Below are positions 1-63,937 of a DNA stretch of 63,937 nucleotides, in pieces (positions within the stretch are counted from its first letter, which is position 1; the number at the start of each line of letters is the position of its first letter). Source of the DNA: a virus. Its lineage: Duplodnaviria; Caudoviricetes. The notes under the pieces were generated by a model. That model was not told the DNA's origin, ran no database searches, and was given only the letters and a program-made list of their open reading frames with translations. The position numbers and the translations under genes are program-made. The stretch covers positions 1 through 63,937 of IMG/VR virus record IMGVR_UViG_3300009507_000019. The stretch is one strand, 5' to 3'.

Positions 1-8334: not shown

Positions 8335-8559
8335 CTACTGTGTCGCGAGTACCGCGTCGATGTCTTGCTTGTTAAACTTTCTAAACTTACGTCTAGTTGG
8401 AGACCATGTCGATTTTGGCGTATTGAACCAAATGACACCAGTAGTACCTCGACGTATATACCCATACAGAGTTGTGCCTCTGGTGATATAGGTATGATTC
8501 GGATACTCACCACCTTCCGTAATCTCTTCACGCCACAGGTATTTATATGGGTCTGTCAT
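8335..8559 (-). CDS. Hypothetical protein
   Basis: Likely start MTDPYKYL; C-terminus WSPTRRKFRK. Confidence 0.55.
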   Translation of the reverse strand: MTDPYKYLWREEITEGGEYPNHTYITRGTTLYGYIRRGTTGVIWFNTPKSTWSPTRRKFRKFNKQDIDAVLATQ

Positions 8560-8734
8560 ACTTACCGTCCTTATAAGTGCCAGGCACTGAGAAATATGCA
8601 ATCAAGGTTTCCAGAGACACTTTAACATCATCCCATCCCTGCGTTTCTACATCAACTTCAAGTTCTTCTAACACGTCAACCAAAATCTCGCGAGTCAGTT
8701 TTTCTTTCTGTTCTGCGGTCAAGTCGATATTCAT
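8543..8734 (-). CDS. Hypothetical protein
   Basis: 63-aa acidic ORF in operon. Confidence 0.55.
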   Translation of the reverse strand: MNIDLTAEQKEKLTREILVDVLEELEVDVETQGWDDVKVSLETLIAYFSVPGTYKDGKYDRPI

Positions 8735-8735
8735 T

Positions 8736-9035
8736 TTACCACTCCCTCAATATTGTTACCATTAACATAAAACCAGAAATCGCATTCAACATAATCAACG
8801 CACGATCTCTCCAAATAATAGACACCCATAACCACAAAATGATGCCTGCAAAACCGAACATCAAATCATACATCCGGAAGTCAATACCCGCTGAACGCAT
8901 TGCGAGAGAACAAAGAATCAAGATTGAGGCAACCCACTTTAGATACCAATCAAAGTCCTCGGGATACCAGTCTCGATCAGGTTTGAATCGACCCAACGCA
9001 CGTATCTTTGGATCGCCTTTTCCATTAGGTGTCAT
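8736..9035 (-). CDS. Small membrane protein (DUF6552-like)
   Basis: DWYLKWVAS...WLWVSIIWRDRALIMLN, three hydrophobic helices. Confidence 0.7.
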   Translation of the reverse strand: MTPNGKGDPKIRALGRFKPDRDWYPEDFDWYLKWVASILILCSLAMRSAGIDFRMYDLMFGFAGIILWLWVSIIWRDRALIMLNAISGFMLMVTILREW

Positions 9036-9394
9036 TGTTCTTCCTTAATAAAAATACCGTCAACCATCTTACCTTTGCGGTCTTGTATGTCACTGTATGC
9101 GACCTGAAGACAATGACGCATCGATAGACCATTACGTTCAGCAATATTAATCAACACCACCATGATGTCACCAATGTCATCCGCAACGTCACGGTTCTTA
9201 CATACGTTGTCTGACAACTCACCGACCTCCTGAATGAGTTTGCACACTTGGTCTTTATCAGTGGCACCCTCAATGAGATTCCGAGCATAGTGCCAGTTCT
9301 TAACACGATCGCACAGTTGTTCAAGACTCTCACCACTCGGTTGACGTTCAAGACGTTCGAGTGTCGCTTTTTTACTGTAGGTCATTACTTCCAT
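9032..9394 (-). CDS. mazG: MazG-like nucleotide pyrophosphohydrolase
   Basis: KLIQEVGELSDNV...DDIGDIMVVL...AYSDIQDRKGKMVDGIFIKE. Confidence 0.85.
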   Translation of the reverse strand: MEVMTYSKKATLERLERQPSGESLEQLCDRVKNWHYARNLIEGATDKDQVCKLIQEVGELSDNVCKNRDVADDIGDIMVVLINIAERNGLSMRHCLQVAYSDIQDRKGKMVDGIFIKEEQ

Positions 9395-9591
9395 TAGAAA
9401 TGTTTCTCCAAAACAAAGATTTGATCTTCCCACTCGGCAATCTGGCCAAGTTCCTTTTGAACTGACTCCATGACATCGGGATGTTCTCCGATACCCGCAG
9501 GGTTAGTTAAGTAAACCTCTACGTTCATTTTGTGCAATTCGATTTGCCCCTCAGCATATAACTTTAAGGCGGCTAACATTTTTTCTCTCAT
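9394..9591 (-). CDS. Conserved T4-like marine phage hypothetical protein
   Basis: HKMNVEVYLTNPAGIGEHPDVMES motif. Confidence 0.75.
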   Translation of the reverse strand: MREKMLAALKLYAEGQIELHKMNVEVYLTNPAGIGEHPDVMESVQKELGQIAEWEDQIFVLEKHF

Positions 9592-9908
9592 CTACTCATC
9601 CTCGATATTTCGGTTGCTTGTTCCTTGTTAGTGATAGGCACAGCATTAGACTTGTGCATGGTGGAGATACCTTTCACTAACGTTCCTGTGTATTGCGGTC
9701 TTTCTTTTTTAGAGGTGTTGAAGGTTCCGGAATCGTGTGAGGGGTACTGCTTTGACTCTGCCAATCGAAGATCTGCATACGTCTCTGTCTTTGATGATTC
9801 AAACGGTTTAAACTCCGCTGCCTTGTATTTGCCACACACCACTCCTTTGGGTTTCTTACGTTTGATTTTACGACCGTATTGGTCGTGGTTTAATGAATAA
9901 TATCTCAT
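9588..9908 (-). CDS. Conserved T4-like phage hypothetical protein
   Basis: YTGTLVKGISTMHKSNAVPI motif; start MRYYSL at 9908. Confidence 0.7.
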   Translation of the reverse strand: MRYYSLNHDQYGRKIKRKKPKGVVCGKYKAAEFKPFESSKTETYADLRLAESKQYPSHDSGTFNTSKKERPQYTGTLVKGISTMHKSNAVPITNKEQATEISRMSR

Positions 9909-10111
9909 CCCATTTCCATCATTTTGGTGAATAAACTGTGCAACGTTGCACCGGTGAATAGAAGTACTATTATAGGGGAAATCACTCCACATGTCAAGAT
10001 CAAAATGTAAAAACATTTCTCTGAAAACGTTTCGAAATCATTCCAACCAGCGATCAGAAAAGTTTTTAGATCTTTCACTTCCTTCAGAAGTTTTTTCAAG
10101 AGATCCATCAT
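9905..10111 (-). CDS. Small membrane protein
   Basis: Hydrophobic C-terminal half; ATGA overlap. Confidence 0.55.
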   Translation of the reverse strand: MMDLLKKLLKEVKDLKTFLIAGWNDFETFSEKCFYILILTCGVISPIIVLLFTGATLHSLFTKMMEMG

Positions 10112-10587
10112 AGTGACCACTCGATGGTTGGACGTTGACCACCCTTACCGTTCCAATGTATCGTACACCCACACTCTTCGATGATGGGTAAGATTGCCTT
10201 CAGGTTCTTAACACCTTTCTTGTCACCATTGAAACAGAAGGTAGATTGACTCTGTTGTTCCGGAGTGTGACACAGAAACCCACCGACCGAAGAATCGTAC
10301 TCTAAGTAGTTGTGACACGTCTCAACGATCTCACCGGTGCCTTCACACTCCTCACAATAAATCCACTCACCGTCTTCATCCTCTATCTCACCCTCACCCA
10401 AACACGCATTGCATGTCGAGTAGTCCTGTTCCACTTCACAGTCTTGAGAGTGGTTGAACAGAACCTTGTCGAGATCTGCTTCATCCGGCACTTCCATCCA
10501 CGCACAAGATTGGCAGCAAGGTAGATTCCACCCCACAAACCAACCTTCTTCGGTCAAACGTTCTTGTAACTTACGAAATCCATTCAT
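10108..10587 (-). CDS. DUF6891-like protein with inserted DnaJ-type zinc finger
   Basis: PCCQSCAW plus CNACLGEG and CEECEGTG. Confidence 0.6.
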   Translation of the reverse strand: MNGFRKLQERLTEEGWFVGWNLPCCQSCAWMEVPDEADLDKVLFNHSQDCEVEQDYSTCNACLGEGEIEDEDGEWIYCEECEGTGEIVETCHNYLEYDSSVGGFLCHTPEQQSQSTFCFNGDKKGVKNLKAILPIIEECGCTIHWNGKGGQRPTIEWSL

Positions 10588-10808
10588 GCTTCATACTCAT
10601 ATCTAATTTGGTGAAGGATCTTTCCATCTTGAATAAGATCCAATGCAGGGTTATTCTCTGAGTCATAGAAAAACAACTGTTGAAAATCAGAGAACTGTTC
10701 ATCAGCGAGTTGCGTGATGCGATACTCCATTTCCTCCGGTGGCCAGTTTTCTTCTAACAAAGACACACACATATCATTTGGGGTTGCAGTCAGGACACAT
10801 AGTCTCAT
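10584..10808 (-). CDS. Hypothetical protein
   Basis: 74-aa coupled ORF. Confidence 0.55.
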   Translation of the reverse strand: MRLCVLTATPNDMCVSLLEENWPPEEMEYRITQLADEQFSDFQQLFFYDSENNPALDLIQDGKILHQIRYEYEA

Positions 10809-10963
10809 TCGGATTCCTCTCGGGCTTTGGATTTGTTGTACTCACGTTGGTTGTCTTTCTGGACTTCCATCAGATAAAGTATTCGAACTCCAGCTACTAC
10901 CACGACAATCAACGAACTATACAGAACCACGGTAGCGATTAAATGCGATAAGATTTCTAACAT
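10805..10963 (-). CDS. Small single-TM protein
   Basis: MLEILSHLIATVVLYSSLIVVVVAG; TAATG overlap. Confidence 0.5.
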   Translation of the reverse strand: MLEILSHLIATVVLYSSLIVVVVAGVRILYLMEVQKDNQREYNKSKAREESE

Positions 10964-11397
10964 TAGTTTTTGAACTCCGCTGAAAAGGGGAAACAAGTCA
11001 TAAAGAGCGCACTCTCCAAACCGTACGCCTCTTTCTCCCACGGTTGATTTTCATATTTATAGTTCTTGGCCCTCTTGCCTTTCCACTCAAAATCTCCACC
11101 GTCAGAACCTAACTGACCTCGAATATATTGACGAGCGTGAACCATCTCATGCGCGAGGGTACGCATCTGGTCAAGGAACGATATCTTGGAACCGTCGATT
11201 GGACAACGAATGGCGATCTCGATGGATGCCTCCGTACGTTCTCCAGTGCAGTAACCAAGAGCATCCAGACCACGTTCAAACGAAACCTCAATGGTAGGTT
11301 TGCGTAGTCTTCCCATACCCAGTGCGTTGATCAAGTTGAACATGTAAATCTCAACAACACGACGGTTACGACCACCCTCGATAAAAACATCAATCAT
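10963..11397 (-). CDS. Zincin metallopeptidase-like protein
   Basis: TLAHEMVHARQY...QPWEKEAY. Confidence 0.8.
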   Translation of the reverse strand: MIDVFIEGGRNRRVVEIYMFNLINALGMGRLRKPTIEVSFERGLDALGYCTGERTEASIEIAIRCPIDGSKISFLDQMRTLAHEMVHARQYIRGQLGSDGGDFEWKGKRAKNYKYENQPWEKEAYGLESALFMTCFPFSAEFKN

Positions 11398-11693
11398 GCA
11401 ACATACGCCTTTGGTGTAAAACGGGGATAAAGTCTGAAGTGACCCAACTCAGGGAGTGTCTGCATGTACGTGATAGGATCTTGCAAACACTTCGCGTCAA
11501 GAGCATCATAGTACACCATAGAATCATTCTCTATCTCCAACCAGAAGAAGTCGTCATTGAAGAACGAGTTCTCAGAGATTTTATGAACCGGAACATTCAG
11601 GTTTTCAATAACACGGACAGGAACCTTCAGGAATGACGCTGAAGGATCCGTGATGTAGGTGACTGCATTAGCAGGGTTAGTGTTGAAACTCAT
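11394..11693 (-). CDS. Hypothetical protein
   Basis: Start MSFNTNP with SD GGAGG. Confidence 0.6.
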   Translation of the reverse strand: MSFNTNPANAVTYITDPSASFLKVPVRVIENLNVPVHKISENSFFNDDFFWLEIENDSMVYYDALDAKCLQDPITYMQTLPELGHFRLYPRFTPKAYVA

Positions 11694-11694
11694 G

Positions 11695-12078
11695 TTATGC
11701 CTCCAACACGTAAGGAGTGTGGTACTTACCAATGTTGATGTCAGTGTAGTGACTTCTGTGGAAGTAGTCAGTCTGGCTGTCGTCTTCACAGAAGAAGTCA
11801 GGGCCTTCCATCGCAGCTTTCAGTTCAGTCAGGAACGCAACAACAGTAGGACAGTCATAGTTCTCACTGATCCAGTAAGGGTTGACTTGAACATACTCAC
11901 GAGGGCCATACTCACTGACAGGCAAAGCACCGATCACATCTAACGCACCACTCTTAATGTTCACAACTAAAGTACTGTGGTGACGAATGGCAATAGTACC
12001 TTTCATCTTGTACTTCTTGAGGACTGCTTTGATCGCAGGGGCTAACTTCTTTTTGTCTTCTTGACTTACATACGCCAT
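11695..12078 (-). CDS. Conserved phage early hypothetical protein
   Basis: MAYVSQEDKKKLAPAIKAVLKKY...DDSQTDYFH...INIGKY. Confidence 0.75.
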   Translation of the reverse strand: MAYVSQEDKKKLAPAIKAVLKKYKMKGTIAIRHHSTLVVNIKSGALDVIGALPVSEYGPREYVQVNPYWISENYDCPTVVAFLTELKAAMEGPDFFCEDDSQTDYFHRSHYTDINIGKYHTPYVLEA

Positions 12079-12113
12079 AACTTTTCTCTCTCTCATCATT
12101 AAAATACAGGAGT

Positions 12114-12169
12114 ATTATCTCATGAATCGGGGGTGCCGTCAAGCTTTTCTTTAGACTATTTTGTTATAA
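12114..12169 (-). promoter_or_regulatory. Early sigma70 promoter TTGACG-17-GATAAT plus upstream 19-bp box
   Basis: -10 12119-12114, -35 12142-12137, box TTAGACTATTTTGTTATAA at 12151-12169. Confidence 0.75.
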
Positions 12170-12181
12170 CGAACATTCGTT

Positions 12182-12394
12182 TTATGAATAATGGTCATAA
12201 AAGGTTCTGACAAGGTATTTTCTCAATATACCTAGGAAGAAAAACATGATGGTCATCACTATGGAAATCGTGCCTGGCCCCCATCCTAGACCCATGAAGA
12301 TGGTCAACAGGACGAAGTTTAGACAGATGTTGATGGGTAGGGCGACAATAGTGTCACCCACCGCGAAGTTCAATGCATCCTTATTGACTTTCAA
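12182..12394 (-). CDS. Small two-TM membrane protein
   Basis: Two hydrophobic helices ending in LRKYLVRTFY. Confidence 0.6.
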   Translation of the reverse strand: MKVNKDALNFAVGDTIVALPINICLNFVLLTIFMGLGWGPGTISIVMTIMFFFLGILRKYLVRTFYDHYS

Positions 12395-12752
12395 GTTTTA
12401 CCTTTTCGTCATGGATGTGGAGTTGGATCAGTGCATAGTGAAGCACCTTCATGAGATCTTTACGGTGATCATCATTACCACCTTTGTTTCCATAACGTTT
12501 TGCGTACTTGATTACGTTACCAAGACAGAAACCTGTACCCAGTCCCGCATCAATGATGATGTCGGTTGCTTGATACTTGTCTGACGCATAGTGTTGACTA
12601 TACGTGGAGTCGACGTAGTCTTTGAACTGTGTAATCAGTTCGTCTTCGTTGAACTTGTATTCGAGATCTGTCTCGAAAAGAGGAGTTTGGACGGGTGCGT
12701 AGATAGAATCTACATCATGGTCATCACGGAGATCGTAACTTACATTGCTCAT
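12381..12752 (-). CDS. DUF3310 (T7 gp1.7-like nucleotide kinase) family protein
   Basis: QHY...GFCLGNVIKYAKRYGNK...DLMKVLHYA. Confidence 0.8.
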   Translation of the reverse strand: MSNVSYDLRDDHDVDSIYAPVQTPLFETDLEYKFNEDELITQFKDYVDSTYSQHYASDKYQATDIIIDAGLGTGFCLGNVIKYAKRYGNKGGNDDHRKDLMKVLHYALIQLHIHDEKVKLESQ

Positions 12753-12782
12753 AATAATTCCTAATTCAAATAATAAAGGGGT

Positions 12783-12811
12783 AGTATAACATGTTTTCAG
12801 AACGTTGGCAA
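12783..12811 (-). promoter_or_regulatory. Sigma70 promoter TTGCCA-17-(TGT)TATACT
   Basis: Correct spacing, intergenic. Confidence 0.7.
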
Positions 12812-12820
12812 GCGTTTATT

Positions 12821-13312
12821 TCACTTTTTTTTGTACCAACTAGCACAAGTCCAACGTGTGCCTTTGGTTAGAGTTTTGACCTTGTGGTGGTATTCAATAC
12901 CATCATAGAAGAAGATTCTACCCTGTTTTGGAACGATGGTAGTACCATCCTGTAGTTGAGTCTCTCCTCCTTCAAATCCGTCATTCAGATAAAGGACTGA
13001 GGTGTACATAGTGTGTTTACTTGCAACATCATTATGCAACCCCATCCTAGACCCCTCACTCCATTTGTAGACCTGACACCACTGCATGATTGCACCCGCA
13101 AGTTGGTTAGCGAGGATACTCTGGCGTAACCATATATCCTCTACCAACTCATGTTTCATTGGCATATGTTCTACATCCGGATCACCAATAGGTACGTAAC
13201 TAAAGTTTTGTTTAGAGATAACCTCGGGAGCACTCTTGTACAATCCAATCAAGGTTGCACACTCTTCCGGTGTTATGAAGTTATCTTCAACATAAAAGTT
13301 ACGGGGTTTCAC
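12821..13312 (-). CDS. 2OG-Fe(II) oxygenase (prolyl-4-hydroxylase-like)
   Basis: LHND, VLYLNDGFEGGET, HHKV, GTRW. Confidence 0.9.
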   Translation of the reverse strand: MKPRNFYVEDNFITPEECATLIGLYKSAPEVISKQNFSYVPIGDPDVEHMPMKHELVEDIWLRQSILANQLAGAIMQWCQVYKWSEGSRMGLHNDVASKHTMYTSVLYLNDGFEGGETQLQDGTTIVPKQGRIFFYDGIEYHHKVKTLTKGTRWTCASWYKKK

Positions 13313-13512
13313 TAATTTACCTTTGAAGTATTACCTTCAGTAGTTACGAAGAAGTCACCCTCTTCTGTTATTTCTAGAGAATCGGCATTAAAAACACCCA
13401 ACAATACGCTGATCATATCCCTAAAACCCTCACGTCTACCAAAGTATTTACCTGCGATAAACGATCCAAACATACATCCTGTTGCCAGAAGTGTGTGTAT
13501 ATACATGTCCAT
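13312..13512 (-). CDS. Hypothetical small membrane protein
   Basis: 66-aa ORF with SD AGGAG. Confidence 0.55.
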   Translation of the reverse strand: MDMYIHTLLATGCMFGSFIAGKYFGRREGFRDMISVLLGVFNADSLEITEEGDFFVTTEGNTSKVN

Positions 13513-13523
13513 GTGACTACTCC

Positions 13524-14894
13524 TTACGAGAAATTAATCCGTTTTAGTTTCTCTCCTTGTTCCGTATCACCGATAGTCGGGGTCGAAATAATCTCCGGAG
13601 AGAGCGTCTGCTCAGAGTTATCAACATCAAATAGTCTCATCTTAGATCGATCAATACCAACCACAAATCGTTTGTCACGGTTGGGATCGTTGTATCGATT
13701 CTTCAACTGTTTCACCATGATCTGTCCCATCTGTTCTAGTTCTTCATTAGAGACTAAGGCGAACATCAAGTCTGCGGTAGCAGGTAGACCAAACGACTCT
13801 GAGGTGTCCTCAAGGCCGGGATCTGAGTTTGCGAAACCAGATCGAGTAGTCTGAGTCGCAGACACGATCGGCACGTTGAACTCTACTGCAAGACCACGTA
13901 ACTCTTCTGCGATTGCCTTGATATATGTGTATGAGTTAATAGAACCACCCATCGCTTTCATTCGAGAAGATGCACATATATTTAGGTAATCTATGAAGAT
14001 GATTTCAGGAACAAACTTCTTCTTTAGACTCAATTCCTCAAGTAACGCACGGAAGTGACTCGCGTGGGCTTGACCGGTAGGATATTCCTTGACGATCAGT
14101 TTTCCGTTGGTTCGTTTTCCGATATCAGATACTCGGTCTTTGAACATGGTCTTAGACAGATTTTGGATTTGGTCGATTGGGGTGTTGAGAAGGTTTGCAT
14201 CAATCCGTTCAGCGATACGCTCTTCTGACATTTCCATTGTAATATAAAGGACGTTTCTACCTTGTGACAAGGCACCGGCGGCGACGTGACACATGAAGAG
14301 AGACTTACCGACGCCAGTACCAGCAAGAGCGATGTTGAGAGTCTTGTTGGGTAACCCACCCTTGGTGATGTTGTTAAAGTACTCAAGATCGAACGGAATA
14401 CGTTCCTCTTGTTTGTGGTAGAAGTCGAATCGTTCTTCTGCATTGTCGACATAATCGTGTCCTACACTCGTATCAAATGACACACCCAGTGCTTTCTGGA
14501 GAATGTCAGGTAACGAGTTCTTAGTTAGTGTTTGATGTTTCCCATCTATTATAGAGATAGACTCCATGATCGCAAGGAATACGGCACGATCCTGACACCA
14601 CTTCTCGGTAGTGTCCAACAACCACTGAGAATCATTATCTTTCTTTTCAAAAAGAGCTGGAATCAGATCAACAGTTTCGTTGTAATTGGATTCGTTGATA
14701 TTGTCCGACTCCTCAATCTGAAGAGTCAATGCATCACGAGATGGGAGTTTGTTGTACTTGGAAACATACGCAATAATCTCACCAAAGATGAGTTTGGGTA
14801 CGCCTTCGAAGTATGGTTTTTTAAGGAACGGAACGACCTTACGCATGTAAGAATCGTTCGTCAATAAATTATTCAGTATTAGATGTTCTTTCAT
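13524..14894 (-). CDS. 41: Replicative DNA helicase (T4 gp41)
   Basis: LAGTGVGKSLFMCH, IFIDYLNIC, SATQTTRSG, SESFGLPATAD. Confidence 0.97.
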   Translation of the reverse strand: MKEHLILNNLLTNDSYMRKVVPFLKKPYFEGVPKLIFGEIIAYVSKYNKLPSRDALTLQIEESDNINESNYNETVDLIPALFEKKDNDSQWLLDTTEKWCQDRAVFLAIMESISIIDGKHQTLTKNSLPDILQKALGVSFDTSVGHDYVDNAEERFDFYHKQEERIPFDLEYFNNITKGGLPNKTLNIALAGTGVGKSLFMCHVAAGALSQGRNVLYITMEMSEERIAERIDANLLNTPIDQIQNLSKTMFKDRVSDIGKRTNGKLIVKEYPTGQAHASHFRALLEELSLKKKFVPEIIFIDYLNICASSRMKAMGGSINSYTYIKAIAEELRGLAVEFNVPIVSATQTTRSGFANSDPGLEDTSESFGLPATADLMFALVSNEELEQMGQIMVKQLKNRYNDPNRDKRFVVGIDRSKMRLFDVDNSEQTLSPEIISTPTIGDTEQGEKLKRINFS

Positions 14895-15186
14895 TGTCTA
14901 GTAAAGTTCCTTCGCTGATTGCATTTTCTAACACAGATTCAAGTATCTGGCCCACGTACTCGATAAGATCTTCACGCTCTTCTGTTAACGTCTCATCTGG
15001 TGAGTATTGTACCACATAATTGAAGTTTAAGCAACCTTCATCATCATTAAACTTAATGTTACCAAAACGAACTACAGTCTCAGCAAAATCACCACGTAGG
15101 ATGCGAACATCCCACGCCTGATCATTGTCAGACCCCTCGGAAGGGGTCAATTCATAGTCTTTATGTTCAGATAGTTTTGAAATCAA
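14869..15186 (-). CDS. 40: Head vertex assembly chaperone (T4 gp40-like)
   Basis: Syntenic position between uvsX and gp41; WDVRILRGDFAETVVRFG. Confidence 0.65.
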   Translation of the reverse strand: MISKLSEHKDYELTPSEGSDNDQAWDVRILRGDFAETVVRFGNIKFNDDEGCLNFNYVVQYSPDETLTEEREDLIEYVGQILESVLENAISEGTLLDNERTSNTE

Positions 15187-16229
15187 AACTCCTCCTCAAG
15201 GTCAAGGGAAAGATTAGATGCACCCACAATAGAGTACATCTGATTCACAAAGTCGATGAAGGTTTCATCTGCAAGCATTTCAGTCCAGAACTCAGGTGAC
15301 AGAGTATCTTTCTCTCGTACCTTAGTGCCTATAACTTCTCCAGTTGCACGATTGACCAATTGATACCAACCATTACTAGGTTTAGTAACATACCCCCCAG
15401 CAAGAGCAATATCCAACAGACCGCTGTAACGCTCAATGCCACCATCCCAAGAAACTGAGATAGGAATCTTCGACTTCTCTTTAACAAACCTAGACTTTTC
15501 CACATTGATGATAAAGTCATATCCAGTGACCTCCGTACCCTTCTTGTTCTGACGGCGACCAATGATCCAGATATTGTCGGCAGAATAATAGATACCAGTA
15601 CCACCACCTACGATATCTTTTGGAAACAAACCAATCTCTTTATAAGTGTGATTGATAGCAAGTAACGGAATGTTTCTCATAGTCAAGTAGGGTGTTGACA
15701 TACGGAACAAACCTTTGAGTGCTTTCGCACGGGACATATCTGCAACAGACTTCTCGTTGATCGCATCTTCCAGTTCTTTCTTAGACGCAAGGTTACCGAT
15801 AGAGTCAATCACAATGATCACCTTATCGTCCTTACCGATCTCTTCTAGTTGGTTGATCAGATCAAACTTCAGTTCTTCGACATTGGTGATAGGCGTATGA
15901 AGTACACGACTAGTATCGATACCAAAGTTCTCGAAGTAAGATTGCGGTGAACCAAACTCAGAGTCATAAAACAACATCATTGCTTCTGGATCTGAGTCGA
16001 GATAAGCAGACGCCATCTTCAAGGCAAACGATGTCTTGAAGTGTTTACTTGGCCCTGCAAGTACAGTAAGACCTGACGCGAGTCCACCATCTAATCTTCC
16101 AGACAGTGCGACATTCATCATTGGTACATCAATTCGCGTCAGTTCTTTTTCTTGGAAGAACTCTGATTTATCGAGTACCGCAGTACCCGACACTTTGGAG
16201 TTCTTTTTGAGTTTTGCCATCAATGACAT
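15183..16229 (-). CDS. uvsX: RecA-like recombinase UvsX
   Basis: AGPSKHFKT, FYDSEFG, DSIGNLASKKE, GGGTGIYYSAD. Confidence 0.97.
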   Translation of the reverse strand: MSLMAKLKKNSKVSGTAVLDKSEFFQEKELTRIDVPMMNVALSGRLDGGLASGLTVLAGPSKHFKTSFALKMASAYLDSDPEAMMLFYDSEFGSPQSYFENFGIDTSRVLHTPITNVEELKFDLINQLEEIGKDDKVIIVIDSIGNLASKKELEDAINEKSVADMSRAKALKGLFRMSTPYLTMRNIPLLAINHTYKEIGLFPKDIVGGGTGIYYSADNIWIIGRRQNKKGTEVTGYDFIINVEKSRFVKEKSKIPISVSWDGGIERYSGLLDIALAGGYVTKPSNGWYQLVNRATGEVIGTKVREKDTLSPEFWTEMLADETFIDFVNQMYSIVGASNLSLDLEEEF

Positions 16230-16244
16230 AATATAAAGTTCCTC

Positions 16245-17051
16245 TTATGATAAACAGTTTTCAACAAGCGTTAGTGTATCAGTTGCACCTGCAAAGATGC
16301 GAGCATCATACCTTTCAGACTCTGTCACGAAGTTGGGAGTAACACCTTCACCCAGTGCCGACTGAACCATTCGATTGACAACCATCGGGTTGGCATTCTT
16401 CATGTCCATGATCGCTTCATGCAGTTCATCGAAGTATTTCTGACGTACCATGCGGTAACCAGATACACCCAGACGGACATATACAACCTCAGCAATACTA
16501 CCAGTCTGTACCCGTCCGGCATTGAACCACGACATCTCACGCAGTACACCCATATGTTGTTCCAGACCCTTACCATTACCACCCACGATCTGTAGAGGCG
16601 CGTTGATGATGTCTTGGACATTCTCAGAGTCGGACAGATCAGGCATGTAAACGATCTTGTTGTCGAACACTTGACGTGTCAGTGCCATCAAAAGACGTTC
16701 GTATGTCTCGATGTTGATCGTGGATCGGATACAGATACCCGAACCTGAGATACGGATCAATTTCTGAATGGCATTAATGAAGTCGCCATCATCAAGAGTA
16801 TCATTCTTCTTGATAGCAATATCACTACACCAGAACACAACGTTCGGTTTGTTTTTGATTACAGCATCGATATCGTCTTCACTGTGAGTAGTGACCTCGA
16901 CGCCTTTTGGTACATTGAACGCACTCGCTGTGGCACGACACAATGCATTTCCATTACCAATGACCGCAACCTTGAGATCTTGTCTCTCGGGCAGATCATC
17001 ATCTTTTACTACTTCTTCGACGACTTCAGCGTCTACTACTTCTTCAGACAT
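16245..17051 (-). CDS. Degenerate UDP-glucose/GDP-mannose dehydrogenase-like protein
   Basis: Rossmann start VAVIGNG, CIRST, VYMPD and a central helix; lacks the catalytic GGxC motif. Confidence 0.55.
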   Translation of the reverse strand: MSEEVVDAEVVEEVVKDDDLPERQDLKVAVIGNGNALCRATASAFNVPKGVEVTTHSEDDIDAVIKNKPNVVFWCSDIAIKKNDTLDDGDFINAIQKLIRISGSGICIRSTINIETYERLLMALTRQVFDNKIVYMPDLSDSENVQDIINAPLQIVGGNGKGLEQHMGVLREMSWFNAGRVQTGSIAEVVYVRLGVSGYRMVRQKYFDELHEAIMDMKNANPMVVNRMVQSALGEGVTPNFVTESERYDARIFAGATDTLTLVENCLS

Positions 17052-17060
17052 AATTGTCTC

Positions 17061-17984
17061 CTAGTTATTACGATATGCATATTCTACTGCTCTATCCGCT
17101 TCTACTTCAAGTGGACGATTAGTATACCAATTTCCGGTGTCAATGTCAAGCTGTCGACATAAATCCGCGATCTCACGTGCGGTGATTGGGTATCCACGAG
17201 TGATCGCTGTACCGGCAGTCGCGACCATAATTTGATACATCTTGTGATACCAACCTGTTTCTGAAATATACTGGTAATCTCTCGCCAGTGTTTTCGGAAA
17301 AAAAGGACAATCATGATAACTTGTCCATGTAAACTCTGTGTTGTTCATTGAGTTCTTCCGGTGTGCAACCACTGCCTTCTGTAACTCATCTGGTAGTCTA
17401 TCTAGGAAGTTTTTACCTTCCTTTTCTTTGTATGGGTGTTTACCTATGAGATAGTCCGCATCCACAGGTCGACCCTCGTTGCGCCATATGAAGTTGTATG
17501 CGTCCTCATACTTAGCGGGGACGTAATACATACGACTCAGATCCTTGGTCTGTTTATCACCTATCTCATTAAGTTCGGTGTTGAGTGCCCACCAGAACGC
17601 CTTGAGTTGATCCGACTCTACTTCTTCGCCCAGATTAAATACCAGTCGGAACTTGGGTTTATCCTCACGAGAACTCGCAGTACTATAACAGACAAAGTCC
17701 CAGTGTCCATAGTCCTCGACCAATCTGTCTTTCAACTTACCTGCGGGGATATCTATATCATCTACGTCTACTGCCGCCCACCCAGTCCAACACTCCACGT
17801 TCTTATTACTACGTGTAGTATCAACCGTGTACTTGGCAGGGCTGATCAATGGCGCAGTCGCCTTCGTATCCGGTTTGTCTGATAACATATACAACAGAGA
17901 CACGAACTCATCCCACGTCTCAAACGACATAGTCTTGTTCGTTTTGTTATCATAACGATTGCGGAATAAAGTTAGAGAGTACAT
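17061..17984 (-). CDS. AEP-superfamily primase/polymerase-like protein
   Basis: PLISPAKY, AAVDVDD, YSTASS..KPKFRLVF, DKQTKDLSRMYYVP. Confidence 0.7.
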   Translation of the reverse strand: MYSLTLFRNRYDNKTNKTMSFETWDEFVSLLYMLSDKPDTKATAPLISPAKYTVDTTRSNKNVECWTGWAAVDVDDIDIPAGKLKDRLVEDYGHWDFVCYSTASSREDKPKFRLVFNLGEEVESDQLKAFWWALNTELNEIGDKQTKDLSRMYYVPAKYEDAYNFIWRNEGRPVDADYLIGKHPYKEKEGKNFLDRLPDELQKAVVAHRKNSMNNTEFTWTSYHDCPFFPKTLARDYQYISETGWYHKMYQIMVATAGTAITRGYPITAREIADLCRQLDIDTGNWYTNRPLEVEADRAVEYAYRNN

Positions 17985-18553
17985 AACGCAATTTCATTCT
18001 TATACATTTGACCCTTCCATTCTTGATCGTAGGGAAATACCTGTATCGGTTTGTAATCAGTGTGTTTCAGTACGGTATGACGTACGGGTTTCTGATCCCA
18101 GTTATCAATCAGACATGCTTTGATACCTAGGTCTTGACACATAGTAGAGTCGAACTCCACTGCCCAAGGCTTATGATACCCGTCTATGAGAGCAAAGTCA
18201 AACCAATTCGTAAAGTTTTCTAACATATCATTCTGCACGTACTGAGTCTTACCTTTGATATGAGTAAACCGATTGCCATACACCTTGTTCATCTTGTCAA
18301 TCTGTTCGTAACGAAGTTTGGGATCGGGTACTTCTTTACCTAGGTTTTCTTCGATAGGGCCAATACAAACCAGATCCGCATCGGTGTACGTCTCCAGTTG
18401 GTAGGTCGTAGAATGTCCCCACAGGAAACCAATCTCCAATACCCGTTTGGGTTTGAAGTCTCGTTGTGCGGTTTGAAATGCCTCCATGATTTGGTCTGTG
18501 GGTGGCATGTAACCCCACCCGTCAGTAGGCCAAATTAAGTGGTCTAGATTCAT
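17972..18553 (-). CDS. Class I SAM-dependent methyltransferase (Methyltransf_24-like, small-molecule/sugar type)
   Basis: [26 protein letters not shown]. Confidence 0.85.
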
Positions 18554-20982
18554 ATCATAAAGTCCTCAAGGTTCACTCGTTCTTCCGCAGTCCACCCCAA
18601 CGCATCTAGGATAGGCGTGAGGGGATCTAGGAATGTCTTGTCAAACATTATACCATAATCTATCTTGGAATGCAAGTTTAGTTCCTTGGGTAGACCCATC
18701 GGGAACGAGATTACATTTTCTTTTATCTGGTTCGGAACTTTCAGATAGATGAACTTGATCTTCTCGCCATCCTGAATGTGTTCGTACTTTTCCGTCAGGT
18801 CACCCTTCTGTAACGCCTTGTTGTACAGTAACGCACCCCGCACATGGATAGGTGTACCCTTCTTGTAGGTCGTATCCTTGTCTTGCCACTTGGTCAGATT
18901 AGATATCCCACGAGGGAATGCAACGTCCTCTGGATCAAACTTAGAGAAGGTTCGACGGAAATCTGCGATACGTTTCTGTGTTGCACCCTCATCACCGGTG
19001 ACCATGAGACTAAACATCCTCTTCATCTCATCACGACACACAGACGGAGTCGACGACTTGATTGCCTCGATACCCATCATCTTGAGTTTGGGTTCTGCGT
19101 ACTGGACACCCTCGTTGTTGTGGACGTTCAGGATGTAACGTTTCTTCGCCATCCAGATACCACGGTCAGCAATAACCTCACGACCCATCTCCATACGATT
19201 CTCGTAGGCACTGGTTTCGGTTGCGAGACCTGCATAGGCATCTGCAATAATCTTTTCAAAATGTTCTGAACAGATCTTGTCGAGAAACTTCACTGGATCC
19301 TTGGGGTTGAACTTCTTGACCAGTTTGTCCATACCAATGTAGACAGAGTCAGTATCAATCGCGATCACGTAGTCTTCGTCAGTCTCCAGAAGATTGTTCA
19401 TCTCATCGTTGACTGCCTTCTCTGCGAGTTTGATCGCACGTTGACCAGACAGAGTCACACCCTCTGCGATACGGTGGTCGAAGTATCTGAACCATTTGTT
19501 CGCAAGTGCACCATAGAGTGAGTTCATAAGGATCTTGATACCCATCTGTTGGTTGTCAAGATTTGCGATCGCGTTCTCCAGTTTCTTGGTAGGGTTGTCC
19601 TCGTATTCTTGTTTCTTCTTCAACATCTCTTGTTTGATACTAACGCGATTGTTGTAGAACTTTTTAATGACCTTGGGAATCACACCGAGTTTGTCATGAG
19701 TGTACCGTACACCATTCGCAGCGAGTGCACCCTCTTCGAACCTAGGGGACAGTAGAGTCTCGGGAGACATGTTGTACTGTACAATGATGTTGGGATACAG
19801 AGAGTTCAAGTCAAACGACACCACCCAGTCATGACCACCAACATGCGGATCTTTCACGTAACCACCAATGATTTTACCCGCATCATAATCGATCGGGGGA
19901 CGGGGTGGAATTACCACGTTGTCCTGTAGAAGTTCATTGTAGATGATTGTATCCCAGATTGCGGTAGTACCCAGTGCATCACCATAGTTAGTCTTTGCAC
20001 CATAGGACATAGTCAACACCAGAGAGATAATACCAATCTTCTCCTCCAGTCGTTCGACCAACTCCACATCTTTGATGTTGTAGTCAATGAACTTCTGGTA
20101 GTCATTCTTGTACAGTGCGTTGAGAGAACCGTGTTCCTCATAAGACAGTTTGCGTTCACCTAGTACCACGTTGGCAATGTTGTCCAGTTTGTAGGACTCT
20201 TGTTGACCATAGGTGTTAAGGGTAAACTTCTTGAATAGATTGAGGTAATCCAGTTGGGAGATACCTTCAATCGCATATGCCTGTTGTTCACGTCCACCTA
20301 GGGTCATAACCGTCCTAGAACGCGCCAGTTTCCACGGAGAGAGACGTTTAGCATTATCCCACCCAAGTAGACCAGTAATTCGGTTAACAAGGTATGGTAT
20401 GTCGAACAACTCACTGTTCCAACCTGTCACGATGTCTGGATAGTTACCTTCCCACCAACCTAGGAACGAACCAAGAAGAGCACTCTCATCCGTACACTTG
20501 AAGTAAGAGGTATTCTCACGTGCATCATAATCACCAAGACCCCAGACCATACGTTGATCGGACTGATTGTTCTTGACACAGATAGCAGTGACGGGGTGTT
20601 CTGCATCCTCGGGGTTGGGGAAACCTTTATCGGACGCAACCTCGATATCGATATAACAGATGTTGATCTTGGACGTGTCCCATTTAAGATCATTTGGATA
20701 TCGATTGGAGATGAACTGCGAAACGTAGTTGGTGTTGCCGTGTACCGTGAAGTTCGGTATGTCTTTATATTGAGCAACAAACTCTTTCGCCTCTTTCATC
20801 GATCCCATCTCTACCGGTTCGACCTTCTTTCCGTAGAGAGAACGATACTTACCGGTAGCCTTGGGAGACTCGATGTAAAGAGTAGGGTTAAAGGGGATGC
20901 GATCGGAGATGCGTTGACCATCCTCGATGCCGCGGAGTAGTATATTGTTCCCGTAACGGGTCACATTGGTATAATATTTCAT
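18550..20982 (-). CDS. 43: Family B DNA polymerase (T4 gp43)
   Basis: [44 protein letters not shown]. Confidence 0.98.
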
Positions 20983-20988
20983 GTACGC

Positions 20989-21017
20989 AGTATATCAAAT
21001 ACCGCCCTACTTGTCAA
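20989..21017 (-). promoter_or_regulatory. Sigma70 promoter TTGACA-17-(TGA)TATACT for gp43
   Basis: The -10 ends 6 nt before the ATG; no SD is present. Confidence 0.75.
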
Positions 21018-21729
21018 GCGTTATCCAAGAATAATCTGGGTGAACTTCTCTATCGTATTTGCGTTTACCTGTATCGGTAACGGTACCACCATAGGACTCA
21101 TCAATGATCTGAATGATCGGAGAATCCCATATTTTGAGTGGTTTAGTATATGCAGAACTCACGTCAACGTTCAGTCCTGTCTTATTACAGTACTCAGGAT
21201 TCTTGAATCGGTTTGCAGGCCAGTAAGTGTTGGGGTGGGTATTGTTTTTAGAACGACAATACTTATCGGTCACAACATGCAACAACTGCATCGGGCCACG
21301 TGTGTATCCTTTTTCAAACTCCTTACAGTACATGTCCGCGATCTTAGGTGTAGTAGTCCAGAACTCGTTTGCCATACCCAATTGTAGAGAAGAGTCTTTG
21401 GATGTCCACTTAGACATGATCATGCGAAAGGTATCTTCACACTCTGGTCTCAGGTATGCATCATGTTCCAACATCCATATACGTTCACCCCGTGACATGC
21501 GTTTTGCTGCACGATAGTGAGAGTGGAACGCCGCAAGTTCCTGTGGTGATCTATCAGAGAGATCGTTGTTGACCCCTTTCAGTAATGTGTCAGGGGTGAT
21601 ACATTGTACCACCGTCACCTCAAAGATGTCTGACACACGTTGAAAGGATTCTAAAGCCACCTGCATGTACTTCACTGCAAGTGGATTACCAAAGTCGACA
21701 TTCATGATGCCGCGTGCTATACCTCGCAT
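21007..21729 (-). CDS. Glycosyltransferase family 25-like protein
   Basis: ELAAFHSHY...IWMLEHDA motif. Confidence 0.65.
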   Translation of the reverse strand: MRGIARGIMNVDFGNPLAVKYMQVALESFQRVSDIFEVTVVQCITPDTLLKGVNNDLSDRSPQELAAFHSHYRAAKRMSRGERIWMLEHDAYLRPECEDTFRMIMSKWTSKDSSLQLGMANEFWTTTPKIADMYCKEFEKGYTRGPMQLLHVVTDKYCRSKNNTHPNTYWPANRFKNPEYCNKTGLNVDVSSAYTKPLKIWDSPIIQIIDESYGGTVTDTGKRKYDREVHPDYSWITLDK

Positions 21730-22079
21730 TATGCTTTAGAACCTAACACTCTTCGTACGATATCATTATGGTTGAACTCTGCCCAATACAACTCGAACGC
21801 AACCCCATCTTTGGTACCTTCAAACTGGTGAATCTGACCCGGCTTTACCTGAGTATACTCACCTGCCTTTAGAACTGTTTCATCGACCAGACCGTCTTGG
21901 TCTCCATCTTGCCAGACGCGTACTATCATCTCGCCGGACTCACAGAAGAATCCATTCCACTTATATTCGTGTAGATGTTCCGAACACTTGAAACCTTTCT
22001 TAAACTCTATTCTATGGAACTCTAGTACACCGTTTGCTGCGACTAGTTCTGTTTGTCCCCACAATTTCCCTGCTTTCAT
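21729..22079 (-). CDS. Cupin-domain protein
   Basis: GKLWG, CSEHLHEYKWNGF, VKPGQIHQF, ELYW. Confidence 0.8.
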   Translation of the reverse strand: MKAGKLWGQTELVAANGVLEFHRIEFKKGFKCSEHLHEYKWNGFFCESGEMIVRVWQDGDQDGLVDETVLKAGEYTQVKPGQIHQFEGTKDGVAFELYWAEFNHNDIVRRVLGSKA

Positions 22080-22315
22080 AACAACTCCCTCAATTCAGTA
22101 TAACCACCAATATAATTCCACTGGTCTTCTTCTACGGTAAAGATCTGCGGAACCGTCCGAAACTCTTGACCCGCGACTTCCATAAGACGATCTTGTTCCG
22201 CAGGGGCAACCTGCGTCAAACAGAGATATTCATAATGGAGTTGTTTATCGGTACAGAGTTGTTTTGCCTGTTTACAATACCCACAAGCTGGAGTTCCTAA
22301 AATAACGTATTTCAT
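22076..22315 (-). CDS. nrdC: Glutaredoxin
   Basis: CGYC, RTVPQIF, YIGGYTEL. Confidence 0.9.
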   Translation of the reverse strand: MKYVILGTPACGYCKQAKQLCTDKQLHYEYLCLTQVAPAEQDRLMEVAGQEFRTVPQIFTVEEDQWNYIGGYTELRELL

Positions 22316-22354
22316 AAGATCACCTTTTCAATTCACTTGTTATATCTAGACAAT

Positions 22355-22382
22355 AAAAAAGAGAGGGTTTTTATGCCCTCTC
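22355..22382 (-). terminator. Rho-independent terminator after the hsp20 operon
   Basis: GAGAGGG...CCCTCTC followed by T6. Confidence 0.8.
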
Positions 22383-22392
22383 TCCATACTAC

Positions 22393-22683
22393 TTAGCTAC
22401 TGGTCTTTTCACTTTTCTCATCATCATGATCGTCTGTTTTTTCGACCCAGAACTGCTTTATCTCAAAATTGATTTTGTAATCAACTTCAGGCAGCATGGG
22501 CTTATGAACGACACTGAGTAACTCACGAAGTTCTTGATCGAACTCCCTTTGTAACTCAAGTTGAGAAACATGCAGTAGATCCGAAGACAAACGTCTTGCA
22601 GTTACTGTCAGTTCTTCAATGTCGCTAGCAGTCGCAAATGAAGAGAGGAAAGTTAGTCCAACCAAGATTAGACTTTTCCTCAT
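22393..22683 (-). CDS. Small secreted protein with TonB-box-like motif
   Basis: Signal peptide ending SFATA, then SDIEELTVTARR; SD GGAGGAG. Confidence 0.7.
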   Translation of the reverse strand: MRKSLILVGLTFLSSFATASDIEELTVTARRLSSDLLHVSQLELQREFDQELRELLSVVHKPMLPEVDYKINFEIKQFWVEKTDDHDDEKSEKTSS

Positions 22684-22697
22684 GATACTCCTCCGAG

Positions 22698-23135
22698 TTA
22701 TCCTATTTGGATGTTACGGGGACGCTTCTCTTCCGGAAGTTCTACTTTCAGTTTAATGACTAGTAGTCCATCCAAAAAGTCAGCTCCATCTACAACAACA
22801 TGTTCTGACAATCTAAAGGTTCTTTGGAACTTCTTCGTTGATATTCCCTTGTGGATATACTCACGATTATTATCGCTTTCATCGACGGTCTCACGACCTT
22901 GGGCTACAACAAAAAGAATCCCTTCGCGTACTTCTACGGTCAGATCTTCTTTTTTATATCCCGCCAAAGCGAGTTCAACACTAAACTCATCTTCAGAATG
23001 ACGAACGACATTGTGCGGAGGATAGAGTTTTCCATTTGAGCCATTGGCTACATCTGAAAGTTTCTCTATTTCCGACCATACGTGGTCAAATCCAATAAAG
23101 TGCGAACGTGGGAAAGTAAATGCTTTAGTTACCAT
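22698..23135 (-). CDS. hsp20: Small heat-shock protein Hsp20 (IbpA-like)
   Basis: IGFD, YPPHNV, ELALAG, YIHKGISTKKFQRTFRL, DGLL, PEEKRPR. Confidence 0.95.
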   Translation of the reverse strand: MVTKAFTFPRSHFIGFDHVWSEIEKLSDVANGSNGKLYPPHNVVRHSEDEFSVELALAGYKKEDLTVEVREGILFVVAQGRETVDESDNNREYIHKGISTKKFQRTFRLSEHVVVDGADFLDGLLVIKLKVELPEEKRPRNIQIG

Positions 23136-23197
23136 AACGGTTTCTCCTTTTATTAAAGCGAGGTGTTGTTAGTGTGACCGGAACCATTCCGCATCAC
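23136..23197 (-). promoter_or_regulatory. ROSE-like RNA thermometer in the hsp20 leader
   Basis: CUC-G-CUUU/AAAGGAG hairpin with bulged G (UCGCU signature) covering the SD, preceded by a second hairpin. Confidence 0.65.
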
Positions 23198-23202
23198 GAG
23201 TG

Positions 23203-23233
23203 TATTTATAACATATTTTTACTGTAAAAGCAA
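23203..23233 (-). promoter_or_regulatory. Overlapping late (TATAAATA) and sigma70-like (TTGCTT-17-TATAAA) promoter for hsp20
   Basis: TATTTATA at 23203-23210; AAGCAA at 23228-23233. Confidence 0.65.
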
Positions 23234-23258
23234 GTAATGTTACATTTTTTTTACAGTA

Positions 23259-23792
23259 TTACCACGGTACCATAGTATCCAATATGTTTTTAGGATCGGT
23301 TTCTCCATAGGGATCGTCGCTTGCATTATCCTGATAGCCGGGTTCTACCCATGACTGGACAACTTCCATATCATTTATCAGTACTGCATATCGCCACGAT
23401 CTTTGACCGAATCCGATATTGTCTTTATTTACGAGCATTCCCATTTGGCGAGTGAACTGTGCAGATCCGTCAGGTAGAACCTTAACGTTTTCTAGACCCT
23501 GATCCTTTGCCCATGCGTTCATCACGAATGAATCGTTTACTGACATACAGTAGATTTCATCAACACCCGCAGCTCGGAATTGGGGATACAACTCCTCAAA
23601 GCCAGGCAATTGATAGGTCGAACACGTTGGAGTAAATGCGCCAGGCAGAGAGAAAAGAACTGTTTTCTTGCCTTTAAATAATGACTCTGTTGTGACGTTC
23701 TCCCACTTGTGACTTACTCCGTTGATAGGACAGACTGCTGTTGAGTCTGGAACACGGGTCATAAGGGAAACACTTGGTACATCTGTTCTCAT
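23259..23792 (-). CDS. Peroxiredoxin (Prx5-like)
   Basis: LPGAFTPTCS, SVNDSFVMNAW, RSWRYA. Confidence 0.95.
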   Translation of the reverse strand: MRTDVPSVSLMTRVPDSTAVCPINGVSHKWENVTTESLFKGKKTVLFSLPGAFTPTCSTYQLPGFEELYPQFRAAGVDEIYCMSVNDSFVMNAWAKDQGLENVKVLPDGSAQFTRQMGMLVNKDNIGFGQRSWRYAVLINDMEVVQSWVEPGYQDNASDDPYGETDPKNILDTMVPW

Positions 23793-24319
23793 AATATATC
23801 CTTAACATAAGTTGATGGGTCGGGTTGTTGTTCAACACCAAACGAGAACGTGACCCTTGAGTTCTCAGTGATGATCTGGTGATGAGTTCCTCTAGGTATC
23901 CAGACACAATCGCCTGGCACAAATGATCGAGGTTCATCTTCATAATTCGTATTCTCTACACGAATCTTTATCTCCCCTAACACTTGAACAAGGAACACAT
24001 CCATCTTGTCTTTGTGCCAAGGATAACTGTCACAGTCTCTACCGAACCCAAAGAAACAGATATTTGTGATCGGGTTCTTGTAGAACATCTCTTCCATCCT
24101 CTTCACAGTTTCTTTTGAAAACGTTGGAGAAGATGGTCTCTTGTGAGAGTTCTTCAAGAAAAACCGCATCTTATCTTTGTGATGATCAATAATCTCTGTG
24201 GGATGTGTGTCAAGAAACCTCAACGCACTATCCCAGTTCCAGAGATCTGCATCTGCAAACCAACCAAATGTCGGTGTACGATTTGTTATCTGTTCCCTAG
24301 TGGGAAGGGTTTGACTCAT
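23789..24319 (-). CDS. JmjC/cupin-4 (RoxA-like) 2OG oxygenase
   Basis: WHKDKMDVFLVQVLG, PGDCVWIPRGTHH. Confidence 0.8.
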   Translation of the reverse strand: MSQTLPTREQITNRTPTFGWFADADLWNWDSALRFLDTHPTEIIDHHKDKMRFFLKNSHKRPSSPTFSKETVKRMEEMFYKNPITNICFFGFGRDCDSYPWHKDKMDVFLVQVLGEIKIRVENTNYEDEPRSFVPGDCVWIPRGTHHQIITENSRVTFSFGVEQQPDPSTYVKDIL

Positions 24320-24720
24320 CTAGTACCAATATTATATTTGGGACACAAACTCCATTCGTCTTTTTCCTTGAAACCAATGATCTTGATTTGTCGGAGTGGT
24401 GCACAGTCTGCGGCTTGGTTAGGGTCAACGATCTGAACTAATCCCCAATCTGCCAATAACGTTGTGATACTATTACGTCTTTGGAGATCTGACAACTCTA
24501 GATTAGATTTCTTACCGTCAAGTAAAAATAACTCTTTGAAGTGTACTATGAAGTACCGACCCTGTTTGTGTAGAATATGACAAGACTGGTACAACTTCTT
24601 TTCACGTCGACTCGCTACGCCTATGCGGGTGAGTGTCTCGCGTACCTTCAAAAAATCATCTGGTTCATTTAGGACGATCTCTAACATGTCGTCCGGTGTC
24701 CATGGCTTAGTTTCTTCCAC
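24316..24720 (-). CDS. regA: Translational repressor RegA
   Basis: DFLKVRETLTRIGVAS, LYQSCHILHKQGRYFIVHFKELF. Confidence 0.97.
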   Translation of the reverse strand: MEETKPWTPDDMLEIVLNEPDDFLKVRETLTRIGVASRREKKLYQSCHILHKQGRYFIVHFKELFLLDGKKSNLELSDLQRRNSITTLLADWGLVQIVDPNQAADCAPLRQIKIIGFKEKDEWSLCPKYNIGTR

Positions 24721-25090
24721 CTTTATATATCCTCGCTTTTATCTCTTTTAGTTGAGGAGGTGATAATAGATCCAAGATGGACTTTGCTTTAGCATTGCTA
24801 TATCCATAATATTCCTTTACCGCATCCAAGTCTTCAATTTCAGACGGTTTGTTCCATTTGGAGAACCGTTTTCTTTTTCTAATTATATTTAGTAAAAAGT
24901 CGAATTGAAGCTTATTGTCGAGAATTGAATACTGATTCATGACATTGGCTGCCTGAACAGTATCTGCGAAGTATGACAAAGTGCCATTGGTTATGTAAGG
25001 CAGATATTCTGCCTCAGTTTCTTTACTAACGATCAGGTCTTTCTTGCTGTAATTGATCGCAGTAATGTAGTCAAAAGGTTTGTTACTCAT
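24707..25090 (-). CDS. 62: Clamp loader small subunit (gp62)
   Basis: QFDFLLNIIRKRKRFSKW, VKEYYGYS. Confidence 0.92.
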   Translation of the reverse strand: MSNKPFDYITAINYSKKDLIVSKETEAEYLPYITNGTLSYFADTVQAANVMNQYSILDNKLQFDFLLNIIRKRKRFSKWNKPSEIEDLDAVKEYYGYSNAKAKSILDLLSPPQLKEIKARIYKGGRN

Positions 25091-25874
25091 AAGGATACCC
25101 GTAATCACGTATATCAGTGTTTAAGTCTATAATGTATTGTAACAGATCTGTGTTCGCATAACAAGCTTTACCCATCTCATTTAGCGCACTCATATCCTTG
25201 GGGAAACAATGACCACCATAACCAAACTCACCGTCAGGGCCAGGCACCTGTGTGTGACTCTCTCCTACCCTAGGATCAGTACACACGGCATCGATCATGA
25301 TATCAAAGTCATGGAACCCTGCCATGTTATAGAGATGGTGAATCTGATTAAAGAACGTGACCTTGGTTGCGAGGAAACAGTTCAACACATACTTTGCAAA
25401 TGCAGCCTGTTCGAGCGACACAAACTTCACTGTCTTCAGTCGCCATAGAACAGGTTTGAATAGTTCATGCCAGAATCGCATGTGACCACCGCCATAGATT
25501 GCAAACTCACTTTCTAAGAACTCTTCAGTAGGATCTGCACCGGTAGTACCTTTTAGAAACTCGGGACAGAATGTCACATCAGGGCCACAGTTCTGTCTCA
25601 ACCACACAGGATCGGTGGTAGACTTGATCATGATCTTAGAACCTTCGTACTTTTCCATGACATCTCTGACATTATCTGTAACGCACTTTCCGGTCAGAGG
25701 ATCCATAGGTGTGGCCACACAGATGATAACGCCATCCGGTGGTGTTAGTCCGTCAGGATTGTAATTGTGTCCTAGAAAAGGGTCATCGATAAACAACTCT
25801 ACGTCAGGATGATTCCTCAACGCAGACGCAGTTGCCTTACCTACAGGGCCGTACCCCGCAACAATTATTTTCAT
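25083..25874 (-). CDS. UDP-glucose 6-dehydrogenase-like protein lacking the C-terminal domain
   Basis: GYGPVG, ICVATP, IKST, CPEFL, KYVLNCFLATKVTFFN, DPRVG, GYGGHCFPKD. Confidence 0.85.
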   Translation of the reverse strand: MKIIVAGYGPVGKATASALRNHPDVELFIDDPFLGHNYNPDGLTPPDGVIICVATPMDPLTGKCVTDNVRDVMEKYEGSKIMIKSTTDPVWLRQNCGPDVTFCPEFLKGTTGADPTEEFLESEFAIYGGGHMRFWHELFKPVLWRLKTVKFVSLEQAAFAKYVLNCFLATKVTFFNQIHHLYNMAGFHDFDIMIDAVCTDPRVGESHTQVPGPDGEFGYGGHCFPKDMSALNEMGKACYANTDLLQYIIDLNTDIRDYGYPYE

Positions 25875-26809
25875 TTTAACTCCACATTCGCCATGACTTC
25901 AGTGAGACAGGCGACCATATTCAATTCATGATCAGCAACAAACGCATCCTTGTATTGGTAGTCCGCAAGGATCAATACTAACTGAGGGATAGATTGTTGA
26001 TCGATGTTTTCGAACATCTGATCGTATATAGTGCGGAAGATAACAGATGAATCTACGTCAATGTTATTGGTGACCCACTGACGCATGACCTTGAAGTTCT
26101 TCTCCTTCAGGGACTTGTACAGAACCTCGTAGGATGCATCGGTCTTGTTCAGGTTACCAATACTCAGAGTACCACCGATAGATGCACGTTGTAACTCATT
26201 GAGTATACGTCTCCAGTCGGGTGCGTGTTTCATGATCAGTTCTGCGACTTCTTGTTCGTTCTCCAACTCGACCTTCTCGGTCTTGAGGATTTCCGTCACA
26301 CGTTTCATGAAGTCGCCACACAGAGGTGCCATAGACTTCTTGTTGGTATTGAACTCATACACACCACAACGAGAGTGGAGAGGTTCGATGATACGGTTTT
26401 TGAAGTTGCATGTCATGATGAATCGACAGTTGTCTGAGAACTCTTCGATAAATCCACGCAGTGCGGGTTGAGTAGAACGTGGGTTGAGGTAATCTGCCTC
26501 ATCTAGGATAACAACCTTGTAACCACCCATCAAGGATACAGATGACGCAAAACGTCGAATCTTATCACGTAGGGTATCGATGTTACCATCTTCTGAACCG
26601 TTGATTAAGATATAGTCCAGATCGAGTACATTACACAATGCACGTGCGACCGTAGTCTTACCTAGACCCGCAGTACCCGTGAACAACATGTTTGGTAGTT
26701 CACCGGTTTCTAGAATCTCTTTGAATGTTTTCTTTAGGTTGGCAGGTAGAATGCAGTCGTTGATAGTTTGAGGGCGGTACTTCTCACACCAGAGAAAGGT
26801 ATCTGTCAT
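25871..26809 (-). CDS. 44: Clamp loader large subunit (gp44)
   Basis: WCEKYRP, GTAGLGKTT, LDEADYL, PLHSRC. Confidence 0.97.
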   Translation of the reverse strand: MTDTFLWCEKYRPQTINDCILPANLKKTFKEILETGELPNMLFTGTAGLGKTTVARALCNVLDLDYILINGSEDGNIDTLRDKIRRFASSVSLMGGYKVVILDEADYLNPRSTQPALRGFIEEFSDNCRFIMTCNFKNRIIEPLHSRCGVYEFNTNKKSMAPLCGDFMKRVTEILKTEKVELENEQEVAELIMKHAPDWRRILNELQRASIGGTLSIGNLNKTDASYEVLYKSLKEKNFKVMRQWVTNNIDVDSSVIFRTIYDQMFENIDQQSIPQLVLILADYQYKDAFVADHELNMVACLTEVMANVELK

Positions 26810-26856
26810 AGTCAATTTCCATAATAAAATAAATAATAATGTATACTACAATGTAC

Positions 26857-26885
26857 ATTGTACAGTATATGAAACAAATAGTCAA
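26857..26885 (-). promoter_or_regulatory. Sigma70 promoter TTGACT-17-TACAAT for gp44
   Basis: Correct spacing, immediately after a terminator. Confidence 0.7.
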
Positions 26886-26886
26886 G

Positions 26887-26908
26887 AAAAAAGGGAACCG
26901 AAGTTCCC
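26887..26908 (-). terminator. Rho-independent terminator with UUCG loop
   Basis: GGGAAC-TTCG-GTTCCC followed by T6. Confidence 0.9.
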
Positions 26909-26914
26909 CATCTC

Positions 26915-27196
26915 TTAGTGATGGTTTGCTAGTGCATCCACCAATTTGCCCTTAGACCAAGATTTGTACACAGGGAGACCTTTTTCAGATCCCATCTTGA
27001 ACAGTTCTGCGTTGGACATCTGTTTTAATGCATCAACGTCAACAACTGGAGACTCTTCTTTCGCTGGTTCAACTCTCTTACTATTAGGGTTATTCCTTCG
27101 CAAAGTTCGTTCAGTATTAATAACGTACATGATACCAAAAGCCACTAAAGCAATAGTAAAAATCGTACCCACTAAGATTTGTTCGCCCATGATCAT
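26915..27196 (-). CDS. Membrane-anchored protein with C-terminal Rho-N/HeH-like domain
   Basis: N-terminal TM; LKQMSNAELFKMG..KGLPVYKSWSKGKLVDAL. Confidence 0.6.
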   Translation of the reverse strand: MIMGEQILVGTIFTIALVAFGIMYVINTERTLRRNNPNSKRVEPAKEESPVVDVDALKQMSNAELFKMGSEKGLPVYKSWSKGKLVDALANHH

Positions 27197-27393
27197 TCCT
27201 CCGTTGGGGTTGGGGTTTCGCCTTCACCTTGAAGTGCCTCAACCTTTTGGATCAATGAGATACACTGATCTCGAAGTTGACCAATAGTTGATAACTCTTC
27301 GCCTCTAAAGCCACCGCGACCGGCGACAGTATCTACAACCGCGACAGTACTGCGTGTCACACGATTGACTAGATCCATTACATCATTATCCAC
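27193..27393 (-). CDS. Conserved T4-like hypothetical protein downstream of gp45
   Basis: VAVVDTVAGRGGFRGEELSTIGQLRD. Confidence 0.7.
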   Translation of the reverse strand: MDNDVMDLVNRVTRSTVAVVDTVAGRGGFRGEELSTIGQLRDQCISLIQKVEALQGEGETPTPTEE

Positions 27394-27405
27394 AAGATTT
27401 TCCTC

Positions 27406-28080
27406 TTAATTAAATTGACTTGATTTTTGTAGCGCTACCCAATATTCCATATTGGAATCTGTATTCACAAAATGTGAAATGAACTTAGAAGACAACGCCA
27501 CACGATAGTCACCATCTTCCAATAGTCTGATATTGTTGATGTTGAAAACAACATTCAGATCATTACATTGAGACTCACCTTCAACCACAATACTGAACGC
27601 ATGTGAGGTGTCATCATCATTGTCTTTCACAGTTAACGTCATCAGACCATTATCTATATGAACATTAACTTCGCTGTGTCCAAGTGCACCTGCCGCACTC
27701 TTTACACGATTTAGAGTCTGTGCATCCAGAGTAAACCACGCATCTTCTGAAGGCAGTACCAAGTCACCCTTTGCGGTAGTCAAAGTATCTGGTGAAGAAT
27801 AGAAGTACTTGATCTTAGAACGACCACTCGAATCTGAAATCGCCACACTTGATTGATCAAAGTTTAAGTTAGGACTGTCTACCAATCCCATTACACTCAA
27901 AAACTCACGCAGGTCATAGATACCAAACGATGTAGGAAAGTCCACATCTAGGGTTGCCTTTGCAAGTACAGTTCTCGACTCCGAGACAGTACGTACTACG
28001 TTACCCTCGTTGAAGTAGATGTTTCCGTTGATACCCGCGAAGTTCCGTAGAACCTGTGAGGCGCGATCAGATAGTTCCAT
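27406..28080 (-). CDS. 45: Sliding clamp (gp45)
   Basis: LRNFAGIN, FGIYDLREFL, YWVAL. Confidence 0.95.
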   Translation of the reverse strand: MELSDRASQVLRNFAGINGNIYFNEGNVVRTVSESRTVLAKATLDVDFPTSFGIYDLREFLSVMGLVDSPNLNFDQSSVAISDSSGRSKIKYFYSSPDTLTTAKGDLVLPSEDAWFTLDAQTLNRVKSAAGALGHSEVNVHIDNGLMTLTVKDNDDDTSHAFSIVVEGESQCNDLNVVFNINNIRLLEDGDYRVALSSKFISHFVNTDSNMEYWVALQKSSQFN

Positions 28081-28108
28081 AACAATATTCCTCGATTAAT
28101 TTAAACAT

Positions 28109-28137
28109 AGTTTAACAAAAGTCTGCGTTGTTGTCAA
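28109..28137 (-). promoter_or_regulatory. Sigma70 promoter TTGACA-17-(TGT)TAAACT for gp45
   Basis: Correct spacing; overlaps the end of the upstream gene. Confidence 0.65.
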
Positions 28138-28735
28138 GCGGTACTTCAATGTCTTTTAAAAATATTTGAATACATTTCCTAAAACGTTTGGTCTGTATCT
28201 CTGTAGACCTATGTGATACGTTTCGTATTGCGACTGCTCTGTTGTAACTGGGGGTTACTCTCTGTACTTCTTGTTTTTCGTTCTTGTACAGAAAGTCCCC
28301 ACCCCACTCTATATCCCAGTGACGATTAAGGTAGATGGTTATCGCTCCGGAACGGATTCGTGCATCATGAGGATCGCCGTGTTTGAAATCACTATGCCAT
28401 TCAATCCTAGACCCACCAGTCCAGACAAAGAATTGCATAGCCTCTCGGGTTTCAGGAATCCAATGAGGATATATCTTTTGTATATCATTCACGATGTTCT
28501 GCCACAACTCTGGATTACTCTCCCATATCTTATGTACTAGACAAAGGTTTTCATAACGTTCTGACATGGGATTCATAAAGTGTTTAGGTTTGTCTTTGGC
28601 CCATGCAAAGTTAGTTGTCCACACATGATCTGTAGAGTTCAGTAAATGATCACAATATCGAGATGCCGCGTCTGCGACTCGCGGAGAAAGAAACGCGTCA
28701 TGGTTCTTTACGTAATAATCGATTTGTTCACTCAT
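28112..28735 (-). CDS. 2OG-Fe(II) oxygenase
   Basis: WHSD, TIYLNRHWDIEWGG, PSYNRAV, SH, RKCIQIF. Confidence 0.88.
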   Translation of the reverse strand: MSEQIDYYVKNHDAFLSPRVADAASRYCDHLLNSTDHVWTTNFAWAKDKPKHFMNPMSERYENLCLVHKIWESNPELWQNIVNDIQKIYPHWIPETREAMQFFVWTGGSRIEWHSDFKHGDPHDARIRSGAITIYLNRHWDIEWGGDFLYKNEKQEVQRVTPSYNRAVAIRNVSHRSTEIQTKRFRKCIQIFLKDIEVPLDNNADFC

Positions 28736-30437
28736 TTAATGAACTGAAGTTGCCCTTCTTGACAAACTCGATTTTATCTTCGAACTTACCGTCAAGCAAC
28801 TCTCCTTTGTGAGAGATTACATATGTATTAGTATCACCGTCCAATGTATCTAGGATACTAGTAAGATTGTCAATACCCTCTACGTCCAGAGAAGAGTCAA
28901 ACGTCTCATCAAGTATCAGTAGGTTGGTCGCCACAGAGTTCTTCATCTTCGCAACCTGTCTCCACGTAAACAATAACGCGAGGTCAATACGTTGTTTCTC
29001 GCCTTCAGAGAATGAGTCGTACGAGAACGCATCACGATGTCGTGACCGTATGGTCTCCTTGAACTGTTCATCTAAATTGAACGACACAAAGAAGTCTAGA
29101 ACCTGTAGGTATTTGTTGACCAACTGATTGATGACAGGGAGATACTCTTTCACAATCTTAGTCTTGATACCAGTGTCTTTCAACAACTCTGTGATAACCA
29201 TACTGTACGCAACCTGTTCAGCGAGATCTCCCTTGATCTCACGTAGTATTTCGCGATCATCATTCTGATTCATTAGAGTCTGACGTTCTTCTGCGATATC
29301 AGTGGTGGTCTCATCCTGTTTCGCTAGGTACTGTTGTATGTTGGTTATTTGTTTTTGTAACGTATCGATCTCTATCTGTTTTCGATCGTACTCAGATACC
29401 AAGTCCTGTAACTTCTTTGTCTCCTCGACTACGCCCACCATTCGTTCGTTGAGTCTGGTGAGTTCTTCGGAGGCTTTGGATCTTGCGTCGACGAATCCGG
29501 AGTGTTTGGTTTCTGCTTCGGATATCTTTTTTTCTTTGAAGGTAGTTTCGATCCCCTGTTCACAGGTGGGACAATTGGAGTTATCTTCATAGAACTTCTT
29601 CTCCTTCTCCAGATCCTTCAGTTTAGAGTTGAAGGTCTTATCGTATTGTTTAATCTGAATGATCAGACTATTACACGAGTCGTGTTCCATCTTGAGTTGA
29701 TCCAAACCACCCGCGGCGATTGGACGCATAGTAGATCGAATGTCACCAATCTGACTGGTCAGTGATTCAATGTCAGATAGTTTCTCTTCACGATTGTCAC
29801 GCTTGTTCTTCTCCAGACTCTCAACATACTTCTTCTGTGTCCGGATCTTGTACTCTAGGTTCTCTAGATCTGATTGGTTCGCACGTACCTTCTCTTTGAT
29901 GACAGAGAACTTCTCCTTGAGGATAATGTTCATCTTAGAGAATACGTTGATATCAAGCAGATCTTCGATCACCTCACGTCGATGGTTCGCAGGTAACTGC
30001 ATGAACGGCACAAACGAACTACTACCCAGTACAATGATCTGGTGAAAAGACTTGTGGTTTAGTTTCAGAATGTTTTGTTCAAGTACCTTCTGATACTCTT
30101 TACTATGAGAGTCTTGATTGATGACCTTGTCGTCTCGCCAGATCTCAAACTTAGTTGGTTTGATACCACGCACAACCTTGTACTCACAACCAAGTGCGTT
30201 GAACTCTACCTCAACATGACAGTTCTTGTTATTGACACTATTGACCAGTTGACCCTTAGATACGGATCGGTGTGCCTTACCAAACAATGCGAAAGATAGT
30301 GCGTCCAACATAGTAGACTTACCCGCACCATTCTGACCCACTACTAGAGTAGAAGCAGATTTGTTGAGATCTATTTGAGTGAACGAATCACCAGTACTAA
30401 GAAAGTTCTTGTACTTTAACGATTTGAATATAATCAT
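28728..30437 (-). CDS. 46: Recombination endonuclease ATPase subunit (gp46, Rad50/SbcC-like)
   Basis: GQNGAGKST, CPTC hook, FSEGEKQR, LILDE. Confidence 0.97.
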   Translation of the reverse strand: MIIFKSLKYKNFLSTGDSFTQIDLNKSASTLVVGQNGAGKSTMLDALSFALFGKAHRSVSKGQLVNSVNNKNCHVEVEFNALGCEYKVVRGIKPTKFEIWRDDKVINQDSHSKEYQKVLEQNILKLNHKSFHQIIVLGSSSFVPFMQLPANHRREVIEDLLDINVFSKMNIILKEKFSVIKEKVRANQSDLENLEYKIRTQKKYVESLEKNKRDNREEKLSDIESLTSQIGDIRSTMRPIAAGGLDQLKMEHDSCNSLIIQIKQYDKTFNSKLKDLEKEKKFYEDNSNCPTCEQGIETTFKEKKISEAETKHSGFVDARSKASEELTRLNERMVGVVEETKKLQDLVSEYDRKQIEIDTLQKQITNIQQYLAKQDETTTDIAEERQTLMNQNDDREILREIKGDLAEQVAYSMVITELLKDTGIKTKIVKEYLPVINQLVNKYLQVLDFFVSFNLDEQFKETIRSRHRDAFSYDSFSEGEKQRIDLALLFTWRQVAKMKNSVATNLLILDETFDSSLDVEGIDNLTSILDTLDGDTNTYVISHKGELLDGKFEDKIEFVKKGNFSSLNE

Positions 30438-31495
30438 ACGAGTTCGAGCGTCTGCGCCTCTACCATGAGTTCACGCACCATCCCCTTGATGGTGTCTTTG
30501 TTTAACGGTGTATCTACCGCATTTATATAAGTATACAACAAATCTTCCGTACTGTCAACTGATATTTGATTGTCACTCACAGAACCACCAGTAAACTCTT
30601 CAAAGTTCTCTGCGATCTTGAGTTCGTGTATCTTACGAGAGTTGATCCTATCTACGAATGCATCGAACAACTTAGGATCAGACTTATTGACCACGATCAA
30701 CTTGACGAACTTATCGTCTAGGTGTCGTATGTCTGTAAGCATAGGATTCTTCTCTTGATCGTTGTAGTAGATCTTCTCGAACAATCTCTCGGTGTTGACT
30801 ACGGGGGTGACCTCACGAGTGTCTGTGTCTAGGATGTGGAAGTGCTTGGGGTCATGTGCATCACTCCAGAAGAACTCCATCTGAGAACCAAGGTAGTGTA
30901 TGTTACCACTCTGTGACTTGGTGTGGAAGTGTCCGGAGAGAACCAAATCAAAACGATTGAATGCAGATGCCCTCATACCATGAGTACAGGGAATACCCGC
31001 AGACATCTCGAACCCTTCTAACTCAAGGTGTGCACCAATCACATCTGCCTTACAACCCTGAATGAACTTCATACACTCATCATTGTTGGTCTCGTTGATC
31101 CAAGGTATCAGACCCATAGGCATACCATCATAGTCAACCACCATTGGTTTCTCGATGATACGTACCTCTTCCATGTAGTGACCTAACAGTTCTTTGAGTG
31201 CACTCAGGTCATTAGTATTCTTGTAGAACACGTCATGGTTGCCGGGAATGATATCCATGTGGATCTTGTACTCACGCAACTTCTCCAAAAAGATCTTCCG
31301 GTTATGTTCCAACGCACGGAAGTTGATGAACTTACGGTTGTCGTAGTAGTCACCAAGGTGTAGTATCTTTGTGATACCGTTCTCACGTAGGTACGGGAAG
31401 AACACATCACGATAGAAACGTTCTTGATAGTCCATCATCACGTCAGATGAGTTACGGATACCACAGTGAGTGTCATTCAGTATTGCAATCTTCAT
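30434..31495 (-). CDS. 47: Recombination endonuclease nuclease subunit (gp47, Mre11/SbcD-like)
   Basis: DTHCG, LGDYYD, PGNHD, SGHFH. Confidence 0.97.
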   Translation of the reverse strand: MKIAILNDTHCGIRNSSDVMMDYQERFYRDVFFPYLRENGITKILHLGDYYDNRKFINFRALEHNRKIFLEKLREYKIHMDIIPGNHDVFYKNTNDLSALKELLGHYMEEVRIIEKPMVVDYDGMPMGLIPWINETNNDECMKFIQGCKADVIGAHLELEGFEMSAGIPCTHGMRASAFNRFDLVLSGHFHTKSQSGNIHYLGSQMEFFWSDAHDPKHFHILDTDTREVTPVVNTERLFEKIYYNDQEKNPMLTDIRHLDDKFVKLIVVNKSDPKLFDAFVDRINSRKIHELKIAENFEEFTGGSVSDNQISVDSTEDLLYTYINAVDTPLNKDTIKGMVRELMVEAQTLELV

Positions 31496-31498
31496 TAA

Positions 31499-31714
31499 TT
31501 AGTTACTCGCGAGTTGTACAACTATTATGAATAGTAACATATTTGTTACAAACAATTCAAGCGCTAATATAGTATGATACCATACCCACCTTGTCTTGTA
31601 CGCATTTTCCATACTAATCTCTTCGGGATCAGGATCACTGTTGGGATTAGCGACTCTTTTCATAGTATCCCATATGCGTCGAGACTCTGCTCGAGCTTGG
31701 TCTAACGATTTCAT
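31499..31714 (-). CDS. Hypothetical protein with C-terminal TM
   Basis: 71-aa coupled ORF. Confidence 0.55.
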   Translation of the reverse strand: MKSLDQARAESRRIWDTMKRVANPNSDPDPEEISMENAYKTRWVWYHTILALELFVTNMLLFIIVVQLASN

Positions 31715-32307
31715 ACATCATCCTCTTCTCCAAGGAAATCTGACAGATCGGAATCGACACGTCTACGTCGACGTTTGCGTATCTCTTTCGCATATACCTT
31801 AATCTTTTGGTCAGTATCCTTTACTTCATCAATACGATCACGTAGACTGTCAACAAACATTTGTGTCTGACGTACCGCCTCTTCATTGTCGCCATCAAGG
31901 ATTAACGAAGATATATCACTCTCCGCAAGAAACTTCATCTTGATGTCTTGTTGTTTTTTCTCTTTCTGAATCCTACGCAGAAACGCATACCATGCAATCT
32001 GTGTGAAGTATGCAAATGCGTTGGGTGCCTTAGTTCGCGTTGCCTTTGTGATGTCGTAGTTGTCTATTGCCTTGAGACAGTTCTCCACTGCGTCCATCAC
32101 CATTTCTTCTCTATAGGTGTAACGCACGAAGTTTGCTCGGTGAGACAATCCCTCCGCGATCTTGAGAAAACATCGAGCAATATAGTCGGTCACGACAGGT
32201 CGGGGTTCGCCTTCAGCAGACTTTTCTGTTGCATCTTTAACGTAGTCGACAACCGCTAATGAGAACTCTGCGTTGTTTACGTAATGCGGTTTGTCTTTCG
32301 GTTTCAT
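31711..32307 (-). CDS. 55: Late-transcription sigma factor (gp55)
   Basis: HYVNNAEF, FLKIAEGLSHRANF, NAFAYFTQIAWYAFLRRIQKEKKQ. Confidence 0.97.
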   Translation of the reverse strand: MKPKDKPHYVNNAEFSLAVVDYVKDATEKSAEGEPRPVVTDYIARCFLKIAEGLSHRANFVRYTYREEMVMDAVENCLKAIDNYDITKATRTKAPNAFAYFTQIAWYAFLRRIQKEKKQQDIKMKFLAESDISSLILDGDNEEAVRQTQMFVDSLRDRIDEVKDTDQKIKVYAKEIRKRRRRRVDSDLSDFLGEEDDV

Positions 32308-32332
32308 AGTCATCTCCAATTTGATTTAATAC

Positions 32333-32361
32333 ACTATAACAAAACTACTACTGTTTGTCAA
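32333..32361 (-). promoter_or_regulatory. Sigma70 promoter TTGACA-17-(TGT)TATAGT for gp55
   Basis: Correct spacing. Confidence 0.7.
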
Positions 32362-32768
32362 TCCCTATCGACAACTCTTCGTCTCAAATCAGAAGTAGAA
32401 AATCTATGATCTCTTTTATTGAAGTATATCTCTATACCTCTGCTTGCACATATGGCACGTCCTGTAAATGTGCCTGACTTGTACTCTGATCCTATGATCC
32501 GGACATCGATCTGTAATGCGGATAGGATATCCTCTAGATCTTGTTCGGTGACGTAAGGTATGATCTCGTTGACGTACTGCACCGCATTTAACTGTGTGTA
32601 ACGTTCTACGACGGTTTGGATAGGTTGGTTTTTCTCCGGTCGATCTAGACTAGGATCTACCTGTAGTCCACATATAAGGTAGTCACATTGAGTCTTTGCC
32701 TCTCTCAACATGGCGATGTGACCTGCATGTAACAGATCGAATGCACTGCATGTAAATCCTATTTTCAT
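32358..32768 (-). CDS. Glycerol-3-phosphate cytidylyltransferase (TagD-like)
   Basis: FDLLHAGH, GLQVDPSLDR, RDHRFSTSDLR. Confidence 0.85.
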   Translation of the reverse strand: MKIGFTCSAFDLLHAGHIAMLREAKTQCDYLICGLQVDPSLDRPEKNQPIQTVVERYTQLNAVQYVNEIIPYVTEQDLEDILSALQIDVRIIGSEYKSGTFTGRAICASRGIEIYFNKRDHRFSTSDLRRRVVDRD

Positions 32769-32778
32769 AAAAAATCAC

Positions 32779-32807
32779 TTGACATATTGTAAAAGAAATG
32801 TTACCCT
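32779..32807 (+). promoter_or_regulatory. Plus-strand sigma70-like promoter TTGACA-17-(TGT)TACCCT, antisense to the uvsW operon
   Basis: Perfect -35, TGn extension, TAnnnT -10. Confidence 0.45.
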
Positions 32808-32841
32808 AAAGCTGTTCAGCGCCCCAGAGTGAATACTTCGA

Positions 32842-33303
32842 TTAGTGAAGTACTTTGTTTGGGTCTGGGAACTGCAAAACATTGTTATAATCTGAGTCCG
32901 TTATATGAGTGCTAACCGCTGTTAATTTCTCAAGTGCACTGGCCAAAGATCTTGCATCTTCTTCATTACGTTGTCTCAATCGCACGTTTCTCTGTTTACC
33001 CGTCTGGTGCATCTCATCAACTGCATCTATATATTCCTTAGAAAACATAGGAGAAGGTTTACTAGTACCGACAATATGATCAGTATTGACAACCATGATA
33101 TCGAGATAATTCTCTTGCATGGTCATCCAAGGACGTAGTCCATAGATCTGATCTTCATCTTCAGTCCAACTAATAGTTAACATCATTGCGTTGCGTACAA
33201 TCAGTTCGTTACTGTCAGCAGACGGCCACTCTATGACCTCACAGACCATCTCCTCACCGGATGCCATTCTTACTTGTAAAAAGTTCTTCTCTGAAAATAT
33301 CAT
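32842..33303 (-). CDS. Conserved T4-like protein downstream of uvsW (Sm-like fold)
   Basis: QVRMASGEEMVCEV...LRPWM; conserved synteny. Confidence 0.7.
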   Translation of the reverse strand: MIFSEKNFLQVRMASGEEMVCEVIEWPSADSNELIVRNAMMLTISWTEDEDQIYGLRPWMTMQENYLDIMVVNTDHIVGTSKPSPMFSKEYIDAVDEMHQTGKQRNVRLRQRNEEDARSLASALEKLTAVSTHITDSDYNNVLQFPDPNKVLH

Positions 33304-34775
33304 ATGGGCACCTGTGTAATCTTAAAAGGGAAACGTTCCCTACTATATATCTTAACTCTTTCAGCGCTGTGCAGAAGAGTAAAGTTCTTCTTAGACTTGA
33401 TATGTAGATCATCTGCAATGTCATACAACCTTGTAGTACTACCATCGTCTGATATTCTTAGTCCTCTTCCGATTGATTGTAAGACTCGAATCTGAGACTT
33501 GGACGGAGAAGCAAATACAATGTTATGAATATTTTTAATGTTAATACCAGTAGAGAACGTACCAAGAGAGGCCAGAATAATACTATTCTTTTGCTTATCG
33601 ACAATATTACGTATCTGTTCTCGGTCTGAGGTTTTGGTTTCTCCTGATACGAAAAAGAATCTCTGTCCATCTTTTAACTTGTCCTCAATTAGAGGCCGTA
33701 AAACCTTGCCGTGTTTGTCCACAAGGTTAAACAAAACAAGAGTGTTACCCTCCAGAGATGCTGAAAGGTTGGCGATAAAGTTATTTCGTTTCTCATATCC
33801 AACGATAAAGTCGATTTCATCTTGATATGTCCTTCCGTCTGTAAGTTGACAGAGTTCGCGTTTATATTTTAGTAGTATAATATCTATATCTAACTTAGCG
33901 AGGTGTTTATCCTCTTGCAACTTCGCGGTGGTTACCGACGTATATGTGGGGCCAAACAAACCTTCCAGTACTAGTTTGTGTACTGTGGTTCCGTCCAGTG
34001 TACCTGTGGTACCGAACCGATACTCTGCCTCGATAGACTTGTTCATAATTGACGACAGGGACTTAGACTTAAACCCATGTACCTCATCCCCCACGATACA
34101 ACCAAACTGTTGAAACCAAGGTGCACCTAGTTTGTAGATTGATTGCCATGTAGAGACAATGATTGGACAGTCTGTCTTCTTATCCTTACCAGAATAGATA
34201 CGGTGTACGTTCTTCTCTACGTCATACCCGTACTCATAGAAGTCCTTGTACATCTGTTCAACCAGAGATGTTGTAGGAACAATCAGTAACAACTTCTTGT
34301 TGTGTTGTGCGAGATACCACCGTGCGAGAATATAAATGATAAAAGACTTGCCAGATCCTGTAGGACTCAGTATAATGGCTCTCTTGTTCTCTATACCATG
34401 TACTATAGCATCATATTGATAATCACGTGGTTTGAATGGTAGATCTAGAGAATCAATGAACTCTTGGAATGCCATGTGAGGAACTTTGTTCTTATCGTAG
34501 GGATAACCATATGGCCCTTCTTCAACCTTGATACCATAACCACGTTCACCTGCAAACTTACGCAACGACTCATATAGACCCGCATTCAGTTCACCATTAG
34601 TACGGTTGAACAAACGAATCTTGCCGTCCCAGATTCTCTTCTTTACCGCAGGCATGAACTTAGCGCCAGGCACTTCAAAACAGAAGTGTTCAGAGATCTC
34701 GGATACTATGTGAGGTGCACACTCGACCATCTGCAACATCGCATAGTTTCTCATTTTAAGTTTGATTACTTCCAT
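33300..34775 (-). CDS. uvsW: RNA-DNA/DNA helicase UvsW
   Basis: PRDYQ, SPTGSGKS, GDEVH, GTTGT, LQSIGRGLR. Confidence 0.97.
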   Translation of the reverse strand: MEVIKLKMRNYAMLQMVECAPHIVSEISEHFCFEVPGAKFMPAVKKRIWDGKIRLFNRTNGELNAGLYESLRKFAGERGYGIKVEEGPYGYPYDKNKVPHMAFQEFIDSLDLPFKPRDYQYDAIVHGIENKRAIILSPTGSGKSFIIYILARWYLAQHNKKLLLIVPTTSLVEQMYKDFYEYGYDVEKNVHRIYSGKDKKTDCPIIVSTWQSIYKLGAPWFQQFGCIVGDEVHGFKSKSLSSIMNKSIEAEYRFGTTGTLDGTTVHKLVLEGLFGPTYTSVTTAKLQEDKHLAKLDIDIILLKYKRELCQLTDGRTYQDEIDFIVGYEKRNNFIANLSASLEGNTLVLFNLVDKHGKVLRPLIEDKLKDGQRFFFVSGETKTSDREQIRNIVDKQKNSIILASLGTFSTGINIKNIHNIVFASPSKSQIRVLQSIGRGLRISDDGSTTRLYDIADDLHIKSKKNFTLLHSAERVKIYSRERFPFKITQVPI

Positions 34776-34782
34776 TATCTAA

Positions 34783-35229
34783 TTAGAACCCTGCTTCAAA
34801 CTGTTTCCATCGTATGATATTACCAATTGTTTGGTGTCTCCACTTCAACGTTTCTAGTATTTCTTTCAAGGTATCTATACACGTAGTTAAGTACTGGATT
34901 TTCTTCTCACTGTTCACAAGGTCTTCGTCAGTCTCGATGAACTGTTCTTTGAACTTGTTAGTGGTTGCACTACGACCTTCGTACGGATCATAATCCCATC
35001 CAAAACGATCGATTTCGTCCTTGGACATCTTACCTTCGTAGTATAGATACTTCCACTTCATGAGTTCTTTCTGTTTGAACTCGGCGTCTTTCAATTTTAG
35101 TTTGTAGGTTGCGTGTAGTTCCAAGTACTTACCGTGGTTCTTGGACGCTTCTACGGAGGAGGCATCTAGTGCCATCATTTCAATCTGAGAGTCTTTCTTC
35201 CACTCAGTTAATATAGCTTCAAGGTTCAT
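34783..35229 (-). CDS. uvsY: Recombination mediator UvsY
   Basis: EWKKDSQI, HGKYL, YYEGK, IGNIIRWKQFEAG. Confidence 0.9.
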   Translation of the reverse strand: MNLEAILTEWKKDSQIEMMALDASSVEASKNHGKYLELHATYKLKLKDAEFKQKELMKWKYLYYEGKMSKDEIDRFGWDYDPYEGRSATTNKFKEQFIETDEDLVNSEKKIQYLTTCIDTLKEILETLKWRHQTIGNIIRWKQFEAGF

Positions 35230-35270
35230 TATTTATCCTATAGGAGTAGTCTTAATACCCACCTAGTATA

Positions 35271-35792
35271 TCATTTAAACACAAAATAGTCAAATCTAAA
35301 TGTCGCCTGAAACGACAAAAACTGCTCCTGTGAAGTTGATGCAAGGTTGATCATACCTACACTTGTGGGGAACCCATTTATATAGGTAAAAGTTCTGTTC
35401 ACATTATTGTGACTAGAGAGGATGGCGACAGTGATATCATTGTATGACGAACCCTGATATCCTTTCTCCGGATTAGATTCTACGGATGCGGACGGAAGTT
35501 TGTGTGGATTAGAGGTTGCGGACATCATCCAGTTGAAGAGTTCTCGATATGAGTTCATGTCCTCATCAAGTAACACTTCCATAGTCAATGTACCAAACTC
35601 AGCGGCGTCTCCCACAAAGGGTACACTGTTAACCCTAGAGAAACCCAACTCAGCGGATGGTAAGTTTACATCGGGGTGAGATATTGTTTGTGCATAGAAC
35701 TGTAGGTTAGGGAAGTCTCTCCTACTGATAACTATTTTGAACCCTGACGGTTGCAAGTAGTTTGTTCCACAATCAAATGTGTTGGTCGCCAT
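35271..35792 (-). CDS. 3: Tail completion / tube terminator (gp3)
   Basis: NYLQPSGFK, LLDEDMNSYRELFNWM, ATFRFDYF; synteny. Confidence 0.88.
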   Translation of the reverse strand: MATNTFDCGTNYLQPSGFKIVISRRDFPNLQFYAQTISHPDVNLPSAELGFSRVNSVPFVGDAAEFGTLTMEVLLDEDMNSYRELFNWMMSATSNPHKLPSASVESNPEKGYQGSSYNDITVAILSSHNNVNRTFTYINGFPTSVGMINLASTSQEQFLSFQATFRFDYFVFK

Positions 35793-35819
35793 GTCTTATA
35801 CCTTTGGTTTGTCTTACTG

Positions 35820-35827
35820 TATTTATA
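35820..35827 (-). promoter_or_regulatory. Late promoter TATAAATA for gp3-uvsY-uvsW
   Basis: Exact match. Confidence 0.8.
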
Positions 35828-35839
35828 CCTGTTTAGGGG

Positions 35840-35868
35840 TTGACTTTGCAGGCTACATAATGTATAAT
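35840..35868 (+). promoter_or_regulatory. Strong sigma70 promoter TTGACT-17-TATAAT driving the inverted cassette
   Basis: -35 35840-35845, -10 35863-35868; SD GAGGT before 35893. Confidence 0.85.
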
Positions 35869-35892
35869 GTATTACATTGAGATGAGGTATAG

Positions 35893-37023
35893 ATGATACT
35901 AACACACACAGACGCGTTATACGCTGCAAATGCATTCGAGGAGTTCTTCGGTAGTATCGAAAGAATCGACGAATACATGCGTATGGTAAAGATGGAGAGG
36001 ATGGCAGAGTTTCCTCCCGCATTGCCTGGCATGGGCCCTGAAGAAGATCTCTTCAACAACTTCGATATCCATCCGTCTGAGATGGAGTTTACTATCATTG
36101 ACACTGCGTCATACAAGTTCATGAACTACATGGAGATCGTCACCTCTGCCCCTGTAGAGAAGTCAATCCCCGGCAAGACCATGAAGTGGATAATCAAAGA
36201 GAAGAACACCGACATGGTTGCGGGTATGATTCGACTCGGTTCTCCTACCATTAATAGTAAACCACGCAACGACTGGTTGGGTAATCCCCTCGACAGTCTA
36301 AACCCTAAGATCATGGAGAGGTTCAACAACTCTGCAATCATGGGGTTCAACATCGTACCTACACAACCATTTGGATTTAACTATCTGGGTGGTAAGTTAC
36401 TGGCTGCAATCTGTTGCAGTCACTTTACACGTGATGCACTCAACAAGAAGTATGATTCTAACTTCTGTATGTTTGAGACCACATCACTATATGGTTCAAC
36501 AAAGTCTGCCTCGCAGTATGATGGTATGAAACCATTTCTGCGATTCAACGGTTTGACAGACTCAAACTTCTTGCCACTAATCAATGACAACACTTTCCGC
36601 AGACTGAGTGATTGGTTCATTGATAAGAACGGTGGTGAACCCTTGGTTCCTGTGGATGCATCCTCTCGCAAACTCAAGACACAGACCAAGATGGCATCGA
36701 TCATCAAAGCCTCTCTCAAAGTTCATGATGATGTTGCCTATAAGAAGTTCTGTCAAACCTACGATAATGCAAAGGATCTGACTGAACGAAAACGTTCTTT
36801 CGTATCCACGTATGGTTATGATAATGTACCTCAGTATCTAAACCTCGAAACAGATACATTGATCAAGAAAGAAAACTACGACAGGTTCTCTCTTGAGAAT
36901 GTTACTACATGGTGGAAGAAGAACGCCACCAAACGTTACGACAAACTAAAATCTGAAGGTCGGTTGAGACGTACCGTAGAAACTTGGAACGTCAACGCAG
37001 ATGATATCGATATAATTAGGTGA
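35893..37023 (+). CDS. DUF4338 (DruA-like) protein, probable Mom-like GNAT fold
   Basis: IPGK..KWII.E, GMIRLGSP, PTQPFGFNYLGGKLLA, FETTSLYG, SQYDG..PFLRFNGLT. Confidence 0.7.
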   Translation: MILTHTDALYAANAFEEFFGSIERIDEYMRMVKMERMAEFPPALPGMGPEEDLFNNFDIHPSEMEFTIIDTASYKFMNYMEIVTSAPVEKSIPGKTMKWIIKEKNTDMVAGMIRLGSPTINSKPRNDWLGNPLDSLNPKIMERFNNSAIMGFNIVPTQPFGFNYLGGKLLAAICCSHFTRDALNKKYDSNFCMFETTSLYGSTKSASQYDGMKPFLRFNGLTDSNFLPLINDNTFRRLSDWFIDKNGGEPLVPVDASSRKLKTQTKMASIIKASLKVHDDVAYKKFCQTYDNAKDLTERKRSFVSTYGYDNVPQYLNLETDTLIKKENYDRFSLENVTTWWKKNATKRYDKLKSEGRLRRTVETWNVNADDIDIIR

Positions 37024-37029
37024 TATATT

Positions 37030-37413
37030 ATGATTACAGATTTCTGTGTTATATGCGGAACAAAAGATAATCTTCATAACCATCATATTGTTTGTAAGAA
37101 AAGTGAACTAAAACCAATATCTGGTGATTACGATCATTATACAAACCTCCTGACTCTTTGTGGAGAACATCATGGATGGATTCATGGTGTTAAACCTAAC
37201 AGGTTTAATAACTGGTCTGAACTAAAAAAACTAGGAATAGAGAGTGCAAAAAGAAGAGGAGTCAAGTTTGGCGCACCAAGAAAAATAGACGATAAAAAGG
37301 TTCATGACTTATGGTTATCGGGAAGGAGTGCTATAGAAATTGCTGAAGAGTTAGGTGTCGCTCGCGCAAGTGTGTATAGGTATTTGTCTTTATTCAAAAA
37401 ACAAGGATTTTAA
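37030..37413 (+). CDS. HNH endonuclease fused to a Hin/resolvase-type arm and HTH
   Basis: CVICG..NLHNHH...NLLTLCGEHHGWIH; AKRRGVKFGAPRK; SAIEIAEELGVARASVYRYL. Confidence 0.8.
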   Translation: MITDFCVICGTKDNLHNHHIVCKKSELKPISGDYDHYTNLLTLCGEHHGWIHGVKPNRFNNWSELKKLGIESAKRRGVKFGAPRKIDDKKVHDLWLSGRSAIEIAEELGVARASVYRYLSLFKKQGF

Positions 37414-37415
37414 AA

Positions 37416-38081
37416 ATGGCACAGTCGGATAGGTTAAGAGAGATACAGAGAAACTCGGGGGGTGGTAAGACCACCTACGCTGAGGGTGAGAAGACCGAGA
37501 CTAAGGTTGCGGATGCAGTCCAACATGTTATGAAAACATTGAAGAAGAAGTATCCGGATCTAGAGTTTGATCACATGAAGAGACATCCCAAGCGTATGTT
37601 CTCCGAATCTATTGGTGCGACAGACTGGATGCCTTCCAATGAAAAATCTTTTGTGAATCCAGACGGTGGTACCATATGGGTCAAAAAGGTCTACAATGAT
37701 GGAGCTACATGGTACCCTATCCTCACCTCAGAAGCAAAGAAACAAGGTACTAATGACAGACTGATTAAAGAGGGTATGAAGAGACAGGCACAGGGCAATG
37801 CGATTGAACGTGCGTACAAGAACATCGAAGAGTTTAGATGTCTGTATGAGAGATACAATTGGTTCCCATACTTCATTTTTTGTGAGGGGTGTGACTTTGA
37901 CAAAGGATCTTCTATCCTTGACCGTATGGATGCAATGACACGTTACCGACCTAGGAATACTACCTATCTCTTCGAACGACACCAACTGGTGTCCCTGTAC
38001 ATCCGCCCAGAAGGATTCAGGCCCGAGTTTATATATAACACCATGCTGGATGCAGCCGAAAAAATACTAACCCAAATATAA
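37416..38081 (+). CDS. EcoRI-family type II restriction endonuclease
   Basis: QSDRL, NPDGG, EAKKQG, GNAIERAYKN and FPYFIFCEG match EcoRI QSNRL, PDGG, EAKHQG, GNAIERSHKN and FPYVLFLEG. Confidence 0.88.
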   Translation: MAQSDRLREIQRNSGGGKTTYAEGEKTETKVADAVQHVMKTLKKKYPDLEFDHMKRHPKRMFSESIGATDWMPSNEKSFVNPDGGTIWVKKVYNDGATWYPILTSEAKKQGTNDRLIKEGMKRQAQGNAIERAYKNIEEFRCLYERYNWFPYFIFCEGCDFDKGSSILDRMDAMTRYRPRNTTYLFERHQLVSLYIRPEGFRPEFIYNTMLDAAEKILTQI

Positions 38082-38090
38082 GGAAAACCA

Positions 38091-38750
38091 TTGAAAGTAA
38101 AATTGGTAAGTCACTCACAAGCACCAGACTTTAACGAGTCTGCATTAGATCTAGTGGCATATTGTGCACGTGTATCTAACCCGTCTAATCAGAACAACAA
38201 AGAGACGAACGAGAAACTGGTAAAGTATCTCATGAAACATAAACACTGGTCTCCTCTAGAGATGGTTAGTGTCTGTCTGGAAGTAGAAACGACACGAGAT
38301 ATCGCACGTCAGTTGTTGCGCCATCGTAGTTTTAGTTTCCAAGAGTTCAGTCAACGTTATGCGGATCCGTTAAAAGACTTAGAGATGGTACCTCGCGAAG
38401 CACGATTTCAAGATCCAAAGAACCGACAGAATAGTATACCTATTGATCAAGATGACGAATCTCAAAGAAGGATCAATGAAGATTTTCGGATGAAACAGAT
38501 GAAACTTATTCATGAGTCCAAACAGGTTTACAACTGGGCAATCGATAATGGTATTGCAAAGGAACAGGCACGTGCTGTTCTACCAGAGGGTAATACTGTG
38601 TCTAGGTTATATGTGAATGGAACGTTACGGTCGTGGATACACTACATTGAGTTACGTAGTGCGAACGGCACACAGTTAGAACACATAGACCTCGCAATCG
38701 AAGTTGGACGTGTGATCGCTAAAATCTTCCCTTTAACCCCACAGGATTGA
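38091..38750 (+). CDS. thyX: Flavin-dependent thymidylate synthase ThyX
   Basis: HWSPLE, RQLLRHRSFSFQEFSQRY, EQARAVLP, TQLEH; TTG start with SD AAGGA. Confidence 0.96.
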   Translation: MKVKLVSHSQAPDFNESALDLVAYCARVSNPSNQNNKETNEKLVKYLMKHKHWSPLEMVSVCLEVETTRDIARQLLRHRSFSFQEFSQRYADPLKDLEMVPREARFQDPKNRQNSIPIDQDDESQRRINEDFRMKQMKLIHESKQVYNWAIDNGIAKEQARAVLPEGNTVSRLYVNGTLRSWIHYIELRSANGTQLEHIDLAIEVGRVIAKIFPLTPQD

Positions 38751-38754
38751 TAAG

Positions 38755-38829
38755 ATGGATCTCCTTGCGGTGGTACTTATTCTTGTTTGTATGATGATCT
38801 TATACGAGATTCATGACAGAAACGAATAG
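38755..38829 (+). CDS. Putative 24-aa membrane peptide MDLLAVVLILVCMMILYEIHDRNE
   Basis: Below the ORF-track cutoff; SD AGGA, directly after thyX. Confidence 0.4.
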   Translation: MDLLAVVLILVCMMILYEIHDRNE

Positions 38830-38851
38830 TGCCATCCTTGGCGATCTTACT

Positions 38852-39058
38852 CTAGTCCTCTTCTGGTGAAGTTGCATCTGTGCCAGTCTTGTCTGCAACA
38901 TCTTTAATAAGATTTGATGTTACATCCAATACACCAGCAGTTACACCAAAGACATCGGAACCGACACCTTTAATAACTCCACCAGTACCATCGATAGTTG
39001 CATCGACAGTTGAACAAGCAGACAGAACAAATGCGAATGCAATTGCAATAAAACGCAT
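38852..39058 (-). CDS. Small lipoprotein (entericidin-like)
   Basis: Lipobox LSAC, then STVDATIDGTGGVIKGVGSDV; SD AGGAGAG. Confidence 0.75.
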   Translation of the reverse strand: MRFIAIAFAFVLSACSTVDATIDGTGGVIKGVGSDVFGVTAGVLDVTSNLIKDVADKTGTDATSPEED

Positions 39059-39160
39059 GGTACTCTCCTGTTTCTAGATTACTGGATAACCAGACACAAC
39101 GGTAATAGATACCGTCTTTTACTACGTTGTTCAGTTCGTGAACACAATTATTTATCTATT

Positions 39161-39328
39161 CTACCAACCTGATTTAATTCTCGTATCAAAGTGATATTGT
39201 TTGCATTCCCGTACGGTCTTTGCAACACCTTCTTCTACTTCTTTCTTACACATCTTATTCAACTCAATAGTGTTATTAGTCGCACTAAGTGTACCAAAGA
39301 CGACAATCGCCCAAAAAACTATAGTCAT
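39161..39328 (-). CDS. 55-aa hypothetical secreted/membrane protein
   Basis: MTIVFWAIVVFGTLSATNN...KSGW; SD AGGAG. Below the track cutoff except as an extended alternative frame. Confidence 0.55.
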   Translation of the reverse strand: MTIVFWAIVVFGTLSATNNTIELNKMCKKEVEEGVAKTVRECKQYHFDTRIKSGW

Positions 39329-39352
39329 GTTCTACTCCTGATTTACACAAAT

Positions 39353-39378
39353 AAAAAAAGGGACTCCGAAGAGTCCCC
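39353..39378 (-). terminator. Rho-independent terminator after gp23
   Basis: GGGACTC-TTCG-GAGTCCC followed by T7. Confidence 0.92.
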
Positions 39379-39420
39379 TTAAAATCGCCCAGTAAACTGG
39401 ATCTAATTTTTATACCTTTC

Positions 39421-40782
39421 TTATGTGAGGATGTTGTCCACACGGAAGATTCGGTAGTACTGGTTAGTACGTACAGCAGCCAGACCGTCAGATCCGTCAA
39501 CGTATGGGTTTGAAGCCATTCCGTAACGAGTCTTGAATCCGATGCGTGGCTGGAAGTCGTCCTCACCAACCGCACGAACCATCTGAAGAGGTACGTATGG
39601 GCAGTAGAACACACCAGCGTCATATGGGTTAGTACCCTTATAACCTACAGTTACGTAGTCAGCAGTGGCATATGGATCGATGTATACACGAGTACGTCCG
39701 TTCAGTACACCAGCAAAGGTGTTACCAGTGTCATCAACCTGAAGGTTGGTAGACAATGAAGGAGTGTAATCAAGCATACCAGCAGCAACAAGAGCAGTAG
39801 CAACATCTGAAGAACAGATTACTACGTTACCCTTACCACGACGAGTTTCTTTCGCGATCACGTTACACTCACGTTCGATCTGAACAAGCAGACCCTTGAA
39901 CTTCTCTACTGACCAACGACCATCAGCATCACTTGACAAGTCAAAGATACCTTTAGTAGCAACGTTAGCCTGACGAGCACCAATCTTAGCCTGTGAGTTA
40001 ATAGTACGGATAACTTCACGGTTGATTTCAGAAAGGATCTCTGTAGACAGAATGTTCGCCAACTCAGTTTCAGCGTCAAGACCGTGGATTGCCTTCAAGT
40101 CTTGTGCCAATTCTAAGGTGTACTCTGCCTTCAGTGCACGTGACTTAGCAGTTACAGTGGACTTCTCGATTGTGAAACCCATTTCTGCGAATGCTTCGCC
40201 AGTGTTACCTAGAGCTTCTGCTTCAGCAGTGCTGTACAGATCGCCTAGAGCAGGAACGTAAGAACCACCAGAATCAACAAGAGTGTTGTCGCCATCTGTG
40301 TCAGATACGCTTTCAAGACCAGTAGAACCACCGTTTGCAGTAGTTGCTGAGTCTCCAGAGAAACCAACAGCTGCTTCGTTGAACAGTGCTTCGTCTCCAC
40401 TTGATACGCCAGCTTTAGTAGTCTTGTATCGCGACTTCATTGCGAAGATAAGACCAGTAGGGCCAGACATAGGTTGAACACCACAGATGTCGTATGCCAT
40501 CAAGTTAGGCATTGCACGACGTACGAGTGCGATCAATACTGGGTTCCAGTTGGATGCTGCACCAGTACCGCCATCAGCAGTAGATACACCATTACCAGCA
40601 GCGTTGCCAGCAGTTTCGATTAACTGACCGTTCATTGCAGCTTCCTCACGGAAAGCGTGCTCTTGGTTCTCAAGAACGGCAGCAGTTACGGCACGGCGAT
40701 GAGAATCATCGATCTTTCCCGCGCTCTCTTCGTTAAGAATGGGTGACCACTTCTCAACTAATTTATCATAGGATACTTGCAT
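39421..40782 (-). CDS. 23: Major capsid protein (gp23)
   Basis: LVRRAMPNLMAYDICGVQPMSGPTGLIFAM, KSRALKAEYTLELAQDLKAIHGLDAE, FYCPYVPL. Confidence 0.99.
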   Translation of the reverse strand: MQVSYDKLVEKWSPILNEESAGKIDDSHRRAVTAAVLENQEHAFREEAAMNGQLIETAGNAAGNGVSTADGGTGAASNWNPVLIALVRRAMPNLMAYDICGVQPMSGPTGLIFAMKSRYKTTKAGVSSGDEALFNEAAVGFSGDSATTANGGSTGLESVSDTDGDNTLVDSGGSYVPALGDLYSTAEAEALGNTGEAFAEMGFTIEKSTVTAKSRALKAEYTLELAQDLKAIHGLDAETELANILSTEILSEINREVIRTINSQAKIGARQANVATKGIFDLSSDADGRWSVEKFKGLLVQIERECNVIAKETRRGKGNVVICSSDVATALVAAGMLDYTPSLSTNLQVDDTGNTFAGVLNGRTRVYIDPYATADYVTVGYKGTNPYDAGVFYCPYVPLQMVRAVGEDDFQPRIGFKTRYGMASNPYVDGSDGLAAVRTNQYYRIFRVDNILT

Positions 40783-40797
40783 TAGTATACTCCCTTA

Positions 40798-41835
40798 TTA
40801 CTTATTTGTGTTTTTGATTGCGTTCAAGTACTGATTCATCACAGAATTAACTTCCTGTGGTTCAGCAGTCCAGTCTTCGGTTACTTCTTCAGCAGAGTTA
40901 GTCGCGGGTGCGTCCTTCGTAAAGTACGACTCCTTGACAGTCTTGACTTTCTGTTGAAAAGACTCTTCGTCTTCAAAGTCAAGTGCTTCTACCAATGAAG
41001 CGAGTTTTTCTACCTGAGTGTCAGCGAGATCACCTGACGCTTCACGAATGATCGCAGCGCGTTGGAATGATTCGATTTTCTCAGACATACTAAGAACTTC
41101 AGATACACGTGCGTTAAGAGACTCTTCGAGTTCCTCAACTTGATCTGCTAGTTCATCAACTAAGTCGACCTTGGACTCAGGAACTGTAACATAAGACTCT
41201 ACGAACAAGTCTTTCAACTTATTCATGAAACCTTCTGCGACTTCAGTGCGAAGTCCTTGCTCTACAGCAAGTTTGTTCTCATCCATCCAATTTTCAACTA
41301 CGTAGTTCAGGTAAGAATCAATCTTCTCTACGAGGTCAGAACGAGTTACATTCAGTTCCTCTTCAAGACGTGATTGATAATCATCTTCTAAGCGTTCGAT
41401 TTCCTCGGACAACTTAGACTTAATTGCAGTCTCAAAAATTATGGCAGTTTTCGATTTGAACTCATCTGATAAAGTGGCTTCTGATTCTACTAAAGCGTCG
41501 AGTTCGTCAGTATAGTTAAACTCAGGCAGTTCTACTGCATCTGCGTCTACGTCTACTTCCAGACCTTCCATTTTAGTCGCCATAGCTGCAAGGTGCATCT
41601 TAGACATACCTTCCATCTTTTTGTACATGGCGTTGATCATTGCTGCCTTTGTCTTGGGCGCGCCGTTAGGCTCGTCCTTATTTGCGGTATCACCTTTACG
41701 CTTAGGTGCGGGTTTAGTCGCATCCCCAGCTTTATCAGTGGCCGCAATTGACTGCTCTTCATCTCCTACCGGCATTTTCTGAGCACTTGCTTCCTCGATT
41801 TCTGGAAGCTCGATGTTTTGGTCTACATCAGACAT
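40798..41835 (-). CDS. 22: Prohead core scaffold protein (gp22)
   Basis: LSDEFK..IFETA, IDSYLNYVVENWM; acidic coiled coil. Confidence 0.93.
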   Translation of the reverse strand: MSDVDQNIELPEIEEASAQKMPVGDEEQSIAATDKAGDATKPAPKRKGDTANKDEPNGAPKTKAAMINAMYKKMEGMSKMHLAAMATKMEGLEVDVDADAVELPEFNYTDELDALVESEATLSDEFKSKTAIIFETAIKSKLSEEIERLEDDYQSRLEEELNVTRSDLVEKIDSYLNYVVENWMDENKLAVEQGLRTEVAEGFMNKLKDLFVESYVTVPESKVDLVDELADQVEELEESLNARVSEVLSMSEKIESFQRAAIIREASGDLADTQVEKLASLVEALDFEDEESFQQKVKTVKESYFTKDAPATNSAEEVTEDWTAEPQEVNSVMNQYLNAIKNTNK

Positions 41836-41847
41836 AACATTTTACTC

Positions 41848-42507
41848 CTAATAGTTAGATTTTAACAACGAGAGGAAACGCTTGTACTCTCGAACCTGCT
41901 TCTCGTAGAGATGCTTTGTCGGAGTGGTTAGTATTTCAGTCTCCATATTTTCAATGACTTGAGGTTCTATAACACCATTGTTCCATACCCAATCAACACC
42001 TTCCATGATACCATTTACAAAGGCACCAGGCGCTGAAGGATCTTGGACAATATCGACGGTATTAAGAATGAAGTCGTCACGAACATACATCGTGCCGTTC
42101 TTCGACTCAAGACTACCCATGCCACGAGTTGACACACCTAGTTGAACACCACCTTCAAGAAGACCTTTAACAATCTTACCCATTGGAGTATCCAATATTT
42201 GTGCCTTTCCTACCACATCCTTTCCCTCGAACTTGAGGTCTGTGATGAGGTGTGAAACTTTGTCTAAGTTAACGGTTGGCCCTTCAGGGTGGTTTAGTTC
42301 CCCTACCGCACGTTTCTTAGATACTTGTTCATCAACATAACGACCTACTGCCCTTTCCATAATTGCTTTAGGGTAGATACGTCCGTTACGATTCTTTTGG
42401 TCTGCTTGTGCAAACACACCTTCGATGACATAATTCTTGTCACCGTTTTCTTTTTTCTCAACGATACACTGGATATCGTTTTCTTGATATTCTGCGATTA
42501 GTTTCAT
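41848..42507 (-). CDS. 21: Prohead protease (gp21)
   Basis: NRNGRIYP, GELNHP, GVSTRGMGS, DIVQDPSAP. Confidence 0.97.
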   Translation of the reverse strand: MKLIAEYQENDIQCIVEKKENGDKNYVIEGVFAQADQKNRNGRIYPKAIMERAVGRYVDEQVSKKRAVGELNHPEGPTVNLDKVSHLITDLKFEGKDVVGKAQILDTPMGKIVKGLLEGGVQLGVSTRGMGSLESKNGTMYVRDDFILNTVDIVQDPSAPGAFVNGIMEGVDWVWNNGVIEPQVIENMETEILTTPTKHLYEKQVREYKRFLSLLKSNY

Positions 42508-42716
42508 TAGAACTCCTTTGCGAAAGCTAAACCAGCTTTCTCCGCTTCTTTTTGTGTCCGGAAGGTATCTAACTTGTCACCATCTATGTATGTAGTGAAC
42601 TTACCTTTCTCTTTGTGCACCATAACAGTGTGACGGTTTACCTTCTTGTCGAACACATGTTCGCCAGGCGGCATACCTTTAGATCTTTTCTCTCGGATAG
42701 ATTGAAACGTTTTCAT
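42507..42716 (-). CDS. 68: Prohead core protein (gp68-like)
   Basis: Position between gp67 and gp21; own late promoter at 42742-42749. Confidence 0.55.
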   Translation of the reverse strand: MKTFQSIREKRSKGMPPGEHVFDKKVNRHTVMVHKEKGKFTTYIDGDKLDTFRTQKEAEKAGLAFAKEF

Positions 42717-42741
42717 AAGAAACCTTTAGTCTTGTACAGAA

Positions 42742-42749
42742 TATTTATA
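42742..42749 (-). promoter_or_regulatory. Late promoter TATAAATA
   Basis: Exact match. Confidence 0.8.
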
Positions 42750-42760
42750 CATATTCGGAT

Positions 42761-43087
42761 CTAGACTTCGTCCTCATCTGACTCTTCCTCATCCGACTCT
42801 TCTTCATAGTCTTCTTCGGGTTCGGACTCATCTTCTACGTCTTCTACGTCCGGTTCGATGTCCGATTCAACTTCTTCGTCGTCACCGTCGCCATAAAGGT
42901 TAGATGCAATCTTGACCTTTGCTTGATCCATTGCATCTTGAAGTCGATCATTGACCATGTCTTTAAACTGCGACTCTGCGCCGACAAAGTTCTGATCTTC
43001 TACGGACTTTAAAAAGTCTGCAATCGGGTTTGGTGCATCAATAGGATCTGCTTCAACTTCAGCTACAACTACGTCATCATCTGGCAT
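42761..43087 (-). CDS. 67: Prohead core protein (gp67-like)
   Basis: Highly acidic, immediately downstream of the portal gene. Confidence 0.65.
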   Translation of the reverse strand: MPDDDVVVAEVEADPIDAPNPIADFLKSVEDQNFVGAESQFKDMVNDRLQDAMDQAKVKIASNLYGDGDDEEVESDIEPDVEDVEDESEPEEDYEEESDEEESDEDEV

Positions 43088-43089
43088 TA

Positions 43090-44715
43090 TTAAGACTCCT
43101 CATCTTTTTTATCATCTTGATCTACCGGTGCCTTTTTAGGTTCCGGTTTCTTAGGTTCCACAGGTGGTTTACCCACAGGTGGTTTTTCTTCTTTCTTATC
43201 ATCCGGATCGTCAATCTCTCCAGACGAAATCTCGCCGTTGATCTCTTTCTCCATCGTCTCGATGTCTTCATCAGAGAAACGCATGACATTACGCATCATC
43301 CATTCTTTAGATATGTATTCACCCACGAACCCTACCATCTCGTTCATGAGTCCTGCACGTTCTCTGTAGATCTCCATTTCCTTCAGTTCGGTGAAGTGAT
43401 TATCACGAACGAAGTCAATGTATATATTGTCCTTCCACTCTTCCCAATCTTGTTCTGTGATGATAGACTTGAGAACTAGTTGTTTTCTCAGAATACCAAG
43501 GAACAGATTCGCGAACCTTCTGCGTAGTTTGTCAATAAACTTCTGGAACTTCACTTCGTCTCTGGAGATCTCAGTAGACCTACCTAAAGAGAACTGTGAT
43601 TCTTGTTCCAAACGATTCACTGGGACATTCAGAGAACGGTATAGTCTCTTCTGGAAATAAATGATATCATCTATCTGTCCCAGATTATCGCCGCCTGGCA
43701 GTGTTGATATCTCTGTACCACGTCCACCTTCTTTACGTGGTAACCAGAAGTCTTCAAGCATACTCATATGCTTACGGTCATCTTTGAGTTGACCAGTACT
43801 CGCATCATAGACTAACTTGTTACGATACTTCGCCATGATGTCTTTCATGTATTCGTTTGCCTTACCACGTGGCATGTTACCCACATCAATATAGAATATA
43901 CGACGCTCGGGTGCACGTGCAAGACGATAGATCACAAGACTGTCTTCCATCATACGCAACTGGTTGATGGGTTTTAGTGCCTTATGTAGGTGTGACAGGA
44001 TCTTCTTTCTAGACTCATCCAGTACACCAGATGTCACATAACTGACAGCGTCCATAGACAGTTTGACAGATGAGTTGGTCTGGCCGGGTTTCTCATCGTA
44101 GACGTAAAACTCTTCTACCCTATCAACTATCTTAACATTGGTCTTTTGATCTTTCTTATACTTAATTTCTTTTACTTTGCGAACCCGTGCAGCATCGATG
44201 TGACGGATCTCTTGTATACCTGCTTTTAGGTTAGAGTCGTTAACGAGTAGGTGGTGTACACATCGTCCGTCAACGTACCACGATCTGAAAATGTCGTGAC
44301 CTAGATCGTTGAAGTTCAACATACTAATTACTTTGTCAAACTCCAATCGAATGGTGTCTTTGATTTTATCGTTTGCTTCGATATCATCTAGTGAAATCTT
44401 TACTGAGGATTCCAACTCAGAGGCAGTAATTGCTTCATTGACAATCTCTTCGATCGCCATATCAACTTCAGGGTGTTGTGAAACACCACGGTAGCGCATA
44501 ATTAACTGGTGGTTATCTTTTGCTTGATCACCGTCCATGTTAATGTACTGTCCATAGTAACCCGCCGCGGAGGTCACATAACCTGCACCGTCGGGATCCG
44601 TTGGTGTTACTGGGGACTGAAGTTTCTGTTGACCAGAGGGTACCGAGGAACCCTTACCTGCTCTCTTGATTTCAAATCCAAATAACTTTAATACACTGCC
44701 GCTTTCTTCTGCCAT
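43090..44715 (-). CDS. 20: Portal protein (gp20)
   Basis: LFGFEI, WYVDGR, NQLRMMEDSLVIYRLARAPERRIFYIDVGN, EDFWLPRKEGGRGTEI; likely start MAEESG. Confidence 0.98.
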   Translation of the reverse strand: MAEESGSVLKLFGFEIKRAGKGSSVPSGQQKLQSPVTPTDPDGAGYVTSAAGYYGQYINMDGDQAKDNHQLIMRYRGVSQHPEVDMAIEEIVNEAITASELESSVKISLDDIEANDKIKDTIRLEFDKVISMLNFNDLGHDIFRSWYVDGRCVHHLLVNDSNLKAGIQEIRHIDAARVRKVKEIKYKKDQKTNVKIVDRVEEFYVYDEKPGQTNSSVKLSMDAVSYVTSGVLDESRKKILSHLHKALKPINQLRMMEDSLVIYRLARAPERRIFYIDVGNMPRGKANEYMKDIMAKYRNKLVYDASTGQLKDDRKHMSMLEDFWLPRKEGGRGTEISTLPGGDNLGQIDDIIYFQKRLYRSLNVPVNRLEQESQFSLGRSTEISRDEVKFQKFIDKLRRRFANLFLGILRKQLVLKSIITEQDWEEWKDNIYIDFVRDNHFTELKEMEIYRERAGLMNEMVGFVGEYISKEWMMRNVMRFSDEDIETMEKEINGEISSGEIDDPDDKKEEKPPVGKPPVEPKKPEPKKAPVDQDDKKDEES

Positions 44716-44774
44716 ACGTACTCTCTTATAAAATAATAGGGAGCCCTTTGGACTCCCCACTATTTAGTCTTGCA

Positions 44775-45302
44775 TTAAGATGTTGTATTTGATTCCCAAT
44801 ACTGGTAAGCAAATGTTACATCAAATGTTTCGATCTCACCTTTTGTATCATAACTCAAGTTAATTGCACCGACAGTCTCGGGGAATGCACCACGAATGTC
44901 AACACGTTTGATGACAGACTCATCACGATCGAGTTGTTCAACAAAAAGATCAGTCTGGTAGTCAACTGGGTTCACAAGACCGGAATTGCTCTTGTGTCCG
45001 TTGATACCATTAGACCATCTTTCCATTGCGTCACGAACGCCAAAGTTTGTGTCATTGATTATGGTTACTGTCCAAGGTTCAAAAGTTCTCTCAGATGCCA
45101 TCTTCAGTTCACGACCTCGGAAGTTAACAACAAAGTTACCTACCTGAGATTGTGGAAGTTGTGCGGTTTTACATAGAAATGAAGTCTCTTCCGCATCACC
45201 ACCTGCATATGCAGGGAAGTTGATAGTGCATCGGAAAAGGTTCGCTCTAGCGCCTCCGCCACGGAGTTTTGACTTGAAGTCATCTACGCCTAAAATTGCC
45301 AT
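44775..45302 (-). CDS. 19: Tail tube protein (gp19)
   Basis: GGGARANLF, FRGRELK, WTVTIIND, VTFAYQYW. Confidence 0.96.
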   Translation of the reverse strand: MAILGVDDFKSKLRGGGARANLFRCTINFPAYAGGDAEETSFLCKTAQLPQSQVGNFVVNFRGRELKMASERTFEPWTVTIINDTNFGVRDAMERWSNGINGHKSNSGLVNPVDYQTDLFVEQLDRDESVIKRVDIRGAFPETVGAINLSYDTKGEIETFDVTFAYQYWESNTTS

Positions 45303-45314
45303 TTCTTATTCTCC

Positions 45315-47045
45315 TTAAACCGCGCCAACTACTTCTTCGAAATCTACGCCGGTTCTAACTGCTACGAAGTTTAACGTTACGTAGTTGATAGATCGTGCAG
45401 GCTTCACGAAGATTGAAGCGACGAATGAGTTAGTGTCGATGATTTGACCTGTATTGTTTGTTTCATCACAAACGACACGGAAGTCAGTAATACCTCGACG
45501 ACCTTGAACTTCCCGAAGGAAAGGTTCAACAATGTTTACGAACTCAGCGCGAGAAAACTCGTCGTTGAACTCGAATAACACATTTTGTGCAGCACCTTTA
45601 ATTGCTCTTTCTAAAACTAAGAACAGACGACGTACGTTAATACGATCGAACGCTGAAGGTTTACCTAGGAAAGTCTTATCACCCTGTAGAGTGATACCCT
45701 GTCCTGGCAAGTTAGCGATTGGGTTGATACCTGCTTTATATAGGGTATCTCTTTGCGTACGACTTGCGTTGTATGCAATAGAGGTTATACCAAGATAGTT
45801 ACCACGTCGTGTACCTGCGGGAGAGAACCAAGGAGCAGCGACATCATCTGTCGACGCCATTAGTCCAGCAGTGGACGAAGCAGCAGGGATAAACGTATAC
45901 TTGTCATTGTACTTGTCGTACACTTTCAAGAAGTTGTTATCAACCACCAAGTATGAAGACTTCCCAAACGACGCAGCAGTAGTAGTAATGTTGGTAGTGA
46001 CCGTTGCGGGATCTGTAACACCAACAACCGCAGCACGGTTAGGAGATGTAACAACGACACAATCTTTACGTGCAGTCGCTGTAGCAACCAAATCATTAAC
46101 AACAGTTGCCTGATCGGTACCTGAAGATAATGAAGGTGCAATCAACATGTCTATCTGAATAGTGTTTTCGTCTTCAAACTCATTGTGTGCAGTTTGGAAG
46201 TCAGCAGTACCTAATGTACCAGAGTTCACACCTAAAGTTAGGGAATTAGTTTTAGCAGCGTTTGTTTGATCCGCACCGTGAGAAGCGTTAGTGAATGCTG
46301 AAGCAGTAGCATCTGCACCAAATACACCGGGCTTGTTAGCACCCCAGATATATGAAGAACGATCATCTAGTACGTCAAGAATGTAGTTCTTAGCACCGTC
46401 AGATGTTTTTGCATCACTAGCAAGAGAGACGTTAGAAAACGTTTCCAAAACAGTGTTGGGAGATCCACTAAAGATTCCATCTTCGTCGACGATCGCAACG
46501 TGTACTTCGTCAAGTGCAAGAGCACTATCAGCAGAACGTGTTGAAACGTAGTCGGATGTTCCGGGCTTCGCATCGAATGAACTAGCGTATGACCAGTTAT
46601 CCCATGCAGAATCCTTCGATCCACAGACAGAAACAGAGAGTGAGTTGCCAGCAGCACCAGCGTATTTTGCAATGAAGTTACCAACCGCAGTTGATTTTGA
46701 GTTATCCCAGTCATCTCTGTTAGAGATTAAATCTACTGTAGAACCACTGTCGACTGCATTCTTTGCAGCAGAAGTAGCACCACGTACAACGTAGAGACTG
46801 TTAGAATATTTCAAAAACTGATTTGCAGATAGGAACTCGATTGCATTCGCGTCGGTTGCGAATGAGGGGTCGCCAAAGTTACTTACCAGTTCGCCTTCGT
46901 TGCCGACGAGTACTGGTGTGTTAACTGGGCCCCAAGCAAAGTTACCCACGATTGCACCAGTTGAAGTAGTTACGCCGGGCACTATGCCTGACAGATCCAC
47001 CTCTTTGATGGCAACATTCGGGGATTCAGACCTTAGAAGAGCCAT
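45315..47045 (-). CDS. 18: Tail sheath protein (gp18)
   Basis: SPNVAIKEVDL, FAWGP, WFSPAG, SAFDRINVRRLF, KPARSINYVTLNF. Confidence 0.98.
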   Translation of the reverse strand: MALLRSESPNVAIKEVDLSGIVPGVTTSTGAIVGNFAWGPVNTPVLVGNEGELVSNFGDPSFATDANAIEFLSANQFLKYSNSLYVVRGATSAAKNAVDSGSTVDLISNRDDWDNSKSTAVGNFIAKYAGAAGNSLSVSVCGSKDSAWDNWSYASSFDAKPGTSDYVSTRSADSALALDEVHVAIVDEDGIFSGSPNTVLETFSNVSLASDAKTSDGAKNYILDVLDDRSSYIWGANKPGVFGADATASAFTNASHGADQTNAAKTNSLTLGVNSGTLGTADFQTAHNEFEDENTIQIDMLIAPSLSSGTDQATVVNDLVATATARKDCVVVTSPNRAAVVGVTDPATVTTNITTTAASFGKSSYLVVDNNFLKVYDKYNDKYTFIPAASSTAGLMASTDDVAAPWFSPAGTRRGNYLGITSIAYNASRTQRDTLYKAGINPIANLPGQGITLQGDKTFLGKPSAFDRINVRRLFLVLERAIKGAAQNVLFEFNDEFSRAEFVNIVEPFLREVQGRRGITDFRVVCDETNNTGQIIDTNSFVASIFVKPARSINYVTLNFVAVRTGVDFEEVVGAV

Positions 47046-47123
47046 AATCGTATCCTTTTATTTTCGTTGAGTTATGATAAGTAACATAATACGGAGAATT
47101 AATTCAATACCATTATTTAGTCT

Positions 47124-48725
47124 TTAATAACTTTCGACTTCCCACGGTATGTGCCATCCCTTATCTTTTAACTCATCTTGCATTTCTATGTGGTTAATTG
47201 CGTCTTCTCCATCATCAATGAATCCAAAAGGAACCATATCCGCTTCGATTTCTGCCATTTGTTGTTCAAACATCATTTGTTTAAGATTGATATCAGTCAG
47301 ATCATGGAAATATTGTGTTGTTATGAAGAATCCAAACATTACGAGATTCATCATTAAATCGTCGTGGTTACCGTCAGATGCCTCAAAGGATTGTCCCTTA
47401 GACACAAAGGTGGATATTTCCATAATGGTATCTTCGTCAACAACTTGAAGTTTATTCTCTTCTAAAAGATCCTTAATACCAGAACAACCCAACCGTTTAA
47501 CCTTTCGGTTCATCTCAATACCGATTGCATTCTTCTTGACGGCTGACTCTAGGTGTATGTTTTCATACTCTAGGTCGTGATATAGACCGTTGCACACTAC
47601 TTGTCCAGCATCATTTGACTCGACTATCACGTATGCTTCATTGTAGGATTTCGCAAACTTATAGATAATATCAGGGAAGAGTATTGGCGAAATACGATTA
47701 TTGCGAAACACCGCGACCTGTTTAAAAGGTCGGACAGTTACGTCGATTACCGAAAAGGTACTATAGTCCAACCCTCTCCCTTTTGCTACATCAACACATA
47801 TGATGTAGTCATGTTTCGGTTGAGTATCTTCATAGATTCTCACTGACCCGTTTTCTATAATTCTTTTGGGTGGAGATGCCCTAAAGTTTAATAAGGTTTC
47901 TGCACCTATAAGAGTATCACCTGTCCCAAAGAAGGTGTTCCCGAACTCTTGATCAAACTGTAACTGAGAGGTGTTACCTATCGTCTCTCTCTTCCATTTG
48001 TCGTCTCTGCCTGGCACGTCCCACCAGTTAACAGTAAACGGTTTATATTCATTAGTCTTCTGTACTGCACCTTCCCAGATCTTGTGGAATTGATTACCAA
48101 TACCATTTGCAGTAGATGTAATGATAACCTTGGTATCTTTACCCGCAGATACTACGGGATATGTCGAAGTGTAGAACTCTGCCGCACGTTCAACAAACGC
48201 AAACTCATCTAGGAACAGTAGATTGACCGACATACCACGAATAGAACTACCAGAGGTTGCGGATGCAATGATACGTGAGTTATTGGAAAACTCAATCGAC
48301 CCTTTGTTAAGTGCACGACACCCTGGCTGTAAAAAGAAAGGCAGGTTTTCTAGTGCAAGAGTGACTCGTGACAACATCTCACGTGCAGTCGCACCTTTGT
48401 TAGCAAGCACTGCAATCGTTTTCTCTGGATGAAATATCGCGTACCATAAAAGGTACACTACTGAAGAGATACTTTTACCGGACTGACGACACGCAAGAAC
48501 GATACTGAACCTTTCGTTTTCAAAATGTTTAAACATCTTTTCTTGGTAATCGTATAAATTAAAGTTGACTAGACCTTTATCTAATGATATAATCTTTACA
48601 TAGGTTCTTGCAAAATACGAAGGATCATGTAAACACTTGGCGTATTCTCTTACGTCATGTTCAGTCCACGGTTGTGTAACCCCATCGCCTTTGACGTTGG
48701 GGTTTCCCATATAATGATCAGTCAT
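47124..48725 (-). CDS. 17: Terminase large subunit (gp17)
   Basis: ACRQSGKS, LFLDEFAF, TSTANG, VDVAKG, HDDLMM. Confidence 0.98.
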   Translation of the reverse strand: MTDHYMGNPNVKGDGVTQPWTEHDVREYAKCLHDPSYFARTYVKIISLDKGLVNFNLYDYQEKMFKHFENERFSIVLACRQSGKSISSVVYLLWYAIFHPEKTIAVLANKGATAREMLSRVTLALENLPFFLQPGCRALNKGSIEFSNNSRIIASATSGSSIRGMSVNLLFLDEFAFVERAAEFYTSTYPVVSAGKDTKVIITSTANGIGNQFHKIWEGAVQKTNEYKPFTVNWWDVPGRDDKWKRETIGNTSQLQFDQEFGNTFFGTGDTLIGAETLLNFRASPPKRIIENGSVRIYEDTQPKHDYIICVDVAKGRGLDYSTFSVIDVTVRPFKQVAVFRNNRISPILFPDIIYKFAKSYNEAYVIVESNDAGQVVCNGLYHDLEYENIHLESAVKKNAIGIEMNRKVKRLGCSGIKDLLEENKLQVVDEDTIMEISTFVSKGQSFEASDGNHDDLMMNLVMFGFFITTQYFHDLTDINLKQMMFEQQMAEIEADMVPFGFIDDGEDAINHIEMQDELKDKGWHIPWEVESY

Positions 48726-49056
48726 TTGGAGTTATATCTTTTTCGGGTTCTGCCAACATGCGTTGGAGGTCAGTCGCACTACCAATGAAGACATTGTTAT
48801 TTGTCACACCTTTGGGGGTGTCGTCTTCGGGTTTGGTGATATCTTTGTTCTTCTTCTGGAGATCCATAAGTTTATCGGTAACGTCTGCGACATTCTTTAT
48901 CATACCGGACAAGACTTCAAACGCACGAGGGTGTTCACTTTCCCGTGCGACTTCCATCATCAAATCCAGACCACGTTTCCCATTTTCAATCAACTCCATA
49001 TAGGTGTCTCTTGAGGTTTCGTAGTCATCTTTAATATTTTTTTCTTCACCTGTCAT
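48718..49056 (-). CDS. 16: Terminase small subunit (gp16)
   Basis: ESEHPRAFEV, NNNVFIGSATDLQ. Confidence 0.95.
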   Translation of the reverse strand: MTGEEKNIKDDYETSRDTYMELIENGKRGLDLMMEVARESEHPRAFEVLSGMIKNVADVTDKLMDLQKKNKDITKPEDDTPKGVTNNNVFIGSATDLQRMLAEPEKDITPND

Positions 49057-49069
49057 ACATCATCCTGTT

Positions 49070-52000
49070 TTATGCTGTGTCTTCACTGATCGCTTCTAAA
49101 GTCCATGTGAAAGTCGTTGTATTTGACGTATCTGCAATCTCACGTATTGTGAACTCGATCTTTTCACTACAAAACTCGATACTATTCCCGCCCGGAACGG
49201 CAGTCGTAACGTTCCATGATCTGTCTGTTGACAAGGTTTCCCACACCCCGAAGTTGCCGGGAGAACCTGCATTATCTCCATTACGTAGTATCAATGTAGC
49301 TCTAATTTCAAACTCGTTTGAAGCGAAACCAGAACCTGTGTCATCAACCCAATCACCCAATGCAATGGTAACTTCTGATCCGTTGAAAATAGTCTTCACA
49401 TGATTCGATGATCCATCATCAAAGAATGTTACAGTCATCTCTCCAAGCGATGGTGCTTGTCCAATTGATGTAAAAGTATCTGGGTTTGTGGCACTAGGGG
49501 GTAATTGTACATTAGGCGCAGTTGCCGCTGTCATGTCCCCTATGGTAAATGCCTTTGTCTTTGCAGCAGAAGCGGCAAACGATGCCGCCACATTCATCGT
49601 ATAGTTCTCTATCCTTGGAGTCGGCACATCATCATCCGCCGCAATATCTACATTAAATGTCGATGAAGTAGCTGTTGTATGAGAAAAATCACCGTACGGT
49701 AGATTAGATGAAGAACCAAAATCATCAAATACTTCTGGTAACGCAAAGTGTACTTCAGTACCCGCAGAAACACTCCCAGTTTCTGTGTTGTTTGAAGACA
49801 TGTTCACCCAACCTGAACCGGAGTTAATACTTGTTATTGTCGTACCAGATGGGAAGTCTATTCCACGCACTTCCATACCTGTAGTGAGGTTTGTCACATT
49901 CGTCAGGTAAATAATCGGAGAACTTGCACTGACTGTAGAAGAAACAGACTTAGGTTTGATATCACTAACATTGTAGTAATATGTACCAGTTGGAACGTTG
50001 GTGCCCCCAAAGGTAAACTGTATGGTGTCCCCTTCAGATGCAGAATCGTCCGTTTTATCAGTTGCAAGAGTGAATGCCGTAGTTGCATCCTGTATGATTA
50101 TAGTATCAGATGCGACCTGTGTGCCGGTATAACTACCGATATGTGCAGTCGCCTCTACTGTCAAACCACCCGTTGCAGAATCTTTGACACCAGTTGAAGA
50201 AGTAAACAACTTAGAACCAGTACTAATTGATTGTGCAGTAGGTTGCGGTGTAATGATGTCTGCGCTGTCACCTGCTATAGTCTTGAAGTTGACGTAGATG
50301 TTTTCGGTGTTATTGTTACCGGCATCAGGAATTACATATGCACTAATCGGTGAACCTTCTGTTATAGATGTGCCCATGCCAATCGTATAAACGGGTAAGG
50401 ATGTATCATTAACTGATATATCACCGGTAGACGCCAATACAGACCCGTTGGCAGTGTCTGAGACGTATATTCTAAAGGATTCCGTCCCTTCTCTACTCTG
50501 ATCCAAATCCAACGTTAAATTGATCACCCCGTTGTTACCTGCAACAGTAAAAGTTTCTCTACTGCTTATATCTGACCAACCTGCACTGAAGTCATCTTCG
50601 TTTACTGTACCTGCAATGTAATAGTAATACTGACCATCCGGTGCACTAGTGGTAAAGATGGATTGCATAGATCCGCCCTCATCCTGTGACACAGATGGTG
50701 TAGTCATAGTATAAGTCGCATCTCCAATAATAGTGTAACCCAACCGTTGCATTTCTTCATTAGATGTGTTGGTTAGAACAAAGAAGAAGTCTTCGTTGTC
50801 TGAGTCACCATTGTTTGCGAGAAGGAAAGGTACAGTACCGGAATTACTTGTGAAAGTAATATCAATCGCTGACGCACTATCTGTAGGTGGAGGTGTACTA
50901 AAGTCCGAATCGGTAGTTGTAGTATGATCAATAAAGTAACCTGCGCGAATACCGTCTTCAATATTTGTACCTGTAACATTAAAGCTCAGGTTATCTCCGT
51001 TCTGAGCACCAACAATCGAAGGCGTAATCTGGAACGTAGCGGTCTGATTTTCCACTCGTATTACCCCGCTATGTGTTAACTCTGTACTAAAGAAACCACC
51101 ACTTGACGTAGTAAGAGTCAACCCCACACCTGATACAGTTTCAAAAACATCTGAGGTTTCGGTTGCGGACAGAACATATGTTGCAGTTGCCGCAGTGATA
51201 ACGAACGATCCGGTCTTAGTGATGATACGAGAATCTGTTCCACCAATAGTGTAGTTCACTGTTGTGCCTACTGTGGTAGGATCTACTGTTAACTCAATTT
51301 CGATATCACCACCTTCTATTACTGTAACAGTAGGATCGGGGGATACGCTGAATGTTGGAATAACGTTGTTGATTGTAATCAAAGATGAAGTTGCTTTGAG
51401 AATGTTACTCCCAGTATAAAGCTTGACAACGAAAGTTTCTGTGGTATCTCCGAGATCTCCATCAACCTTTGTTTGAACACTGAAAGATCCACTGTCCTGT
51501 CGTATATCTACGGGTTGGAAGTTAGGTGTGAATGTACCTATGACAAAGTCTGCACTATCCGCAGAATCACTCGCAGTAGGAATGACCTGATACTTCAGTG
51601 TAGTAGAACCACTGTTTGGCACATCTGTACCTATTATAGAGAATGATACGCTATCACCTTCGTCTATTGTCGAAACAGATGGAGTAAGTGTGTATGACGC
51701 ATCCACATCATTTATCGTTACGGGTTGGGTTACAATCGATCGATTGTCGTCATCAAAAAAGAATACATTGAACGTTTCCGCAGATTCTCCTTCATCAGAA
51801 TCATGAAACGTCTGAATGTAGATTGAGGCAGAGTCGTCTTTCATGACAATACTTTGTCTATTGTTCGAATCAGGCAACAAAGTACCGTTTGCGAAATCTG
51901 CAATACTGGTGTTACCCTTATCAACATAGTACTCATAGATACCACGACCTCTCGGTACGTTGGAACCTACTAGGCGAACTCTGAAGTTAGTGCCTTCAGG

Positions 52001-53002
52001 TTCCGAAGAATCGGGTTCAACATAAGCCGCATAAACTTCGTTACCTCGACGTGTCACTACACCTTCTTCTGTGGTGTATAGTGTGGGATATTCTGTATAC
52101 CAAGATTGTTCTTTCATAGATGGAAGAACAACATCTAACCATCTTTTATTTTGTGACGCTGTGGCAGTCCCCGCACCAACAGCAGTAAATATATTTACGT
52201 CACCAGTACTGGTTGAAGAATCACCATCGAGATTCGCATCTGCGATCCTGAAACCGTCGGTGGCAGTAGACTGTGCCCAAATTGCAAACTCGGGTGGGGT
52301 TGTGGTAAGAGAACTGACAACTTTTAGCATTTCCAAAGTGAATGCATCAGTAGGAAGTCCTTCACCCACCAGTTGTGGTGAGATCATTGATGCAAATACA
52401 CGATCCGTTACTAATAACTCACCACCTAGGTACATACCTGCGGGATGAACAAACAACTTGAATAGATCTTTCCACTTGTCGATAGGTACCGAGGATCTTA
52501 CCAAATATGCAAAGGTTTGGTAGAGTTTATCATCTGTCAAGAAACGTAGTGAATCAGCACCAATTGCGGATTTTACTTCGTTCAACTTAAATATCTGTTC
52601 TTGCGTCTCAACGATTTCTACATCAATCCCAAAGAAGGATCGGAAAAACCATTGAATCGCAAACTTAGTACCCTTAGATCTGAATAGAGTATTAGAGAAG
52701 TTTGCAGCGGCACGTTTCTGTGCATCGCCTGTCGCAAAACTCTCGAAGTACGAGTCACCTAGAAGTAACTCATCCTCAATGTATGATAACAGTGTAATGT
52801 CTGTTTCTGTGATGTCACGAGTCGCAAACAAATGACTAAGAAGTTCTGTCGACTTCTCTTCTGATAGGAACTCGTAATAGTACTCCAACAACTTAATGAA
52901 CTTAGGATAAGACGAGCTGAAGTGATCCGGTAGAACAGTCTCTACCTGATTAGGTTGAAGACGAAGGTGTCTCCGTCTTTTGTCTTGAAAGTTACTATGC
53001 AT
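49070..53002 (-). CDS. Baseplate-wedge (gp7-like) N-domain fused to Calx-beta/Ig-like repeats, 1310 aa
   Basis: FIKLLEYYYEFL, FRSKGT..I.WFFR, YQTFAY, FVHPAG; repeated 'EG.....F....G', 'ETF.V' and 'INDV/INDT' units. Confidence 0.7.
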   Translation of the reverse strand: MHSNFQDKRRRHLRLQPNQVETVLPDHFSSSYPKFIKLLEYYYEFLSEEKSTELLSHLFATRDITETDITLLSYIEDELLLGDSYFESFATGDAQKRAAANFSNTLFRSKGTKFAIQWFFRSFFGIDVEIVETQEQIFKLNEVKSAIGADSLRFLTDDKLYQTFAYLVRSSVPIDKWKDLFKLFVHPAGMYLGGELLVTDRVFASMISPQLVGEGLPTDAFTLEMLKVVSSLTTTPPEFAIWAQSTATDGFRIADANLDGDSSTSTGDVNIFTAVGAGTATASQNKRWLDVVLPSMKEQSWYTEYPTLYTTEEGVVTRRGNEVYAAYVEPDSSEPEGTNFRVRLVGSNVPRGRGIYEYYVDKGNTSIADFANGTLLPDSNNRQSIVMKDDSASIYIQTFHDSDEGESAETFNVFFFDDDNRSIVTQPVTINDVDASYTLTPSVSTIDEGDSVSFSIIGTDVPNSGSTTLKYQVIPTASDSADSADFVIGTFTPNFQPVDIRQDSGSFSVQTKVDGDLGDTTETFVVKLYTGSNILKATSSLITINNVIPTFSVSPDPTVTVIEGGDIEIELTVDPTTVGTTVNYTIGGTDSRIITKTGSFVITAATATYVLSATETSDVFETVSGVGLTLTTSSGGFFSTELTHSGVIRVENQTATFQITPSIVGAQNGDNLSFNVTGTNIEDGIRAGYFIDHTTTTDSDFSTPPPTDSASAIDITFTSNSGTVPFLLANNGDSDNEDFFFVLTNTSNEEMQRLGYTIIGDATYTMTTPSVSQDEGGSMQSIFTTSAPDGQYYYYIAGTVNEDDFSAGWSDISSRETFTVAGNNGVINLTLDLDQSREGTESFRIYVSDTANGSVLASTGDISVNDTSLPVYTIGMGTSITEGSPISAYVIPDAGNNNTENIYVNFKTIAGDSADIITPQPTAQSISTGSKLFTSSTGVKDSATGGLTVEATAHIGSYTGTQVASDTIIIQDATTAFTLATDKTDDSASEGDTIQFTFGGTNVPTGTYYYNVSDIKPKSVSSTVSASSPIIYLTNVTNLTTGMEVRGIDFPSGTTITSINSGSGWVNMSSNNTETGSVSAGTEVHFALPEVFDDFGSSSNLPYGDFSHTTATSSTFNVDIAADDDVPTPRIENYTMNVAASFAASAAKTKAFTIGDMTAATAPNVQLPPSATNPDTFTSIGQAPSLGEMTVTFFDDGSSNHVKTIFNGSEVTIALGDWVDDTGSGFASNEFEIRATLILRNGDNAGSPGNFGVWETLSTDRSWNVTTAVPGGNSIEFCSEKIEFTIREIADTSNTTTFTWTLEAISEDTA

Positions 53003-53005
53003 GAC

Positions 53006-53479
53006 TTAGAGACACGCTGGAGGGGTTGGCCATGTAACATCATCAATGTTGTCTATTGTAGACATATCTAGTGATGATGGCAAGTCCCTCAATGAAGTCC
53101 TGTAAGTAGTTACCAGTGCCTTGTCTGAATCAGATAAAGGGGAGTCTGGAAGAATAGCGTAGTCACATGCCCACAACTTGTTAGTTCTTTGTTGGCGTAT
53201 ATCTGCTAACAATGCATCACTACTCCAAGTCCATTCTGTACCAGTCCAAGATGCATGTTTATTAGGTTTAGCAGGCAAATCTTGCCAATCGGTTCCGTTG
53301 TGCCACTTGGTGTCCATCCATTCTGCAAAACTCATACCCAACGCGTTCTGAACCCGTCTGACTGTCAATCCACCTTGATCGGTGCCATCTGCGCCATAGA
53401 ATCCGTTATTTGCAGCGATTTGAACTACAGTCCCTTGACTGTTGACCAACGCGACATTTTGAGCATAATCATCACTCAT
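53006..53479 (-). CDS. Tail fibre assembly chaperone-like protein
   Basis: IRQQRTNKLWACDY..LPDSPL...YRTSLRDLP...VTWPTPP. Confidence 0.8.
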   Translation of the reverse strand: MSDDYAQNVALVNSQGTVVQIAANNGFYGADGTDQGGLTVRRVQNALGMSFAEWMDTKWHNGTDWQDLPAKPNKHASWTGTEWTWSSDALLADIRQQRTNKLWACDYAILPDSPLSDSDKALVTTYRTSLRDLPSSLDMSTIDNIDDVTWPTPPACL

Positions 53480-54153
53480 TAGTAGTCTCCATATATCCTT
53501 TCTTTCCCCGAAAAGTAGATACCAAACGAGGATGGGTTTGTGTTGCTGAATGGTGAAAATTGTTGGTTCCAGATTCGAGTGGCGGTGCCATATGTCGAAT
53601 GTCCGTTACTGAATCTAACACCACGTCGTATAATTAGGTTAGTCATTGTATCATAATAACAAAGACCTGCATTCACATAACGTTCATCATCATAGCTATG
53701 CAACAATGTCTGGTGACTGTATGGTGAACTACCAACATCATCTATATGAAAGTTTCCTGTCTTTGCATGAATAGTACTGTCAAACGTTACAGTCGTACCA
53801 TCTTCACCAAATTGTTTAATACCATAATTACCATAAGAGGTAGCATTAGTCGCTGCTCTAAGTACTATATAGTCACAAGTGGTTGAGCTAGCACCATCCC
53901 CTGTTCCTTCAGTACACAACAAAAAATCACATTGAGTTTGTGAACCGCTACTTGTCATTTCCGCAGTGATCCATTTTGACGAACCACTGGTCATACTCGC
54001 TACCGTAGGTTTAAACAACAAAATGTCGTCCGAGTAAAAGGTCACTGAACTAGCAGAACCAGTTTCCCACGTCGTTACACCAGTAATACTTTCTTCGGTG
54101 TTAAGAACGTAGTTTCCTGTCGATGGTCTTGTAACTTCAATACCATATGCCAT
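53479..54153 (-). CDS. Tail-tip accessory protein
   Basis: MAYGIEV and YGIKQF..DG...FDS duplicated motif, typical of proteins following siphovirus central fibres. Confidence 0.55.
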   Translation of the reverse strand: MAYGIEVTRPSTGNYVLNTEESITGVTTWETGSASSVTFYSDDILLFKPTVASMTSGSSKWITAEMTSSGSQTQCDFLLCTEGTGDGASSTTCDYIVLRAATNATSYGNYGIKQFGEDGTTVTFDSTIHAKTGNFHIDDVGSSPYSHQTLLHSYDDERYVNAGLCYYDTMTNLIIRRGVRFSNGHSTYGTATRIWNQQFSPFSNTNPSSFGIYFSGKERIYGDY

Positions 54154-54893
54154 TATGATGTCCTAAATGCAGTATAACCGATTGATTGTGTGTCTAAAGA
54201 ACCATTATTTATTCGGAAACTAGTGCTCGTGATGTTGCTAACAGATATGGAATATGGTGCGTTATCATTATTGGTGTCTAACAACCATATTCCAACCTTA
54301 TCAACATTGTCCGCATAGACCGTGACATAACCATCAGGATTGGATTCCGTAATAGTCGCAACACCTGCCGCACAAACTAGGACATGTTCCTCATCATTTG
54401 TCCATGTTCTATTATTACTTGCGTTTCTAACCTCAACTCCATATTTAACAGCAACTGTAGGTGCAGAATCATGAAAAGTCAATCGTGTACGACCAATAAA
54501 TCCGCTACTGGTAAAGTCTGGAAATCCATGTGGCGCATCACTTGTCTTGTGGTTGTATATATATTTGAACTGAGTCTTACCACCAGTTAAAGTTCTAGTG
54601 AAATCGCCATACTCAAAAATAGTAGGCCCAATCTTAACATGAGTCCACCCGCCAGTAACATTTCCGTTAAACTGCATGAATATGTAACCGTTTCCGACGT
54701 GAGAATTGTCTCCGTAAAAGTAAAACTCTTCCAAAGTGGCACCACTGTACATATCTGCACCAGTGTCCGCGAGAGAACCCATAGGTTGACCCCCAGTCAG
54801 ATAATCTGACGAAGAGTACCCCACAACCGTGATGGTACCTGAATAGATAAAGTATCTACCCGAATCAAAAGTGGTGTTCCAAACAACGGCCAT
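54153..54893 (-). CDS. Tail-tip accessory / receptor-binding protein
   Basis: Internal KYGVEVRNASN motif; beta-rich; coupled to the fibre gene. Confidence 0.5.
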   Translation of the reverse strand: MAVVWNTTFDSGRYFIYSGTITVVGYSSSDYLTGGQPMGSLADTGADMYSGATLEEFYFYGDNSHVGNGYIFMQFNGNVTGGWTHVKIGPTIFEYGDFTRTLTGGKTQFKYIYNHKTSDAPHGFPDFTSSGFIGRTRLTFHDSAPTVAVKYGVEVRNASNNRTWTNDEEHVLVCAAGVATITESNPDGYVTVYADNVDKVGIWLLDTNNDNAPYSISVSNITSTSFRINNGSLDTQSIGYTAFRTS

Positions 54894-54894
54894 C

Positions 54895-63937: not shown

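What the first reader, a model, noticed from the sequence alone, without database searches (positions are those of the whole stretch)
22393..22683. Secreted mini-protein carrying a free TonB box: possible TonB-jamming superinfection-exclusion factor
Seen: a Sec signal peptide followed immediately by SDIEELTVTARR, then about 65 residues with no plug or beta-barrel. It is co-transcribed with hsp20. Known: (L/I)EE(I/V)xVTA(R/Q)R is the N-terminal TonB box of TonB-dependent receptors in marine Gamma/Alphaproteobacteria, and TonB-box peptides can compete for TonB. Inference: a periplasmic decoy that blocks TonB-dependent phage or bacteriocin entry, or rewires nutrient uptake. It also hints at the host group and receptor type.
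Basis: partly seen in the sequence, partly recalled or inferred. Interest (0 to 1): 0.75.

Follow-up and report, generated by a model that had tools for sequence, protein, structure and literature searches.

The report
Phage secreted mini-protein with TonB box
A marine T4-like phage encodes a small exported protein whose first residues copy the short handle that bacterial outer-membrane nutrient transporters use to engage the TonB energy system, so it may jam that system, though binding has not been shown.

Summary
ORF 22393-22683 (minus strand, 96 aa) has a textbook Sec-type signal peptide ending A-T-A. Residues 2-12 of the predicted mature protein are DIEELTVTARR.

The motif is a real TonB box. 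A back-translated scan found it in 115 bacterial stretches. At least 96 sit about 40 residues into long proteins and are followed by a plug start. Ten of 10 sampled proteins are Pfam Plug plus TonB-dependent barrel. None of the 115 record titles is cyanobacterial.

A TonB-box profile built from 18 unselected transporters ranks this ORF first of 1051 open frames in the window.

The family is tiny, about a dozen marine phage contigs, always between hsp20 and glutaredoxin. It is the fastest-evolving protein in its block, yet the motif is under strong purifying selection.

Nothing after the motif resembles a plug.

TonB binding, the decoy role and superinfection exclusion remain inference. Against them:
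- AlphaFold2 models the motif as part of a long helix.
- The host is unknown.
- A conserved late-type promoter motif precedes the operon.

No such phage protein turned up in four literature searches. Best reading: a periplasmic TonB-box mimic (confidence about 0.4).

The parts
23203..23210 (-). TATAAATA motif 67 nt upstream of the hsp20 start. It looks like a T4-type late promoter (that consensus is recalled, not from a call).
   Evidence: 8 matches in the window, all on the minus strand, against 2.33 expected; 0 of 100 shuffles reach 8; the motif is kept 66-71 nt upstream of hsp20 in L003, L005 and L009, although the sequence further upstream differs.
22698..23135 (-). hsp20 (small heat-shock protein), first gene of the two-gene unit
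   Evidence: Pfam HSP20, E 2.9e-15. PHROG 432, E 1.9e-33.
22688..22694 (-). Shine-Dalgarno GGAGGAG inside the 14-nt hsp20-ORF spacer
   Evidence: Read directly from the sequence. Invariant in 5 of 5 aligned loci.
22627..22683 (-). Codons 1-19: Sec-type signal peptide (MRK, hydrophobic core, A-T-A)
   Evidence: hydropathy, A at -3 and -1, no Cys. Nearly invariant at both protein and DNA level across relatives.
22591..22626 (-). Codons 20-31: SDIEELTVTARR, the TonB-box-like motif at the predicted mature N-terminus
   Evidence: the same motif in transporter N-termini. (unbiased profile, 13.3 bits, best in the window). (dN 0.035-0.21 against dS 0.62 to saturated).
22507..22590 (-). Codons 32-59: amphipathic segment predicted helical; RRL, H38, Q41, E47 and F48 are conserved
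   Evidence: AlphaFold2 helix in both models. Conservation. Not plug-like.
22396..22506 (-). Codons 60-96: variable middle, a conserved W-V-E-x-T-D, and an acidic tail (DDEKS..TS). Modelled as disordered.
   Evidence: indels and divergence. (pLDDT under 50). (mature protein pI 4.63, net charge -9).
22358..22385 (-). Intrinsic-terminator-like hairpin followed by a T run; it ends the hsp20-ORF unit
   Evidence: 10-pair stem, the only such site in 21900-23500. Stem and T run conserved in all 5 aligned loci; the two loop differences fall outside the stem.

Best explanation
The ORF encodes a small protein that the Sec pathway exports into the periplasm of the infected cell. After signal-peptide cleavage, the new N-terminus displays a TonB box identical to the commonest form found on TonB-dependent transporters of marine Gamma- and Alphaproteobacteria.

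The proposed mechanism is as follows. This free TonB box binds the C-terminal domain of the host's TonB in the way a transporter's box does. TonB is scarce relative to transporters, so the mini-protein would compete with them. That would damp or shut down TonB-energised traffic across the outer membrane: siderophores, B12, polysaccharides, and TonB-dependent phages and bacteriocins.

Shown:
- The gene, its layout and its conservation.
- The signal-peptide features.
- The identity of the motif with genuine TonB boxes.
- The selection acting on the motif.

Inferred:
- Cleavage of the signal peptide.
- Binding to TonB.
- Competition with transporters.
- The benefit to the phage (exclusion of rivals, protection from bacteriocins, or saving proton-motive force).

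The role of the 65 residues after the box is unknown.
For: Motif identity. The exact pattern occurs in 115 bacterial stretches. At least 96 of the 115 are followed by a plug start. Eighty of the 115 lie in ORFs of 550 aa or more, and 25 more are cut off by the locus end. The median distance from the start codon is 41 aa.

Ten of 10 proteins sampled at random from the 63 complete long ORFs carry Pfam Plug plus TonB_dep_Rec barrel. In these the Plug begins 14-15 residues after the motif starts.

Unselected set. Most of the 19 Plug-bearing proteins of one marine gammaproteobacterial MAG show the same x-[DE]-E-I-x-V-T-A-R-[RK] box. A profile of 18 of them picks this ORF as the top hit of 1051 open stretches.

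Placement. The motif lies at +2 to +12 after an A-T-A cleavage site. Colicin M carries its TonB box at positions 2-6 (passage read in PMC11658791).

Selection. The ORF has the highest dN/dS (0.36) of the 11 genes compared in the block; the others range 0.02-0.27. The motif codons run at roughly 0.06-0.18. The most distant relatives keep SDMEDMSITARR.

Precedent. A TonB-box pentapeptide reduced TonB-dependent uptake, colicin killing and phi80 infection. TonB-box peptide conjugates inhibit Pseudomonas aeruginosa growth. TonB is described as limiting relative to transporters (passages read in PMC9841981).

Phages are known to block TonB-dependent transporters from the periplasmic side with small exported proteins, T5 Llp and the Cor family (passages read in PMC9586334).
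Against: - No binding evidence of any kind exists.
- The AlphaFold2 model of the mature protein (7-row alignment) places the motif in one continuous helix, residues 2-40. pLDDT is about 90 over the first 30 residues. That is not the free extended strand expected of a TonB box. Lone-helix predictions from shallow alignments are weak evidence.
- The hydrophobic spacing through residues 22-59 also fits an amphipathic helix.
- The strict 10-residue motif occurs in two unrelated, non-secreted viral contexts: a 142-aa frame and a tape measure protein. The motif alone is therefore not proof.
- The host is unknown. The nearest phages are Kyanoviridae-like, and prx and regA show DNA similarity to cyanophages.
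- From recall, marine picocyanobacteria mostly lack TonB systems. The Synechococcus elongatus control genome gave no TonB_C or Plug hit.
- A conserved late-type promoter motif precedes the operon. From recall, late expression is not typical of exclusion factors.
- Nothing explains the 65 residues after the box.
Confidence: 0.4

Rival explanations
1. It is a small exported envelope protein whose function has nothing to do with TonB. It could be an amphipathic or coiled-coil helix acting on the membrane, the cell wall or lysis timing. In size and layout it resembles the small N-terminally anchored periplasmic proteins of T4 (RI, Sp; recalled). On this reading the TonB-box resemblance is a relic of a captured transporter 5' end, or is convergent, and has been reused as part of the helix.
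For: - AlphaFold2 models residues 2-40 of the mature protein as one helix with pLDDT about 90. The full-length model also has a helix at 19-59.
- The hydrophobic moment of the motif segment is higher for helical than for strand periodicity, 1.24 against 0.82.
- Conservation extends past the box: R-R-L, H38, Q41, E47, F48.
- A late-type promoter motif fits a lysis-stage function.
Against: - It gives no reason why ten consecutive residues should equal the commonest proteobacterial TonB box, and at the same distance from a signal peptide.
- There is no PHROG or Pfam hit to RI, Sp, holin or spanin families.
- No partner lipoprotein gene lies nearby.
- Threonine and valine at four of five consecutive positions are poor helix formers (general knowledge).
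Confidence: 0.3
2. The hydrophobic N-terminus is not cleaved and acts as a signal anchor. The protein is then tethered to the inner membrane, and its TonB box is displayed beside TonB-ExbBD. This would be a membrane-bound variant of the decoy, or a modulator of the ExbBD motor.
For: - The hydrophobic segment and its flanks are almost invariant, even at synonymous sites. dS is 0.15-0.24, against 0.6 or more in the rest of the gene. That is unusual for a disposable signal peptide.
- From recall, T4 Sp and RI use N-terminal anchors.
Against: - A at -3 and -1, followed by S-D, is a standard signal-peptidase I site.
- The hydrophobic core is only about 13 residues, short for a stable anchor.
- The low dS extends into the non-coding flanks, so it may reflect regulatory or recombination constraints instead.
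Confidence: 0.1
3. The protein is released at lysis and acts on neighbouring cells like the translocation domain of a TonB-dependent bacteriocin. It would bind a transporter from outside and use its TonB box to be pulled in.
For: - An N-terminal TonB box followed by a poorly ordered region resembles the layout described for colicin M (passage read in PMC11658791).
- The variable middle of the protein could be a receptor-binding part under diversifying pressure.
Against: - From recall, colicins lack Sec signal peptides.
- Seventy-seven residues leave no room for a known killing domain.
- No immunity gene is evident nearby.
- There is no family hit.
Confidence: 0.05
4. It is a non-functional leftover of a transporter gene's 5' end picked up by the phage.
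For: - The similarity to transporters stops right after the box.
- The family is confined to one small phage clade.
Against: - The frame stays open in all 13 coding sequences compared (6 distinct sequences among the 12 analysed).
- dN/dS is 0.36 overall and far lower on the motif.
- The ribosome-binding site and terminator are conserved.
- Synteny is kept across phages whose neighbouring genes have dS of 0.2-1.5.
Confidence: 0.03

Closest known systems
N-terminal TonB box of TonB-dependent outer-membrane transporters (Pfam Plug PF07715 plus TonB_dep_Rec barrel PF00593)
   Same: The ten-residue motif is identical. It also sits near the start of the mature, periplasm-facing polypeptide.
   Different: The protein has no plug and no barrel. 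It is 96 aa in all, and the sequence after the box is unrelated to the plug start. It would be soluble or membrane-tethered in the periplasm, not in the outer membrane.
Phage superinfection-exclusion lipoproteins Llp (T5) and Cor (T1, phi80)
   Same: They are small phage proteins exported to the periplasmic side that disable TonB-dependent transporters (passages read in PMC9586334).
   Different: - Llp and Cor are lipoproteins that bind the transporter's plug. According to that paper, Llp does not touch the TonB box.
- This protein has no cysteine or lipobox and carries a TonB box itself, so its presumed target is TonB.
- It shows no sequence relation to them.
TonB boxes of TonB-dependent bacteriocins such as colicin M
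   Same: A TonB box lies at the very N-terminus of a non-transporter protein, positions 2-6 in colicin M (passage read in PMC11658791).
   Different: From recall, bacteriocins come from outside and use the box for import, have receptor-binding and killing domains, and lack a Sec signal. Here the protein is made inside the cell and exported.
Synthetic TonB-box peptides and over-produced transporter N-terminal domains used as TonB inhibitors
   Same: Same proposed mode of action: competition with transporters for scarce TonB (passages read in PMC9841981).
   Different: Those are laboratory constructs. This would be a natural, virus-encoded counterpart, and its activity is untested.

Membership tests
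TonB-box-bearing ligands of TonB (functional class) | Sequence matching the TonB-box consensus of transporters | tested here: met
   - Exact match to a pattern found in 115 bacterial stretches, at least 96 of them transporter N-termini.
- Ten of 10 sampled proteins are Plug plus barrel.
- An unbiased profile from 18 transporters gives 13.3 bits, E 0.0036, the best of 1051 stretches.
TonB-box-bearing ligands of TonB (functional class) | The box is exposed in the periplasm on a flexible N-terminal segment | tested here: inconclusive
   - Signal-peptide features and the position at +2 to +12 fit.
- No signal-peptide predictor was available.
- AlphaFold2 models the segment as a helix with pLDDT about 90.
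TonB-box-bearing ligands of TonB (functional class) | Physical binding to the TonB C-terminal domain by strand addition | not testable with these tools
   This needs a binding assay or a solved complex. The one complex-prediction job is described under Tried and rejected.
TonB-dependent transporter | Plug domain after the TonB box | tested here: not met
   - No Pfam Plug hit.
- The post-motif part scores -2.4 bits or nothing against a plug-start profile, and 205 of 300 shuffles score as high or higher.
TonB-dependent transporter | 22-strand beta-barrel of several hundred residues | tested here: not met
   - The protein is 96 aa.
- The search for longer forms found none: 217 candidates, none at E of 1 or better.
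Llp/Cor superinfection-exclusion lipoproteins | Lipobox cysteine and sequence relation to the family | tested here: not met
   - The window's protein has no cysteine.
- No PHROG or Pfam family hit.
Sec/signal-peptidase I secreted proteins | Basic n-region, hydrophobic h-region, small residues at -3 and -1 | tested here: met
   MRK, a 13-residue hydrophobic core, and A-T-A before S-D. Judged by inspection only.
T4 RI/Sp-type small periplasmic proteins | Sequence relation to those families | tested here: not met
   No PHROG family at E of 0.01 or better. The similarity in size and layout is recalled, not tested.

The most novel reading that the evidence does not exclude
A virus-encoded, Sec-exported TonB-box decoy. 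The phage copies the handle of its host's outer-membrane transporters onto a 9-kDa periplasmic protein and uses it to tie up TonB, switching off all TonB-energised import at once. The hypervariable remainder would reflect an arms race. This would also mark this Kyanoviridae-like clade as infecting transporter-rich marine proteobacteria rather than cyanobacteria. Together with the tape measure protein that carries two such boxes, it would suggest that TonB-box mimicry is a recurring phage strategy.
Probability: 0.35. Interest if true: 0.8.

Novelty: new variant of a known kind. Interest (0 to 1): 0.6.

Why it matters
TonB is the single energy coupler for most high-affinity nutrient import in Gram-negative bacteria. 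It is also a proposed antibiotic target (PMC9841981, passages read).

A natural protein inhibitor built on TonB-box mimicry would be a new phage takeover or exclusion mechanism. It would differ from the receptor-jamming lipoproteins already known. It would also offer a ready scaffold for studying or blocking TonB.

In the sea, transporter-rich Gammaproteobacteria dominate polymer and iron uptake. Phage-imposed shutdown of TonB there would alter nutrient fluxes in infected cells.

The motif also gives a rare sequence-based host clue for an uncultured phage that is widespread in marine and estuarine samples. Fourteen runs hold at least half of the sampled words, among the 20 holding rows that come from 10 studies.

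Tried and rejected
Complex prediction. I sent the mature mini-protein (alignment A2, residues 20-96) with the C-terminal domain (residues 118-210) of the TonB from an exbB-exbD-tonB operon. That operon lies in a marine gammaproteobacterial MAG that owns a transporter with the identical box. The verdict was 'no answer': score 0.00 against a mark of 0.32, and the controls were not run. This counts neither for nor against binding.

Family and relative searches for the ORF that found nothing useful:
- Pfam gave only a sub-threshold IMD hit.
- PHROGs gave none.
- tblastn against 50,697 phage records gave none.
- The search for longer proteins gave none.
- PDB sequences gave none at E of 10 or better.
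- The ESM Atlas best score was 0.82, which is chance level.
- The 1.84-billion-protein profile search returned two family members plus one spurious mucin-like repeat protein.

Structure. The full-length AlphaFold2 model was poor (pLDDT 57.6), so I ran no fold search.

Descent from a transporter beyond the box. This was rejected, because the post-motif part is not plug-like.

Other phage mini-proteins with the box. Two scans of viral contigs gave this family, one non-secreted frame, a tape measure protein and four off-frame chance hits. No second secreted family turned up.

Host clues:
- No tRNAs.
- No photosystem gene (PF00124) in the window, in two related fragments, or in the complete C48C1 genome; L135 was not held and so not searched.
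- The paper search for C48C1 gave nothing relevant.
- The host stays unknown.

Read laying. Only contigs were available. Parts of the stretch without cover mean nothing, and depth cannot rank genes.

Literature. Searches for a described phage TonB-box protein and for a TonB box in tape measure proteins found none. The library lacks most subscription journals, and supplements were closed.

Papers seen:
- PMC9841981, PMC11658791 and PMC9586334: passages only.
- All other papers: search listings only.

Recalled, not from any call:
- T4 RI, Sp and Imm properties.
- TATAAATA as the T4 late-promoter consensus.
- The absence of TonB systems from most marine picocyanobacteria.
- The absence of signal peptides from colicins.

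Full report
WHAT IS THERE

The window is a 63,937-base fragment of a virus record, about 35% complete by CheckV. It belongs to a T4-like phage. It encodes DNA polymerase, clamp and clamp loader, RegA, UvsX, UvsY, helicase and structural genes, almost all on the minus strand.

Its DNA polymerase is 58% identical to that of Phage C48C1 and at most 48% identical to those of cyanomyoviruses. C48C1 is classed in Kyanoviridae, and its record names no host.

The finding's ORF is at 22393-22683 on the minus strand and encodes 96 aa. It starts 14 nt after the hsp20 stop codon and has a GGAGGAG ribosome-binding site. The only terminator-like hairpin of the region follows it at 22385-22358. A glutaredoxin gene comes next.

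THE PROTEIN

Residues 1-19 have the three parts of a Sec signal peptide. These are a basic MRK, a 13-residue hydrophobic core, and A-T-A. There is no cysteine, so it is not a lipoprotein.

The predicted mature protein is 77 aa, with pI 4.6 and net charge about -9. It begins S-D-I-E-E-L-T-V-T-A-R-R. A segment predicted to be helical follows, up to residue 59. After that come a variable stretch and an acidic tail, both modelled as disordered.

IS THE MOTIF A TONB BOX?

I back-translated I-E-E-[LIVMF]-T-V-T-A-R-R and scanned one genome for each of 185,579 species. This gave 115 stretches. My rough arithmetic for uniform base composition expects about 3.

In frame, 96 of the 115 are followed within 20 residues by the plug-start signature under a strict pattern. 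Eighty of the 115 lie in ORFs of 550 aa or more, and 25 more are cut off by the locus end. The median distance from the start codon is 41 aa.

I drew 10 proteins at random from the 63 complete long ORFs. All 10 have Pfam Plug and TonB_dep_Rec barrel domains, with the Plug starting 14-15 residues after the motif starts.

By eye, four hits are clearly something else (L017, L069, L043, L059). A few more are uncertain.

By record title, 107 of the 115 are Proteobacteria, mostly Gamma and Alpha lineages. These include Halieaceae, Porticoccaceae, Spongiibacteraceae, Woeseiaceae, Lysobacterales, Steroidobacteraceae, Sphingomonadaceae and Rhodospirillaceae. None is a cyanobacterium.

To avoid circularity, I collected all 19 Plug-bearing proteins of one marine gammaproteobacterial MAG. 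I left out the one that carries the exact motif and built a profile of the 20 residues before the Plug from the other 18. I then scanned all 1051 six-frame open stretches of the window.

The ORF's motif was the top hit at 13.3 bits (E 0.0036). The next hit scored 5.9 bits.

The resemblance ends at the box. A profile of the 45 residues after the box in 98 transporters scores the phage protein no better than shuffles.

RELATIVES AND SELECTION

The family is small:
- 8 proteins in the 5.8-billion-protein set.
- 9 IMG/VR loci.
- 4 metagenome loci.
- 2 true hits in the 1.84-billion representative set.
- None in 50,697 phage records.

The sequences fall into three allele groups, at 100%, about 68% and about 53% protein identity to the window's protein. 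In the loci examined (in full; the ORF's flanks in the five loci) the gene sits between hsp20 and glutaredoxin.

C48C1 has hsp20 but not this gene.

Against two relatives, the ORF has the highest dN (0.22 and 0.30) and the highest dN/dS (0.36) of the 11 genes compared. The others range from 0.02 to 0.27.

Within the gene, the motif codons have dN of 0.035-0.21 against dS of 0.62 to saturated. The helix and tail change much faster.

The most distant group reads S-D-M-E-D-M-S-I-T-A-R-R. All its changes are conservative, and T-A-R-R-L is invariant.

The signal-peptide codons, the ribosome-binding site, the 3' end and the terminator are nearly identical at the DNA level across all groups. The middle of the gene is scrambled by substitutions and indels. 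I have no firm explanation for that pattern.

EXPRESSION CONTEXT

A TATAAATA motif lies 67 nt upstream of hsp20. It is kept at 66-71 nt in the other allele groups, although the sequence upstream of it differs.

The window has 8 copies of the motif, all on the coding strand, against 2.3 expected. Several lie 25-30 nt before ORFs in the structural-gene block (ORF map). From recall, this is the T4 late-promoter consensus, so the two-gene unit may be expressed late.

Two contigs from libraries labelled as RNA bridge the hsp20-ORF junction and end near the unit's borders:
- One is probably DNA. It is 783 nt and covers 22400-23182.
- The other comes from a relative about 92% identical. It is 719 nt.
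This is a weak hint and does not prove a single transcript.

The phage is widespread. Twenty run rows from 10 studies hold the stretch or part of it, and 14 of those runs hold at least half of the sampled words. They are marine, estuary and seawater metagenomes.

HOW IT MOST LIKELY WORKS

The simplest reading is that the box is kept for the same reason transporters keep it, which is to bind the TonB C-terminal domain. A soluble periplasmic protein with a free TonB box would compete with transporters.

Published work reports the following (passages read in PMC9841981):
- TonB is scarce relative to transporters.
- A TonB-box pentapeptide reduced TonB-dependent uptake, colicin killing and phi80 infection.
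- An over-produced transporter N-terminal domain had similar effects.
- TonB-box peptide conjugates inhibit Pseudomonas aeruginosa growth.

Phages already disable transporters from the periplasm with small exported proteins. However, Llp binds the plug and is a lipoprotein (PMC9586334). Colicin M shows that a TonB box at positions 2-6 of a protein is workable (PMC11658791).

The benefit to the phage is open. It could be exclusion of TonB-dependent rivals or bacteriocins, or shutting an energy drain. I put about 0.4 on the decoy mechanism.

WHAT SPEAKS AGAINST IT

- The AlphaFold2 model of the mature protein makes residues 2-40 one helix, with pLDDT near 90 over the first 30. The alignment is shallow (7 rows), and lone helices are often over-called. 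Still, it allows a rival reading: a helical envelope protein in which the box is a reused relic.
- The strict motif also occurs in two unrelated viral contexts.
- The host is unknown, and the nearest phages are cyanophage-like.
- No photosystem gene was found in the window, in two related fragments, or in the complete C48C1 genome. That is compatible with a non-cyanobacterial host, but for the fragments it proves little.
- Late expression would be unusual for exclusion.
- The complex prediction gave no verdict (see Tried and rejected).

COMPARISON AND NOVELTY

The protein is not a TonB-dependent transporter, because the plug and barrel tests were not met. It is not an Llp/Cor lipoprotein, because it has no lipobox and no sequence relation. 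It works, if at all, like a TonB-box competitor.

Four literature searches found no phage-encoded TonB-box protein. That library lacks most subscription journals, and supplements were closed.

I rate it a new variant of a known kind: TonB-box mimicry, known from bacteriocins and synthetic peptides, used here by a phage from inside the cell.

TOOLS NOT AVAILABLE

Noticed in passing
L162:178-4851 (+) and L163:585-5261 (-), residues about 925-965: A tape measure protein of about 1558 aa (PHROG tail-length tape measure hits) in two IMG/VR contigs carries two tandem TonB-box-like motifs about 20 residues apart: IEEVTVTARR, then IQEVQVTAM. From recall, tape measure proteins enter the periplasm during injection. 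This could therefore be a way for a phage to engage TonB. No paper linking a TonB box to a tape measure protein in this sense was found.
   Followed up: partly
window 35893-38750 (+): A block of plus-strand genes sits in an otherwise minus-strand genome. It includes a DruA-like protein (35893-37023, Pfam DruA, E 8.7e-08) and an EcoRI-like endonuclease (37416-38081, E 2e-18). It may be an inserted defence or restriction island.
   Followed up: no
window 23259-23792 (-): The peroxiredoxin gene next to hsp20 has no orthologue in the syntenic loci L005 and L009, where the JmjC-like gene is followed directly by hsp20. It shows 66-75% DNA identity to peroxiredoxin genes of cyanophages and C48C1. It looks like a recent insertion from the cyanophage gene pool.
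   Followed up: partly
window 23136-23202 (-): The 67-nt leader between the TATAAATA motif and the hsp20 start is highly conserved across allele groups and contains an inverted repeat (GTGA..CGGAA / TTCCG..TCAC). It could be a regulatory RNA structure for the heat-shock gene.
   Followed up: no
window 22300-22760 (-), alignment A4: The ORF's flanks are nearly identical at the DNA level in all allele groups. These flanks are the hsp20 3' end, the ribosome-binding site, the signal-peptide codons, the last 30 nt, the terminator and the spacer to glutaredoxin. The middle 200 nt is heavily diverged, with indels. The gene behaves like a variable cassette between fixed ends.
   Followed up: partly
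L158:6489-6914 (+) and L043: The same non-secreted frame of about 140 aa carrying IEELTVTARR occurs in a viral contig and in a proteobacterial MAG, probably a prophage gene. It shows that the motif can occur outside transporters.
   Followed up: no
window, 8 sites (1578, 3007, 8540, 11054, 23203, 35820, 42742, 60391; all minus strand): TATAAATA is over-represented, with 8 copies against 2.3 expected, and strictly on the coding strand. Several copies lie 25-30 nt upstream of ORF starts in the ORF map, consistent with T4-type late promoters.
   Followed up: partly

What the first reader, a model, noticed from the sequence alone, without database searches (positions are those of the whole stretch)
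37416..38081. Orphan EcoRI-family endonuclease and apparent total absence of RAATTY from the window
Seen: intact catalytic (PD...EAK) and AATT-recognition (GNAIER) motifs, with no DNA methyltransferase nearby or elsewhere in the window. In a manual pass I found over 100 AATT tetramers. All were YAATTN or NAATTR (GAATTG, CAATTC, GAATTA, AAATTG, CAATTG etc.). None was GAATTC, AAATTT, GAATTT or AAATTC, though about a quarter would be expected. The Glu-Phe and Lys-Phe codon pairs I checked are all GAG-TTY or AAG-TTY. Inference: the enzyme has ApoI-like RAATTY specificity, cuts host or competitor DNA early, and the phage is immune through site avoidance rather than methylation.
Basis: partly seen in the sequence, partly recalled or inferred. 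Interest (0 to 1): 0.85.

Follow-up and report, generated by a model that had tools for sequence, protein, structure and literature searches.

The report
Methylase-less phage restriction enzyme, site-free genome
A marine cyanophage carries an EcoRI-type DNA-cutting enzyme with no partner methylase and has removed every RAATTY site from its own DNA, so it seems to protect itself by having nothing to cut.

Summary
The window is a 63,937-bp phage contig, 35% complete. It has 146 AATT and 0 RAATTY. Expected numbers are 15 (most conservative model) to 104, and 105±8 under synonymous-codon shuffling. All 129 Glu/Lys-Phe codon pairs use GAG or AAG.

ORF 37416..38081 is an EcoRI-family nuclease: Pfam E 2e-18, Foldseek TM 0.72 to EcoRI, PD..EAK and GNAIER aligned, dN/dS 0.12-0.15.

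The phage also lacks GGWCC, CTGCAG, GACGTC and CTTAAG, so host restriction pressure was a serious rival. Comparison decides against it. Syntenic relatives without the gene share those other avoidances but keep RAATTY (69, 45 and 23 sites).

A second, unrelated phage lineage with a 36%-identical orphan homologue also has 0 RAATTY (0 of 214 AATT), while its gene-less relatives have normal counts. Where homologues sit beside a methyltransferase (33 of 37 other viral loci, 73 of 80 bacterial loci), RAATTY is present.

Best reading (0.75): an ApoI-like, methylase-free restriction nuclease, tolerated through complete site avoidance and used against host or rival-phage DNA. Cleavage, timing and target are inferred. 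An MTase in the unseen 65% of the genome cannot be excluded.

The parts
37416..38081 (+). Orphan EcoRI-family type II restriction nuclease (221 aa), inferred RAATTY specificity
   Evidence: Pfam PF02963 E 2e-18. PADLOC REase_II E 4e-18. PDB EcoRI E 1.6e-13 with PD, EAK and GNAIER aligned. AF2 model pLDDT 85.2. The top 5 Foldseek PDB hits are all EcoRI, E 2.6e-14, TMq 0.72. dN/dS 0.12-0.15 against alleles in sister contigs.
1..63937 (.). Whole contig free of RAATTY (0 of 146 AATT)
   Evidence: P(0 of 146) is about 1e-16 at the 22% RAATTY share seen in nuclease-less syntenic relatives.
35840..35868 (+). Sigma-70-type promoter-like site (TTGACT-17-TATAAT, 11 of 12) in front of the + strand island
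   Evidence: This is a consensus match only. The region as a whole has no excess of such sites (8 found, 11.5 expected).
35893..37023 (+). First gene of the + strand island: phrog_19197 protein with a weak DruA (DUF4338) match. Also present in relatives without the nuclease.
   Evidence: PHROG E 4e-160. Pfam DruA E 8.7e-8. PADLOC DruA E 2e-5. 66-86% identical copies in G001-G003.
37030..37413 (+). HNH endonuclease + resolvase-type HTH (127 aa). A come-and-go mobile gene just upstream of the nuclease.
   Evidence: Pfam HTH_7/HTH_28. PHROG HNH endonuclease. Present in the window and L003-L009, absent in L001, L002 and L010-L013. nt identity 96.8%, dN/dS 1.85.
38091..38750 (+). ThyX flavin-dependent thymidylate synthase, last gene of the island
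   Evidence: Pfam Thy1 E 2.1e-42. Lies elsewhere in G001/G003 and is missing beside the nuclease in L011-L013.

Best explanation
ORF 37416..38081 encodes an active homodimeric type IIP restriction endonuclease of the EcoRI family that cuts RAATTY, the ApoI specificity. Its cellular relatives, and most of its viral ones, travel with an adenine methyltransferase; this one has none. The phage tolerates it because selection has removed every RAATTY from its DNA, mostly through synonymous codon choice.

The enzyme is probably transcribed from a host-type promoter as part of a four-gene + strand island that sits between late structural genes. It would then cut any unmethylated DNA that still carries the site. 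That means the host chromosome (feeding nucleotide salvage; ThyX is the next gene) and/or co-infecting phages.

Shown here: family membership, fold, intact motifs, purifying selection, total site absence, and its tight link to the orphan state in two independent lineages. Inferred: cleavage at RAATTY, timing of expression, and which DNA is the target.
For: (1) Site absence is extreme: 0 RAATTY against 15-105 expected.

(2) Lineage A. All 13 viral contigs with 70-76% identical nucleases and 91-100% identical flanking genes also have 0 RAATTY, with 5-28 expected each. Whole contigs G008 and G009 give 0/50 and 0/40.

(3) Controls for A. Syntenic relatives G001 (67 kb), G003 (60 kb) and G002 (22 kb) have no nuclease. 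They show the same other avoidances: GGWCC 0/82, 0/73, 0/21; GACGTC 0; TGCGCA 0; GCATGC 0. Yet they have 69, 45 and 23 RAATTY, matching their flank-independent expectation of 66, 43 and 23. None of 59 MCP-relative loci of 5 kb or more has the nuclease or lacks RAATTY; the minimum share is 0.115 of AATT and the median 0.246.

(4) Lineage B. It has a different gene context and a 36% identical nuclease with PDGG, EVK and GNGIER. All 8 loci have 0 RAATTY. Whole contig G006 has 0 of 214 AATT while CTGCAG (8/6) is not avoided. Syntenic relatives with an empty slot share the GATC and GGWCC avoidance but have RAATTY at 19/15 to 52/62.

(5) A and B are separate clades (100/99 and 100/100), split by a 99/94 branch.

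(6) With a methyltransferase present, RAATTY stays. Of 37 other viral loci, 31 have an adjacent ORF carrying a [DNS]PP[YFW] (NPPY-type) motif and 2 have a fused nuclease-MTase; RAATTY is 518 of 2695 AATT. Of 80 bacterial loci, 73 have an adjacent such ORF; RAATTY is 1005 of 4186.

(7) The protein is under constraint. dN/dS is 0.12-0.15 at dS 1.2-1.7. 23 columns are invariant, including the PD, E-K and GNA-ER positions, across 38 homologues.

(8) Homodimer prediction: score 0.70 against a best control of 0.27. This mark was reached by 20 of 30 proteins solved as pairs of one chain and 1 of 23 solved as single chains. Runs agree in at least 96% of contacts; partner pLDDT is at least 79. Solved EcoRI dimers exist, so the pass may reflect likeness.
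Against: No cleavage assay exists; specificity is read only from what the genome avoids.

The record is 35% complete, so a distant cognate MTase cannot be excluded.

The phage avoids several other palindromes for which it carries no nuclease in the window. Host pressure can therefore remove sites completely by itself.

Relatives without the gene might simply meet hosts that lack a RAATTY system.

One orphan homologue on a 6.5-kb giant-virus-like contig (L039) sits in DNA with 15 RAATTY of 84 AATT. There the otherwise invariant D169 is Ser.

One short lineage-B-like contig, L246, has 2 RAATTY; its nuclease slot is not covered.

The promoter is a consensus match only.

The RNA evidence is thin. 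Contigs of 151-204 nt at depth 2-3 from two metatranscriptome runs of one study lie on the ORF with 0-2 differences. DNA carry-over is not excluded.
Confidence: 0.75

Rival explanations
1. Host restriction came first. A host ApoI-type R-M system purged RAATTY from these phages, as other host systems purged GGWCC and the rest. The already site-free phages could then pick up a restriction gene of the same specificity without its methylase. The nuclease is still RAATTY-specific and orphan, but it is a passenger or a late acquisition, not the cause of the avoidance.
For: The phage shows complete avoidance of other palindromes with no matching nuclease in the window. Lineage B's nuclease nests among bacterial R-M nucleases. 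A Synechococcus-labelled MAG contig (L153) carries a 37% identical nuclease with a D12 MTase. Acquiring an active nuclease while sites were still present would be lethal.
Against: Lineage A's nuclease nests among viral nuclease + mini-MTase pairs, not host ones. Some of those R+M phages already show RAATTY-specific depletion: L022-L024 have 3-5 RAATTY of 43-99 AATT while YAATTR is at expectation. That fits a purge under the phage's own enzyme followed by MTase loss. Sister phages with the same other avoidances keep RAATTY.
Confidence: 0.25
2. Split R-M system. A cognate RAATTY methyltransferase lies in the unseen two thirds of the genome, and the nuclease is an ordinary phage-borne R-M component.
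For: CheckV completeness is 35%. Separated R-M genes are known in prokaryotes (Ershova 2012, PMC3488263, abstract read). The related phage C48C1 carries an annotated DNA methyltransferase between its polymerase and primase genes.
Against: If sites were methylated there would be no selection to remove all of them. Phages with the linked MTase keep RAATTY, for example G010 with 139 sites in 137 kb. In the window, the polymerase-primase slot holds an O-methyltransferase-like class I SAM protein unrelated to the C48C1 enzyme. No homologue of the mini-MTase, D12 or MT-A70 partners occurs in the window or in lineage A/B sequence (best window hit E 0.92).
Confidence: 0.1
3. Coincidence or dead gene. 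RAATTY avoidance is purely host-driven, and the EcoRI-like ORF is inactive, has another specificity, or serves as a DNA-binding protein.
For: There is no biochemical data. Solitary restriction genes are often fragments (99 of 272 in Ershova 2012, abstract). L039 shows that an orphan homologue can coexist with RAATTY.
Against: The ORF is full length, with all catalytic and recognition positions invariant and dN/dS 0.12-0.15 over dS above 1. The exact match between orphan state and zero RAATTY recurs in two separate clades, each with syntenic negative controls. The avoided word has the AATT core that the GNAIER motif reads in EcoRI; that role of the motif is recalled from the EcoRI literature, not tested here.
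Confidence: 0.05

Closest known systems
EcoRI (type IIP restriction endonuclease, GAATTC; PDB 1ERI/1CKQ)
   Same: Same Pfam family. Same fold over the whole chain (Foldseek TMq 0.72, 233 columns, 26% identity). PD..E-A-K catalytic positions and the GNAIER stretch are aligned. A symmetric dimer is predicted.
   Different: It is 221 aa against 277. The inferred outer base pair is degenerate (R:Y). EcoRI's MAAGNAIER reads QAQGNAIER here. No EcoRI-type methylase is present (PF13651, no match). It is phage-borne.
ApoI / XapI / AcsI (RAATTY isoschizomers; names and sites recalled)
   Same: The word missing from the genome is exactly their recognition site.
   Different: No sequence of these enzymes was available here, so relatedness was not tested. 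They are bacterial enzymes, taken (recalled) to be parts of R-M systems.
Virus-encoded complete R-M systems of chloroviruses and marseilleviruses
   Same: These are viral restriction enzymes used offensively. In chloroviruses they degrade host DNA and recycle nucleotides. In marseilleviruses they degrade DNA of co-infecting viruses that lack the system (Jeudy et al. 2020, PMC7253447, passages read).
   Different: Those viruses protect their own DNA by a cognate methyltransferase. Here no methyltransferase is found and the sites themselves are gone.
Phage nuclease + mini-methyltransferase pairs (other viral loci of this same family, L016-L043)
   Same: Homologous nuclease (38-45% identity) in marine phage contigs, several with ThyX nearby.
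   Different: The nuclease is followed within 45 bp by a 193-217 aa ORF with FYETP, EPACGxG and NPPF motifs. Pfam N6_Mtase scores 19-25 bits against a cut-off of 20.4. RAATTY is retained.
Solitary restriction genes in genome surveys
   Same: Oliveira et al. 2014 (PMC4176335, Table 1 read) counted 12 solitary REases in 831 phage genomes. Ershova et al. 2012 (PMC3488263) analysed 272 in prokaryotes.
   Different: Neither text links a solitary phage REase to absence of its site. 'Avoidance' occurs 0 times in Ershova 2012. Their supplementary lists could not be opened.
T4 endonucleases II/IV with hydroxymethylcytosine DNA, and homing-endonuclease marker exclusion in T-even phages (recalled, not read here)
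   Same: A phage nuclease destroys host or rival-phage DNA while the phage's own DNA is not a substrate.
   Different: In T4, self-protection comes from base modification. In homing, it comes from one variant target site. Here it comes from genome-wide loss of a 6-bp word.

Membership tests
EcoRI family nuclease (Pfam PF02963) | Profile match above the curated cut-off | tested here: met
   66.8 bits against a cut-off of 22, E 2e-18. PADLOC REase_II E 4e-18.
EcoRI family nuclease (Pfam PF02963) | PD...(D/E)XK catalytic residues in register with EcoRI | tested here: met
   P82-D83 and E106-A-K108 align with the PDGG and AEAK of EcoRI. They are invariant in 38 homologues.
EcoRI family nuclease (Pfam PF02963) | GNAIER recognition stretch | tested here: met
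   G127-N-A-I-E-R132 aligns letter for letter with EcoRI. Its role in reading AATT is recalled from the EcoRI literature.
EcoRI family nuclease (Pfam PF02963) | EcoRI fold | tested here: met
   Model pLDDT 85.2, pTM 0.80. The only PDB hits with E <= 0.001 are 5 EcoRI chains, TMq 0.71-0.73.
EcoRI family nuclease (Pfam PF02963) | Homodimer, as needed for a palindromic site | tested here: met
   Prediction only. Score 0.70, best control 0.27. The mark was reached by 20 of 30 solved one-chain pairs and 1 of 23 single chains. At least 96% contact agreement; pLDDT at least 79. The pass may come from likeness to solved EcoRI dimers.
Type II restriction-modification system | Cognate DNA methyltransferase, normally adjacent | tested here: not met
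   Neighbours are HNH-HTH and ThyX. Six MTase Pfam families give no six-frame match in the window. There is no homologue of the partners seen in relatives. The record is 35% complete, so absence from the genome is not shown.
ApoI-type specificity (RAATTY) | Cleavage at R^AATTY | not testable with these tools
   Needs purified enzyme.
ApoI-type specificity (RAATTY) | Sequence relatedness to ApoI/XapI/AcsI | not tested
   No sequence of these enzymes was held by any tool used.
ApoI-type specificity (RAATTY) | Counter-selection confined to exactly RAATTY among AATT hexamers | tested here: met
   All four RAATTY hexamers count 0. YAATTR is 50/80 and RAATTR/YAATTY 96/177, similar to the ratios in controls.

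The most novel reading that the evidence does not exclude
Marine phages have repeatedly turned a restriction-modification module into a methylase-free weapon. They first deplete and finally erase the recognition word from their own genome, then drop the methyltransferase, which would otherwise also protect the victim's DNA. The nuclease can then shred host and rival-phage DNA from the first minutes of infection. Self and non-self would be told apart by genome vocabulary alone. This would also supply the missing host-DNA-degradation mechanism for T4-like cyanophages, which have unmodified DNA.
Probability: 0.45. Interest if true: 0.9.

Novelty: new variant of a known kind. Interest (0 to 1): 0.8.

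Why it matters
Restriction enzymes are textbook host defences that need a methylase to be survivable. Here the nuclease sits in the virus, lacks the methylase, and appears to be made safe by rewriting the viral genome. That is a different solution to self/non-self discrimination.

Three consequences follow if it holds:
- It would explain a class of 'solitary' restriction genes in phages.
- It would give a concrete, testable candidate for how cyanomyoviruses with unmodified DNA destroy host DNA or exclude competitors.
- Site-avoidance maps of phage genomes could no longer be read only as footprints of host R-M systems.

The family (110 homologues in the protein search, mostly from marine metagenomes) also offers compact EcoRI-fold enzymes and roughly 200-aa adenine methyltransferase candidates for enzymology.

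Tried and rejected
Host pressure as the sole cause was taken seriously once GGWCC, CTGCAG, GACGTC and CTTAAG were also found absent. It was set aside only after the two sets of syntenic controls.

The 193-aa ORF 17972..18553(-) was checked as a hidden DNA methylase. It scores 25.7 bits on Methyltransf_24, below the 26.3 cut-off, has no PHROG or NCBIfam hit, and is unrelated to the C48C1 DNA MTase. Its Atlas neighbours are viral class I SAM / O-methyltransferase-type clusters. It was rejected as the cognate MTase, although it is present in lineage A contig G009 and absent in G001/G003.

S-CREM2 (27% identical nuclease) at first looked like an AATT-avoiding phage, with 17/85 in 27.6 kb. Under an order-2 model this becomes 17/28, and a second 50-kb piece gives 87/113. 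It is not a clear case.

The mini-methyltransferase fold failed: AF2 pLDDT 49.8, so no fold search was run. A profile search of the PDB gave only E 0.03 to an adenine DNA MTase. The call therefore rests on motifs and marginal Pfam scores.

The RNA libraries cover the island unevenly, and gaps there show nothing. A DNA-run contig that joins 35579 to 38883, skipping the island, has only 30 letters on its short side, so it is a hint at most.

Eight literature searches found no description of a phage orphan restriction enzyme paired with loss of its site. The library lacks most subscription journals, and supplements were closed. The list of 12 phage solitary REases in Oliveira 2014 may bear on this and was not seen.

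Full report
WHAT THE WINDOW IS.
The window is a whole IMG/VR virus record of 63,937 bp. It is linear, and CheckV rates it 35% complete. Gene content is that of a T4-like cyanomyovirus:
- family B polymerase, UvsX, DnaB-type helicase, clamp and clamp loader;
- primase, UvsY, tail tube and major head protein.
The head-gene region is 75-79% identical at DNA level to Kyanoviridae phages. Nearly all genes lie on the - strand. A four-gene + strand island (35893..38750) sits between the tail tube gene and the major head gene. It holds a phrog_19197/DruA-like gene, an HNH + HTH gene, the EcoRI-like gene and ThyX.

There are 146 AATT and no RAATTY. Expectation runs from 104 (base composition) to 15.2 (order 4, conditioning on both flanking pentamers). 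Shuffling synonymous codons within 88 crude gene calls gives 104.8 ± 7.6, never below 81 in 300 trials. All 129 Glu/Lys-Phe codon pairs use the G-ending codon, although GAA and AAA make up 55% and 45% of Glu and Lys codons. In stretches that align with two relatives, 39 RAATTY sites of the relatives correspond to no site in the window: 16 through synonymous change and 23 with an amino-acid change.

THE GENE.
The 221-aa product matches Pfam EcoRI (E 2e-18) and PADLOC REase_II. It aligns with EcoRI over residues 3-173, with PDGG, EAK and GNAIER in register. An AlphaFold model built on 38 homologues (pLDDT 85.2) finds only EcoRI chains in the PDB at E ≤ 0.001 (TMq 0.72 over 233 columns). A symmetric dimer is predicted: score 0.70 against a best control of 0.27. 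That mark was reached by 20 of 30 solved one-chain pairs and 1 of 23 single chains; contact agreement is at least 96% and pLDDT at least 79. EcoRI dimers are solved, so this shows likeness rather than proof. The protein search returned 110 homologues among 238 candidates, all carrying PF02963, mostly from marine metagenomes. Across 38 of them, 23 columns are invariant, including the catalytic and GNA-ER positions.

RAATTY is not alone. The window also has:
- GGWCC 0 against 83 expected;
- GACGTC 0/19, CTTAAG 0/14, CTGCAG 0/9-19, TGCGCA 0, GCATGC 0;
- CTCGAG 1/13, CCATGG 2/11, AGCT 44/153.
No nuclease for these sites was seen in the window, so host restriction can clear a site from this phage entirely. 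That made 'host pressure only' a real rival.

NATURAL EXPERIMENT 1 (LINEAGE A).
Thirteen viral contigs carry a nuclease 70-76% identical to the window's, in the same slot, with flanking proteins 91-100% identical. All 13 have 0 RAATTY, with 5-28 expected each. Two of them read in full give 0/50 and 0/40.

The next relatives are G001 (67 kb), G003 (60 kb) and G002 (22 kb). They are syntenic at about 70% nucleotide identity, and their DruA-like gene is 66-86% identical at protein level. They have no nuclease. They share every other avoidance: GGWCC 0/82, 0/73, 0/21; GACGTC 0; CTTAAG 0-1; TGCGCA 0; GCATGC 0. Yet they hold 69, 45 and 23 RAATTY, equal to their own flank-independent expectation of 66, 43 and 23. 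At their 22% share, the chance of 0 in 146 AATT is about 1e-16.

Among 59 loci of at least 5 kb drawn by head-protein similarity, none has the nuclease and none lacks RAATTY; the smallest share is 0.115 and the median 0.246. Two of these belong to records 83-84% complete that have no nuclease anywhere.

NATURAL EXPERIMENT 2 (LINEAGE B).
Eight contigs of 35% G+C carry a 36% identical, intact nuclease (PDGG, EVK, GNGIER) between lysozyme/Hsp20 and MazG genes, with no methylase nearby. All 8 have 0 RAATTY, with 13-43 expected. A 40-kb contig has 0 of 214 AATT. Its other avoidances differ from the window's: GATC 8/109, but CTGCAG 8/6 and CTTAAG 4/15.

Relatives with the same gene order and nothing recognisable in the slot share the GATC and GGWCC avoidance. 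They have RAATTY at 19/15, 35/37, 52/62, 40/44, 31/28 and 41/47, a share of 0.31-0.35. One short relative (L246) has 2 RAATTY, and its slot is not covered.

On a maximum-likelihood tree of 80 nucleases, A and B are separate clades (100/99 and 100/100) divided by a 99/94 branch. A sits among phage nucleases and B among bacterial ones. Two of every three bacterial rows were left out of that tree.

THE METHYLASE CONTRAST.
In 73 of 80 bacterial and archaeal loci, the homologue is adjacent to an ORF of at least 150 aa, mostly about 370-430 aa, carrying a [DNS]PP[YFW] (NPPY-type) motif. The three such ORFs tested were D12-class adenine methylases.

In 31 of the 37 other viral loci the nuclease is flanked by an ORF carrying the same motif. 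In the 38-45% group this is a conserved 193-217 aa protein with FYETP, EPACGxG and NPPF motifs. It scores 19-25 bits on Pfam N6_Mtase against a cut-off of 20.4, and the copies are 68-94% identical to each other. In two more loci (L033, L034) nuclease and methylase are one 417-aa ORF. Three of the remaining four are too short to judge.

These methylase-bearing contigs keep RAATTY: 518 of 2695 AATT pooled, and 139 sites in the 137-kb contig G010. Some show RAATTY-specific depletion: L022-L024 have 3-5 RAATTY of 43-99 AATT with YAATTR at expectation.

In lineages A and B, 0 of 22 loci have such a neighbour, and RAATTY is 0 of 892 AATT. None of the partner methylases has a homologue in the window or in A/B sequence.

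The one clear exception is L039, a 6.5-kb giant-virus-like contig. Its orphan homologue sits with 15 RAATTY of 84 AATT, and the invariant Asp169 is Ser there.

IS THE GENE ALIVE?
Between the window and its sister contigs, the nuclease has dS 1.2-1.7 and dN/dS 0.12-0.15. Most flanking genes have dS 0.13-0.3. So the slot holds anciently diverged alleles, swapped by recombination, all kept under purifying selection, and all in RAATTY-free genomes.

The HNH-HTH gene upstream comes and goes and shows dN/dS 1.85 at 96.8% nucleotide identity, as expected of a selfish homing-type gene. It is not needed for the nuclease.

EXPRESSION.
A TTGACT-17-TATAAT site (11 of 12) lies 25 bp upstream of the island's first gene. 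This is a consensus match, consistent with host-polymerase (early) transcription, and no more than that.

The island is held nearly unchanged in 14 DNA runs of 5 studies, one of which may be the source. One 6.8-kb contig of an independent study covers 34700-38912 with 7 differences. Contigs of two metatranscriptome runs of one study lie inside the nuclease ORF (37517-37667 with 0 differences; 37418-37621 with 2) at depth 2-3. DNA carry-over cannot be excluded.

HOW IT MOST LIKELY WORKS.
- Shown: an intact, constrained EcoRI-fold nuclease; no methylase in reach; the word RAATTY erased; and that erasure tied to the orphan state in two lineages with matched controls.
- Inferred, strongly: the enzyme cuts RAATTY, and the phage is immune because it has no site.
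- Inferred, weakly: it is made early and cuts host and/or co-infecting phage DNA.

A co-expressed methylase would also protect the victim's DNA, which gives a reason to lose it once the sites are gone. The R+M phages with partly depleted RAATTY look like intermediates. ThyX next door would fit nucleotide salvage, but it is absent beside the nuclease in L011-L013.

The order of events is open: own enzyme first, or a host ApoI-type system first.

COMPARISON WITH WHAT IS KNOWN.
Viral restriction enzymes used against host DNA (chloroviruses) or rival viruses (marseilleviruses) are described, always with a protecting methylase (Jeudy 2020, PMC7253447, passages read). Solitary restriction genes in phages have been counted (12 in 831; Oliveira 2014, PMC4176335, Table 1 read) but not explained. 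Ershova 2012 (abstract and passages read) does not use the word 'avoidance'. Rusinov 2018 (PMC6286503, term search only) has none of the searched phrases for virus-encoded nucleases. Eight full-text searches found no report of the pairing described here. Subscription journals and supplements were out of reach.

VERDICT.
This is a member of the EcoRI family by sequence, motifs and fold. It does not meet the definition of an R-M system, because no methylase is present. It works, by inference, like ApoI without a partner. I rate it a new variant of a known kind, interest 0.8.

Noticed in passing
window 1-63937: Several other palindromes are absent or nearly so: GGWCC 0/83, GACGTC 0/19, CTTAAG 0/14, CTGCAG 0/9-19, TGCGCA 0, GCATGC 0, CTCGAG 1/13, CCATGG 2/11, AGCT 44/153, CCWGG 25/69. 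Nuclease-less relatives G001-G003 share the same set, so this looks like the footprint of host R-M systems.
   Followed up: partly
window 37416-38081 against L001-L013: The nuclease is 70-76% identical to its counterparts in contigs whose flanking genes are 91-100% identical. Its dS is 1.2-1.7 against 0.13-0.3 for most flanks. Three old alleles appear to be exchanged at one locus.
   Followed up: partly
window 37030-37413: An HNH + resolvase-HTH gene is present in the window and L003-L009 but absent from L001, L002 and L010-L013. It has dN/dS 1.85. It looks like a mobile homing-type endonuclease lodged just upstream of the restriction gene.
   Followed up: partly
window 17972-18553 (-): A class I SAM methyltransferase-like ORF (Methyltransf_24, 25.7 bits, just under the cut-off) lies between the polymerase and primase genes. 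Phage C48C1 has an unrelated annotated DNA methyltransferase in that position. The ORF is present in lineage A contig G009 (95%) and not found in G001/G003. Its substrate is unknown.
   Followed up: partly
window 35893-37023: A phage gene (phrog_19197, E 4e-160) has a weak match to DruA of the Druantia defence system (Pfam E 8.7e-8, PADLOC E 2e-5). It is conserved in relatives with and without the nuclease and is preceded by the best sigma-70-like site of the region.
   Followed up: no
L016-L043, e.g. L023:10674-11312, L030:10660-11250: A family of very small (193-217 aa) putative gamma-class N6-adenine methyltransferases (FYETP, EPACGxG, NPPF) lies directly downstream of the phage nucleases. 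Its members are more conserved (68-94%) than the nucleases. The AF2 model was poor (pLDDT 49.8).
   Followed up: partly
L033, L034 (nuclease ORF of 417 aa): Nuclease and mini-methyltransferase are fused in one reading frame, with NPPF at residue 311.
   Followed up: no
L043:3646-4329 and 9575-8892: Two inverted copies of the nuclease lie on one 13-kb viral contig. The first has a D12-class methylase beside it.
   Followed up: no
L039:3647-4321: A giant-virus-like contig (28% G+C, ligase/polX-type gene, Asn-rich ORF) carries an orphan homologue, while RAATTY is present (15 of 84 AATT). The family-invariant Asp169 is Ser.
   Followed up: partly
L071, L072, L101, L110, L119 (AGCT); L119, L124, L126, L133, L044-L050 (GATC): Among related cyanophage contigs, AGCT or GATC is absent in some and normal in others. 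The restriction landscape looks strain-specific across this phage group.
   Followed up: no
window 35579 / 38883 (DNA run X2): One contig of an independent marine DNA run, at depth 123, joins these two places and skips the whole 3.3-kb island. This hints at an abundant relative without the island. The short side is only 30 letters.
   Followed up: no
L014 (S-CREM2 7054-7623): The isolated Synechococcus phage S-CREM2 has a 27% identical 'EcoRI' nuclease three genes from a 'DNA adenine methylase'. AATT is low nearby (17/85 at order 1) but only mildly so under an order-2 model and elsewhere in the genome (87/113).
   Followed up: partly
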